The notes under the pieces were generated by a model. It did not search any database. It was not told where the DNA came from and saw nothing but the letters and a program-made list of their open reading frames with translations. A stretch of DNA of 64,000 bases. Origin: Lytechinus pictus (lineage: Eukaryota). Numbering within the stretch: the first letter of the stretch is position 1; the number at the start of each line of letters is the position of its first letter. The DNA is taken from positions 28,894,001-28,958,000 of the forward strand of contig NC_087251.1 in the NCBI RefSeq assembly GCF_037042905.1. The letters are read 5' to 3'. This document shows positions 1-64,000 of this stretch, one piece after another. Position numbers and translations under genes: made by a program.

Positions 1-3000
1 ATTTTCGACCCCCTCGCCCCACCCGCGACATGAAAAATTGGGCAAAATTGGCCAAAATTGAGGAAAATAATATTTGTTCAATATTTCCCCCGAAACCCCC
101 CCAAATCAGCCGTCTTCGCTCCCTGGGATGTTTTAGCATCCTAACCGATTATTACAGCGAGATTCAAGAGGATCCAGGGAGTTTGAATTTTCGACCCCCT
201 CGCCCCACTCGTGACATGGAAAATTGGGCAAAATTGGGAAAAATTGAGCAAAATAATATTTGTTCAATATTTCCCCCAAAACCCCCCCAAATCAGCCGTC
301 TTCGCTCCTGGAATGTTTTAGCATCCTAACCGATTATTACAGCGAGAATCAAGAGGATCTAGGGTATTTGAATTTTCGACCCCCTCGCCCCACCCGCGAC
401 ATGGAAAATTGGGCAAAATTTGCAAAATTGAGCAAAATAATATTTGTTCAATATTTCCCCCGAAACCCCCCCCCCCAATCAGCCGTCTTCGCTCCTTGGG
501 ATGTTTTAGCATCCTAACCGATTATTACAGCAAGAATCAAGAGGATCCAGGGAGTTTGAATTTTCGACCCCCTCGCCCCACCCGCGACATGGAAAATTTG
601 GCAAAATTGGCCAAAATTGAGGAAAATAATATTTGTTCAATATTTCCCCCGAAACCCCCCCAAATCAGCCGTCTTCGCTCCCTGGGATGTTTTAGCATCC
701 TAACCGATTATTACAGCAAGAATCAAGAGGATCCAGGGAGTTTGAATTTTCGACCCCCTCGCCCCACCCGTGACATGGAAAATTGGGCAAAATTGGCCAA
801 AATTGAGCAAAATAATATTTGTTCAATATTTCCCCCGAAACCCCCCCAAATCAGCCGTCTTCGCTCCCTGGGATGTTTTAGCATACTAACCGATTATTAT
901 AGTGAAAATCAAGAGAATCAAGAGGATCCAGGGAGTAAGAAATTTCGACCCTCTCGCCCCACCCGCGACATGGAAAATTGGGCAAAATTGGCCAAAATTG
1001 AGCAAAATATTATTTGTTCAATATTTTCCCCGAAACCCCCCCAAATCAGCCGTCTTCGCTCCCTGGAATGTTTTAGCATCCTAACCGATTATTACAGCGA
1101 GAATCATGAGGATCCAGGGAGTTTGAATTTTCGACCCCCTCGCCCCACCCGCGACATGAAAAATTTGGCAAAATTGGCCAAAATTGAGCAAAATAATATT
1201 TGTTCAATATTTCCCCCGAAACCCCCCCCCCAAATCAGCCGTCTTCGCTCCCTTGGATGTTATAGCATCCTAACCGATTATTACAGCGAGAATCAAGAGG
1301 ATCCAGGGAGTTTGAATTTTCGACCCCCTCGCCCCACCCGCGACATGGAAAATTGGGCAAAATTGGGCAAAATTGAGGAAAATAATATTTGTTCAATATT
1401 TCCCCCGAAACCCCCCCAAATCAGCCGTCTTCGCTCCCTGGGATGTTTAAGCATCCTAACTGATTATTACAGCGAGATTCAAGAGGATCCAGGGAGTTTG
1501 AATTTTCGACCCCCTCGCCCCATCCGCGACATGGAAAATTGGCCAAAATTGAGCAAAATAATATTTGTTCAATATTTCCCCCTAAACCCCCCCAAATCAG
1601 CCGTCCTCGCTTCCTGGGATATTTTAGCATCCTAACCGATTATTACAGCGAGAATCAAGAGGATCCAGGGAGTTTGAATTTTCGACCCCCTCGCCCCACC
1701 CGCGACATGAAAAATTTGGCAAAATTGGCCAAAATTGAGGAAAATAATATTTGTTCAATATTTCCCCCGAAACCCCCCCAAATCAGCCGTCTTCGCTCCC
1801 TGGGATGTTTTAGCATCCTAACCGATTATTACAGCGAGATTCAAGAGGATCCAGGGAGTTTGAATTTTCGACCCCCTCGCCCCACTCGTGACATGGAAAA
1901 TTGGGCAAAATTGGCCAAAATTGAGCAAAATAATATTTGTTCAATATTTCCCCCGAAACCCCCCCAAATCAGCCGTCTTCGCTCCCTGGGATGTTTTAGC
2001 ATACTAACCGATTATTATAGTGAAAATCAAGAGAATCAAGAGGATCCAGGGAGTAAGAAATTTCGACCCTCTCGCCCCACCCGCGACATGGAAAATTGGG
2101 CAAAATTGGCCAAAATTGAGCAAAATATTATTTGTTCAATATTTTCCCCGAAACCCCCCCAAATCAGCCGTCTTCGCTCCCTGGAATGTTTTAGCATCCT
2201 AACCGATTATTACAGCGAGAATCATGAGGATCCAGGGAGTTTGAATTTTCGACCCCCTCGCCCCACCCGCGACATGAAAAATTTGGCAAAATTGGCCAAA
2301 ATTGAGCAAAATAATATTTGTTCAATATTTCCCCCGAAACCCCCCCCCCAAATCAGCCGTCTTCGCTCCCTTGGATGTTATAGCATCCTAACCGATTATT
2401 ACAGCGAGAATCAAGAGGATCCAGAGAGTTTGAATTTTCGACCCCCTCTCCCCACCCGCGACATGGAAAATTGGGCAAAATTGTGCAAAATTGAGCAAAA
2501 TAATATTTGTTCAATATTTCCCCCGAAACCCCCCCAAATCAGCCGTCCTCGCTTTCTGGGATGTTTTAGCATCCTAACCGATTATTACAGCGAGAATCAA
2601 GAGAATCAAGAGGATCCAGGGAGTTTGAATTTTCGACCCCCTCGCCCCACCCGCGACATGGAAAATTGGGAAAAATTGGGCAAAATTGAGGAAAATAATA
2701 TTTGTTCAATATTTCCCCCGAAACCCCCCCAAATCAGCCGTCTTCGCTCCCTGGGATGTTTTCGCATCCTAATCGATTATTACAGTGAGAATCAAGAGGA
2801 TCCAGGGAATTTGAATTTTCGACCCCCTCGCCCAACCCACGACATGGAAAATTGAGCAAAATTGGACAAAATTGAGCAAAATAATATTTGTTCAATATTT
2901 CCCCCGAAACCCCCCCAAATCAGCCGTCTTCGCTCCCTGGGATGTTTTAGCATCCTAACCGATTATTACAGCGAGAATCAAGAGGATCCAGGGAGTTTAA

Positions 3001-4826
3001 ATTTTTGACCCCATTGCCCCACCCGCGACATGGAAAATTGGGCAAAATTGACCAAAATTGAGCAAAATAATACTTGTTCAATATTTCCCCCGAAACCCCC
3101 CAAAATCAGCCGTCTACGCTCCCTGGGATGTTTTAGCATCCTAACCGATTATTACAGCGAGAATCAAGAGAATCAAGAGGATCCAGGGAGTTTGAATTTT
3201 CGACCCCCTCGCCCCACCCGCGACATGGAAAATTGGGAAAAATTGAGCAAAATAATATTTGTTCAATATTTCCCCCAAAACCCCCCCAAATCAGCCGTCT
3301 TCGCTCCTGGAATGTTTTAGCATCCTAACCGATTATTACAGCGAGAATCAAGAGGATCTAGGGTATTTGAATTTTCGACCCCCTCGCCCCACCCGCGACA
3401 TGGAAAATTGGGCAAAATTTGCAAAATTGAGCAAAATAATATTTGTTCAATATTTCCCCCGAAACCCCCCCCCCCAATCAGCCGTCTTCGCTCCTTGGGA
3501 TGTTTTAGCATCCTAACCGATTATTACAGCAAGAATCAAGAGGATCCAGGGAGTTTGAATTTTCGACCCCCTCGCCCCACCCGCGACATGGAAAATTTGG
3601 CAAAATTGGCCAAAATTGAGGAAAATAATATTTGTTCAATATTTCCCCCGAAACCCCCCCAAATCAGCCGTCTTCGCTCCCTGGGATGTTTTAGCATCCT
3701 AACCGATTATTACAGCAAGAATCAAGAGGATCCAGGGAGTTTGAATTTTCGACCCCCTCGCCCCACCCGTGACATGGAAAATTGGGCAAAATTGGCCAAA
3801 ATTGAGCAAAATAATATTTGTTCAATATTTCCCCCGAAACCCCCCCAAATCAGCCGTCTTCGCTCCCTGGGATGTTTTAGCATACTAACCGATTATTATA
3901 GTGAAAATCAAGAGAATCAAGAGGATCCAGGGAGTAAGAAATTTCGACCCTCTCGCCCCACCCGCGACATGGAAAATTGGGCAAAATTGGCCAAAATTGA
4001 GCAAAATATTATTTGTTCAATATTTTCCCCGAAACCCCCCCAAATCAGCCGTCTTCGCTCCCTGGAATGTTTTAGCATCCTAACCGATTATTACAGCGAG
4101 AATCATGAGGATCCAGGGAGTTTGAATTTTCGACCCCCTCGCCCCACCCGCGACATGAAAAATTTGGCAAAATTGGCCAAAATTGAGCAAAATAATATTT
4201 GTTCAATATTTCCCCCGAAACCCCCCCCCCAAATCAGCCGTCTTCGCTCCCTTGGATGTTATAGCATCCTAACCGATTATTACAGCGAGAATCAAGAGGA
4301 TCCAGGGAGTTTGAATTTTCGACCCCCTCGCCCCACCCGCGACATGGAAAATTGGGCAAAATTGGGCAAAATTGAGGAAAATAATATTTGTTCAATATTT
4401 CCCCCGAAACCCCCCCAAATCAGCCGTCTTCGCTCCCTGGGATGTTTAAGCATCCTAACTGATTATTACAGCGAGATTCAAGAGGATCCAGGGAGTTTGA
4501 ATTTTCGACCCCCTCGCCCCATCCGCGACATGGAAAATTGGCCAAAATTGAGCAAAATAATATTTGTTCAATATTTCCCCCTAAACCCCCCCAAATCAGC
4601 CGTCCTCGCTTCCTGGGATATTTTAGCATCCTAACCGATTATTACAGCGAGAATCAAGAGGATCCAGGGAGTTTGAATTTTCGACCCCCTCGCCCCACCC
4701 GCGACATGAAAAATTGGGCAAAATTGGCCAAAATTGAGCAAAATAATATTTGTTCAATATTTCCCCCGAAACCCCCCCAATCAGCCGTCTTTGCTCCCTG
4801 GGATGTTTTAGCATCCTAACCGATTA
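1..4826. repeat. Tandem satellite array, ~186-bp monomer (about 26 copies in the window, continues off the left edge)
   Basis: The GATCC of the BamHI-like GGATCC site recurs at 171, 356 (variant), 544, 730, 925, 1111, etc. The ORF track shows a 62-codon period. Variant monomers recur at offsets of 2999 and 1118 bp. Confidence 0.97.
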
Positions 4827-5137
4827 CATGTAATAGACGTCGGCATGTCTGGGAGGTCTAATATAGGAGAGCAATAGTTACTAGACTGTCCACACCAGAA
4901 GTAAACTGCATGTTTTCACTTTGAAACATGTAACTCACATATAGGATATTCATTTTGGATTTGGTTTCGCAATCAAGAGACCTGCTAAGAGTCTAGGAAT
5001 TGGGATTGTTGGAAACTAGAACTGCGATAACCCGAAGTAAATAACGATCACGAGTTCGGTCAAATTTGTGCTGTCCAAACTTTTATCGCATTAGTCGGAC
5101 TGGCTCTCATGACATCATTTGGCCTTTTGCAAATTTT

Positions 5138-5143
5138 TTTATT
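5138..5143 (-). promoter_or_regulatory. Candidate TKFC polyadenylation signal (AATAAA)
   Basis: TTTATT on the plus strand, ~100 nt downstream of the TKFC stop codon. Confidence 0.45.
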
Positions 5144-5244
5144 GATTCAATTTCCCCATGATTTGTCAATGGCAGGCCGCTTTAACTTGGACCATAAAGT
5201 TCAGGGAGTGAATGTGTTCTACCTGCGGTATGGAGAAAGCTTGA

Positions 5245-5400
5245 TCACACAGTTGTCAAAGCATCATGCACTGCTCGTAGCCATATAGCAACAGCCATTG
5301 CTCCAGGGTCAGGCCGTCCTAATAGGTCTGGGTTGACGTATCTTGCTCTACCGGCTCTGGCGGCCATCTTAGATGTAGCTTCAGCACTTTTCTCAGCAGC
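5245..5400 (-). CDS. TKFC: TKFC coding exon 13 (last; [21 protein letters not shown]...PDPGA...TV*)
   Basis: Acceptor aaacag at 5401-5406 (minus); TGA at 5245-5247; DhaL C-terminal motifs. Confidence 0.93.
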   Translation of the reverse strand, partial: AAEKSAEATSKMAARAGRARYVNPDLLGRPDPGAMAVAIWLRAVHDALTTV

Positions 5401-8400
5401 CTGTTTAATCAAAGCATGGGAAAATTATAGAATATATTTACATAAATAAATGCATTTCAATATATTCTTTTAAACAAATTGAGTGCCAACAATCACCTGT
5501 GTTTTTGCTTTTTTACTTCCTGTTACTTTTAACTGGTCCAAAGCTTAATTTGCTATCATGTACCAACAAATATTTTATTCTAGCATTTCCTACTGCCTTT
5601 CAGCATCTCATTTTATTTTACAACTATCTGATAATATATTCAAATTTCATCAACTCACTTTGACTGCATCTCCCAAATTCTGCATAAAATCTGAGTTTTG
5701 AGTGAGACCTTCCTTCAGTATTCTGTATGCTGCATCGAGGGGGTCCAGCTGATCAAAAACAATCATCATATACAAAACAGTTACATCACAAATAAATTAG
5801 CAGAGAAAAAAGCATATATCATGATATGTACTACAACAAAATCTGCCTATAAGAAGCCAAATCTCTTTGGAAATTATAATGCTGGTTGACTTTGGGAGAA
5901 ATTTCAATCAGAAGAGGTAAAAGTGCACTTTTTGTATATAATCTGATCTGAATCTAAATCATATTTAGCAGTGTCTTTTTCATGGGTTTACAGTTGGGTC
6001 TTTCATGGGTTTAAGAATCACAAAGTAACAATAACAAGTGGAACGCCTCTGGCAGTCTCGCCTGCATTACGCAATTTAATATCGCAGCAGTGCTAACTTT
6101 GAAAACTACTATAAAATAATCACTCACAAAAACATAATTCATATAATGACATAATACCACGTTCATTGACCATAAATGACATTTGAACAGAGACTTAAGA
6201 CTGTCAACTACACCCATGTCCAAGTTTTATGAACTAGATCCATAAACTTTCAGAGTTAGGATGGTAATTCAACAAATACCCCCAACACGGCCAAAGTTCA
6301 TTGACCTTTAATGACCTTTGACCATGGTCATGTAACCTGAAACTCGTACAGGATGTTCAGTCATACTTGATTACTCTTATGTCCAAGTTTTATGAACTAG
6401 ATCCATAAACTTTCAGAGTTAGGATGGTAATTTAACAAATACCTCCAACACGGCCAAAGTTCATTGACCTTAAATGACCATTGACCATGGTCATGTGACC
6501 TGAAACTCGTACAGGATGTTCAGTGATACTTGATTACTCTTATGTCCAAGTTTTATGAACTAGATCCATAAACTTTCAGAGTTAGGATGGTAATTCAACA
6601 AATACCCCCAACACGGCCATAGTTCATTGACCCTAAATGACCTTTGACCTTGGTCATGTGACCTGAAACTCAGACAGGATGTTCACTAATACTTGATTAA
6701 CCTTATGTCCAAGTTTCATGGACTAGATCCATAAGTTTTCAAAGTTATGATAGTAATTTAACAAATACCCCAACTTGACCAAAGTTCATTGACCCTAAAT
6801 GACCTTTGACCTTGGTCACGTGACCTGAAACTCAAGCAGGATGTTCACTAATACTTGATTAACCTTATGCCCAAGTTTCATGAACTAGGTCCATATACTT
6901 TCTAAGTTATGATGTCATTTCAAAAACTTAACCTTCGGTTAAGATTTTGAAAATAATTTTCCCAACATGGTCTAAGTTCATTGACCCTCAATGACCTTTG
7001 ACCTTGGTCATGTGACCTGAAACTCAGGCAGGATGTTCAGTAATACTTGATTAACCTTATGTCCAAGTTTCATGAACTAGGTCCATATACTTTCTAAGTT
7101 ATGATGTCATTTCAAAAACTTAACCTTAGGTTAAGATTTGATGTTGACGCCGCCGCCACCGCCACCGTCGGAAAAGCGGCGCCTATAGTCTCGCTCTGCT
7201 ATGCAGACGAGACAAAAACCTCAGAGTCAGTAATGGGCTTTAATAATGCTAATTCCTATATCATAATGAATACAAGTGTATGTATGTGTAACAGAAGTGA
7301 AGTTATGCAAAGACAAAACACATTTGATTGAATACATAACACAAAGAATCATATACAAGTAAGTTTAGCCCTCATAAATAAAGCCTGTCCTAGGGAATGT
7401 TTTATGAAGCCATTCATCATTTCTTTTCACTAATTGTTGAAAAGCTCCTCGAATCCTCAAATTCTATTGGTGGAGAGCAAATATTTTCAATGCAAATCTC
7501 TGGCAAGTTGTTTTATGAAACAGACCCCTGAAGGAAATGAGGACTTACCATGGTTCTATCTCCAACTGCTGCTTTACCATATTTCATGATGCTTGTCATG
7601 CCTTGCCTAAGGGCCTCTACCCAATCACCTAATCCTGGCTGATCTCCCAGTGCTTGTTGAGCTGCTAGCATGAACAACCCATAGAACTACAATCAAGATC
7701 AAGACATGTAATAAAGAATATTCAGTGATCTGATAGTCACGACCCTGTTGTATGTAGGAACTCCTCAGATTATATTGATATATTCTTTAGAAATTCATAA
7801 ATTTACATTTGCCACTCTTCACTGAGAGGACCCATTGCAAGAATTTACTATTATGGTAACTTTATCAATGACTAGTAACTACCAAAGAATTCTTGATTCA
7901 ATTGGGTGCAGCAAATTGTTATCTTTGCATGATATAGTTTCCATGATAACTTTTATGCAACAGGGAATAATTTCAATTTGGCACCTGCAGAATGTGCACA
8001 AATTATGAAAATTATGTAAAGATGAAAAAAAAAAACCTGAACATCACAGAAATCACTAGTGACTGTAAAAAGTAGTATCGGGAGAGCAATTGGGGCAAAC
8101 ACGCAACAAGTATTTACAGCTGATATGGACTCTAAAATAAGCATTGCAACTTTTGCAAGGGTTCAATATTCCTCAAAGATATGTAAATCATAATTCGAGC
8201 GCAATATCTCACCGCTCCCGAGCTTCCTCCCATTGCCTCCTCTGCTATGATAGACATGTGACCAGCCACATGACTCACTGACGTCAGCTCCTCACTCTCA
8301 ATCCAGGTCTTCATTGCTGTGGGTCAAATCAGAAAGCAGACGTGTTAAACAAATACAGGCAGGCCACTCCATTGTACAATTTGTTTGCATCACTGGGTAG

Positions 8401-11400
8401 ATTAAGCAATTATAAAATTTCAGTGAGTAAATGTGAATCAGGAGAATCTGATTTTTTGAGAATTTTAGTGAATCTAAACCAGCCCTACCCCTCCCCACAC
8501 AGCCTCACTCATTTTAGGGCAAACTTGCATGTACATGTGCTTTGATGTGAAAATGTGTTTAACTTTAAATATGATAATCAGCATGCATAAATCAACTTTT
8601 GAAACGTAAAGATTACTGAGACCACATACATAGCTAATCATATTCCAGTCAGCTGTTGGGTTTAACTTTACTAAGTGTTTTCGCTTTAAAGCCCACCTAC
8701 AGTTTTGGTAAAGAGTCAGAAAAGTGAATTATATGTGAGTATCATCTATCATTCCAATATTACAAAAGTGTAGTAGTCATTGGATGTTCTCAGCCATTAA
8801 AATTCAAGTTTGGCATCTATATATTATATTATATTATACTATATCATATCATATCACATCACATCACATCATATCATATCATATCATATTATATTATAAT
8901 CTTATAATATATTTTCATTCTAAAACAGCCCTTTGTGCACTTACTTTACAAATTTAATGATTGGATATTAGAAAGCTACATCTCCTGAAAGTGAATACAA
9001 ACCGTACCTTCGGCACCCCTTCTGAGTGTTGAGCCACAATCACCGTCTCCACTGCTGGTATCAAGATCATTTAAAAGTTTCTCACTCTCCATCAATCTAT
9101 TGCATACACAACTCAAAACAGCCTTAATTCGTTTACTCTCCTCTGGATAGAAAAGAAAGAACCAAAGAGTTCTCCTTCTTTCAATAGTGTGCATAAACCT
9201 CCAAAGAGTATTGTCACAAAACAGAAAAATGAGAAAGTAATTATCTCATACATGTACTTGTGGTATGAGTTTGGCGAGTCTATCAGAATACTGGAATTAT
9301 GTGCATTCAATATAATTATAAAGAAAAGAAAATCTCATTCATGTGAGGAATATGAGAAATTGATTGAAATGAGATAAGAGTTATTACAATGAATCATGGT
9401 TAAGGATAAGGATCACATAACCGAAAGCACTTTCAAGACAGGTATTTCTTTGGTATAGCATAATTTGAAATCAATGGTCAAAACCGGAAACAATGCTATT
9501 TTTCTGAAAATGAAACTTTGTTAAGATTTTATGATAATGAAATACAATAAAATAATGCTTTTTGATCTTGATTCAAAATTGTTTTATTTCTAAAAAAAGA
9601 CAAACATCTTCATTTTCAAGCGATGTTTCTATGGTATGAGATTGACGAGTCTATCAGCATACAACAATTATGAGCATTAAAGTTTAATTACAAAGTTTAA
9701 ATCTTATCAACAGGTGACTAACTGTCAAACTTAACCCAAATCTTCTATAGCCTATATTTGAAAAATTATGTTTATACTAAGAGTGGTTTGCAAATTCAAT
9801 AGACTTGAAGGGGCACCAAACACAGATCACGGTAAATCACCTGCCATAAGCCTTTGTGCAATAGGATAGTCTTAATACATATATCCTTTCACCACATTAC
9901 ATTGTGGTATGTATGTTGTAAAGACTACAAGCAATTTATTCCCTATTGTAGTGAGAACATATAAGTGAGTACATATTATGAGACTTTCATCCTGGATGAA
10001 ATAAATGGAATTGAAATTAAATGAATTGAAATTGAATTTGATAACGATAAAGTGTCAAATTGAGGAAGTTTAGGTTTTGAGATAATAATAATAACGGCAT
10101 ATTTACCCAGGGTAGCCGCTTCAGTTCTGAAAACTGTTCTCCCAACGGGCCCTGCTATTATTATTACCCCGGCTTTAGTACGGCTACCTTGAGATGGCAT
10201 TGTTCCAAGTGGCTATGGCATAGTGGCTTTGAAACTCCAGAATACAATTGATCGTGCAGTATAAGAGTTCTTTATTGAAATGATGAAAGGCTTACCATTA
10301 CTCATTTTCTTTCCTTTGCTTGTCACAGAACTAGATACTGATGAATCTTGCTCAGGAACCTGAATTTCTTTACCAAGTGATATGTTACCATGACGATGAC
10401 AAACAGAAGGCCATGCAGGAGCTGAGGTTGGCTGGTCTATTGATGATGAGAAGAAATGGCCAAGTTGTGAATTTAGGAAATTAATCTTAGTTTGTTTGTT
10501 TTGGCATTATTTCTTTTCTTCTATACACATTCATTTCTTTGCAAGAACAATACTCGCAAAAAATATCAGGTATGTGATAATAAATACATTTTGACAATGA
10601 ATGATATAATCTGACATAAATATAACATATTTCAAAACACATTCAAAACGCTAAAACATGATTAATTTTAAATCATTGATACATTTCAATAAACATTCTT
10701 TCCTTCAGGAGACATTTCATTTTAGTAATTTGTTAGAAAGAGTGATAGCCTCAAAATTATAAATGAAACATCATAACTGAACCAGTGCTGAAATAGAAGA
10801 ATTATAATTCAGTTCAATTCTACCTTTATGGCATCGGTGTTGAAAGGGGTAAGTACGACATTGAAAGGAAAATGGTAATGTTGCCAATTTGAAGATTAGA
10901 AGCTGGTCAAATAAGGCTTTAATAACACAAAATAGCTTTGAAATTGGATTAAAAATAACTCTAAGCCAAACATTATAAGTGTCTTCCCTTTAATGGGTTA
11001 GTCATTTGCCCACAGAAGTCAATTAATGATTGGCGATGCATTGGAACAGTGAGTTGTATTTCAGGTCTTTAAATCAAAATTCTTCATATTGAACAAACTG
11101 AATGACTGAGAAGAATTTACATCAGATTCTTTAGACAGCTGTGGAAGGTACTCACCAAGATATGATGCACGGCGTCTATCCTGATCAAGGATGAGGATAG
11201 TAAGGGAGACACCGACCATCTCTAAAGATGTCATGAAGCAACCACAGTACACCCTCTCTACCTTAACTCCTGCCCTATCTGAAATAAATACCAAAAAAAA
11301 TCACTCTCTCAATTCTGTGCTCAATTTCTTGTTACGTCACTGCTTCACGTTAATCCTGGGAGATTGGTTGACAACGGTACACTCAACAGCATTCAGTTTA

Positions 11401-14400
11401 ATGTTTCTTTAATTTTTCTAGTCTCACTTGCAGTGCATGCTATCTAGGAAAAAGTTGTCGACCCACGTGAAAGTAAGCCGCTCATGATAATGAGCATCAC
11501 ACAAATTCATAAAGGTTCCAATTTAATAACACTGAAGATAATGGAGTGATATTAAGATATATTTTCTTCTTCCAAATTTAACATGTTTCTACCTTGTCTC
11601 CTGTGGCAGTAAACTTAAAAAATAAACAACATTTGTAAAAAAGACTTAAAATATTGTGAGGCATCACATTCTTTTTATGATATTTGGTGAATGCATCTAT
11701 AATGCATAAATAGTCTGCTGCTGGGATAGCTCTCTAAATGATAAAAACAATAATAATGATGTTCTGTGTTAAAATAGAGCTCAATATATTGGAATGATAA
11801 CTTAAGTGCATAAGAGATATATATTTTTCCCCATACATTTTAAAAATTTTACAAGTAAAAGCTGAAACTGTTGGGCCAACAACTGCGCAATACATGTCGC
11901 CTTCAAAGTAACTTAGTCAATTTGTTATCATTTTAAGTATTTACAGCAACACCAGTTCATAGGTGCACTATCAGCAGCCTTTCACAAACAGTCACTGAGA
12001 GAAAATTTCCTCCATTAATCAAAGTCACACCCGATTCTAATTTTCATTAATAATGCATAGATATACTATTGTTACCAAATAAAACAACAGCAGGAGAGCA
12101 TAATTTGGAAAGAGTTCCATGTGTACCCCCACCAAAGATAAGAAGATTGTTGAGACTTCTGGTTTGTTCACTTCAGATTTCTCTATGGATTTTTTTTGTG
12201 TTGCTTACCTTGCTTGGGACTCGAACTCACCTCATTGTAACTGCAGTCAAGACCGCTTCCCGCTAGTTACGCGGTACACTAGCAAGAAGCGCCGATACCA
12301 GAAGTTTTTTTAAAGCAATTATGTGCCAATAGTTCGACTAGTCTAGACTTACAGAACCTTTGTTGACTAAATAAACCAATGTCTATGGACAATTACACGC
12401 ACTGAAAATTTGACAGAATAAAGACATATTTGGTATGTATTTCCACTCCCCCATCATGTATGTTCTACACATATTAGGGCTAGATATATTATTTTGAACC
12501 TTCTCCATATTTTCATTTTCAATCTTATTGGGGGAGGGGGTACATATGGAACTCTTCCCGAGCATTTCATGAAACACAAAATAGTCGGTGATTTTCACTG
12601 AGAACTATTACAAGCTACTGAAATCCTTGCGTCTGATTGGCCCAGACTAACTTTATAAGTGAAAATCATTGACAAGGTGTTTCCTGAATCACTCCCCAGA
12701 TTCTGAAAAAGTAAAGGATAATGTACTTACTAAGATACTGAAATGCCGAGCGAGCTACAATGGACATCTCAAGATTTGATGTACCACCTAGGTTGTTTAC
12801 TAGAAGGGCAACCTCGTCGCCAGTTTTAAAGTCCAGTCTACAGTTGTTTGTAGAGTCCCTCATGTGATCCAACATGGTAGCTACGACTTCATTTGCACTT
12901 GATATCTATCAGGAACGGAGGTTGACAGGTTTAAGTATATTAGCATCAGCATGATGATGATTTTTTTTTTAATCAAAGAATCCATGCCATCCAAAAGTCG
13001 ATTCCTAATGATGCATATTGCGAAATACAACTCAACTAAATACAACGCGTCAGACCAAAAGACGTTAAAAGATGGGAGTTGCTGCTACCCTGTTTGGCGT
13101 TCAACGATTAAAGGGATAGAGCCTCGTCGATCTGGCGCTGCACAGTGGCTGCCGGGCCCACGATCAATTGGGCAAAGCACATTTTCGGAGTATTTCATTT
13201 CATGTCTATTTCGAACAATAAATTATGGATTTTCGGATTTTTCGGATATGTTACAATTTAAGAATCAAAATATGCTTCACAGATTTTGAAATAATTGTTG
13301 ACAGAATATTTTTCAACTTGCTATGCTCTACTCCTTAAAGAGAGCTCAGATCTCATTACCTCTGTGGAATCATCATTTAATCTGAAAACACATCACTCAC
13401 ATTTTACAGAAGACAATGTTATGCAACTTCCCACAACCAAGCGCATGCTCACAATAGAACCACATACTTTTGTTCAATACCTTTACATTGCCTTTCTTTT
13501 GCTGGTGATGCTGCAGCATGCCTGACATTGCATCTTCCATGTTGAGACTGTTAACAGGTGGTGGTTAGCTCTGGCCACTTAACCCCAGAAGTAATACGTA
13601 ATAATTCAAAATTTTCTGTCACCTCAACGATGAATTGTGAATAATGATGAGAACCAGTTTCATGGACAGAGTGCTGCAGTGACGGGTAATTCAAATTCTA
13701 TTTTGGTAACCTCCCTCCCAACTCGATCTTCTTTCCACCCCCATTTTTGTTACTTAACCAAATACTCACCTGTATTTGTTTGATCCCTGCTTCTCCGTGT
13801 ATACCAAGTCCAAGTCCCAATTCTTGTGGACCGAGAGTAAATGATGGGCCAGCTCCTGGTACACTGCAAGGGTACAAACACACTCCGACAGTCCCTGTAT
13901 TGTCATGGGAAGAGATAAGAAAATGGTTGATTACGATCACCTTCATAAAACTGTCAATATCAGGGGAAGCACCTGCACAATATTCTGATTTGGGGAGGGG
14001 CAAGCAGACCCAAAGAGGGCTTCATTTTTTGCCAATAAAAAAGGAGTAGTGTACAGTTTCAAAACCCTGTGCTCTTTTTCCATAACTCATCTTTCTTCTC
14101 GTCTCTCCCACTGTTTCATTCATTTTGTATTTTGCCTCTTTGATTTACTTCCTTAAAAAAAGAGGTAGGGGCAGTTGCCCCCTCTCCAATCTCTACCTGT
14201 GATATTTCTTCTGTTGTGTTTAATATTCCTGACAATGAACTGATAGTAACAATCAGACATAGGTTACACAAACTTCTGGAACATAAACATAATTGCCCAT
14301 ATTCTGAAGTAATGTTTAAAGTTGTGGTTTAACTATGGATAGGCAATAGTTTGCATAAATCTCTAACAATACAATATAAATGTATCAGCTCATTTTTCAC

Positions 14401-17400
14401 TCAAATCATTCTTAACTGTTTCGGAAAGATAAATACGATAACTTTCTTTACCATTCATGAGTTAGAAAATAGCACAGTAAGCGTAAGGATAATTTTGACA
14501 TGTTTGGCTTTCCATAATTTTAGCACAGATTAGACCATGGTCTAAGTTAAACCTGACTTCAGAATATGAGCCAATAAAGTTTCGACATTTTTCACAACTA
14601 GAACTGCAAGGAAAAAAAACAATGTTAAAATAAAAATAAACTAGCCTGATTAAAAACCACACTTAATTATGTTTCTATTCTTTACAAAGATTAAAATGTA
14701 TTACTTATCTAAAGTCTTACCTAATGAACAGCAGGCAGATTCAAGAGTTTGTTTTATTTGATCCAATGATAAACCATTTTCGGCCATTGCTCCTGCCATC
14801 TTACAATAAAATACAAAGCAAAGAAAATATGATTTAATTGCCCGTCAAAAAGGAATCAACTTGAAGACAATATCAGGCTTGGGAGTGATACTCAAACAAC
14901 CAATGTATTTGATCAGTTTACCAACAATCAGGATCCGAATACTACTTTTTACACTAATCAAATGTAAATCAGATGTTGATTACTGGTTTGAGACATCCGG
15001 TTATCAAAAGTACATACATGTAACTACAATCTTTGATATTGGACAACAAAGTGTAAGATAAAATGTAAAATTTATACTAAAATCTAATGAATTCCAAACA
15101 TTGTAACTTTATCAAGACAAGACGATTATGGCCATTCTGGCGATCATGCATCAGTCATAGGCACTGTACTGGGACACTCAACCGTGTCAGCTCACTCATC
15201 ATGTGTGACCCCTGGTCGGTCGTGTGAAAGGGTCACCTTTTTGTTATTTCTGATAATCCAGGAAACTAGATTATTCAAACTATTCAACTGTTTACCCTGG
15301 TGAACCATCAAATGGTGAAAAGGGTAATCATTCCAAGCCTAGTCAATATTGAAAGTGAAGGTTTTCATCCCACTGCTGTCACCAAATTGTCAGGAGGTGA
15401 AATTAAAAGATAAGAAGTTGTATTAAACATCCTACATTTAGTAAAATTGATATAACACTATAGAACTGAATAGCAGTCATATTTTACTTTATACTTTTCA
15501 TAATCATATGCATGACCCTTTTCATGAACTAAAGATCTGACAATAATAATGTACATCAAAACCAACTTGTGACTGCATGAAATAATAGTATTTCTGGTCT
15601 GATTTCTTTCAAACTTTACTATTCTATTTTTCTTTTCTTTTTTTTCTTAGGATTTCACACATGATTCAACACTCTACTGAATATTATAGAAACATGACCA
15701 ATATCACAACTATGAGGAACTTGTCCATCATACCTTATGAATAAAGACTGTTCCAGCAAGGCCTCTGCGATCATCTAACTCTTGACCAGTGAGAGCACAA
15801 TCATCCTTGACTACTACCATCTCTACTCGTATCCCCTCAGCTTTGGCCCTCTCCAAGGCGATTCCAAAGTTGATGCAGTCTCCGGTATAATTCTTGACAA
15901 TCAATAATGTTCCAGCTTAAAATTGAGGATGTTTGTAAAGTTACACAGAGGTTAAACGTTAAATGCCACATAGGATGCCCAGTTATTCCAGTGCCACCTG
16001 TAGTGTCTTTAGGTTGTCATGAAAGTAATTATCTTGTTACAGTATCTCTGGCAATAAGATAGCCACAGAGTAAAGCTTATGATAAGCTACCAAATAATCT
16101 GTTGCAATTTACTAAGAAAGTACTATTGTTATATACACTACTCAAAAAAAGTTAAGGACCACTTTTTAAAACGTACATAAAGATTTTATACAAGGTGTTT
16201 TATTTCTGGAAATACCTCAGTACAACTGTCCTAAATGTCCTTAAACACGCTGTAATCAATTTCACGCATGGGTGGTTTCAGTTGTTGCACAATGTCTCTC
16301 GCATCACTGCACATCCTGAAAAGTGGGCCCCGAGGGGTATCAGCTACCGACATGAAGTGGTAAAAACGAATGTCTGAGTGTCTTTCAGGCAGTTCAGTAA
16401 CGAGTGTGACCACCTCCTGCAGCAATAACGGCTTCACAGCGCTGTCTCATGGAGCTGATGAGGCGATTGATGTCTCTGACGTCCAGTGCATCCCATGCAG
16501 CCTCCAGAGCCACACCCAGCTGCTGCAGTCCAAGTGGATGGGCTTCGAGCTGGTCGAGACTCCTCCCCATCATGTCCCAGACGTGCTCTATCGGGTTTAA
16601 GTCCGGGGACCTCGCTGGCCACTCCATACGCTCAATCCCCTGGCCCTCAAGGAACTCGGTCACCACCCTAGCTCGGTGGGCACGGGCATTGTCATCCATG
16701 AAAATGATGTTTTGTCCCACATTTTCTGCAAATGGCACCACTATAGGTTCAAGGACCTCATCCCTGTACCTCACTCCTGTCATTGCTCCCCCTGGGACCA
16801 CGTAGAGACGAGTACGGTTGGCGTAGGTGATGCCTCCCCACACCATGACGCTGCCTCCCCCATAACGGTCATGTTCTGCAATACAGGGGTCTGCAAATCT
16901 CTCTCCTGGTCGCCTCCAGACTCTCGAACGTCCATCATTGTGGTCAAGGGAAAATCTGCTCTCATCTGTGAACAGAACTCTACGCCATTGCTGTCTGGTC
17001 CATCTGACATGCTCCCGGGCCCAGTTGAGACGAATTCTTCTGTGAGCAGGGGTGAGTGGGACACACTGAGCTGGCCGTCTGGCATGCATATTGGCTCTGT
17101 GAAGTCGGTTACGGATTGTTTGAGTGGAAACAATCACTCCAGTTGCTGCAGCGAAGTCATTGTTGAGGCGGTGTGCACTGTGAAAGCGGTTGCGGAGGCT
17201 GAGATTCGTCAAGTAGCGATCATCTCTAGGGGTTGTCGAAACTGGTCGGCCACTGCGGGGTCTCTCGGAGTATAGCCCTGTCTCTCGGTGTCTTTGATTT
17301 GCTCTGCTAATGACACTGTGTGACACGCCCATCATTCTGGCTACTCTTCGCTGACTGAGGCCAGCTTCCAGCATCCCTAGGGCTCTGGCTACATCTGTTT

Positions 17401-20400
17401 CACTTAGGTGGTGTCTTGGCATTGCTGTTGTAGGCAAGTTGTTGATTGTACAGACTAAAGACGGAAAATGCTTTGGAAGACACTTGTCTTATGGCCCACT
17501 GCAATGATGCCAGAGACATCATGAAAGAACTGCATGTGTGAAATTGATGTCATTGTGTTTGATGGCATTCTGGACAGCTGTATCTTGGCATTGCTATTGT
17601 CAGCAAGTTGTTGATTGTAGAGACTAAAGACAGAAAATGCTTTGGAAGCCACTTTTGTACGGGCACATTGCAATGATGCAAGAGACATGAAAGAACTGCA
17701 TGTGTGAAATTGATTTCATTGAGATTTGCAGACCCCTGTATTGCAGAACATGACCGTTATGGGGGAGGCAGCGTCATGGTGTGGGGAGGCATCACCTACG
17801 CCAACCGTACTCATCTCTACGTGGTCCCAGGGGGAGCAATGACAGGAGTGAGGTACAGGGATGAGGTCCTTGAACCTATAGTGGTGCCATTTGCAGAAAA
17901 TGTGGGACAAAACATCATTTTCATGGATGACAATGCCCGTGCCCACCGAGCTAGGGTGGTGACCGAGTTCCTTGAGGGCCAGGGGATTGAGCGTATGGAG
18001 TGGCCAGCGAGGTCCCCGGACTTAAACCCGATAGAGCACGTCTGGGACATGATGGGGAGGAGTCTCGACCAGCTCGAAGCCCATCCACTTGGACTGCAGC
18101 AGCTGGGTGTGGCTCTGGAGGCTGCATGGGATGCACTGGACGTCAGAGACATCAATCGCCTCATCAGCTCCATGAGACAGCGCTGTGAAGCCGTTATTGC
18201 TGCAGGAGGTGGTCACACTTTTTACTGAACTGCCTGAAAGACACTCAGACATTCGTTTTTACCACTTCATGTCGGTAGCTGATACCCCTCGGGGCCCACT
18301 TTTCAGGATGTGCAGTGATGCGAGAGACATTGTGCAACAACTGAAACCACCCATGCGTGAAATTGATTACAGCGTGTTTAAGGACATTTAGGACAGTTGT
18401 ACTGAGGTATTTCCAGAAATAAAACACCTTGTATAAAATCTTTATGTACGTTTTAAAAAGTGGTCCTTAACTTTTTTTGAGTAGTGTATATATACATAGA
18501 AACAAATCATTCTATTCCCTGGTATGACTGTAGTTGGTGAACTGATGAATTGGAGAAACAGGCTGAGTGGACACTTGGATGCCAGGCTTTAATAAAGAAA
18601 CAGACACCTAAATTCTCATCACCAAGTCCTAGTCATTCTTCTTACATAAATGAGCGCTTGAATGTGAGTAGAGAACGCTCCACCAGTGCTTGCTATTTGG
18701 TCACATGAGGATATGTACCTAAATTAAAAATATTTATTGACTATCAAATGGAAATTTGTAATTGTAATGTTTACATTTGGGTGTGAAATTCATCAGCATG
18801 CTAAAAGAAAACACATTATTTTAAAGTATAAAGTAATGCAAAAGTAACAATATCAACAAGAAACATGAACATTTAAATGATTATAATGAAAGATAAAACA
18901 AGTTTTTTTTAGCCTTTAATAAATATAATGCATAAATTCTGAGCAGGTATTTGTGAGAAGTATTAGTTTGTGTAATCAATTTAGCTGCCTGTACTGTATG
19001 TATGGTGTTCATTGCGCCACTTGCATTGCATGGATGTTTACAAAGTTATCTGACTGAAATGTGACTGCATCATCTTATTCTAATTAATGTCATTGGCATT
19101 TTAATCAAACCTGATTGTCCATCCAATATCATTTAAATCAATACCATATTTGTTACAATACAGATGGTAACCAACATCTGCATATTTCAAATTAAGTAAA
19201 TAGATTTAACAAGTGGAATGCCTCTGGCCGTCTCACCTGCATCACGCGATTCAATATAGCAGCAGTGCTGATTTTGAAAACTACTATAACTCGCACAAGA
19301 TGTTCAGTGATACTTGGTTACTCGTATTTCCACGTTTTATGAATTAGACCAATACACTTATAGAGATATGATGGCAATTCAACAAATACCCCCAACGTGG
19401 CCAAAGTTCTTTGACCTTACATGACCTTTGACCTTGATCATGTGACCTGAAACTCGCACAGGATGTTCAGTGATACTTGATTACTCTTATGTCCAAGTTT
19501 TATGAACTAGACCAACACACTTTCAAATTTATGGCTGTAATTCAACAAATACCCCAATTTGGCCAAAGTTCATTGACCCTAAATGACCTTTGACCTTGAT
19601 CATGTGACCTGAAACTTGCACAGGATGTTCAGTAATACTTGATTACTATTATGTCCAAGTTTCATGAATCAGATCCATAAACTTTCAAAGTTATGATGGT
19701 AATTCAACAGATACCCCCCAATTCGGCCAAAGTTCATTGACCCTAAATGACCTTTGACCTTGGTCATGTGTCGTGAAACTCATGCAGGATGTTCAGTGAT
19801 ACTTGATTGACCTTATGTATAAGTTTCATGAACTAGGTCCATATATTTTCTAATTTATGATGACATTTCAAAAACTTAACCTTAGGTTAAGATTTTGATG
19901 TTGATTCCCCCAACATGGTCTAAGTTCATTGACCCTAAATGACCTTTGACCTTGGTCATGTGACATGAAACTCAAGCAGGATGTTCAGTAATACTTGATT
20001 AACCTTATGGCCAAGTTTCATGAACTAGGTCCATATACTTTCTAAGTTATGCTGTCATTTCAAAAACTTAACCTCAGGTTAAGATTTGGTGTTGACGCCG
20101 CCGCCGCCGTCGGAAAAGCGGCGCCTATAGTCTCACTCTGCTATGCAGGTGAGACAAAAATTAAACGAGACTCAAATTTGTCATTTAATAATGAAATATT
20201 ATTTAACTTTACAAATAGCTTTACAAACAAACTTTACAAAGGGCCTTAAGCAACACCTCAAATAAAACCATCATGCTATAAAGCAGAGCAAAATCCAGGA
20301 AATGAATTTTTGAGGCAGGCCTCTGGGTCAAGACTGGCCTAATAATTCTCAGGTATTACTTCTGGGACCTGTTTCATCAAACTTATTACAGAAACAAACT

Positions 20401-23251
20401 TGCAATAACAGTTTAAAGCTACTGAATTCATTCGATATGATTGGCTGAGAATTAACTTGTTAGAAATTGTGCCTTGTTATTATAACAAATCTGTATAAGA
20501 CAGGACTCTGAACCCATTGCATATTACCTGGATGATCTCGACCAACAGCTCGTATAGCTGCTAGTATTGAGCTGGTAGGGGGTGAAGCAAACACAGATCC
20601 AGCGATAGCACCACTCAACATTCCACGTCCAACATAACCTACAACATATCACAAGAGCAATAAGATGATCACTGTAGATGATGAACGCAAATGATGGAAG
20701 GAAAAAAAAAAATAAACCCAATGAATAACAAAAATATATTGGTACACACACACACAATGTAGAGTATGCACATTCTCCACTCCCTGGGGAATATTTTCAG
20801 CCAGTCACCATTGAGGCACAGAGTTGCACACAGTACTGGACAAGTTGTTATGACTTTCACATCCTATCGGGTACCCATTTAGCAGAGAGAGTGGCAGAGT
20901 GTGGAGTAACACCTTGCCAAAGGATGCTATGCCGTGGTAGGATTTGAACACACGACCCTCTCATTACAAGGAGAGAGTCAGAACCACTACACCACGGCTC
21001 TTCCATTGGTTGAAAATCAAGTTGTGACTGATTCTTAGACTTGTGTTTAATTACAATTATTTCTGTAACGGTCTTCTGGGCATAATGAATGCAAAACATT
21101 GGTCTCTTATTCTTCCCATTAAAGGGTGTATCTCACGGAGCAATGAATGCAGGCAATCTTTTTTTTTTAGTTTACCAACTTTTATGATGAGCGTTGCACA
21201 TCCTACCAAACTGCCTTCAATTCCTTTGGAAGTGCACAGGGACAAAATATATGTTTATCCCTTCAGGGTCAAAATACAAGCTAAATTGTGATTCATTTCT
21301 GTACAGAGGTTAAAGGCAAATATTAACTTAAGATTTTATTAAAAAACCCTCATTTTCATACTTGAAATGGTGTCAATATTTGAGTAATAGTTCAGGAATA
21401 TAAGGCAAAAAAATGGATGCAAACAATTTTGTCTGTCCAGAAAAGCATGTATAAATAAATGTATATAAAGGGAGGTAAAAAGTGTGCGGAATAGCATGGT
21501 GTTCAACTTCTAATGACTCCCGGGGGGGCCACTTCCATTCACGAGTGGATACCATGCGCGACCATGGGGTCTCGAAAAGCACCCTAAACACGTAATTTCC
21601 ATATTCTGAAAATGCACCCCTTAACAAGTATTGGCGCGTGAAACCCTACCCTTAACAAGTATTGGAAACAAAACGATACTCTTGGCAAATATTCCCTGTT
21701 ATGAACCCCTAAACAAGTACAGGAATGTTTTATTGTTACGGTCGTCGGCTTTACCTTATTTGGTTTAGTACGACCCCACTTTCTACACCTCGCGCAAATC
21801 GGACTCTAAACACGAAGTGTTGGGGCAAAATGGACATCCTTTATAAAACATTTTAATTTTGTTTTATCATTCCCGCAAATTCGACCCTAAACACGTAATT
21901 TTCCTAGCGAAATAGACACCCTATTTTCATTATTTTTGTGTTTTTGACACCCTTATCACGTTACGTAGGTAACGTGCCCTATCGTGAAAAGGACATCCTT
22001 TTTACGTGTTTTTTTGGTCGCGCATGGTATCCACTCGTCAATGTAAGTGGCCCCCCCGGGTAATGACTGTGCCCCCCTGCATACACATGTATGTATGTGT
22101 ACGAGATGGTGTGTGTAGGGAAATGTGTGCACAGTAGCAGCCTGCACCGACGGTGGACCTAGTGTCTGTATGGAGACAGCAGGACAGAGTGGGTCCATTT
22201 CACCATTTCAATTTATTTTCTGAAGATGTTTATACTAATATCCCTGATTGTAACCCATCACCTGCGTTTCATGAAAAATTACTCAGGTGATAGCAGCTTT
22301 CTTTAAGTCGTGGTATTTTTAGGAGACCTATATTAATTAAAGGTCAAGTCAACCCCAGGAAAATGCTGACTTGAATAAATAGAGAAAAATCAACCTAGCA
22401 TAGTGCTGAAAATTTCATCAAAATCGGATGTAAAATAAGAAAGTTATGACATTCTAAAGTTTCGATTATTTTTCACAAAACAGTGCTATGCACAACTAGG
22501 TGAGTCAGTCGATGATGTCCATCACTCACTATTTCTTTTGTGTTTTATTGTTTAAATTATACAATATTTCATTTTTTTATAGATTTGACAATAAGGACCA
22601 ACTTCACTAAACCATATAGTATTAAACAATGCTAATTCCATATGTTCAGGGAGGAATTAATTGTTGTATCACTTGACAATGAGGAGAAAATTAGAATATT
22701 TCATATTTCGTATAATAAAATACAAAAGAAATAGTGAGTGGATGACGTCATAGTCTTCTCATTTGCATACCAGCAAGGATGTGCATATAACTGTTTTGTG
22801 AAAATATGCGAATCTTTAAAATGTCATAACTTTCTTATTTTACATCCGATTTTGATGAAATTTTCAGTGTTATGCTTGTTGGATTTTTCTCTTTTTATTT
22901 AAATCAACTTTTTGTTGGGGTGGACTTGTCCTTTAATACTTCAAAGTACAAATTGTATGACTCCACTCCCTCCTATTTGTCCATCAGCTTTTTACAGTAG
23001 TTTCTGTATTTATTCAAATTTCCATCTCAACAATCCTTACCTGCATGGGCTGGTTCATGGCCAGAGCCTCCCCCAGAAAGTAACGTCACCTTTCCACTCT
23101 TTTTAACATCATTCAAATCATCTCGCAAAACCACTCGGTGACCAGCTAATTTGGTGATACCTGGTGTTATAGAAATTAGTCCTTCTATCGCTTCATCAAC
23201 GCATCGATCGACGTCATTTGTAAGCTTTTTGGTGGGTTGAGTAGTAGTCAT
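5245..23251 (-). CDS. TKFC: Triokinase/FMN cyclase (dihydroxyacetone kinase, fused DhaK-DhaL), 13 coding exons, 589 aa
   Basis: Manual splice model: complement join(23041-23251, 20528-20638, 15734-15915, 14721-14799, 13770-13894, 12731-12905, 11156-11278, 10296-10436, 9008-9142, 8213-8316, 7549-7686, 5659-5748, 5245-5400) = 1770 nt. All introns are GT-AG with compatible phases. DAK motifs present: [73 protein letters not shown]. Confidence 0.95.
5659..5748 (-). CDS. TKFC: TKFC coding exon 12 (LDPLDAAY...DAVK)
   Basis: gatcag acceptor, gtgagt donor, 90 nt in phase 0; continues the GDRTM-LD motif. Confidence 0.88.
6033..7218 (-). mobile_element. Non-autonomous Helentron-type element (HINE / DINE-1-like) with internal ~120-bp tandem repeats, copy 1
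   Basis: Subterminal inverted repeat GTCTCGCCTGCAT near one end pairs with ATGCAG(A/G)CGAGAC at the other. Also a local hairpin, a (GCC)n microsatellite, T-rich termini on the minus strand and ~8 internal ~120-bp units. The same family occurs at 19208, 23466 and 36286. Confidence 0.75.
7549..7686 (-). CDS. TKFC: TKFC coding exon 11 (FYGLFM...[11 protein letters not shown])
   Basis: gtag acceptor, gtaagt donor, DhaL GDRTM motif. Confidence 0.93.
8213..8316 (-). CDS. TKFC: TKFC coding exon 10 (AMKTW...[10 protein letters not shown])
   Basis: acag acceptor, gtgag donor, MGGSSG motif. Confidence 0.92.
8821..8896. repeat. (ATATT/ATATC/ACATC)n pentanucleotide microsatellite
   Basis: Directly visible. 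Confidence 0.85.
9008..9142 (-). CDS. TKFC: TKFC coding exon 9 (...[22 protein letters not shown])
   Basis: ccag acceptor, gtacgg donor, DhaL nucleotide/Mg-binding LD..GDGDCG motif. Confidence 0.93.
10296..10436 (-). CDS. TKFC: TKFC coding exon 8 ([10 protein letters not shown] plus inter-domain linker)
   Basis: atag acceptor, gtaag donor, 141 nt in phase 1/1; D.PT.A.AWP motif. Confidence 0.88.
11156..11278 (-). CDS. TKFC: TKFC coding exon 7 ([24 protein letters not shown])
   Basis: ttcag acceptor, gtgagt donor, FMTSLEM.G.SLT motif. Confidence 0.93.
12196..12283 (-). mobile_element. Probable tRNA-derived SINE head fragment
   Basis: Minus strand has a B-box-like GTTCGAGTCC and a weak A-box-like segment; no complete cloverleaf. 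Confidence 0.35.
12731..12905 (-). CDS. TKFC: TKFC coding exon 6 (...[19 protein letters not shown]...)
   Basis: gatag acceptor, gtaagt donor, LVNNLGG motif. Confidence 0.93.
13052..13246 (+). mobile_element. 5'-truncated SINE body with short repeat tail
   Basis: GTCAGACCAAAAGACGTTAAAAGATGGGAGTTGCTGCTACCCTGTTTGGCGTTCAACG resembles, from memory, the MetaSINE central domain. It ends in AATAAA plus (GGATTTTC)n. Confidence 0.45.
13770..13894 (-). CDS. TKFC: TKFC coding exon 5 ([14 protein letters not shown]...GIHGEAG)
   Basis: atacag acceptor, gtgagt donor; contains the catalytic His motif GIHGE. Confidence 0.93.
14721..14799 (-). CDS. TKFC: TKFC coding exon 4 ([15 protein letters not shown]...)
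   Basis: AAG acceptor, gtaag donor; matches the DAK AGA.AE.G.SL motif. Confidence 0.88.
15734..15915 (-). CDS. TKFC: TKFC coding exon 3 ([13 protein letters not shown]...[12 protein letters not shown])
   Basis: AAG acceptor, gtatga donor; KNYTGD and RRGLAG motifs. Confidence 0.93.
16394..17422 (-). CDS. Tc1-like transposase, DD34E, intact ORF (342 aa from ATG 17422)
   Basis: N-terminal paired-like HTH and GRP motif (RSGRP). Catalytic motifs [15 protein letters not shown] and SPDLNPIE, with 34 residues between the second D and the E. No stops or frameshifts. Confidence 0.95.
   Translation of the reverse strand: MPRHHLSETDVARALGMLEAGLSQRRVARMMGVSHSVISRANQRHRETGLYSERPRSGRPVSTTPRDDRYLTNLSLRNRFHSAHRLNNDFAAATGVIVSTQTIRNRLHRANMHARRPAQCVPLTPAHRRIRLNWAREHVRWTRQQWRRVLFTDESRFSLDHNDGRSRVWRRPGERFADPCIAEHDRYGGGSVMVWGGITYANRTRLYVVPGGAMTGVRYRDEVLEPIVVPFAENVGQNIIFMDDNARAHRARVVTEFLEGQGIERMEWPARSPDLNPIEHVWDMMGRSLDQLEAHPLGLQQLGVALEAAWDALDVRDINRLISSMRQRCEAVIAAGGGHTRY
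17721..18228 (+). pseudogene. Inverted 5'-truncated duplicate of the C-terminal half of the same transposase
   Basis: ORF 17704-18228 is identical to the minus-strand transposase from RFADPC onward except for two residues. It lacks the DNA-binding domain and the first catalytic D. Confidence 0.9.
19208..20160 (-). mobile_element. HINE/DINE-1-like element, copy 2
   Basis: Same termini (AACAAGTGGAATGCCTCTGG ... ATGCAGGTGAGACAAAAA) and the same ~120-bp internal units as 6033-7218. Confidence 0.75.
20363..20510. mobile_element. Short degenerate MITE family (relatives near 7390-7530, 12600-12700, 61218-61355)
   Basis: Shared core AAGCTACTGAA.TC....TGATTGGC and imperfect GGG.CC.GTTTCAT / ATGAAAC.GG.CCCTG ends. 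Confidence 0.4.
20528..20638 (-). CDS. TKFC: TKFC coding exon 2 ([21 protein letters not shown]...)
   Basis: tgtag acceptor, gtaat donor; GYVG.GML and VFASP motifs. Confidence 0.93.
20760..21000 (-). mobile_element. tRNA-derived SINE
   Basis: Minus strand reads GAGCCGTGGTGTAGTGG (A box) ... GTTCAAATCC (B box), followed by a SINE-like body (CCTTTGGCAAGG...AAATGGGTACC). The 3' boundary is approximate. Confidence 0.7.
21519..22060. mobile_element. MITE with CCCGGGGGGGCCACTT termini and 8-bp TSD (TAATGACT)
   Basis: ~45-bp imperfect TIRs; TAATGACT at 21511-21518 and 22061-22068. Confidence 0.9.
22341..22932. mobile_element. Kolobok-like non-autonomous DNA transposon, TTAA TSD
   Basis: TTAA|AGGTCAAGTCAACCCCA ... 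TGGGGTGGACTTGTCCT|TTAA, with long imperfect subterminal inverted repeats. Confidence 0.8.
23041..23251 (-). CDS. TKFC: TKFC coding exon 1 ([12 protein letters not shown]...[12 protein letters not shown])
   Basis: ATG at 23251 with an acceptor (tttttag) 8 nt upstream, implying a further non-coding 5' exon; donor gtaagg at 23040. Confidence 0.93.
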
Positions 23252-23465
23252 TGTACAACCTAAAAAGTTATAGTAATAACAGAACACATTGCATTAAAAT
23301 ATGCAAGAAAAAAATTACCGTAGACCAATCAGATATGATTATTTACGTTCGGGACCAACATTTAATGTCCCTATTCCGAAAGACGTGTCCAACTCTCAAA
23401 CCTCAAACATCTGCATCAATTTGCAAACTTCCCCAGTCTACCTTGGATTACAGGTGCATGCCACT

Positions 23466-24016
23466 AGTTCATTGACCTTTGACCTTGGTCATGTGACCTA
23501 AAATGCGCACAGGATGTTCAGTGATACTTGATTACTCTTATGTCCAAGTTTTATGAACTAGACCAACATACTTTCAAAGTTATGATGGTAATTCAACAAA
23601 TACCCCCAATTTGGCCAAAGTTCATTGACCCTAAATGACCTTTGACCTTGATCATGTGACCTGGAACTTGCACAGGATGTTCAGTAATACTTGATTACTA
23701 TTATGTCCAAGTTTCATGAATCAGATCCATAAGCTTTCAAAGTTATGATGGTAATTCAACAGATACCCCCAATTCGGCCAAAGTTCATTGACCCTAAATG
23801 ACTTTTGACCTTGGTCATGTGACGTGAAACTCATGCAGGATGTTTAGTGATACTTGATTAACCTTATGGCCAAGTATCGTGAACTAGGTCCATATACTTT
23901 CTAAGTTATGCTGTCATTTCAAAAACTTAACCTTAGGTTAAGATTTGGTGTTGACGCCGCCGCCGTCGGAAAAGCGGCGCCTATAGTCTCACTCTGCTAT
24001 GCAGGTGAGACAAAAA
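23466..24016 (-). mobile_element. HINE/DINE-1-like element, copy 3 (one end missing)
   Basis: Same internal units and GCCGCCGTCGGAAAAGCGGCGCC...GAGACAAAAA end; lacks the AACAAGTGG end. Confidence 0.72.
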
Positions 24017-24115
24017 TAGAAAAAAATGGCGAAAGAAAAGAAAGATAACTAAAATATGAAAGAAGCTATTAATACTTTCAAAGAAAAAAAGCTAAAAAAA
24101 AGCAGTGGAAAAAAT

Positions 24116-27100
24116 CACTCCTAGTACCAATGAGGTCCAAACATTAACATGTATGGACCTCATAGGCGACATTACCCAAATTATGGGTTGGACAATGCTG
24201 TTCTGATTTCCAACCCAAGACTTTGGTAAATGTACACCTTAATACAAGTTAGAGTTATCCGATATACCTTTCATTCGGACGGCAAACCTTTATTTAGTTG
24301 TAAAAATAGTTGAAATTAAAATCGATTATTGTTAAACTTACATTTCAGGCCCTTTTTGTTGATTTTCGGTGAGCGTTCCACACAGCTGCGACGAGTGATC
24401 AACTCCGAAGTGATACGCGTACTGGTCAGCTGATCGGTCAGGTGATCGGTTGGTTATCTTTTTGTCAGACGTTCATAATTTATGTTAAGCGTATCAATCT
24501 TCAGTATCTTGATTTCAAAGCATCAGTATTGCAGAGAAAAGTCATTATTGATTGGAATCAGTGGCGGGGGGGGGGGGGGTTGGGGTGAGCATTTCTGCCC
24601 GTTCCCCCTTTTGAGATTTATAGTAAACATTTTGGAATTAAATATTTTGTTAATACTAGTTATGTGCCCCCCCCCCTCCCTTATGAGAATCACAGCATTA
24701 TTTGTAATGGGGATATTTCGTTCATATTCTTTTCTCTTTTTTGCCTTTTTTTTGCTTGTCAAATTTTACTGGGAACAAATTAACAATATGACTTTCTATA
24801 CATCACTTTTAGGGACAAACTTTTTATGGGGGTGGGGGCTTGCCAAATATAACGGTGGAAAAAGTGACCTTCTTTTTTAGTGACAACTTTATAAAAAAAT
24901 TGTCAAATTTTACGCGAGACAAAATGACCTTCGATCATTGCTATAGTTAAAACTTTTTTTTTTTTTTGGGGGGGGGGGTTGCCAAATATCACGTGGACAA
25001 AATGACTTTCCCTTTTCTTATTTTTGTGGGGGGGGGGGGGGGCTTGCCGAATATTACGCGGACAAAATGACTTTCATTTTGAGTGACCATTTTTTTTTTA
25101 ACTTGTCAAACTTTACGCGAGACAATATAATGACCGTTTTTTTTTTTTTAGTAAGAACCTTTTTTGGGAGTTGTCAAATTTTACTTGAGAAAATTCACCC
25201 CGCCCCCCCCCCCCTACTTAATTTGGAAAATCTTGGATGCGCCTCTATATAGTTTGAATCATAATGAAGATTAAGATCATGCGTATAGATAGCTTACATC
25301 CACGGCAGAGGCGTAAACCGCCGGGGGCATGCAGGCTGGCCCTTGATCCCCGGTCCAGTGGATTTCACACAAAAAAAACGGGATAAGAGAAAAGGAATGA
25401 AGGAAGGAAAAGAAAGAAAGAAAGAAAGACAGAAAGAGAAAGGGAAGAGAAATAAAAGGCCATAAAAAAGCAAAAGGAAAGAAAAATGCATGCGAGAATA
25501 ATTCCAAATGTTATGTCAAAATCTATTGCAAAATTGATATTTGTAATAAAAGTGACAAAGGTTTTGCTCGCTCGCCTCTTCATCTGGTAGGCGCGTAGCT
25601 AGGGGCGGTGCCCCCCGAAAAGGTCCCTCCCCCCAAAAAAAAATAAGGAGGGAATAGAGAAAATAAAAAGCGAAATGAGAAAAGGGGGATGTATATAACT
25701 TAGTTTATAATTGTTTTTCCTTTTTTTGGGGGGAAGGGGTCAAAACATTAACGTTATGTTTTTCTATAAATAGGTCTAATTGCTAAATATCCAGAGATAT
25801 CGAGACCCACCTGCTGATATTGCACTGGGGGTACACGATGGAAGGGTTAGGCCTAGGGGCCCCCGAAAGTTCTACAACCAAGATAAAAAAGAAATGAAGG
25901 GAATTAATGAAAAGAAAAGGAAAAGTGTAAGTTAAGATATCTATCTCAAATTTAGATTTGCACGAAAAGTTTTTTTCTCGCTTGCTTCACTCGCTTGGAA
26001 CATATAAACTTTATTCCCACGCGCCATGTATGCCTACATTGGCCCTCTTTCTTTCTTTTATTTATTATTTTTTTTACTCATCACGCTACCGTACTGCCAC
26101 ACACGGGTTTGCCCTAATGATCGTGGACAATCATAAAAAATATAATTTTCATACCATGTGACTGGGAAATTTTTGGCTCCACCCCCCCCCCCCCCCTCGA
26201 TCCCTGTATCGATTTTGACTTGATAGGGGCCTATACCTGATGGAATTAGCTTCATTCAATATAAAATCATAACGGATAGAACGCCTTGAATACAGGCCAA
26301 ACAGCCTAACGACATTGCCGTGTCACGTGACAACCAGTATTAAACGAGAATGTGCACAACCCTATGGCGTCAAAATTTGCCGCAAAAGTTGAGCAAGTTC
26401 TGGACAAAAAGGCTTCAATACCCCAAGAAAAGCACTCCTAGTACCAATGAGGTCCAAACATTAGCATGTATGGACCTCATAGGCGACAATGCGTTAAAAA
26501 CAGGTTAGAACTTCTAACCGTACTGTTTCCTGCACCCAAGTATGATATTACTCCCAAAATATGAGTTTTGTCCTCGTTTGTTTATCATTTATTAAAAGAT
26601 TGCCCATTAAATATATTCCTATTCCTAATTTGAATTTAATAAAATAAAGGGAAACTTACATCTGAGTCATTTTTCGATCTTTTTTTGGCAGTCAGTCCGG
26701 TCACCGTCGAGTGCGATCAAAGCGGTATGAAGCTGATTTTCAGATCACGTGATACGTGTGGTCATCACCTGATCAATCGACTATCCTTTTTTTACCACCG
26801 CAACAATTATAAATTTTATTATAAAATATATATAGAATAAATTATTGCATAATATTATGTATATTTCTACAATTAAAAAATATTTTGTGATATAAATTTA
26901 ATATTTGACGTAAAAATCGCTATTGAACAAAATATTTATTAAAAAATAAAAAATAAAACAAAATAAAAAAGCCTTGGACACAGTGCAAAAAACCTAACGA
27001 TTTGGCCGCGTTGTTAACAACTATCGTAAGGGGCGCTTTATTTATAAATAAAAAAAAATGTACAGCTGTCTACCGCGACGTGGTTTGTCGCAAGATTTGG

Positions 27101-27494
27101 GACAAATCCGTGGGAATTCTGGAGAAAATACATCAAAAGAACTGGTGAGTACCGTTTAAACATTATCAAATTACTAAATAGATTATACATACCTTGTAGA
27201 TTTAGTTTTTAAGGTGATATTAGTGCTTAGTTCTAAGCTAGGGAGGCCCAAACGCGCGTGAGCGGAGTCCCACTTTATTAACACGGGTAAGTATTGCGGT
27301 GTCGCCTAGAGTGAAGAAAAGACCAGGCGAGTACTATTTATACATTTTTTCAATTTAGTAATATCTAGAGTCTAATTTAAGAACATATTTCGTCATGGAG
27401 CTCCATGGTAAGATCAAGTAATTTAAGTCCAACATTTAATTCGCGTGCACTCACTTTTTTAACACAGGAATTAATAGCCTTGGTGCTTAGAGTG
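24116..27494. mobile_element. Non-autonomous DNA transposon with CACTC...GAGTG termini and 8-bp TSD (GAAAAAAT), outer copy
   Basis: GAAAAAAT at 24108-24115 and 27495-27502. Homologous in blocks to the nested copy at 26433-27313 and carries extra poly-G/C MITE-like insertions at ~24480-26250. Confidence 0.75.
26433..27313. mobile_element. Same-family CACTC...GAGTG element with 8-bp TSD (AAGAAAAG), nested inner copy
   Basis: AAGAAAAG at 26425-26432 and 27314-27321. The first ~55 nt differ from the outer copy's left end by a single base. Confidence 0.8.
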
Positions 27495-27789
27495 GAAAAA
27501 ATAGTCATTTCTTGAGCTTCTTTCTGATTTTTTTTGGTGTAGGCCTAGCAATCTTAAAAAAAAAAAATCTTGGTTTTCAACCAGCTCCAGCTATCTAGCT
27601 CCCTCCCCCATCTCCACAAACTAGTGCTCAGCCTTATCTTGAGTTTAAGTTACCTTAAAATAACGAAATTCACTCTCTAGCACTTCAGTCAAATCATCCC
27701 AACTTTCTAAGTCACAAGATTATCAGTTTGGACAAAACGCGAAAATCAACGAGTGGGGCTGCAACTAACTCTTACTATTAGGTACTCAC

Positions 27790-28050
27790 TGGTACAGTAT
27801 GCCTTCTACAGATCTGTGCAATAATCCTGGGTGACGATCAGTCAAATCTCCATCCACAAACATGTAAAATGGTCATGAAAGCCACAATTTATCATTCATT
27901 TGCATCTGCTATGTACCGGTATGCAGGTTCTCCAATAATTGCAATATCTGCACAGCTCAGGAACTTGGGATCGTAACGCATGCCAGACCACGCCCCCTCG
28001 GCCTCCGCATATCACCTGCACCCATAGATACTAATTATTGCGTTATTAGT
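27790..28050 (-). promoter_or_regulatory. Candidate TKFC non-coding first exon / promoter
   Basis: Strong minus-strand donor (ca|GTGAGTAC at 27789), a GC-box-like CCACGCCCCC near 27989, and unique sequence between transposons. Inferred only. Confidence 0.3.
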
Positions 28051-28265
28051 ATACATCTATATGCCTGCACCCCATCCCAAAATAAAACTTGGATAAATCA
28101 TGGTATGGGGACTGGGCCCTGGGGACCCTGGGAACCACGGCCTTCGGCATAGATCAAAAGTAAATCACGGGAGTAAAGTAAATCATGTGGGCATCAACGA
28201 AAAGACAATAGACAAGGAGAGCGCATAGACCTTTATCAAATTGTTATCCGAAGTAAATGACTAAT

Positions 28266-31200
28266 TAGTAGGGGAGAGAGATAGGGTTCCCATGCACCCG
28301 AATGATATATTTTTTTAACCTACATTTTTGTAATCCGTAAGATGTGTAGTGAATGAATTTTGATGTTCCCAGAACGAAATATTGTCCCATGGGGTTCAAA
28401 TTCAAGATGGCGTCCAAAATGGCCGCCATATATATTCATGGGATTTGGTTTTTCGTACATAGATTCCGACACAAACATTCATTTGCCACAAAATTAGTGT
28501 CATATGAAAGATAAATGATTTTTCTACAAGTCGAAACTATTCATAAGTGATGAAAAGCTAATTCGGCTGAGATTTTGATAAGAAAAGTGCAATTTTGAGA
28601 ATTTTTTCCAAAAAATTGAAAATTTGTGAAATACATGATTTACCATAAAGCTAAAGAAAATTAAGGCATCGCCTCAAAAATTTCTAGAAAACTTTCCTAA
28701 TATACAACTATTAAGTGGACGAAATTCCAAATTGATATCGTTTTTAGTCACAAACTTATAATGTCTCAAACTTGAAAATTCAATTTTCAGAAATTTAGCT
28801 TTTTTACTGCATATCGGAGACTTGGATACACTAATGTATATTGTCACATTTTCAACCCAGAAAATGGAGATAGGCCTTAATAAAATGCGAAATTATCTAT
28901 TATTTTGTTGGTAGAATTTACTACAATCCCTTTATTCTACAATATAAAGTCGGGTGATTTAGTTTTTGAAAGAATTAAGACTTTTGGTCAAAATTTGTAT
29001 GTTTTTGGTAAAAAAAATGCACATGCATTGTTATTAATCAGATTTATTATGAATATCAGTAATAAATGCACAATCTCAACATTCGATATGAAAGAGGATG
29101 TATCAACGAGAATATTGGCAGGCTTCATGCCACCATGAGTATCTTCATTTGCTTTAGAAAGAAGGAAAATATGCTGAATGTATTAAGCGATTTTGCGCTA
29201 AAGTGAGGCCAAAAAGCAACCTCGGTGTGGCAGTCACACCCATGAAAACTATTGCAAAGTGATGAATGGTATGCCATTCAAATAATACAATAGCTTGGAT
29301 CAGCTTCTCGCATCGATTGTGTTGGTATGACTAACACACCTTAATGTACAGTATGTAATGTGCATCGTAATAGAAATGTATCTGATTCAGAAGGATGTAA
29401 AGGCAAAAAAAGTGTTTCTGTTACATCATAAAGAATTTATTTAATTGAGTCTTTTGAAAACAGTTATCATACACTAGCACTGCAGGTGCTGACACATCAA
29501 TACACAACTGAAAGGAACATGTCAAAGCTACCTCCACCTTATCTGTATTTTGAATTTATGGCCTGTATTCCAAAATCAGGTTTATTTTCCAACACGTTCT
29601 AACTCTTTTCTAAATTTATGAAGAGCCAAAATTCTGTTTATTGTATATATCTTATGTTTACAACTCTGTTCCGTTTGCTTTCATAATGAAGGAAAAAACC
29701 TCAATTATCATTCTCAGACAACTATGAACCGTTTGGGGGTCAATATTAATGAAATTGGCTCTCCACGTCAGTAAAAGTCATTGGGGGTAATTCTGTCGCC
29801 AGTCAAAAAGTGATCATAATTAGAAAACCATAACTTAGTTCAGATGACCGAAGATCTGACATGATATCTGATGATCGTTTACCAAAACAAAAGAAATCAC
29901 GATCAAAATCAAAATGTCGAAAGAACTAACCAATCAGCGAAATGGACACAGCAAACGATACTATCACAGATCATGATCATTATCAGTCTAAAGACAGTCT
30001 ATCCAACTTTGCATAATTTGACACAATACACACCAATGGGCCACACACAGTTGTAAATTCAGAAGGTACAGTAGCATTTGCTAACATTTACATATGCCCA
30101 CAGAGTCGGTCAACATAAGCTCTACCTAAGAGTTGACTCACGTGCAAGTACTAAGACCCCACTAAGACTATCATAGTACGTACGCCAAGGAAATATAAAG
30201 TTCAAAGTGGGAATCATTAGTGAAACAAACACCAGTAAAACTTGAAGCTTATGGAGAGATTCCAATTAAATGTAAAGGTACACTTGACATAAAATGTTAC
30301 AGTCCGAAATGGTCAACACAGACATTCTATGTACCAGATGTCAAGGTTTCAGCTATCCTTGTGTTGTTAGGTTGCACTGACCTTGTAATTATCACAATTC
30401 ACTCAATGTACAATTATGACACACCTACACCTAACCCTAAACCTAAACAATCACCTATCACGCGTGCTAAGGGTCTCTAACAAGCATTTTCAGAGCACTT
30501 CGATGCTATTGGTAGTTTCAAAGGAAAAGCGATGCTTCATGTCAAGGACATCGCTAAACCTACCATAGACGCACCACGCAAGTGCAGCACACTAATTGAA
30601 GGACAAGATCAAGATCAACGTGGAACACAACAAGAAAATGTACTTGTTCATGGAGACGGCAAAGCAAGATTAAGACTCGGTGTTCAACAGCTCCAAGTGC
30701 ACAATCAAGAAAGAAGCTATCAACTTCTTTGGCTCCAAGTGCACTAGATCAGATATCTACCCAGATCCTAGCAAGGTAGAAGCCAACACATTACCCAAGT
30801 ACTATTACCCAAGGACAAAGAGGATGTTCAGAAATGCCTAGTATTGTTCAAATACCTAGCAGCATATGTTCCTTATTTGTGGGAAAAGTCAGCATCACTT
30901 CGATAACTTCTCCACAAGAAAGTACTGTTTATCTGGGACGATGATCATGAACATTCCTTGAACAGCCTGAAATGTGCAGTATCATCAGGTGCATGTCTAC
31001 AGTTCTATGACCCAGAGAGAGAGAGAACTGTCGAGATAGATACATCAATGAAAGATCTAGGAGCATGCCTGCTTTAGGAAGGTAACCTGTTGCGTTTGCA
31101 TCCAAAGTCTTTCCACTGCACATTCCAACTACTCAAACATAGAGGGAAATCTTAGTCCTAATGTTTGGTATCAAACGCTGCTATAATATCTGTTCGCGAA

Positions 31201-34200
31201 AGAATTCACAGTCATAATCAATCACAGACCACTGGAAATTATATGGAAAAAAAACTCTTACAAGTGCAACGCCGCATCTACAGCGATCGCTTATACTCAA
31301 AGTCCAAGGAAACAGGGGTCAAATCAATTACCGACCTGGAAACGACATGATTCTTTCCGATTCGTTGAGTCGACTTCCTAATCCCAAGGAAGCATGCGAT
31401 GTACCGTTAGGTGTCAGAGTTAAATCCATCTGCTCTGAGGAAAAAGATTCGCATATGCGATCGACTTATTACTCTTCGGAAAACACAAGAGGACAGAACT
31501 TCAGAGAGAAACGGCTAGTGATCTAATTCCCAGATCATTATGGCAGATTTGGCCTGAGTTGACCTGAAACAATCCAAGAGTTATTGAAATCCCTTAGGCA
31601 GTATTGGTCGTATAGAGATAACAATGGATTATCACATGGAGTACTCTTCACGGGAAGTCAAGTCATCGTACCGAAGTCACTGAGGAATGATATCCTTGGA
31701 CAGCTTCACCTAGGACACATGGGAATCGAAAGTACGAGACGACTTGCTCGTGAGACATAGTTCTTGTCAAACATCAACGAGGACATCGACCAGTTGATAA
31801 AGCAGAGTGAAACATGCCAGAAACATCAAGCAAGGCAGCAGAAGAAAAGAAGTGGAATATCAAGCACATTACTTCTTCTCCACACTATCCAAGATCAAAC
31901 GGATTAGCTCAGAGGATGGTTCGTACAGTCAAGAATCATTTGACAAAATGTTCTCAGACTGGCCAAGACAGTCAACTAGCAATGATGAACCTGAGAGCAA
32001 CACCAGTCGAAAGTAACTTGAGATCACCAGCAGAAATGTTATTTGGTAGACCCATCAGAACCACATTATCAAGTCACTATTTCTCGAGAGATTCTACTAC
32101 CACTGATTTTCTCTTGAATAGGCAAGACAAGGTGAAGGAAGTGCATTATCGACATGCAAGTTCTAATCTACTACCTCTGCATGTAGGACAGCCAGTGAGA
32201 GTTATACATCCAAGATAACACACTTGGATACCAGCTAAAGCATTCAAAGTCTGTGAGGAACCCAGGTCTTACGAAGTATCAAAGCCGAGCGGAGGAATCT
32301 TGCGAAGGAACAGATCACACGTGAGGGAAATTCCATCCACCATCCCCACTCCAAAGCAGGGCTCGAAATTAGCGGTTGCCGGGGTGACGTTGGCAACCAA
32401 AACTGCCATCATGGTTGCCCAGATGGCAACCAAGAAAATTCCGTGGTCTTTTTCTCAAAGAGAATAAAAATCTCTTGAATTTTGCAGCAAGCAAAATTGC
32501 TTTTCCAATCCAAAGTTTACAACTTCTGGATCAGGAATATATCTTCCAAGATCACATTGGCACAAAGTTTTAGTTTAAAAAAATTGCCCAAATCTAGCAC
32601 ATGAGCCTGCCAATGACTTCTAAGATTGACTGCCTGTCTGTCAAAGTCCTCCCTAAGAACCATACAGCTTACATTTTGACATGATATAAGTTAATTGTTG
32701 CAAGTTGTAAAATGCAATTTACAGGAGGCCTTTTCTGTGGTACTGATTCGTCACCACATTTTCTACTTTTGAAAATATTAAATAGATTAATAACACAACC
32801 ATACACATCTCAATGTTCCAAAAAGACCTTCCCCTTCTTTACATTGGTCAACAGAGGTTTTTTGTCATTTTTGGCACTTTAATGTATCAGAATTGTTTAA
32901 TTCAAATCGTAAAGAATAAAGATAACCCACTCAATTAATTTCTCATAATCAGAATACCCTCAAAACATTTGTAATTTGTTTTCCTATGACGTCGAATTGA
33001 AAAGTTCTGTTAAGAGTTTTTTGTCAGAATCCAAGATGGCCGTCAAGGTGGCGGCCAAGGGACAATATTCAAGTTTTCAGAAGATCAAAATAAATTCATT
33101 CAGTATACGACTCCAGGATTGAAAAGGTGTAGGTTAGAAAAACTAATCAATATGTTGAAAAGGGTGGTCAAGATAATGACAATATAGTACATTTAAGTCT
33201 GTAAAATGCAGTAAAAAAAAACAACTCAATTTCTTAATAATTGTATATTATTATATAGGAAAGTTTTCTAGAAAGTTTCAAGACAATTCCTTTATTTTCC
33301 TTAGATATATGGTAAATCAAGTATTTTGCAAATTTTCATTTTTGGGGGAAACAATTTCAAAATGCACTTTTCTTATTAAGATCTCAGCCGAATTACCTTT
33401 TCATCACCTATGAATAATATCAACTTGTAGAAAATTTATTCATCTTTCATATGACACTAATTTTTTGTTCGAAGATAAACCTGATTTAGGAATACAGGCC
33501 ATAGATTCAAAATACAGATAAAGTGGGGGTAGCTTCGACATATTCCTTTGAGTTGTGTATTGATGTGTAAGAACTTCATCTCTATTACCTGAAGTGCAAG
33601 TGTATGTTATAACTGTTTCCAAGAGACTTCATTAAATAAATTTATATATAATGTAACAGAAACACCTTTTTTGCCTTTACATCCTTCTGAATCACATTTC
33701 TATTACCATTCACATTACATACTGTACATTATACAATATACATTAGTGTATCCAAGTCTCCGATATGCAGTAAAAAAGCTAAATTTCTGAAAATTGAATT
33801 TTCAAGTTTGAGACATTATAAGTTTGTGACTAAAAACGATATCAATTTGGAATTTCGTCCACTTAATAGTTGTATATTAGGAAAGTTTTCTAGAAATTTT
33901 TGAGGCGATGCCTTAATTTTCTTTAGCTTTATGGTAAATCATGTATTTCGCAAATTTTCAATTTTTTGGAAAAAATTCTCAAAATTGCACTTTTCTTATT
34001 AAAATCTCAGCCGAATTAGCTTTTCATCACCCATGAATAGTATCAACTTGTAGAAAATTTATTTATCTTTCGTATGACACTAATTTCGTGGCAAATGAAT
34101 GTTTGTGTCGGAATCTATGTACGAAAAACCAAATCCCATGAATATGGCGGCCATTTTGGACGCCATCTTGAATTTGAACTCCATGGGACAATATTTCGTT

Positions 34201-34307
34201 TTGGGAACATCAAAATTCATTCACTACACATCTTACGGATTACAAAAATGTAGGTTAAAAAAATATATCATTCGGGTGCATGGGAACCCTATCTCCCTAC
34301 CAGACTA
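28266..34307. mobile_element. Long-TIR DNA element, Academ-like (TAG...CTA ends, 3-bp TSD AAT)
   Basis: AAT|TAGT at 28263-28269 and ACTA|AAT at 34304-34310. Inverted arms of ~570 bp (~28277-28844 vs ~33732-34296) show few mismatches. No transposase inside. Confidence 0.7.
30060..32350 (+). pseudogene. Decayed Ty3/Gypsy pol remnant (protease, partial RT, RNase H, integrase)
   Basis: Fragments include YDPERERTVEIDTS.KDLGACLL (RNase H), LHLGHMGIESTRRLARET (integrase Zn domain) and WNIKHITSSPHYPRSNGLAQRMVRTVK...SPAEMLFGRPIRT (integrase core). Many stops, frameshifts and deletions; no LTRs recognised. Confidence 0.85.
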
Positions 34308-34310
34308 AAT

Positions 34311-34526
34311 GGGGTGTTGCAAGAAACATGCGATCAATTGCAAGTCTATTTTTGGTCCCTAATTCAATCACATGTCTAGCAATTAATTGCAAATTGCGAT
34401 TGATTGCTAATCTGGTTCTTGAAATAAGGACTGTAATCTAATTTCTACAGTTAAAACTGGTATATCAATTGCAAAATTGCAACAGAATATTTGCAATTGA
34501 TCGCAAATATTTTCTTGCAACACCGC
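34311..34526. mobile_element. Short palindromic MITE
   Basis: GGTGTTGCAAGAAA..TGCGATCAATTGCAA at the left and TTGCAATTGATCGCAA...TTCTTGCAACACC at the right. Confidence 0.7.
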
Positions 34527-35111
34527 CTTAATCTCAAAACAAAAGTGGAACAATGTTAGGCTAATATGTATGCACACTGTACCTGGGTTTTGTTTTTTTC
34601 TCTCTCTCCGTCATTAAAAAAGAGAGCACAAAGAAAAGGGAAATAATTAATGCAAATATAAATGCATGAGCACGAACGAACAAAATATACATACAGGCAC
34701 ACCCACACATACACTCCAAATAATAAGAATCCACAGTCTGTTGTTGTATGGGGCGTATATATCACAATATGATATAGCATTAAGTAAAATAGAAATGAAA
34801 CAAAAAGACAAGATACTTGCAATTGGCGAATGATGATACACCTTCGAGTTTTTTCTAGACTACCAATCGCAAGCAGTCCTTTTTGGTTGTTATTTTACTT
34901 TGTGTTGTATGTATTGTCCTGTTTCTGCTGTTGTTTTGTTTGACCCTGTTCGCGTTTGTCTCATGCGGACGCAGCGGGGCATTTGGCCTTCCAGCGAACC
35001 GCCCCCCTCCTCATTTGGGCCCCTAGACATTTTGAAAATGGAGGAAAAACCTGTGGAGTATCCGCCCTTGCCCCACATATATTTCATTTGCCCTTCACTT
35101 GCCCCCTTTAA

Positions 35112-35706
35112 AGGGAATCCAGCCTTGGCCATAAAATGTTGTGTTGGGAAGGAGAAAAATAAATTAAACAGAATGGTGAAAGTTTGAAAGAAATCGGACA
35201 AGCAATAAGAAAGTTATAGCTGCTTTAAAATTTAGATCACTAATACTATGTAGATTTCAAATTGGCAACTTGGTAAGTAAATTATGACAAGGGGCAAGGA
35301 CAACTTTCCCATAGGCCATGTACTTTATTATCAGGGATTTGTGGTTTTCTCCTAAGTACCCATTCCCCCCGGGGCAGTAATCTAAACATAACCCAGGTGT
35401 TATATTGTTTTATGTCGTCATGAAAGAAAAATATAACTTGAAATAAAACTTTTGGTAAAAATGACATTTTAGCCATAATATGTATTGGAGTACATGGAAG
35501 AGTAGTCCTTGCCTTACATCACTATGACATCCCATATGCGGCCAATTTGAAGTCTCCATGGGTATAGTAATTACCAATATTTACAACTTTTAAAAATTCA
35601 TAACTTTCTAGTTGTTTGTCCAATATTGTTCAAACTTTCACCTATCAACTTGTCTGATTTTTCTTTTCCTTATAAAAACAAGTTTTTATTTGGGTTGGAT
35701 TCCCCT
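35112..35706. mobile_element. Kolobok-like non-autonomous element
   Basis: TTAA|AGGGAATCCAGCC ... GGGTTGGATTCCCCT|ATAA (right TSD degenerate). Confidence 0.65.
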
Positions 35707-37391
35707 ATAAGAGCGGGTGCCCCATTGTCTCTCTGTCTGTCCCATTTTCTACCCTCCTCCTCATCTCTCTCTCTCCCTAATTAATAACTATAATGAGTGC
35801 TTTATTTCATGTTATCCCGAATGTATTCATTTCAAGATAAATCATTTGTAAGAAATATTTGTTAAAATTGTACACAGACCCATTCATACCATTAATATAA
35901 AGTGCATTTTATTCATATACTGTTAAATGTACTCAAGTGAATTATAGTGTGATGAATGTAATTGGTACGTATTACAAAATATGAGGGGGAAATGCAAAAG
36001 CTAATTTTTGGTTTATAGAATTCTCACCAAACAAGAAATGATAGTGATGGACGAGAAGAACACAGGGTTGGAAGAACTTGGAGAAAAGGAATGGGAGAAA
36101 TGTCAAGTAAGGAGAGAAGATCAGTCAAGAAGTAAGGTAAGAGGACATTAAAGAAGGAGTGAAAATATATAACATAAAAGAAGTGAATAATAAGACTAGA
36201 GCTTCCGAGTAGAAAGGATGAGCGAGAAAGACTGGATAAAAATATGCATAATAGTGTTCAGTAAATTAAGAGGGATTATTCATTAAACAAGTGGAACGCC
36301 TCTGGCAGTCTCGCCTGCATTACGCGATTTAATATAGCAGCAGTGCTAACTTTGGAAACTACTATAAAATAATCATTCACAAAAACACCATTCATATAAT
36401 GGCATAATACCACGTTCATTGACCATAAATGACATTTGAACGGTGACTTAAGACTTGTCAACTACACCCATGTCCACATTTCATTCACTCTATCCATAAA
36501 CTTTCAAAGTTATGATGGCGATTCAACAATTACCCCAACATGGCCTAAGTTTATTGACCTTAACTGACCTTTGACCTTGGTTTTGTGACCTGAAACACAC
36601 AGGGGATGTTCAGTGATACTTGATTACTCTTATATCCCAAGTTTTATGAACTAGATCCATAAACTTTCAGAGTTAGGATGGTAATTCAACAAATATCCCC
36701 AACACGGCCAAAGTTCATTGACCTTTAATGACCTTTGACCATGGTCATGTGACCTGAAACTCGTATAGGATGTTCAGTGATACTTGATTACTCTTATGTC
36801 CATGTTTTATGAACTAGATCCATAAACTTTCAGAGTTAAGATGGTAATTTAACAAATACCCCCAACACGGCCAAAGTTCATTGACCTTAAATGACCATTG
36901 ACCATGGTCATGTGACCTGAAACTCGCACAGGATATTCAGTGGTACTTGATTAACCTAATGTCCAAGTTTCCTGAACTAGATCCATAAAATATCAAAGTT
37001 ATGATGGTAATTCAACAAATACCCCCAACTTGGCCAAAGTTCATTGACTCTAAATGACCTTTGACCTTGGTCATGTGACCTGAAACTTAGGCAGGATGTT
37101 CACTAATATTTGATTAACCTTATGTCCAAGTTTCATGAACTAGATCCATAAATTTTCAAAGTTATGATAGTAATTCAACAAATACCCCCAACTTTACTAA
37201 AGTTCATTGACCCTAAATGACCTTTGACCTTGGTCACATGACCTGAAACTCGAGCAGGATGTTCACTAATACTTGATTAACCTTATGCCCAAGTTTCATG
37301 AACAAGGTCCATATAGTCTTTCTAAGTTATGATGTCATTTCAAAAACTTAACCTTCGGTTAAGATTTTGAAAATAATTCTCCCAACATGGT

Positions 37392-40300
37392 TCAATTCAA
37401 TTCAAATTTATTTTCATTCTTCAACATAATATAAATAAGTACAAGATAAATTGATTCAATTTAAACAAAAGCATGAACAAGATTCAACATTGAATAAATG
37501 ATATACATATTCAATAAGTGATTCAAATATAGATTAACGTGCATGTCAATTTTAAATCAATATAATCAATATAATTAAATATAATTAAAATCAATATAAG
37601 TATATATCATGAGAAGAATGGAGGGGTCCACTAAAAAGCAAAGCTTGTAGAATGTGGACCCCTCAAAAACTTAGATACAAAGAATATTGAAATATACGTA
37701 AAGGAGTACATGAAAATAACGAAAAGGGCAAAAAAACAAAAAAAAATCTTATGTACAGGATTTTGAAATTCAGAGACAAGGACAATAACACGACACAACA
37801 CAACACAAGTACATGAGGTGGACAATAATACGATGACAACTGCCAAGAATATAGAAAGAAAAATAGAGATAGGGAGAGGGATGCAAAGCTAATCTGCTGC
37901 ATATATATTATGTCTACACATACATACACACATATTTATACATGTATATGCATAAACATATATACATACACATACACACACGCATACATACATATATACA
38001 CATGCAAATACACACGTACACACGCACACATACACATGCACACATACACACATACACATATACAATATAAAAGGTACAATATAATGTATAGACATGCTAT
38101 AACTTTTTTATTTTAAATCTTATGTCTAACTGGAAAAAATAGGGCATTGTGTTCAGTATAAACATTGATAAAAGATTAGCAAAAAAAAAAAAAAAAAAAA
38201 GGATACAAAATTTTAGTTTAGAATAGTAAATATAATTAAGATTTTAAAAGCATAAATTTTAGTTTGTTTTTAAAGGACAGCAAAGAACGGGCATCTTTAA
38301 TCTCATCGTTAAGGGAATTCCAAAAACTTGGACCTGTATATAAGTAAGTATTTTGTGCGAGATGCGTTCTAAGGAGGGGCAAGTGAAATTCATGTGACTG
38401 CCTGGTGGGATAGTTATGGAGGGATTGGTTTTGGGGAAAGAAAAAAAATATGCGTGGCAACAAAATATTTTTATATTTATACATTAATTGACCTAATTGA
38501 AATGAATATAATTTTTTTATTTTCATGATTTTATGTTCCAGAAAAAATTGATCTGTATGAGAACGAACTGGTGCATTACATATAATTCGGAGTGTTTTCT
38601 TTTGTAAAATTAATATTTTGTCCAATAAAGAATTATGGGTATTACCCCATGCTAATATTCCATAATTAAGGTAAGGTAAAATCAAAGAGGAGTATAACAT
38701 GAGTAATGTGACGGAAGGAAAATAGTGTTTTAACTTATTAATTACACCAATATTACGAGATAATGTTTTGCTAACATTAAGAACGTGGGGTTTCCAAGAA
38801 AGTTTATTATCAACTATAATTCCTAAAAATTTAATTTGGGAAACACATTGTAAAGGTGTATCATCAAAGATAATGTCAGAAGGTAAAGATTCAATAGAAT
38901 TACTAAATAACATATATTTGGTTTTGTTTAAATTAAGAGATAGTTTATTGGCTCGTATCCATTGAGTCAAATTTAGCAATTCCAAATTCATAATCTGAAC
39001 TAAGGTGTGAGGGTTTTTGTGAGCAAAAAATACATTGGAATCATCTGCAAAAAGAATAAACGAAAGAATGTCAGATGATCTGTGAAAATCGTTAATGTAA
39101 ATGATGAATAAAAGAGGCCCTAATATACTACCTTGTGGGACACCACAATTAATTTCATGTTGATCAGAGATGTGATTATTTAAATAAACATATTGTTTTC
39201 TTTTTTTAAGGTAATTCCTGAACCACTCCAAGGCAATTCCACGTATTCCATAATGAGAAAGCTTGTAAAGTAAAATGTCGTGGTTAATAGTGTCGAATGC
39301 CTTGGAGAAGTCCAGGAATATACCAATTAGATGCGAATGATCATCCAAAGAATGGGCTACTTTATGCACAAAATTTAAAAGAGCGTGGATAGTGCTATGT
39401 TTTTGTCTAAAACCAAATTGAAAGTTAGTGAATATACCATTGACTTTAAGAAATTTAGTTGTTCGAACAAAAATTAATCTCTCTAAAATCTTAGAAAGGA
39501 GAGTAAAGATATGGGACGGTAATTACCAGCATCAAGCTCGTCTCCCTTTTTAAATAAGGGAATAACTTTCGCAATTTTCATTTGTTTAGGAAAAATACCA
39601 CTCAAAATAGATTTATTTAATATACAGCGCGTCCCAAAAAAAATGTCCCTCTGACATAGGACTGAATTAATTCTAAAATGTGGTAGTATTCTCAAATAAA
39701 TGTTCATGAGTAGAAAGCTCATTTCATGATCTAACTTCTATGAAAATTTCATTGGTCTCGCTTCAGCGGTTTTGAATACACACTCTGTTACGTAACAGTG
39801 GTGCATTTTAGCCCATTCCAAGTTTGCAGCATTGATGCATATCTGCATTGTCTATATGGCATGTTAACCCCCATTGTTACATCCATCTCAGCAGGGACAT
39901 TTCCCTAATCATATCCACGCTCATCAAATTATAAACTTGGGCATGTTCAGAAGAGCAAGAAATATAAAAAAATAAAGTTTTTTGATGATTGATAAGGGGA
40001 ATCAGTGCACCAACTTGAAAAAAAATGTGAATGATGGATGAGTAAAATAAGCTCAAAAATAAAGGGGAATCCGCAAGTTAAACACCCTTTACGAAAAAGG
40101 AACTTTACCAGAGAAAAATTTGACTTTTTTTCTTTTAAAAAGTTACATTGAATTAACTTGACCACAGTAGCTTATTAACTAAAAAAAAACATTAATAAAA
40201 ACAAAAAAAATGCAGTATTAAGCATGAATTAGGCATGAAACAGACATGACCCGTTGTCTTAATCATTGTGCATCTCCCATTTTCAAACATGAAATGAGCT

Positions 40301-41060
40301 GTCAAATATTGTTTTTGCCCTTCTAAACATGCTCAAAGTTGTGATTTGATGAGCCTGGTTAGATCATGGAGATTTCCCTGGTCAGATCAGGGAATTCCTT
40401 GGTCAGAATGGTCAAAGGGGGTTGATATGCTAGAAAGTGCAGAACACACAGTAGTGCTGCATGCATGCAAACTTGGAATGGGCTGAAAAGCACCACTTTT
40501 ACATAATAGACTGTGTATTCAAAACCACTGAAGCGAGACCAATGAAATTTTTATAGAAGTTAGAACATGAGATGAGCATCCTAGTTAAATACATTTCATT
40601 GAGAATAATTTTTATTTTTTGAAGTAATTTAGCCCCATATAAGAGGGACATTTTTTGGGGGACGCGCTGTATGTGTCAAGGGCTCAACAATAGACGATAT
40701 GGTACCTTTTAATATAAAATTACTTATGTCATCATGACCAGCACTGTGTTTATTATTCAAAGAGGAAACAATATCGGTCACTTCATAAATAGTAGTCGGA
40801 TAGAAGAAAATGGAATTGGCATTAGGTTGTCCCAAGAATTTAGAAAAATGCTTATTAGATTGTGGAATTTTTTGTGCCAAACTTTCTCCTATGGTAGAAA
40901 AGTATGAATTTAAAACATTGGCGATTTCTGTGGGATCTTCAATATTCCGATTATTAAATCTTAATTTAGTAATATTTGATTTCTTTTTTGAAATATTCAA
41001 GGCTTGCTTAATAACTTTCCATGTGTTTTTCATATCATGTTTATATTGTTCTAATTGAAT
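37392..41060 (-). mobile_element. 5'-truncated non-LTR retrotransposon (CR1/L2-group LINE) with reverse transcriptase
   Basis: RT motifs FLDFSKAFDTINH, GVPQGSILGPLLF and LFADDS in ORF 38236-39369. Upstream ORF2 pieces at 39483-39622 and 40672-41033 with one frameshift near 39490. 3' UTR has a (CA/TA)n tract, a hairpin at 37621-37663 and a (TTGAA)n tail. Confidence 0.92.
39625..40669. mobile_element. Tc1/mariner-type MITE inserted in the LINE, TA TSD
   Basis: TA|CAGCGCGTCCC..AAAATGTCCCTCT and reverse complement|TA. Removing it restores the LINE frame PLTH-ILNKSILSGIFP. Confidence 0.9.
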
Positions 41061-42257
41061 CTAAGTTCATTGACCCTAAATGACCTTTGACCTTGGTCAT
41101 GTGACCTGAAACTCAGGCAGGATGTTCAGTAATACTTGATTAACCTTATGATCAAGTTTCATGAACTAGGTCCATATACTTTCTAAGTTATGATGTCATT
41201 TCAAAAACTTAACCTTAGGTTAAGATTTGATGTTGACGCCGCCGCCGCCGTCGCCGTCGGAAAAGCGGCGCCTATAGTTTAGCTCTGCTATGCAGGCGAG
41301 ACAAAACCCGATACAACACGGTTATAACAAACACAATTACCCATTTTTTTATTACTCAACGTGAGCTTGTAAATAATACTTGTAATATTCAATTTATATG
41401 CGGTATATGTTTGCACCTGGATAATCATGATTATTATCGTAATCATTATTAAAAACAAACAAACAAACACCTTTTTTAGTATGCATTCTCATGTTAACTA
41501 AAGATATATTGCAATGGAGTTTATTCGTGTAGTATAGTAAAAACTTTATATAGACATGATGGATATCTGGATTAATTCATTGTAGTCATGCCTTGCTTTG
41601 ATACACTTCGAACTGTACATAATAACAAAAAAAAAAATCCTGATTATCCAAGCGTAAGCATATCCCACATTAATGATACCAGATTTTGGATGAAGACATA
41701 TACTCTTTAAGGATATTTTAAGATAGTTTTGTGTTTAAGAAGTAAATTGACGATTTTTTGTATCTGACTCATTGGTGTCAATGGCAATGCCCATATGTAT
41801 TACTTTGAACATTGGAATAGATAAAATGCAAATAATATATATTTTTATTTTAATCAATTTTTGGAGGGTATATAGAAATCCGTTATGGACATTCATCTAA
41901 CTTATGAAACAATCACGCTTCAAGAAAAAAAAAACGTGGCTTATGACAGCGTTACTCGTTGATATACAGTATGCATCCCACTTTTACAAAATAATGCAAA
42001 ACTTAAAAATTGCTCAACTTTCTTATATTTATGTAACGAAATCCTCGGCCTCTGTTTTGGATTTTGCACTATTTAGTCGAATAAGCTTGATAATAAGTGC
42101 ATTTATCACTTTTCACTAATATGATCTCGCTCTAAGGCCTATTGATTACGGGTGACAGCCCATTCACCCATACAAGAGTGGCATAATCGTTTTATTGTAA
42201 AGCAATATGGAGGGGGAGGCAGTGTATTTGTATGAGGGTGAGAGGAAGAAGAGGAGG

Positions 42258-42465
42258 CACAGTAGCAGCAGTAGTAGTATTAGTGATATAGTGGTAGAAG
42301 TAGTAGTATGTAGTAGTAGTAGATGGTCTAGTAGTATGGTAGATGCAGCAGTAGAAGTAGTACTGTAGTAGTAGTAGTAGTATTATTAGTAATAGTAGTA
42401 GTAGTAGTGTAGGTTGTAATAGTAGTATGCATAGCAGTATTAGAAGTAGAATAGTAGTAGTAGTG

Positions 42466-42507
<42 letters not shown>

Positions 42508-42563
42508 ATAGTAGACGTAGAAGTATAGTAGGAGTAGCAGTGGTTGTAGTACTAGTAATATTA

Positions 42564-42618
<55 letters not shown>

Positions 42619-42750
42619 AAGTTGTAGTAGTAATAATAGTTGTAGTAGTAATAATAGCAGTAGTAACAGCAGCATTAGCAGTATTGATTAAAAGTATTAA
42701 TTATTTTTTAAAAGTAGTTTGGTAACAGTAGAAGTACAGTAGACGTAGTA
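42258..42750. repeat. (TAG)n microsatellite / low-complexity tract
   Basis: Directly visible; it explains the poly-L/Y/T/V ORFs. Confidence 0.95.
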
Positions 42751-43009
42751 ACAATATTTTGTAAAGCTTTCGACCTAAAGGCCTCTACACTGGCTCTATA
42801 ACAGACAAACAAAATAAACATATTCACAAGAAGCGTGAAACAACGAACAAATTATATACTTACATGTATTAAAGGCACAAATTTAAGGTATCTAGATATA
42901 AGAAGCATGAAATAAAATGATGGTAGTTATTTTTCCTGAATCGTCAGCTGGTGTATATATTTCTGTGTCGTGTGTGATATGTTATTATAAATTAAACATA
43001 TAAAACGTA

Positions 43010-46000
43010 TACGTTTGGATGGTTTCGACATCATAAGGAAAGATAGAAATCGCTCAGGTGGTGGGATAGCTATATACATAAAAAGTTCCATAAATTATTC
43101 AGTACGGAATGATATAACTGAATATGACCTGGAAATTATTGTACTGGAAATCAAACAGTTAAAGGTAAAACCATTCTTTGTAGTTGTTTGGTATAGACCC
43201 CCTAATTCTAATGTTGATGAATTTAATTTATTTGAAAATGTACTTCTCAAAATTAGATAGTTTAAAGCACGATTATGTTATTCTCGGTGACATAAACTGT
43301 GACATGTTGGCAACTCGTTGTTCTTGGCAAACTAAACACCTACTCGAACTAATGGATACCATGGGATTGGCCCAATATAAACTCACAGACAAGGGTCACT
43401 GCCACAACCTCTACGTTGGTAGATTTGATACTTACTAATAACAAAACTAAAATAAGAAATGTAAAAGTTATACCTATTTCACTGAGTGATCATTATATGA
43501 TTTGTTGTATTTGGGGTAAACAATGTATTACAACACAAAGATGACGCACATAAATATAAATTGTCAAGGAATATTGGAAAAATTAATATGACACGTTACG
43601 ATGAAGACATAAGACCAATTTCTTGGGAATCAGTTTATAACTCTATGAATGTTAAAGATGCCTATAATTTGTTTGAAGATGCATTGAAATGTATAATTGA
43701 TAAGCATGCCCCACTTAAACGTACTCGAGTAAAGAAGATTGAATCACCGTGGATTAATGAAGATATAATTCAAACTATTCGTAAACGTAATGAAGTAAAA
43801 AATAAAGCAAAGCATACCAAATCAGATCATGATTGGGCATCGTATCGGCGATTGAGAAATGACGTCACAGCAAAGATCCGTAAAGCAAAGAAGAATTATA
43901 TTTCTACCCCAATTACTAGTAGCAATGGTCAATCTACAAATGTATGGAAATCTTTGAAGTATGTTATGCCTCAGAAAAAAATGGATCTAAAATTGTGGAA
44001 ATAAAAAACGATGGTATAGAACTTCATAACAAAACATCAATCTCGGAGGGTTTGAACCACTACTTCTCAAGCATAGGAAAATGCATACAAAATGAGATTA
44101 CTCTAGATAATACTGGAAACGGTGATTTTGAGTCGAATAATGTATTTTCAAACAACGTAAGTCTTTCAGATTTTAAAATAGTTACTGAAGAAGAAATTAA
44201 AAAGGTAATTAATAATCTTGATTGTAAGAAGACTTGATGACATACCAACATCACTAATGAAGCCAATTTTAGCCCACATAGTAAAGCCGCTTTATTATAT
44301 CATAAATTTATCATTACGAACTGGTGAAATACCTCCCCAATTGAAGATTTCTGATATGTTATAAGAGTTTAATACAAAGCAAATTTGATTACTGTGATAT
44401 AATCTGGGGCAACTTAGAAAAATTGTTGAGTGATAATTTACAAAGAATTCAAAATAGAACCCTCCGTTGTGTATTAGACGTGGATTGGATGTACCGGTTC
44501 TTGGTTCTAGGACAACTACCCCCTGGACAATCACCCCCCGGACAACTACCCCCCGGACAATTACCCCCGGAGGACAATTACCCCCCGGACAACTACCCCC
44601 CGGACAATTACCCCCGGAGGACAATTACCCCCCGGACAATTACCCCCCGAGGACAACTACCCCCCGAGGACAATTACCCCCGGACAATTACCCCCCGGAC
44701 AACTACCCCCCGGATAATTACCTTCAGAAAATCCCCCTTTCTCTCCAGCATCATTGTTAGAATTAAGCGGGACCCATTGTAAGTTTTGGTCGGTGGCACA
44801 GGTTTCCGAAATATTTTCTACTTTATCTTACGTTAATAACTTTTTCTTTCTCTTTTATATTGCTCTTTCTCCTGTTCTCTCACTTTCTTCTTTTTTCCTT
44901 TTTTGTTTTTGTTTAGCGGCGCCTTCTGCATCATGAAAAATGGGGGGGGGGGGGGGGGGGGCTTGCACCCGAAACCTCCCGTTTGGCTATGCATATATAC
45001 ATCAGAAAATTTGTAAACTGGCCCTCATTCAAAGTTTTCATAGAACAATTGAACACGATTAGTCATAATAATCACAAATGCTGAATATCTCTGATTCAAA
45101 CTGATCTGATTTTTTAAAATATCTATTTTGGGTTTAATTTCAGGAATGAAATCAGGCAAATAGATAAAACGTAAAAAGACACCTTCATAGGTAGAAATAT
45201 TGAAAGTCGATAAGGCAACTATCAACACTAACACTGTTAAGTAGACCTATAAATCTGTTATTTTAAAACAGTTCAACTAACAAGAAGCTAAGAATTATGA
45301 AACAATTGGTGCACATTCCAGATTAAGATGTGGCTTTATAACTTAATACAGTAAGCTAAAAAACTTTATGCAAAGATAATACACACAAGAACACCTTGTA
45401 ACTTACAAGGTGTTTTTGTGTGTATTATTCTTGGGTGAAAGCAATTAAACATTAAAGAAGGAAATTAAGTACCAAATTTACTAAATTGTAAACAATATGA
45501 CATAATCAAATACAGTGTTTTTTCTATACAAATTGGCAATCATGATAGTATACAATTCGTTTAAGGTGCATTTTAAGGACGGTTTGTAAGAATTTATAAA
45601 GAAGTAGGCCTATGCAAATCAAATAATGCGACCGAGCAGCGTGAGCTAAAAATATTAATATTTAGACCATAAAACGGACATTTTACAGAGCACTTGAAAA
45701 ATCAATTTGTAAATTTAAAAATAATGAAAGCTCGATATCCGAGATGAAATATGTTTTGTATATTGACTTCGGAACTTGATATTTTAAGCTCCATATCAGC
45801 CTATATTGAGCAAGATATTAATCTCATCGAAAAAGCAATGCAAGCGCGAAGCGCGAGCGGAAAATACTTGATATTCCGGTATGAAAATGGTGAATTTGAG
45901 CCCTATCTAAAGCATTGTGTAGGGAAATTGTGAAGTGGATGTGGAAAGCACTTAATAAATGATGCGAGTGTGAAGCGCGAGCTGATATCTTCATTATTAT

Positions 46001-47725
46001 TTTGACCTAGGACCTGGAAATTCTAGGTCTAAGGACATTTTGTCATCATATGAAAATGATGACAACTTTCTTATTCCTCTTCCTGAGTGCGATATGAAAC
46101 ATATGAAACTGTGATATTGTCGATATTCTTTTCTGAAAAGGGACAATTTAGTCATTAAGAATTCATGAAAATTTTATTATCATATTTATTAATGTAATAA
46201 GCCTAAATGAGTGAGTAAAATGTGTTGACACTGAGGCCTGAAAAACTGGATATTTTAAGCACTTTTGTAATCATGAATAGGATTTGTGAGTTGATATATT
46301 TTTAACAAAAATGCGAGCGCAAATCGTTAGACGAAATTTTTGGTAAGCTGTCATAAAAGGGGGGTTTTAAGTAGTTTGTTATATAAAACGGACATCAAAC
46401 AGAGCACTTAAAAATCAGTTTGTAAATCAAACAAAATAATGAATAATGTGCGAGCTGAAATATGCTTTGTAATATCAACTTCAAAACTTAATATTTTAAG
46501 CTACATATCAGCCTATTTAGCAAGATGTGTATCTCATCGAACAGGCTATGCGAGCGCGAAGTGCGAGCAAAAAAATTCATATAGTGACATGAAATATATT
46601 TTTTTATCATTTTCCAAGTCATCCCCTGACCTTTTTTTTTTTCACTCGGCTCCCTTCTCTTATTTTACCTCTTATTTTTCCTCCTTTATTTCCCCTTCTT
46701 TTTCTTTTTTTCTTTCTTTCCCCCTTTTTTTTCATTTTTTTGCTCTGCCGATAGGGGAGGGGGGGGGGGGGGCCGGCCGGGCCCCTCGGCCACCCTGGAT
46801 CCGCCTATGGATGGAGCTCAATTTTACAGCTTTCTTACGGCGTACGTTTGATTTCAAGATACTCGAGAATGCCTAGAGTACTTCTTACGTCAAACGTACG
46901 GCCGACGTATGACTCTGTGCACTCCCTTTGTCTAGGGGGTAATTGTCCGGGGATAATTGTCCGGGGGTAGTTGTCCGGAGGGTAATTGTCCGGGGGTAGT
47001 TGTCCGGGGGTAATTTTCCGGGGGGTAATTGTCCGGGGGTAGTTGTCCGGGGGGTAATTGTCCGGGGGGGAATTGTCCGGGGGGTAATTGTCCGGGGGGT
47101 AGTTGTCAGGGGGTAATTGTCCGGGGGGTAATTGTCCGGGGGGTAATTGTCCTCGGGGGTAATTGTCCGGGGGGTAGTTGTCCGGGGGGTGATTGTCCAG
47201 GGGGTAGTTGTCCTGATACCGGATGTACCCATCCGAACATATAATTATTTCAAGAATTATAAATTAAAAGACTGTTAGAAAGAAGAAATGTACGCACCTA
47301 ATACAAACAATGTACAGGATAATGCATGATATGCTACCAGAGAGTATTTATAAACAATTTATTTTAAGTGATTGTAACTACATGCTAAGATCATCGTCTC
47401 AAAAAATCAAATTACCCTTAGTTAAAAGCAATTATAAGAAAAGAAGTTTACAGTACAGGGGGGTCAGAAGCTGGAACGCACTACCTAATGACTTAAAAGT
47501 AACTAGTTTCAACATATTTAGATTGGACGCCAGAGTGATGTAAACTTGTTTGTTCTATTTGTTTGTTTTCTTTGTAATATTGATGATATTTTAATTGTAT
47601 ATTTATTTCGTATTATGTATCTTAATTGTATATACATGTAATGTGATTTTAATATGTACGCACGGACGTTCAGAAGAACAGCCATTGGCTGAAGTTCGTT
47701 TACCGTGCTGAAATAAAATAAATGA
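43010..47725 (+). mobile_element. Decayed CR1/L2-group LINE (APE endonuclease, RT largely deleted), split by a foldback element
   Basis: APE motifs RKDRNRSGGGIAIYI, WYRPPNS, LGDINCD and SLSDHY. The sequence jumps from TGEIPPQLKIS to YCDIIWG (RT core missing). C-terminal YRGVRSWNALP at 47310-47543, then a 3' hairpin at ~47660-47708 and an A-rich tail. Confidence 0.85.
44496..47220. mobile_element. Mutator/foldback-like element with 15-bp tandem-repeat arms and 9-bp TSD
   Basis: GGATGTACC at 44487-44495 and 47221-47229. (GGACAA[T/C]TACCCCCC)n at ~44510-44722 and its inverse at ~46933-47213. Excision restores the LINE frame DVDWMY-PSEH. Confidence 0.88.
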
Positions 47726-48300
47726 AAAATACAAGAAACATGAATATAACAAATACACCCTAATATAACATACCTGTATACGTTTCTAAATATATATCAG
47801 CATCAAATAAAATGATGGAAGTTATTGACTTGAATTTTCAGCTGGTGTATATGTTTTATAATTATCAAATATTTTTTTTTGTGTGTGAGGGTAATTGTGT
47901 GTGTGTGTATGTGAGTTTTTTGTGTTTTTTGTTTTAGTTTATTCTTATTTCCCATTGTTTATGTATGTGTATAAGTGTGTGTAGGTCTATATTTATTTTT
48001 CCATGGAAAAGAGGAATTATTTTTATCCGTTCTTGTATTTAAACACAATGTCTTTTTAACTGAATAACGTCATGTTTATATTTTCAACTTACAAACATCC
48101 TTCAAAAGGATAGATTCTGCTTTAAAGAAAATTCCGAAGAGACTTTTGAAGTCACGACGTTCCATGCTTTAATCTAATATTAAAAGCTAAACGTGTCACT
48201 TTAAACAGGATGGTTTATCTGGAACGAAGTTCAAAGTACATCCGACACAGCACTTCATTCAAAAGAGGCGTGGGACACTCAACATATGGCTGTCTGCATC

Positions 48301-48329
48301 TGACGTCATTCTTTCGTTACCATGGGAAC
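48301..48329. promoter_or_regulatory. CRE (TGACGTCA, 48301-48308) plus RFX X-box (GTTACCATGGGAAC, 48316-48329) upstream of the F-box/LRR gene
   Basis: Perfect CRE palindrome and a match to the GTHNYYATRRNAAC X-box consensus 7 bp apart, ~420 bp before the ATG. A GC-box-like GGCGTGG lies near 48267. Confidence 0.55.
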
Positions 48330-48742
48330 AATATTTCATCCCCTCTTCCTCCGTAACACTCGATGCCAGCAATGAGCCGGTGGCGTGTGAGTGGTTGGTG
48401 GGCTGTATTATCAAGCATTATACATGCACGCTGCATCGAGCTCTGTCTTCCCATTCCTTTCCTGTGATACTTTGACCTATTTCAAGAGGCATTTGGGAAG
48501 ACACATCAGCATGGTAGACGATGCTTTGTAAAACATTCGCATGTGTCGTCTGGCAATTGAGAAGCAGGAGACCTGAACGTACAGCTGCAGCATTACCCCA
48601 TGCAATGGAATGTATCGCTCGTTAATTATTGCACGCCGCGAGATCTCCCATGTGCCCTCGCTGATTGTACCGGCAGCTGATATGATATTTCCACACAGAT
48701 AACGCGTTCCTGTGACTCTATAGATACAGGGGCAAACAGAGA

Positions 48743-49600
48743 ATGGAAGTGACGTTGACAGCTGTCAAGAATGCCATGGGACGGCAGCGGACGCGTACCG
48801 AGTCGTCAAGTTTCTCTGATTACGAGGTGCCTACTGTTGAGCAGGCCGGATGCCACTTCCATCGCTTGCCCGAGGAACTTCTTGTACGGATATTTAGTTT
48901 CCTACACCCCGTCAACGATGGCTTGCCGCTCTATGCAGGAGTTTGTCGTAAGTGGCGCAAGGTACTTCTTGAAGCTTCAACCGTCTGGCGAGAACTCAAC
49001 ATCGAGCCTGAAGACTACCGTCCGAAACACTACGCAACCCTTTGTACCATATTTACCGTCTATGGCAGCCATGTCCAGAAGTTGACATGGATGCCTGGTA
49101 CACGAGTTTATGAATCGGTCTTCCTTCTTATCCCTAATCTGACATCCCTTACAGTGCTAAGATTACCCATCATCTGGAATCGCGGTGTAGTGGACACCTT
49201 CTCACCCCTCACCCGTCTTGAAGAACTTCAAATCAATGGCGCATTTGAACTGCATGATGAAGACCTTATCTCTGCAGCTTGTAACTTCCCTGCACTTCGA
49301 GACGTGACCTTGAACGCATGTTGGTTGATTACCTACAAGGGCATTGAAGTATTCCTCGAGGCTCTCCCGAACCTGACGCGTTGCAAGCTTAAGATCAACG
49401 CAGGATTGCCTATCAGTGATATCCGCAGCGAGCAGGCAATGTTGCGTGGAAACCAACTAACCCGACATCTTGAAGAAGGGGTCCGAGGTGCAGCCATTAC
49501 ATCCTTGAGCCTTAGTTTCCTGGCTTTAGAGATGGATGAACTCTGGGCTGTTGTCAACGCGCTACCAAGACTAAAAAAACTGGTTGTGGCCAACTGCGAG
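48743..49600 (+). CDS. F-box/LRR gene exon 1 (F-box plus first LRRs)
   Basis: ATG at 48743 after an in-frame TGA at 48713; donor GAG|gtatag. Confidence 0.9.
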
Positions 49601-49734
49601 GTATAGTATACCTAGCAAATTAATTTTAAACAGACAGATTTCATATTCCTTTCTTAATATGCTAAAATAAAGTAATTTTAGCTTCATTGATTCAATCATC
49701 TTGTACGAAAGCCATTTCCAATTTAAGACTACTT

Positions 49735-49770
<36 letters not shown>

Positions 49771-52700
49771 TTATTACTATTACTACTTCTTCTACTACTG
49801 CTACTATTACTACTACTACTACTTCTATTACTACTACTACTACTACTATATACTACTATACTACTACTACTACTTTTTCTTCTTCTTCTTTCTATCTTTT
49901 TTTCTATACGACTAATGTTTCTCATTACAATGCCACTACCAATTAAATCATTATAATAATGATGACATCGTAAAACAGAAAGAAAAGTGATAACAGTAAC
50001 CTTGAGGATATCGATGATGATGTTTATGGTGTGAGAAAGATTTTTTTAATAAAAAAACGAACGTATATTTGCACAAGAGAAGAAAAAAAGAATAGACATA
50101 ATAGAGCATACAAGAAGGAAAGAACACATGATTTATTGACGTAGACGAAATCACTTTTTGTTGCTTTATAAGAGAGCGACAAACAGCATGCTACAATGAA
50201 TAAAATTTAATTTTAACCATTATTACACCATATTCATTATGTACAACCGTCATGTCTTTAATCCAAGTGATTTCTGCATTGAGCATGATAATCAGCCGAT
50301 TCTGTGTTATCGCAAAGGGTGCCGTACGGCAGCTTTTAGCAGCATATTGTTATTCTCAGATCCCCCCCCCACAATCATGCTTCCGATTGACGTAAAAGCA
50401 TCTTGCGCCCACGTATTTCATGGTTCTATTTCCGTGGATTTGACGTCATGTTCTATTCCTGGGAAAGTACAGTCTACTATTATAGACGCCATGTTCTGAA
50501 GCTCGGTCTGTATCACAAAAAGAAAGTGATTTTTAGAATAAATTATCTGAGGGAGCGCGAATGGATATTGTGTCACTTTTATTTGTTCTGATGTCGTCAG
50601 GTTTGTATTTCGATGGAAAGAAACCATCCTTAAAGATGAAGTGAAAAACCCCAACAAAATTAATATCGTTATAAAAAGTGATGTAGAACAGTATGTATAT
50701 TTCTTATTTAAAAAATACCTCGAAAACATTTTACACACAAATTTAGCAAAGTACGATATTAGCATATGAACATTTCCATTAAACAGATATGAAAACTTAG
50801 GTGGGAAATATTTTTGTATCGAAAATTAATTATCAATTTAAAATGAAATCAGTTTTTTTCCATTTCCTGTTTACGGGTGAATAAAGAGACTACATTGATC
50901 ATAATTTCAGCCAAGTTAACATGTTTTTCAAAATCTGTCTCAAAGTCTGCAAAAGTGCTCAATCACTTCAATGATTTTTTTCCCCCAACACAAACTGTTC
51001 TTATTATGCATGTTAATGATGACATATGGCGGGGAAGGGTGGTCTGGGGGAAGTAGACTAGTGAAAATGTTAGCTCTATGTGATCAATCGTTATACTGCC
51101 CAACTTTGGCATAAGGAAGCAAGTGACACATCAGTCAAATTTGAGTTATTGTTGTTTCTGAAACACCCTTCGTATGTTGCATGTTCAGGCAAAATTTGGG
51201 GAAAAATGATAATTCTATCGAAAGATATTGAAGAAAATATGCTGTTCAATTGCATTGACTCATATGTAAATGACGCAAACACATTGCTCATTTACAACAA
51301 ATTATACGTTTGTAACTTGCTTCCTTTTGCCAAAGTACGGCAGTGTAGACCCTGATGTAGACTGCCCGGGAAGTTGGCTTGTTGATTCAGGGAATATCGG
51401 AGAGCTATCGGTATATTTAGAACATTCAGACTTGTTTATCGTCTGCCCGTTCTATACCCTACAAAATCCCTAATAAGTTTTACATGCTCAAAGCAAGTGG
51501 GGGAATGAAAACAACGCCGATACGAATTATGTCACGATTATGTAGCAAATTAGGAACTAATAGTATAGCCAGATCTTACAGAAAGCAGTTATAGAAAATG
51601 CTATCACACGCATGCAAAGAGAAGAGCAACATCACTTCTTCCCATATGAGTAATTCTAATATTGTATTAAAAAAAGACCTCTAAAAGTAATAAAGAGGTA
51701 CGCTTCCAATCTCCTATCTATATTCTTTGTGTTTGTTAAAGAAATCCTAAAATTATTGACGATGTGAAATTATCAATCCAATCTTATTGATTATGATTGT
51801 CTGATCTCTATGAAAGAGAAAACCAATCCTCGATATCGGAGTATGTTGATGAGTGATGAAGAAATTGTTTGGAGTGATAGAATGGTGTTTGCATTCACTT
51901 TCTTATAAAAGTCTGAACGGAAAAAATAATGGATTTTGCAGTTTGGTGTGCTTCTCAATTTCACTCTGCGGATTTCATATTTGACGGCGAACTTGAATGC
52001 ATACTTGTCATTTGTGAAATCATGCCCATGTGATTCATCGTCTTGTCAGCGAATGTGGGATAGATGTACTGCCGTTTTGTGAGATAAAGCTTATCTTATA
52101 ATTACTGTCTTTCTTTTTTAGTACATTTTCGATGGTTTAGGTGGATGCGTGGAAAAAGAAATGTTCGGAAAGTGTTAAAGGATGAAAAGACACTATAATG
52201 ATTTTTTTAAATTTCAATTTACTGATTAATTTCCTTAAACATATACAAGACAAATGGTTCAACTGCCTGTCTGGTGGAAGATGTGGCCGTGTGCAGGCAG
52301 TAAAAATATACATGTCCATATTTCTTGTATCAAGCAAGTTATTTGATACAAGAAATATGGACATGACTAGTATAACAAATGTGATATTTCCCGTGTATAT
52401 CGAAATATATCGCATTCGTATTTCAATTCAAATTAGTATTTATTCATGTCCAATAGGCCTAATTTCCAAACACAGAAAGACATATACATAAAGAACAAAG
52501 AAAATAAAATATGAATAGAAAATAATTTTTAGTCATTTTACAAAGAAGTACTTTCTGGTAAAAACATATTTTATTTATTTATTCATTCAAAAATTATTTA
52601 GAAAAGAGGGTAGGTGTACTCAGTTAAACGCACTCTAAGACGCCATATACATATGATATACAAAACATTATAAAATAAAAACAAAGAATGAAGCAATCAT

Positions 52701-55700
52701 GAGCATATAACACATAAACACAGAGTGAAGTGATATAAAATTTAACCCCCCCCAAAAAGGATTGCATCATATCCGATCAGTGTTTCTCTACTTACAAGCA
52801 GGCATCCGCACTTCATAAATTGATAGATTGAGTGTTTTGAATTAGAAAAAAAAAATGTTTGTTTAAATTGGGTGTTTATACGAGAATGACCTTTTAGAAA
52901 TTCAGTCTTAGGGAATGGAATTTCGAGAAGGGAACTTAATAGAATAGATTGTATATTGAATATCTAGCTCTGTGGAAATTAAGGGGGGTGGGGGTAAGCA
53001 ACTATTATATTGTTCCCGTTCCAGTATATTTAAATTTATCGGAAATGTTGATTTGAACCTGAACTGATCTTGTAAGCGTTTCTTTCGACAATCAAACTAC
53101 ATTCAAGTCAGACAATTTGGCAATTTTCTCAGTTTTTCTTTTTAAATTCTAAACCCGAATATGTGACGAGTAAAAGGATCGGGTTAAAAAATACCCAATT
53201 TGGGGTATCAAGGGTAAATACGTCTTTGTTGGGTAAGATTTGTCCAATCTAATAAGAAATGCACATTTTCGGGGTAAATTTCAACTTCAACGCAACATTG
53301 AATATGATTTACAAAGTGTTTTGCATCATTTTACCCCACATGCACGCCTTCTTTTTGGCAAATTACGCCACTGGAATCATGCTGCACTTTCAAGAAATCT
53401 TTAAATGACAGTAAGAAATTTGATAATTGCTGGGAAATATATATCGTTATGAAGCTATTTGAATACATTATTCTGTCGTTTGATATTAAATTTATTACTA
53501 GATGGATCACATAAGACTTCTCCACTGTTAATAAATTCCATTGAAGAATGGCGCCACAAAAAATGCTTGAGATAATTTACCTTATTGACGTCATTTTATG
53601 AGCAAATCGCAAGAAACGATGACATTCGGGGAAAAGAAAGCCTGCGTATTTATAGACTATCAAAGTATAATCATGAATAAAACGCCTTTACAATGGGTGA
53701 TGATGAAAACGATAAAAACCAGGTGGCGCCCATACGTTGCTCCTCCGTTATTTGCACGTTCTCCTGGTCGCACGCGATTACTGACTTCCAGCAGTGTTTG
53801 TTAAAGGATCTCACATATAATGTATTAAAAAAAACGATTGTGAGATTTTACCCCGGTGTAAAATCTGCATATTTTATGAAACTATGAAAGAGCTTGTTGT
53901 AAGATGGTTTAGTATCCAGGCACGAAAATGTTGGCTTTTCGGCTTTGCCATTCAAGATAGATGTTTGAAAAAAAAAATGATACAGTTACATCTGTAAGTA
54001 TTAGAAAACATGCACGGCATACAAACAAAGGCATTTTGTTTGTACTATTATGACGTTAGCCAATAATGGTAAACTAAGCCTTTTATGGTGTTGGTATAAT
54101 GAATCTCATTTAAACATTTAAGAAGTATAGAATTTCTTTTTCATTCTCTATTTATTTCTTTTTATTTTGAATGCTATTTGCACCTTGTTTTCTCAATTGA
54201 TAATAAACAAATCACGTATTTAATATAAACATCACTTTTTGTATCCTTCCCTTTTCATTGACCTCTTCCTCTTTTTTCTTTAATTCACCGTCTCCCATAA
54301 CACATTGCCTTTTGCATTCCACTCCCTTAATTGGATCACTTTTTTTAATCACTTCCCTAATTAATGTCTCTATCCCCCCTCCCCCCCCCCCTCTCTCTCT
54401 ATCTCTCTCCCCCCTTCCCATTCTCTTTCACTCTCCCCCTATCTTTCACTCCCTTTCTACCCACATCATTGTCATCACCTGGTAATGATTATGATTATTA
54501 TGTTTTATGTATTATTCATGTACATGTATACTAAGATTGGGTGCCTTTTACTTTGTACATTTTATTCATGGCACGGCCCCAATGCAAATCAGACTCTGTA
54601 TCTGTTTGGGTTTTTTACCGTGTGAAAATGAAATTTATCTATCTGTCTATTATATAGAGACTTCATGGTGTACGCATCCATTCCTCATCTCTTCAGAAGA
54701 TAGTATTATTCAATCTCTGGTCGGCGCTTTTCGTCAGTATCACTGCACCTTCACTGCGCATGCTCCACCTCGATGACGGACTAGAATCAAACGAACATGT
54801 AGAGATCTTTGCCGGAAAGCTCAGGGTCTTAGAGGTAAGCACATTTTCTCCTGTTGGCGGATAATCTCCCGAATGAGATCAAGACATTGCACACGCTAAC
54901 TATCTCACACACACACACAAACATACACACACACTCACACCCACAAACCTCGCACACACGTATTCTCAAACACACATCAATCCACTTCAATGCCACCACC
55001 ACATAAAATGTCATTGTTGGCTTTATGGTAATACTTCTATGTAATAATTGCATAAATATCATATGGAAAATTAAAATACAGCTCCCTAGAAATTATGTAA
55101 GTCATGACAGGCTCGATAAAACTATGAGGGTTGATAGGAATACTTGCATTTCTATTAGAAACAACCGCAAACAAACATTGGAATGAAAAAGAGATTTGAA
55201 ATACGGATAAAAAAATGTCGAAATATTAATTTTATCTCAGCTTTAAGCTACCAATTATATTTTGTCATATAAAAAATAACTTAAATTCCAATGCCTGTAA
55301 ATAAGCCACAAATAATTGCTCTTTATAAGAGCAAAAGTGGACAACATATTTATATAGCTAGTTAATAATGTTATTAGCGGATTTTCATTCTGTTTTTTGT
55401 AGATTGATGGTGCTGGAGTCTTGAGGAGTATAAATGTACAGAGTAATCGCCTTACTACGCTGCAACTTCGTAATTGTGATGTCCTAGACTCTCGTAGTCT
55501 CTACAACCTGTTGTCAGAGAATCCTACCATATCAACTCTTCTAATGGGTAATGTATCAACGCCAGAGCTTCTTCTAGACTCGCAGCGATGCCCTAGCGTA
55601 CGCATTGTGTGTCTCCTTCATGGCTTCAGCAGTGACGTCCTGTCCATCCGGTGCCCAACCCTCCAGTATCTGCAGACTGAAGATGAAATGGAGCTGTTGT

Positions 55701-56320
55701 CTTTGAGGCAACTCATCGTCGCTGCGGATCAGGTCAAAGACATTTGCCTAACGGGGTGTCCTGTTCTTCACAACATATTGGTCCAATGTGAAAGCCTGGA
55801 TGAACTCGAGTTCAACATGTGCAGTGACGAGAGGGTATTCTTAAGGTCGTGTGTGATCCAAGCGTCGAGATTTGTTGGAAAGATACGCCTGTTTGACTGT
55901 GCAATTGCGACCATTGTTCTCTCATCACCGTGTATATCTATCCTCATCTTGTATCGGTGTATGATTGGAGACTACACACTCAAATGCATGCTGAATGCTT
56001 GTCCGAACATCACGCATCTTAGCTTAGAGAAGTGTCGGAACACCAAGGTTGTGTCGGTACCAAAAGACGCACCCCTCCTGAGGTACTTAAACCTCTTTGG
56101 ATGTTCGCAGCTCCAGCACTTATCAATAAACAGCGACTGTGTGACGAGAGTGAATCTCGGACAATGTTCCGTGTCTCGTGTCCTGTATCAGGGAAAGGAA
56201 CTCGATTTTGCTGAGGAGAAGGTGGCCTTTGAAAACTCCTCCCTCGACGTTGTACTGCCACACCAGAATGTTAGATGGAGCCATGACGCTGAACCACTCG
56301 CATTTGTTGAGTCATTATGA
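48743..56320 (+). CDS. F-box / leucine-rich-repeat protein (FBXL-like), 3 exons, ~650 aa
   Basis: join(48743-49600, 54658-54834, 55403-56320), all phase 0 with GT-AG introns. F-box motif LPEELLVRIFSFL...VCRKWRKV...VWREL, then cysteine-containing LRRs (LRDVTLNAC, LTTLQLRNC, ITHLSLEKC, LRYLNLFGC). The orthologue is not recognisable by eye. Confidence 0.88.
49726..49890. repeat. (CTA/TTA)n microsatellite in intron 1 of the F-box gene
   Basis: Directly visible. Confidence 0.95.
54658..54834 (+). CDS. F-box/LRR gene exon 2 (RLHGVRIHSSSLQKIVL...KLRVLE)
   Basis: tatag acceptor, GAG|gtaagc donor, 177 nt open, LRR-like periodicity. Not represented in this frame in the ORF track. Confidence 0.82.
55403..56320 (+). 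CDS. F-box/LRR gene exon 3 (LRRs, stop)
   Basis: Polypyrimidine-tgtag acceptor at 55401-55402, in frame with ORF 55421-56320. Confidence 0.9.
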   Translation: MDGAGVLRSINVQSNRLTTLQLRNCDVLDSRSLYNLLSENPTISTLLMGNVSTPELLLDSQRCPSVRIVCLLHGFSSDVLSIRCPTLQYLQTEDEMELLSLRQLIVAADQVKDICLTGCPVLHNILVQCESLDELEFNMCSDERVFLRSCVIQASRFVGKIRLFDCAIATIVLSSPCISILILYRCMIGDYTLKCMLNACPNITHLSLEKCRNTKVVSVPKDAPLLRYLNLFGCSQLQHLSINSDCVTRVNLGQCSVSRVLYQGKELDFAEEKVAFENSSLDVVLPHQNVRWSHDAEPLAFVESL

Positions 56321-57156
56321 TGCTTCAAAGTGTTTCGGCAATAATAGAATATACTCATTTTTCTCACTCATTTCGAAAAGATTTATCAATTTCACGAAGT
56401 TATTGCACAAGCTTATTTGTCCAGAGGGAGCGTGACTGGGTCGGCCACTGATGCAAGAACAGCTTTAATGAGCGTTGTATTTCATACTTGAAGAAAATAT
56501 TGAAATGCGATCAGTGCTTACGGTTTGCACACTTTCTTGATTTACAATATATAACAGTTGTAGCCCAATGCCACACCGTGAACACCTTTCTGGTTTTGGA
56601 GCACAATTATAAATATAGATGAAACTTTGCACCTTTCAAATCGGAATGGTGCAAAATTGCATGTGTAAAAGATGCCCCCGGTATGGCAGTGCTAAGGGTG
56701 CAACATTGAACCTTTTCCATTGGGGTTTACACCATGTGAAGAAGAGAGTCTCATTGGTTGGCCTAAAAAAAAACAAGGACAAGATGGGCTTACTTTTATT
56801 AGAGGAGGGGGAGGTGGGCTATCTAGGGGCAAGGGAACAAGTGCCACATGTGCAATATTCAGGTCAAAATGGTAACACGAAGAGACTAAAGGGAAAGAAG
56901 GGGGAAACGAAAAACAGAAAATTATAAAAAAAAAAATTGAAGAAAAACCAAAGAATAAACAGGCGTTCAAAGTTCTAAGGGTTATGAATTTAACGCTCCA
57001 TTCCCAGTGTTAGATTTTAGAAGGCAAGCACGTACGAGCTTTTTTTTTTTAAAGGGGGTTTACTATGTCAAATATTTGTTATTTGCTAAAAAAAAACGCT
57101 CGACATATTTAAAAAGGCGTTTTACGACAGCAAGCACTATAGGACCACGGAAAAAA

Positions 57157-57720
57157 TATTATACAGATATTGCCTACCTAGAGTTTGAATATAACATTTC
57201 CTCTCCCCGACGGAGTTATATTTTTCCCAAGGGATTATATTTTGCCCGAAGCGCGCAGCGCTGAGGGAAAATATTCTCCCGAGGGAAAAATATAGCTTCG
57301 GAGGGGAGTTGAAATGTTATTTATTAAAACGATAGACCAGGCAATATCTGTTATATTATATAGTCTATATGGATTCGTCATCAGAGATTGCCTTCATCAT
57401 CTGGCCCCAACCCGAAATTCTTGCTACAGCTCTGATTCGTCTACGTCATAATAGAAACAAATTTGGAAAATACATCAAGCGCGTTCTTCATGCAATCGAC
57501 GCATTAACACTAGCGCGTACATCAAATAAACTACATGATTACGCAACTTATAAGCAGCGAGTGACGTCACCTTAGTGAATATAACGCCGCAATTGAAAAT
57601 ACAACGCAGTTATATTCACTGAGGTGACGTCAAAACCTCGAATATACCAAATGCGATCCTCGCAGCTATGATCACGTGATGGCGTATTGACCTATCACTG
57701 ATTCGAACCTACATAGGCTA
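57157..57720. mobile_element. Palindromic interspersed element of unclassified type
   Basis: ~200-bp imperfect palindrome at 57157-57359 centred on a GC-rich hairpin, and a second inverted pair at 57562-57585 / 57609-57632. Confidence 0.5.
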
Positions 57721-58803
57721 TGTAATATTAAGTGATATCTCATCCCTCGCTGAGCCTAACTAAAATGCATACTTTTGTCAGATGGCAAATGAATGACCCT
57801 ACTTTTCTTAAATGCATATTATTTGGTTGCATTTTGATAACGAAATAAAGCTTCTCCCGCAATTGGTTTGCACTGCACCAATTGATATTTATGAAGTGGT
57901 TATGATATTATGATAATATTTTTCGTCCAATTGTATTAGAGGACAATATCATTTATTAAAACATCATTTCGTCACTCCCCTTATAAATAAACTTCATATC
58001 ATAATGTATGCAATATTCTATTCGTATGATATTTAAAAATTGTCATTTTCTCTTTTCAAAATGTTTGAACTTCATATTACAAATGAAAAAATGTTATTTT
58101 GAATTGTCCCGACTTACCTGATTAAGAGTCTACATATTGTGTAATTGAGTGAATGACTATTTAAACACAATTAAGCACTTTACAGATTGTCGTATAGGGA
58201 AAATTGTGTTTATGTAAACATTTTGTTTAAGGAAAGTGTGTAATGCAAATAAAGTGAGAAAGCGAATTTAAATGCAAGTTGATAACGAATTCAGGACGAA
58301 TATTATATCAGCGGATGTAACAAAAAGTTAGTCAATCCATAGTTACAATAATATTGATCATATATTTTTAAATCTTTGCCAAAGACGCTTAATCTTTCGA
58401 TGTACACTTAAAGGTCAATTTCACTCCAAAATAATACATTGAATTGAATGAGTAGAGGGGAAAACACTGAAAGCTTGTTGTAACATGATCTAACAAAGAT
58501 GTTCTGACGTTCTAAAGTTTTGGCTACTTGCGCAAAATGGTGACATGCACGTCATGGGCGGTATGTCTCTAATATTTCAAATTAACTTCTTATTATGGGA
58601 TAAACTTGGCCTTTATCTCCAAATGCTACATACATAATTATGATTAGAATCAGTAATCTGTTCTCTCTGGGGCTGCCCCTCCACCCTCGTCTCTCCCCTC
58701 TCTCCCTCTCTCTCTCTCTTTATGTCTTGACCGCTAACCCTCACTCTCCACACCTCTTGCTAACCACCCGTGTCCATAAACCTCAGAAACGCGTCCTAAA
58801 TCG

Positions 58804-58998
58804 CATGGGGCGGATCCAGGAATTACAAGGGGGTATATTTTGTTTTAAAAAAAAGGCAAGCAAACAAAAATAATAAAAAAAAAAGGTCTTCACTTGCGTA
58901 TGCACGACATTTTGCACTACAAATACTTTCTTTATAGCTCTAAGCGGGGGGGGGGGGGGGGGCACGGACCGGGTGTGCCCCCACCTGGACCCGCAGCT
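58804..58998. mobile_element. Short MITE (GGCGGATCCAGG ... CTGGACCCGC) with poly-G tract
   Basis: Imperfect terminal inverted repeats; a similar end occurs at ~46795-46810. Confidence 0.55.
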
Positions 58999-61617
58999 GC
59001 TAAATAGTGTAATCTACATCACCAGATTGTCAACCATTACATGTGGCGCTTCAAAAATATCCAATTACCTTAGTGTCGCGAACAGAATTAACTATTGATT
59101 TATATGCATAAAATGGCGTGAGCAGGGAACGATCCCCTGATTTGGTGGTAGCGATTGTTGGCCGATGGTGATGAAAAGGTAACCCTGTTTCCAAAATATG
59201 CCGACGACGCTATGTATACCTGAAACATGATGTTTTCGACGCCTTTTGGACATGCCATGTGAAAAGTGACCCCCCCCCCCCCTCTCCACACTCCCTTAAA
59301 AAAATGTTATTTTGCTTCTCTTTCTACAAAATGCTGCAGGTACAAATTTCGCTGGGTGCAAACATAATTTTCTTCCACTTTGACAATCTAACTCTATATC
59401 AATAATTATTATTATATACACCTTAGTACAGAGGTGGAAACCCTCCAATGAAATATTTTCATTGGTTAAGAGTTTTTAACGTCGTACGAAACTGTCTCTT
59501 CGTAAGGCTGCCGTACAAACGTCGTATGAACGTCGTAAGAATCATGCAACACTTTGTAGGCTCGAGCGACAGTTCTAGAATCTTTAAATTCTTACGATGG
59601 TCGTAAAAACGCCTTAACTTATTCATAGAGGGATATTACGGCGTTCGAAAGGCGTTCGTATATGACTCGTAAGGCGTAGGTTACTATTAAATAAAATCTT
59701 CTTGTGAATTGCTTGAGAGTACCGTGAGTTGCACTCACGACCATCTTGCGAAAAAATTCATTCTAGGGCCATTGTATGACCGATAATCTTTGCGTTTTTC
59801 AAGGTCTTGAGTTGGTCTTGAAAAGGTATTTAGAATATATACCCCATATACGAATCTCTTCGAAATCCAGATTTCGTACGAACTGTTAGATTTGTACGAA
59901 CGCATCGTTCGTACGAACCTTTGTGGTCGTAGCTTTAATTGGTTACGAAAGTTTTTTAAATGCAAAGTTCTGATTATTTTTATGATGTTTTTATTCCTCA
60001 CCATACTTGTAATGAATTTCCAATATACCTTTCCACTTGTAGTAAACTCATTTTACTGGCATATTTTAATATAGATGGTAATGTCAGAGTTATATAATTT
60101 ATTGTGTTGCAAAGAATGGACCAAACGATATAACTTACATTTTAAGTAGATAATTATCATAGAAGTCGATTCAACTAAATAAATTTGTATATTCAGACAC
60201 TCGTATCCATATAAAGTTGTTGAATAAATTTACTTATCCCTCAGTTATTAGGTTGGTTTTATTTAACTAGATATGTCATGATTAAAAGAGAATAATTGTT
60301 TATTTTATGATAATTTTGACGAAGAATTATTGGACAATAAATCATATCAGAATACACAATAATTTCAGTAACATTGTGATCTAAATTGAATTGTAGATAT
60401 CTTAAATTAAGGAACATTTACAATATCAATTTGTTCAAAAAGATAAATTTCACTTGAAATATTTTGTTCTATTATTTTTATAGAATAGTGCTATATTTTT
60501 GTGGATTAACAAAAACAAAGTATGCATAATATTAAACAAATACATATTTGTATAATTATGTGCTTATTTGTTTTATTGACAAGTGTGTACATGTATTATT
60601 ACATGTGTATCTTGCTTTGCCAGCCTACTCCATTGGGAAGCTTAAGGGGAAAAAAATACTTAGGCAGCTATTACCTTCAAGAGAGAGAGAGAGGGGGGGG
60701 GGGTGGAGGGAGGGAGGGGAAGTTGAAACTTTATCACACACACAAACAAAATATATATACAAATATAAAAGAATTGGTATACAAACAAGAAAGAAATATA
60801 TTTGGTAAAACGATACCAAAAATACCAATAGCTGCATATTAGGTGTCGTAGTGGCACCATGCCACCATGTACTTAATAATTGTAATAACTCTTCCAAATA
60901 GATGGATACATGTTTATTATCTAAGGACTACATTACATCAACTGACAACTCTTAACCGAGTGCAGTTATAAAAAAAATACAGAGAGAAGGGGAAAAACCC
61001 GAGCAAAGTTAGTGAGAAAACGAAATAAAAGGTAGAGAGAAAAAGAGACAGAAAGAGAGAGAAAGAAAGAATGAGAGGGGGGAAGGAGGGGTGGCTAGAT
61101 CACTGTATTACATCACACATGACGTGAAGTAAAATGATTACCGTGAGAGGGAGAGTTGGTGGTTCAATGTGGCGTCGCAAAATTATTTTTTTATCGAAAT
61201 AGAAAAAAAACCCGCATCTGGGGCCTTTGTTATAACAACAAAATTGCAATAGCAGTTAAAAGCTACTGAAATCCTTCAATATGTTTGGCTGATAGTAATT
61301 TGGTCAGAGAAATTGTGCATTTTTACTATATCAAGATTTTATGAAACGGGACCCTGGTCTCTTTTCCTCTCTCTCCAATTTTTATGAAATAGACTTTATG
61401 ATTATCAGAAAAATGAAGATGTATGATTAATGTTTTGGAAAATGAAAATTGCAAAAGGTGCAATTTGGAAAAATGTATGTATCTATACCTTATAGGGATG
61501 GTATTATAACGTATTTGGTATGCACACTGATTCTCCTACGGCTACGTACGCTATGTTGGGAAAATTATGTGGCGTTGGGTACGCGTTCTCCATGGCTTGA
61601 AGTTTTGACCTAATAAG

Positions 61618-62427
61618 TACCGTGGTTACACGCTGCATCAGCTCGCGGTTCAGAACCGCGAGCCGAATCAGCATTTTGGTTGCGTGTAAACGCGATTAAT
61701 ACCGTGTTTACCAGGGGCCGCGGAACGGATTTCAAAGTGGGGGGGGGGGGGGCTGACCATGCAAAAAATCACAATCATAATGGTCATTTTTACGTTTTTG
61801 TACACGGTTTTTGAAAAAAGTGGGGGGGGGGGGGGCTTCCGCGTCGGCTTTTTTGTTGCGTGTAAACGCGATTAACTTGCATCGGCTCTCGGTACAGAAT
61901 CGGCAATTTTGCACCACCAAAGTAGTAGGTTCGAAATCGCGAGCCGATGCAGAATCGGCTTTTTTCTACGTGTAAACAGAAAGCCGATTCTGCATCGGCA
62001 ATTGACGCGCACTTCATTAACTTTATCATTATGACGTACTCAGGGGCCTTGGAACGGGAGGGGGGGGGGGGCCTGGGGGGCTTCAGCCCCGCCCCCACTT
62101 TTTTCCAAAACCGTGTACAAAAACGTAAAAAGGATCATATGATTGTGATTTTTAGCATGGTCAGCCCCCCTTCTTTTGGCTCAGCCCCCCCCCCCCCCAC
62201 TTTGGAAATCGTTCCGCGGCCCCTGGACTACTTGTAAGAGCACGGAGCCAGCGCTGTCTTTATGAAGTATATTGTTGGTGCGCGGATCATTTCAGGTTTT
62301 GCAACGAGAGACGATTCTACACCGCGAGCTGTGACAGCGTGTAAACGCGGTGCAAGATAAACCAAAAGTCGATTCTGCATCGGCTTTTGATTCTGAACCG
62401 CGAGCCGATGCACGTTTAAACACGGTA
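61618..62427. mobile_element. Palindrome-rich MITE (Harbinger-like by motif) containing two oppositely oriented CAGGGGCC-type MITEs (61713-61837 truncated; 62041-62225 complete)
   Basis: TACCGTG.TTA.ACG.TGCATC.GCTCGCGGTTCAGAA occurs at both ends in inverted orientation. Inner TIRs CAGGGGCC...GGCCCCTG. Confidence 0.6.
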
Positions 62428-62430
62428 ATG

Positions 62431-62565
62431 ATGACACAATGGTCAATAGGGTATGCACACTGATTCTTCTACGCTATGACACAATGGTCAATAGGGTATG
62501 CACACTGATTCTTCTACGCTATGACACAATGGTCAATAGGGTATGCACACTGATTCTTCTACGCT
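62431..62565. repeat. Perfect 3 x 45-bp tandem repeat
   Basis: ATGACACAATGGTCAATAGGGTATGCACACTGATTCTTCTACGCT at 62431, 62476 and 62521. Confidence 0.95.
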
Positions 62566-62983
62566 TTCATCCGTAGATGTGCTGTTGGGTACGCGTTTTC
62601 ATTTGCGGAAAGTTTTGAGCTAATGACGAAACAATGGTTGACAAGGGCGCACTTTGAATGGTAACTTTGAGTTAAAACAGTGACGTTCCTTGTCTCAGTT
62701 TTGATTTAGATTTGGGAGTGCAACTATTACTTCTTCCTCGCTTTCGAAACTTTTCTTTAATGGCAAATGATCCTGATCACCGCCCAAATCACCATCCAAA
62801 CTCAAATCGACAATCTCCAACGGCCAAGTATAGATGGAGGCGTGTCAAGCGATGGTTCGGAAGAAAACTACATCTACGCAGAAAGTAGTCCCTTTATCAC
62901 TCATATTTTGGCATCATTTGATAATAAAATCACCATTAAAAAGCATTCATTGTTTATCATTGTTTTCTTTCGCTTACATTATA

Positions 62984-63958
62984 CAGTGCGTATCAAAAAA
63001 AAGTTTACACTTAGAAAAAATCCTGTAAAATTATACATTTGTTATATCCTAAAGATTTTCCACATTTTAACATTGGTACAGGTCCATTTAAGCAAATTAC
63101 GATATAACTGTCGAAAAATATTTCCGCTTGAGTGCGCACCACTGATTTTTGGAAAGTTAGTGAAAAATGATTTGCGCAGAACTTTGAAATAGTAATGCAA
63201 ATAAAAGTAGACCTTAATCATGAAGAACACGTGGAATTTAGCTAGTAAAATTGATTTGAAGATATCTTTTACCTTTTTAAACTTGTTTCCTTGCCCAAAA
63301 CACTTCGAAGAGTGCATTGCGCCCCACCCCACTCCCCCACACACCGATGCCATAATGACGATATTTACTTTACACTGAGCTGTGATTTACATGAAATGGC
63401 TTAGGCTTGATTTTCATTTTGTTGACCATTGTCAAGCTTGGGAAAAATGTGGAGAAACAAGTATTAAACGAAAAATAAAATGTAAACCCACTTTAAATGA
63501 TAAAAACTTAGTGAAAAAATGCTGGAGATGTCTGATATTAACGTTTGTTCAGATTCAGTTATGTCCTCAGATCCAGCTGACACAAAAAGGGTAAAGGTTG
63601 TGCTTACTAAGTGTTGAAATTTCAATTTGGGTAAAAAAATGCTTGAATGTATCCATTTTATTTCAATTGACTAAAAGTGCAAGGAAAATGCATGAGAAAT
63701 GTTTCGCAGGGTAAGTTTGATTTCGCCCTTTCCCCTCGACACAGCGTGAAAACGAGCATTTCTGCGCAAACAGATTTCTACGAGCGTCACAAAAATGGAC
63801 AGTGCTCACTCAAGTCTAACATTCTGTCAAAACTTTAACTTTCATTGGATAGATGAGACCCAAACCCAAGATTATATGTGAAAAAATTACCCACATGTTG
63901 TATATTTTTTAATTCCCATGGCTTTTTCAAAGTGTAAACTTTTTTTTGATACGCACTG
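62984..63958. mobile_element. Tc1/mariner-type non-autonomous element, TA TSD
   Basis: TA|CAGTGCGTATCAAAAAAAAGTTTACACTT ... AAGTGTAAACTTTTTTTTGATACGCACTG|TA; no transposase inside. Confidence 0.92.
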
Positions 63959-64000
63959 TAGAAGAAAATTTTATCAAAGTTAAGATTTTCCATCTTCAAG

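Follow-up and report, generated by a model that had tools for sequence, protein, structure and literature searches.

A Tc1 element with two right ends and a whole transposase gene in a TKFC intron of Lytechinus pictus

The window that we analyzed, a 64,000-nucleotide stretch of the Lytechinus pictus genome, contains a rearranged Tc1 element of the DD34E type that has two right ends (16136..18486, minus strand, 2351 bp) and lies in an intron of the TKFC gene. We think it probable that the element represents a single, rearranged member of a young DD34E Tc1 family of ~1.9 kb that arose through a template switch of the type proposed for Goblin, and that its hairpin is a by-product with little effect on the family. 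Compared with the parent element, which measures about 1896 bp and has an imperfect left end, the copy is missing 310 bp of the left end and carries 765 bp of its own right end inverted in place; both of its ends are right ends and the family's native left end is gone. The locus offers a clean snapshot of the gain of long terminal inverted repeats (TIRs) in a Tc1/mariner element, in which the parent, the lost end, the copied end and the direction of copying are all readable and the transposase is whole.

Self-comparison aligned 16136-16901 with the reverse complement of 17721-18486, giving two arms of 766 bp each with zero gaps and exactly three mismatches, at 16401/18221, 16402/18220 and 16809/17813. 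This agrees with the sequence-only reading, which had described an inverted copy of the 3' part in place of the native 5' end and about three mismatches between the arms. A blastn search with the arm pair returned E = 0.0 and a separate repeat search recovered the same pair as 99% complementary and 819 nt apart; the pairing is far beyond chance. The arm at 16136..16901 (minus strand) is the native 3' end, comprising the 3' half of the ORF, the 3' UTR and the right TIR, and has the family letters at the three mismatches. The arm at 17721..18486 (plus strand) is the copied one, an inverted duplicate of the 3' 766 bp that begins at codon 175; it holds the three derived letters (17813, 18220 and 18221) and a predicted ORF in which a 150-aa C-terminal transposase fragment is still readable (17776..18228, plus strand). 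The 819-bp spacer between the arms (16902..17720, minus strand), which would form the hairpin loop, is made up of the 5' half of the ORF and the retained portion of the native leader. This leader contains tandem units of 166-169 bp (17411..17721, minus strand) that are 87% alike and in part similar to the inner TIR (72%). The new junction (17720..17722) truncates the second unit, while family copies run on into another unit; the single base 17721 fits the native leader and the copied arm alike, so that the microhomology is 1 bp and not longer. The dinucleotide TA stands outside both ends of the element, at 16134..16135 as a probable target-site duplication within a short TA run and at 18487..18488, where a contig of public run X7 meets the flank after 242 non-element letters. 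TA was thus found on each side, yet within TA runs, and these runs lengthen the arm match by 6 bp. The earlier description of perfect TIRs with TA flanks stands as to the TA on both sides and the match between the arms, which makes the TIRs of this copy 766 bp long, but has to be corrected in that both ends are right ends.

The transposase ORF (16394..17422, minus strand) is open for 342 aa and encodes an N-terminal HTH DNA-binding region and the triad D153-D244-E279, with 34 residues separating the second D from the E (DD34E). The Pfam domain DDE_3 scored 69 bits against a cut-off of 28.6, and HTH_Tnp_Tc3_2 (67 bits) and HTH_38 (31 bits) each exceeded their cut-offs, bearing out the claim that a complete transposase lies inside the foldback. 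The arm contains 508 of the 1029 nt of the ORF, matching the statement that about half of it is duplicated in antisense. The protein is 99.4% identical to a collected protein (P0123); neither the exact transposase nor the arm fragment was present in the protein collection searched (0 of 2). One substitution, R84H, is private to this copy; it was considered as damage to the transposase and dropped because the column is not conserved.

The host intron (15916..20527, minus strand) is 4612 bp long, of which the element makes up 51%. The host exons encode a Dak1 domain on the minus strand and are consecutive along the profile (1-46, 48-79, 83-143 and 171-211), the first coding exon seen lying at 23042..23251 (profile 1-46), the exon upstream of the element at 20528..20638 (48-79) and the one downstream at 15734..15915 (83-143), all on the minus strand. 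The end of the element is 220 bp from the TKFC acceptor. Its earlier placement 220 bp from the acceptor of exon 3 was right as to distance and intron, with "exon 3" to be read as the third coding exon and upstream exons being possible. Candidates for such further TKFC exons were seen near 24340 and 26660. Record 14 of run X7 has the right flank starting again right where the TIR ends, and the insertion site appears empty in this run, so the insertion is probably polymorphic rather than a fixed host locus. It is probably also unselected.

The family was compared in the contigs of four public runs (X1, X7, X8 and X13), across which it is ~99% identical; it is a young Tc1 family, as had been proposed. 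Record 19 of X8 carries the native left end: 17611-17660 is followed by 11 letters of other sequence, by 74 bp that resemble the TIR, with 6 differences, by 86 further letters of other sequence and then by the terminal 30 bp without a difference. Both joints are the same in X13, and the 11-letter joint also terminates a loose end in X7. The two TIRs of the parent are thus identical over the terminal 30 bp and similar in their inner part. In three of the four runs the leader continues into another repeat unit at the point where the window turns into the copied arm, and in three of four the junction bin has just the depth that an absent junction contig would give (41.5, 7.56 and 216.4 against 41.49, 7.57 and 216.38). 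A junction-spanning contig was found neither in X1, X8 and X13 nor among the X7 records listed (52 records in X7). The depth of the family in X7, ~20 times that of the flank, is not usable as a copy number. The flank at 18519-19200 is uncovered in X1, X8 and X13, which proves nothing about the species and was therefore not taken as evidence of another one.

Under the explanation that we favor, excision with gap repair or a one-ended cut would have broken the element at its left end or close to it, leaving a DNA end that carried the terminal ~30 bp common to both TIRs. By invasion of the right TIR, on the same element or on the sister chromatid, this end would have been extended inward by 766 bp of copied sequence. 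Joining of the copied end to the leader within the tandem repeat, at 1 bp of homology, would have followed, and the ORF would have been spared because it lay downstream of the break. A template switch from the TIR on the left to that on the right followed by end joining is the model proposed for Goblin (PMC3814204). The direction of copying can be read from the three mismatches, at all of which four of four runs have the left-arm letters. Residue 290 is D (D290) in both arms, which share C at 18069 (G at 16553), while E is found there in four of four runs and in 12 of 12 collected proteins of at least 97% identity. Because the arms share a variant absent from all 12 close relatives, a copy made in cis, through a switch of template in the course of gap repair, appears to be favored. 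The cis argument draws on this one site, and D290, found as well in P0003 and P0121, two relatives at a greater distance, could mark a subfamily of this genome. The overlap at the junction also counts against a Goblin-type origin, 1 bp here versus 6 bp in Goblin.

An origin from two copies is unlikely, though it is the nearest competitor. Nearby copies in opposite orientation, produced by a local hop or by sister-chromatid transposition, would have lost the DNA between them and the product would have moved to the intron. Such a model was offered for Rpmar49 and Rpmar17 (PMC4678618), alternative transposition is described as yielding inverted repeats of Ac (bioRxiv 10.1101/2020.01.07.897926), and a second copy derived from the same element would share D290 too. 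This origin nevertheless requires two steps, and the flanks look like a plain TA insertion, on the right down to the TIR end in the X7 record, so that it would apply only if the dimer had formed elsewhere.

The hairpin in the TKFC intron is a prediction. The predicted fold has 764 of 766 arm-arm pairs and -1857 kcal/mol, and its stem, with perfect runs of 265, 406 and 92 bp, spans the DDE-coding half; other fold-backs in TKFC introns are far shorter, their longest perfect stems being 48 and 24 bp. Unspliced TKFC RNA would be able to form this near-perfect stem, and from the intron position and the folding both arms are expected on one TKFC transcript as double-stranded RNA. The shared orientation with TKFC is immaterial, because an inverted repeat folds on either strand. 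The sequence-only reading had every TKFC pre-mRNA folding into a dsRNA of ~770 bp; the predicted stem agrees with such a fold, and the site looks empty in one run. On the template-switch explanation, the unspliced RNA of carriers could fold into the 766-bp stem as a by-product, its likeliest fate would be splicing and decay, perhaps with editing, and the family would be little affected.

That the intronic hairpin instead silences the Tc1 family, which is compatible with either origin, seems to us doubtful. The hairpin is nearly identical to its family targets, and the long perfect runs cover the catalytic half of the ORF and exceed those of the other TKFC-intron fold-backs. Intronic RNA, on the other hand, is nuclear and short-lived, and the apparently empty site again counts against a silencer. 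Dicer-substrate RNAi is described as working in Lytechinus variegatus embryos (PMC11230266), and read-through Tc1 RNA of C. elegans folds back and triggers RNAi according to a review (PMC3878927); the maize cases, however, are described as depending on plant RdRP and RdDM pathways (bioRxiv 10.1101/2020.01.07.897926), and in one study of Mu killer it was the plants without silencing that were distinguished by read-through from the adjacent gene (PMC3440606). Our search of the sea-urchin endo-siRNA literature found no data on endogenous hairpins, and the 24 public runs listed included no small-RNA library. We hold to be just as doubtful the wider idea that a Tc1 family which recently crossed between marine animals keeps making mobile, sometimes coding copies with two right ends, of which the intronic ones would act as host-driven hairpin brakes. 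If true, animals would have a transposon killer that was mobile and coding in its own right and polymorphic enough for a comparison of carriers with non-carriers, in a sea urchin with functional RNAi. If siRNAs came from the hairpin, the locus would show how a DNA transposon that has newly arrived is first recognized by its animal host, and the presence/absence allele would serve as a natural experiment; otherwise the locus is one rearranged copy of modest interest.

It is very improbable that the inverted arm is an assembly artefact, produced by a read that was chimeric or by a repeat that was wrongly traversed. The junction is spanned by no contig in the four runs (for X7, among the records listed), but a rare allele is expected to be missing from the contigs of other samples. 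Of the three sites at which the arms differ, one is a change of CpG to CpA and at the other two a CpG has been replaced, the pattern that genuine mutations would give. The arm ends precisely with the TIR, where distinct intron sequence resumes, which is not the behavior of fold-back chimeras; the 1-bp overlap at the junction is too small to mislead an assembler, and X7 confirms the right flank. Scarcely credible is a normal family structure in which every copy has 766-bp TIRs including the 3' half of the ORF: it was first suggested by contigs of ~2.3 kb with 99%-identical transposases, some reaching 2314-2592 bp, but these are the longest of many and may include flank, the different native left end is directly visible in X8 and X13 and its 11-letter joint in X7, and a family-wide layout is refuted for X1, X8 and X13, so that comparison with canonical copies, as the sequence-only reading had advised, shows the two-tailed form not to be the norm.

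Replacement of a 5' end by the 3' end is already published for mariner elements (Rhodnius Rpmar17/49; Aedes Goblin), and the intact ORF is what differs here. As in Rpmar49 and Rpmar17 of Rhodnius prolixus (Filee et al. 2015, PMC4678618), an inverted 3' part replaces the different 5' end of the parent, seen here in X8 and X13, and the long TIRs contain transposase sequence; the longest copy of Rpmar17 is given as >1700 bp against a 1319-bp parent, and ours is 2351 bp against about 1896 bp. Those are described as DD34D mariner elements, deleted, non-autonomous and present in many copies, whereas ours belongs to the DD34E Tc1 type, has its ORF whole and is consequently not classed as a MITE. The Aedes aegypti MITE Goblin, of the Tc1/mariner element Ozma, likewise had its left end rebuilt from the right subterminal region, but is reported as 213 bp with 54-bp TIRs and without an ORF (PMC3814204), in contrast to the 766-bp arm and intact ORF found here. 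The Drosophila MITEs Dromar7, 11, 28 and 36 also have long TIRs from the internal sequence of one end, although the 5' part replaces the 3' part in the published account; its authors use the word "elusive" for how such rearrangements arise (Wallau et al. 2014, PMC4161770). "Extended TIR" copies of Galileo had internal sequence copied from end to end as well, but belong to the P superfamily (PMC3573991).

Transposase sequence is duplicated in inverted form over 766 bp, including 508 coding nt, and in this the element also resembles the maize killers. Mu killer is described as an inverted transposase duplication with two like ends that is open to a host promoter (PMC3440606), and the Ac killers p1-ww-id1/id4 as having the same inverted layout and access to a host promoter (bioRxiv 10.1101/2020.01.07.897926). 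In the same accounts both differ in that 5' ends are duplicated and the transposase is partial or fractured, and they are defined by demonstrated plant siRNAs and heritable silencing, while our element is known from its sequence. The product with two right ends may be moved by the family transposase. Engineered Mos1 and Mboumar-9 elements resemble it in that identical right ends replace an imperfect pair and differ in being in vitro constructs; relative to the natural pair, two right ends are reported to have made Mos1 26 times more active and Mboumar-9 3 times less (PMC4505599), opposite outcomes that make the effect here unpredictable.

Searches for relatives returned 14 related loci of 28-44% identity in JGI metagenomes, 1 related locus of 28% identity in viral contigs and 8 weak matches in prokaryotes, none a close family member. 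No inverted repeat as long as the 766-bp arms was seen in a set of 15 loci (L001-L015), the longest being palindromes of ~356 bp. In viral contigs the pattern of the junction was matched 0 times. The literature searched, mostly open-access main texts, yielded neither a Tc1 with two right ends and an intact ORF nor this sea-urchin family. A promoter scan with a bacterial model, unsuited to this host, gave chance-level results. An SB-like element of Lytechinus variegatus is given as 1816 bp with a 340-aa product and a 27-bp TIR (PMC9777934); it differs in size from the present element and is set apart by that description only. The family transposase is 91% identical to a sea-spider transposase, and by this sequence likeness the family looks horizontally mobile.

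The element at 16136-18486 on the minus strand (2351 bp) is a real, young Tc1 copy in which the 5' end was replaced by the element's own 3' end. The sequence-only reading had described a 766-bp foldback with about three mismatches, TA at both outer ends and an intact transposase, and our analysis agreed on each count: 16136-16901 pairs as reverse complement with 17721-18486, ungapped, with exactly 3 mismatches and an arm-to-arm distance of 819 bp; TA is present outside both ends; and the minus strand carries a 342-aa ORF (17422 to 16394) with Tc1 domains and the DD34E triad, of whose 1029 nt the arm takes in 508, the half of the ORF said to be duplicated. The transposase ATG is 1287 bp from the right end of the element. 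The leader upstream of the ATG carries a tandem repeat (17411-17721) of 166-169-bp units, composed of inner-TIR-like sequence, leader and first codons, and at the new junction (17720-17722) a single base is compatible with both sides. Because the ORF is whole, the element is not a MITE. It has the same build as published derivatives with a 5' end replaced by the 3' end, and no description of a Tc1 combining this replacement with a whole ORF was found in the literature searched.

The youth of the family is borne out by transposases 97-99% identical to that of the element, which are common in public assemblies. Between 0.84 and 0.89 of the words of the one-arm stretch are present in 14 of the 24 sequencing runs among those listed, spanning five coded organism labels and marine metagenomes. 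We compared four of the 24 runs (X1, X7, X8 and X13), all of which consist of contigs, over 16902-19200. In all four the spacer is joined to the arm at 16902, which is the native interior of the ORF, and in X1, X8 and X13 the leader runs on beyond 17715 into a further 166-bp repeat unit. No contig crossing the junction was indicated in these three runs, where bin depth is the value expected without one; this result draws on inspected records for X1 (2 of 2) and X8 (4 of 4) and on depth for X13, and X7, with 52 records, lies outside it. Record 19 of X8 contains a distinct native left end, the original 5' end of the family, with 11 other letters, a 74-bp part resembling the inner right TIR (6 differences), 86 unlike letters and an unchanged terminal 30 bp, and joints in X13 match it; the earlier claim that the native 5' end had been replaced by an inverted copy of the 3' end is thereby upheld. 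The parent would therefore have measured about 1896 bp, counting one pass of the repeat loop, relative to which this copy lacks 310 bp and has an extra 765 bp. These comparisons show that the two-right-end layout is not the family norm; uniqueness does not follow, since contigs lose rare variants. The depth of the repeat loop relative to the main depth (0.59, 0.65 and 1.33) suggests that leader repeat number varies between family copies, and the family is multi-copy in X7, because seven contigs leave the TIR end into different flanks. Among the X7 contigs listed, none showed a junction of the right-right kind, although rare joints may have been lost from them.

Over 337 aa the transposase shares 91% identity with a protein of the sea spider Nymphon striatum, and a starfish protein matches an F-box exon of the host at 59%. 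On sequence grounds the family was likely transferred horizontally in recent time; near-identity under several organism labels agrees with this, the labels being coded and possibly those of close relatives or mixed samples. Two related proteins, P0147 and P0134, seem to combine two subfamilies, one having a front that resembles the element and a back that resembles P0004, the other a front that resembles P0128 and a back that resembles the element; they may be recombinant copies or misassemblies. A distant Tc1 relative (39%), locus L003, has a 164-bp, 93% inverted pair at 2499-2659 and 3259-3422; one of these arms falls within the transposase match, and the second lies upstream of the TIR of that relative.

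The four runs agree with the left arm at each of the three mismatches, which makes the right arm the derived copy; of the differences, one is a CpG to CpA change, and in each of the remaining two a CpG has been replaced. The letter common to both arms at 16553/18069 encodes D290, where all four runs have E, as do all 12 compared proteins at least 97% identical; D occurs in two relatives at 89-91%. This one shared site favours copying of the arm from the same element.

A template-switch-type account has been proposed for the left end of Goblin, an Aedes Tc1/mariner MITE (PMC3814204), and its proposed steps can be applied here. In the simplest account, a DNA end carrying the terminal bases common to both TIRs would have invaded the right TIR, copied inward for 766 bp and then been end-joined to the remaining leader inside the tandem repeat; because rejoining fell upstream of the ATG, the ORF would have survived along with 299 bp of leader. 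An origin from two copies with deletion, the model put forward for the Rhodnius mariner lineages Rpmar49 and Rpmar17 (PMC4678618), is possible. We judge an assembly artefact unlikely, given that the two arms are not identical, that the arm ends precisely with the TIR and that genuine flank sequence follows. Two right ends raised Mos1 activity 26-fold and lowered that of Mboumar-9 3-fold (PMC4505599), and by analogy the layout may or may not aid the mobility of this element.

A nearby F-box exon, 100% identical to a protein of Lytechinus variegatus, 91% to one of Diadema and 46-50% to snail proteins, marks the host as a Lytechinus-like sea urchin. The host gene is TKFC, since four exons on the minus strand align to successive parts of the Dak1 profile. 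The intron that contains the element is 4612 bp long, 51% of it being element; 2041 bp separate the element from the donor and 220 bp from the acceptor, the latter being the distance the sequence-only reading had given. X7 alone among the four runs extends over the flank, where record 14, a contig of 609 bp, meets the window at 18487 from its own base 243, with 4 differences across 367 bp, and its first 242 letters match nothing in the compared stretch. This would fit an empty allele, in which case the record would begin some 24 bp into the next exon. Two candidate upstream exons at 26660-26760 and 24340-24460 (minus strand), each followed by a GTAAGT donor, are possible alternative TKFC first exons.

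The proposal that TKFC pre-mRNA forms a dsRNA of about 770 bp stands as far as prediction goes, the modelled fold of the TKFC strand pairing 764 of 766 arm positions at -1857 kcal/mol. The perfect runs of the stem are 265, 406 and 92 bp, against 48 and 24 bp for the longest perfect stems of the other TKFC intron fold-backs, two older MITE-like elements in the preceding intron (22336-22937 and 21519-22060). That such a hairpin silences the Tc1 family in trans we consider quite improbable. Intronic RNA is nuclear and short-lived, which weighs against it, and none of the 24 runs listed was a small-RNA library. The element resembles the maize transposon killers in structure, and a silencing role here would be a prediction from the modelled fold; the killers are discussed in one preprint through the plant RdRP and RdDM pathways (bioRxiv 10.1101/2020.01.07.897926), and one study of Mu killer describes flanking-gene read-through transcripts in plants where silencing had failed (PMC3440606). 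However, Dicer-substrate RNAi is reported to function in L. variegatus embryos (PMC11230266), and in C. elegans RNAi is described as triggered when read-through Tc1 RNA folds back (PMC3878927); the long predicted fold and these precedents make the idea testable rather than absurd.

The window holds a second long inverted pair, 28265-28844 and 33733-34308, whose 580-bp arms match at 96.6% and lie some 5 kb from each other. Additional partial copies occupy 29342-29594, 33055-33467 and 33466-33731; no target duplication was evident for this pair, and an integrase-like fragment (31811-32218; a weak rve_3 match below cut-off) lies between its arms. A satellite array of ~187-bp units (1-4826) continues past the window start and has a higher-order structure, sequence 3000 bp apart matching at 98%. 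A dispersed repeat that contains 163-bp tandem units occurs, all in one orientation, at 6033-7218, 19288-20160, 23473-24017, 36286-37391 and 41060-41309; two copies are in TKFC introns or the upstream region, one sharing the intron of the element. Broken non-LTR retrotransposon pieces are found at 38236-41060 (minus strand, RVT_1 match at 38239-39522) and 43501-44004 (plus strand). Plus-strand exons of an F-box/LRR gene at 48716-49606 and 55403-56320 match L. variegatus LOC121418648.
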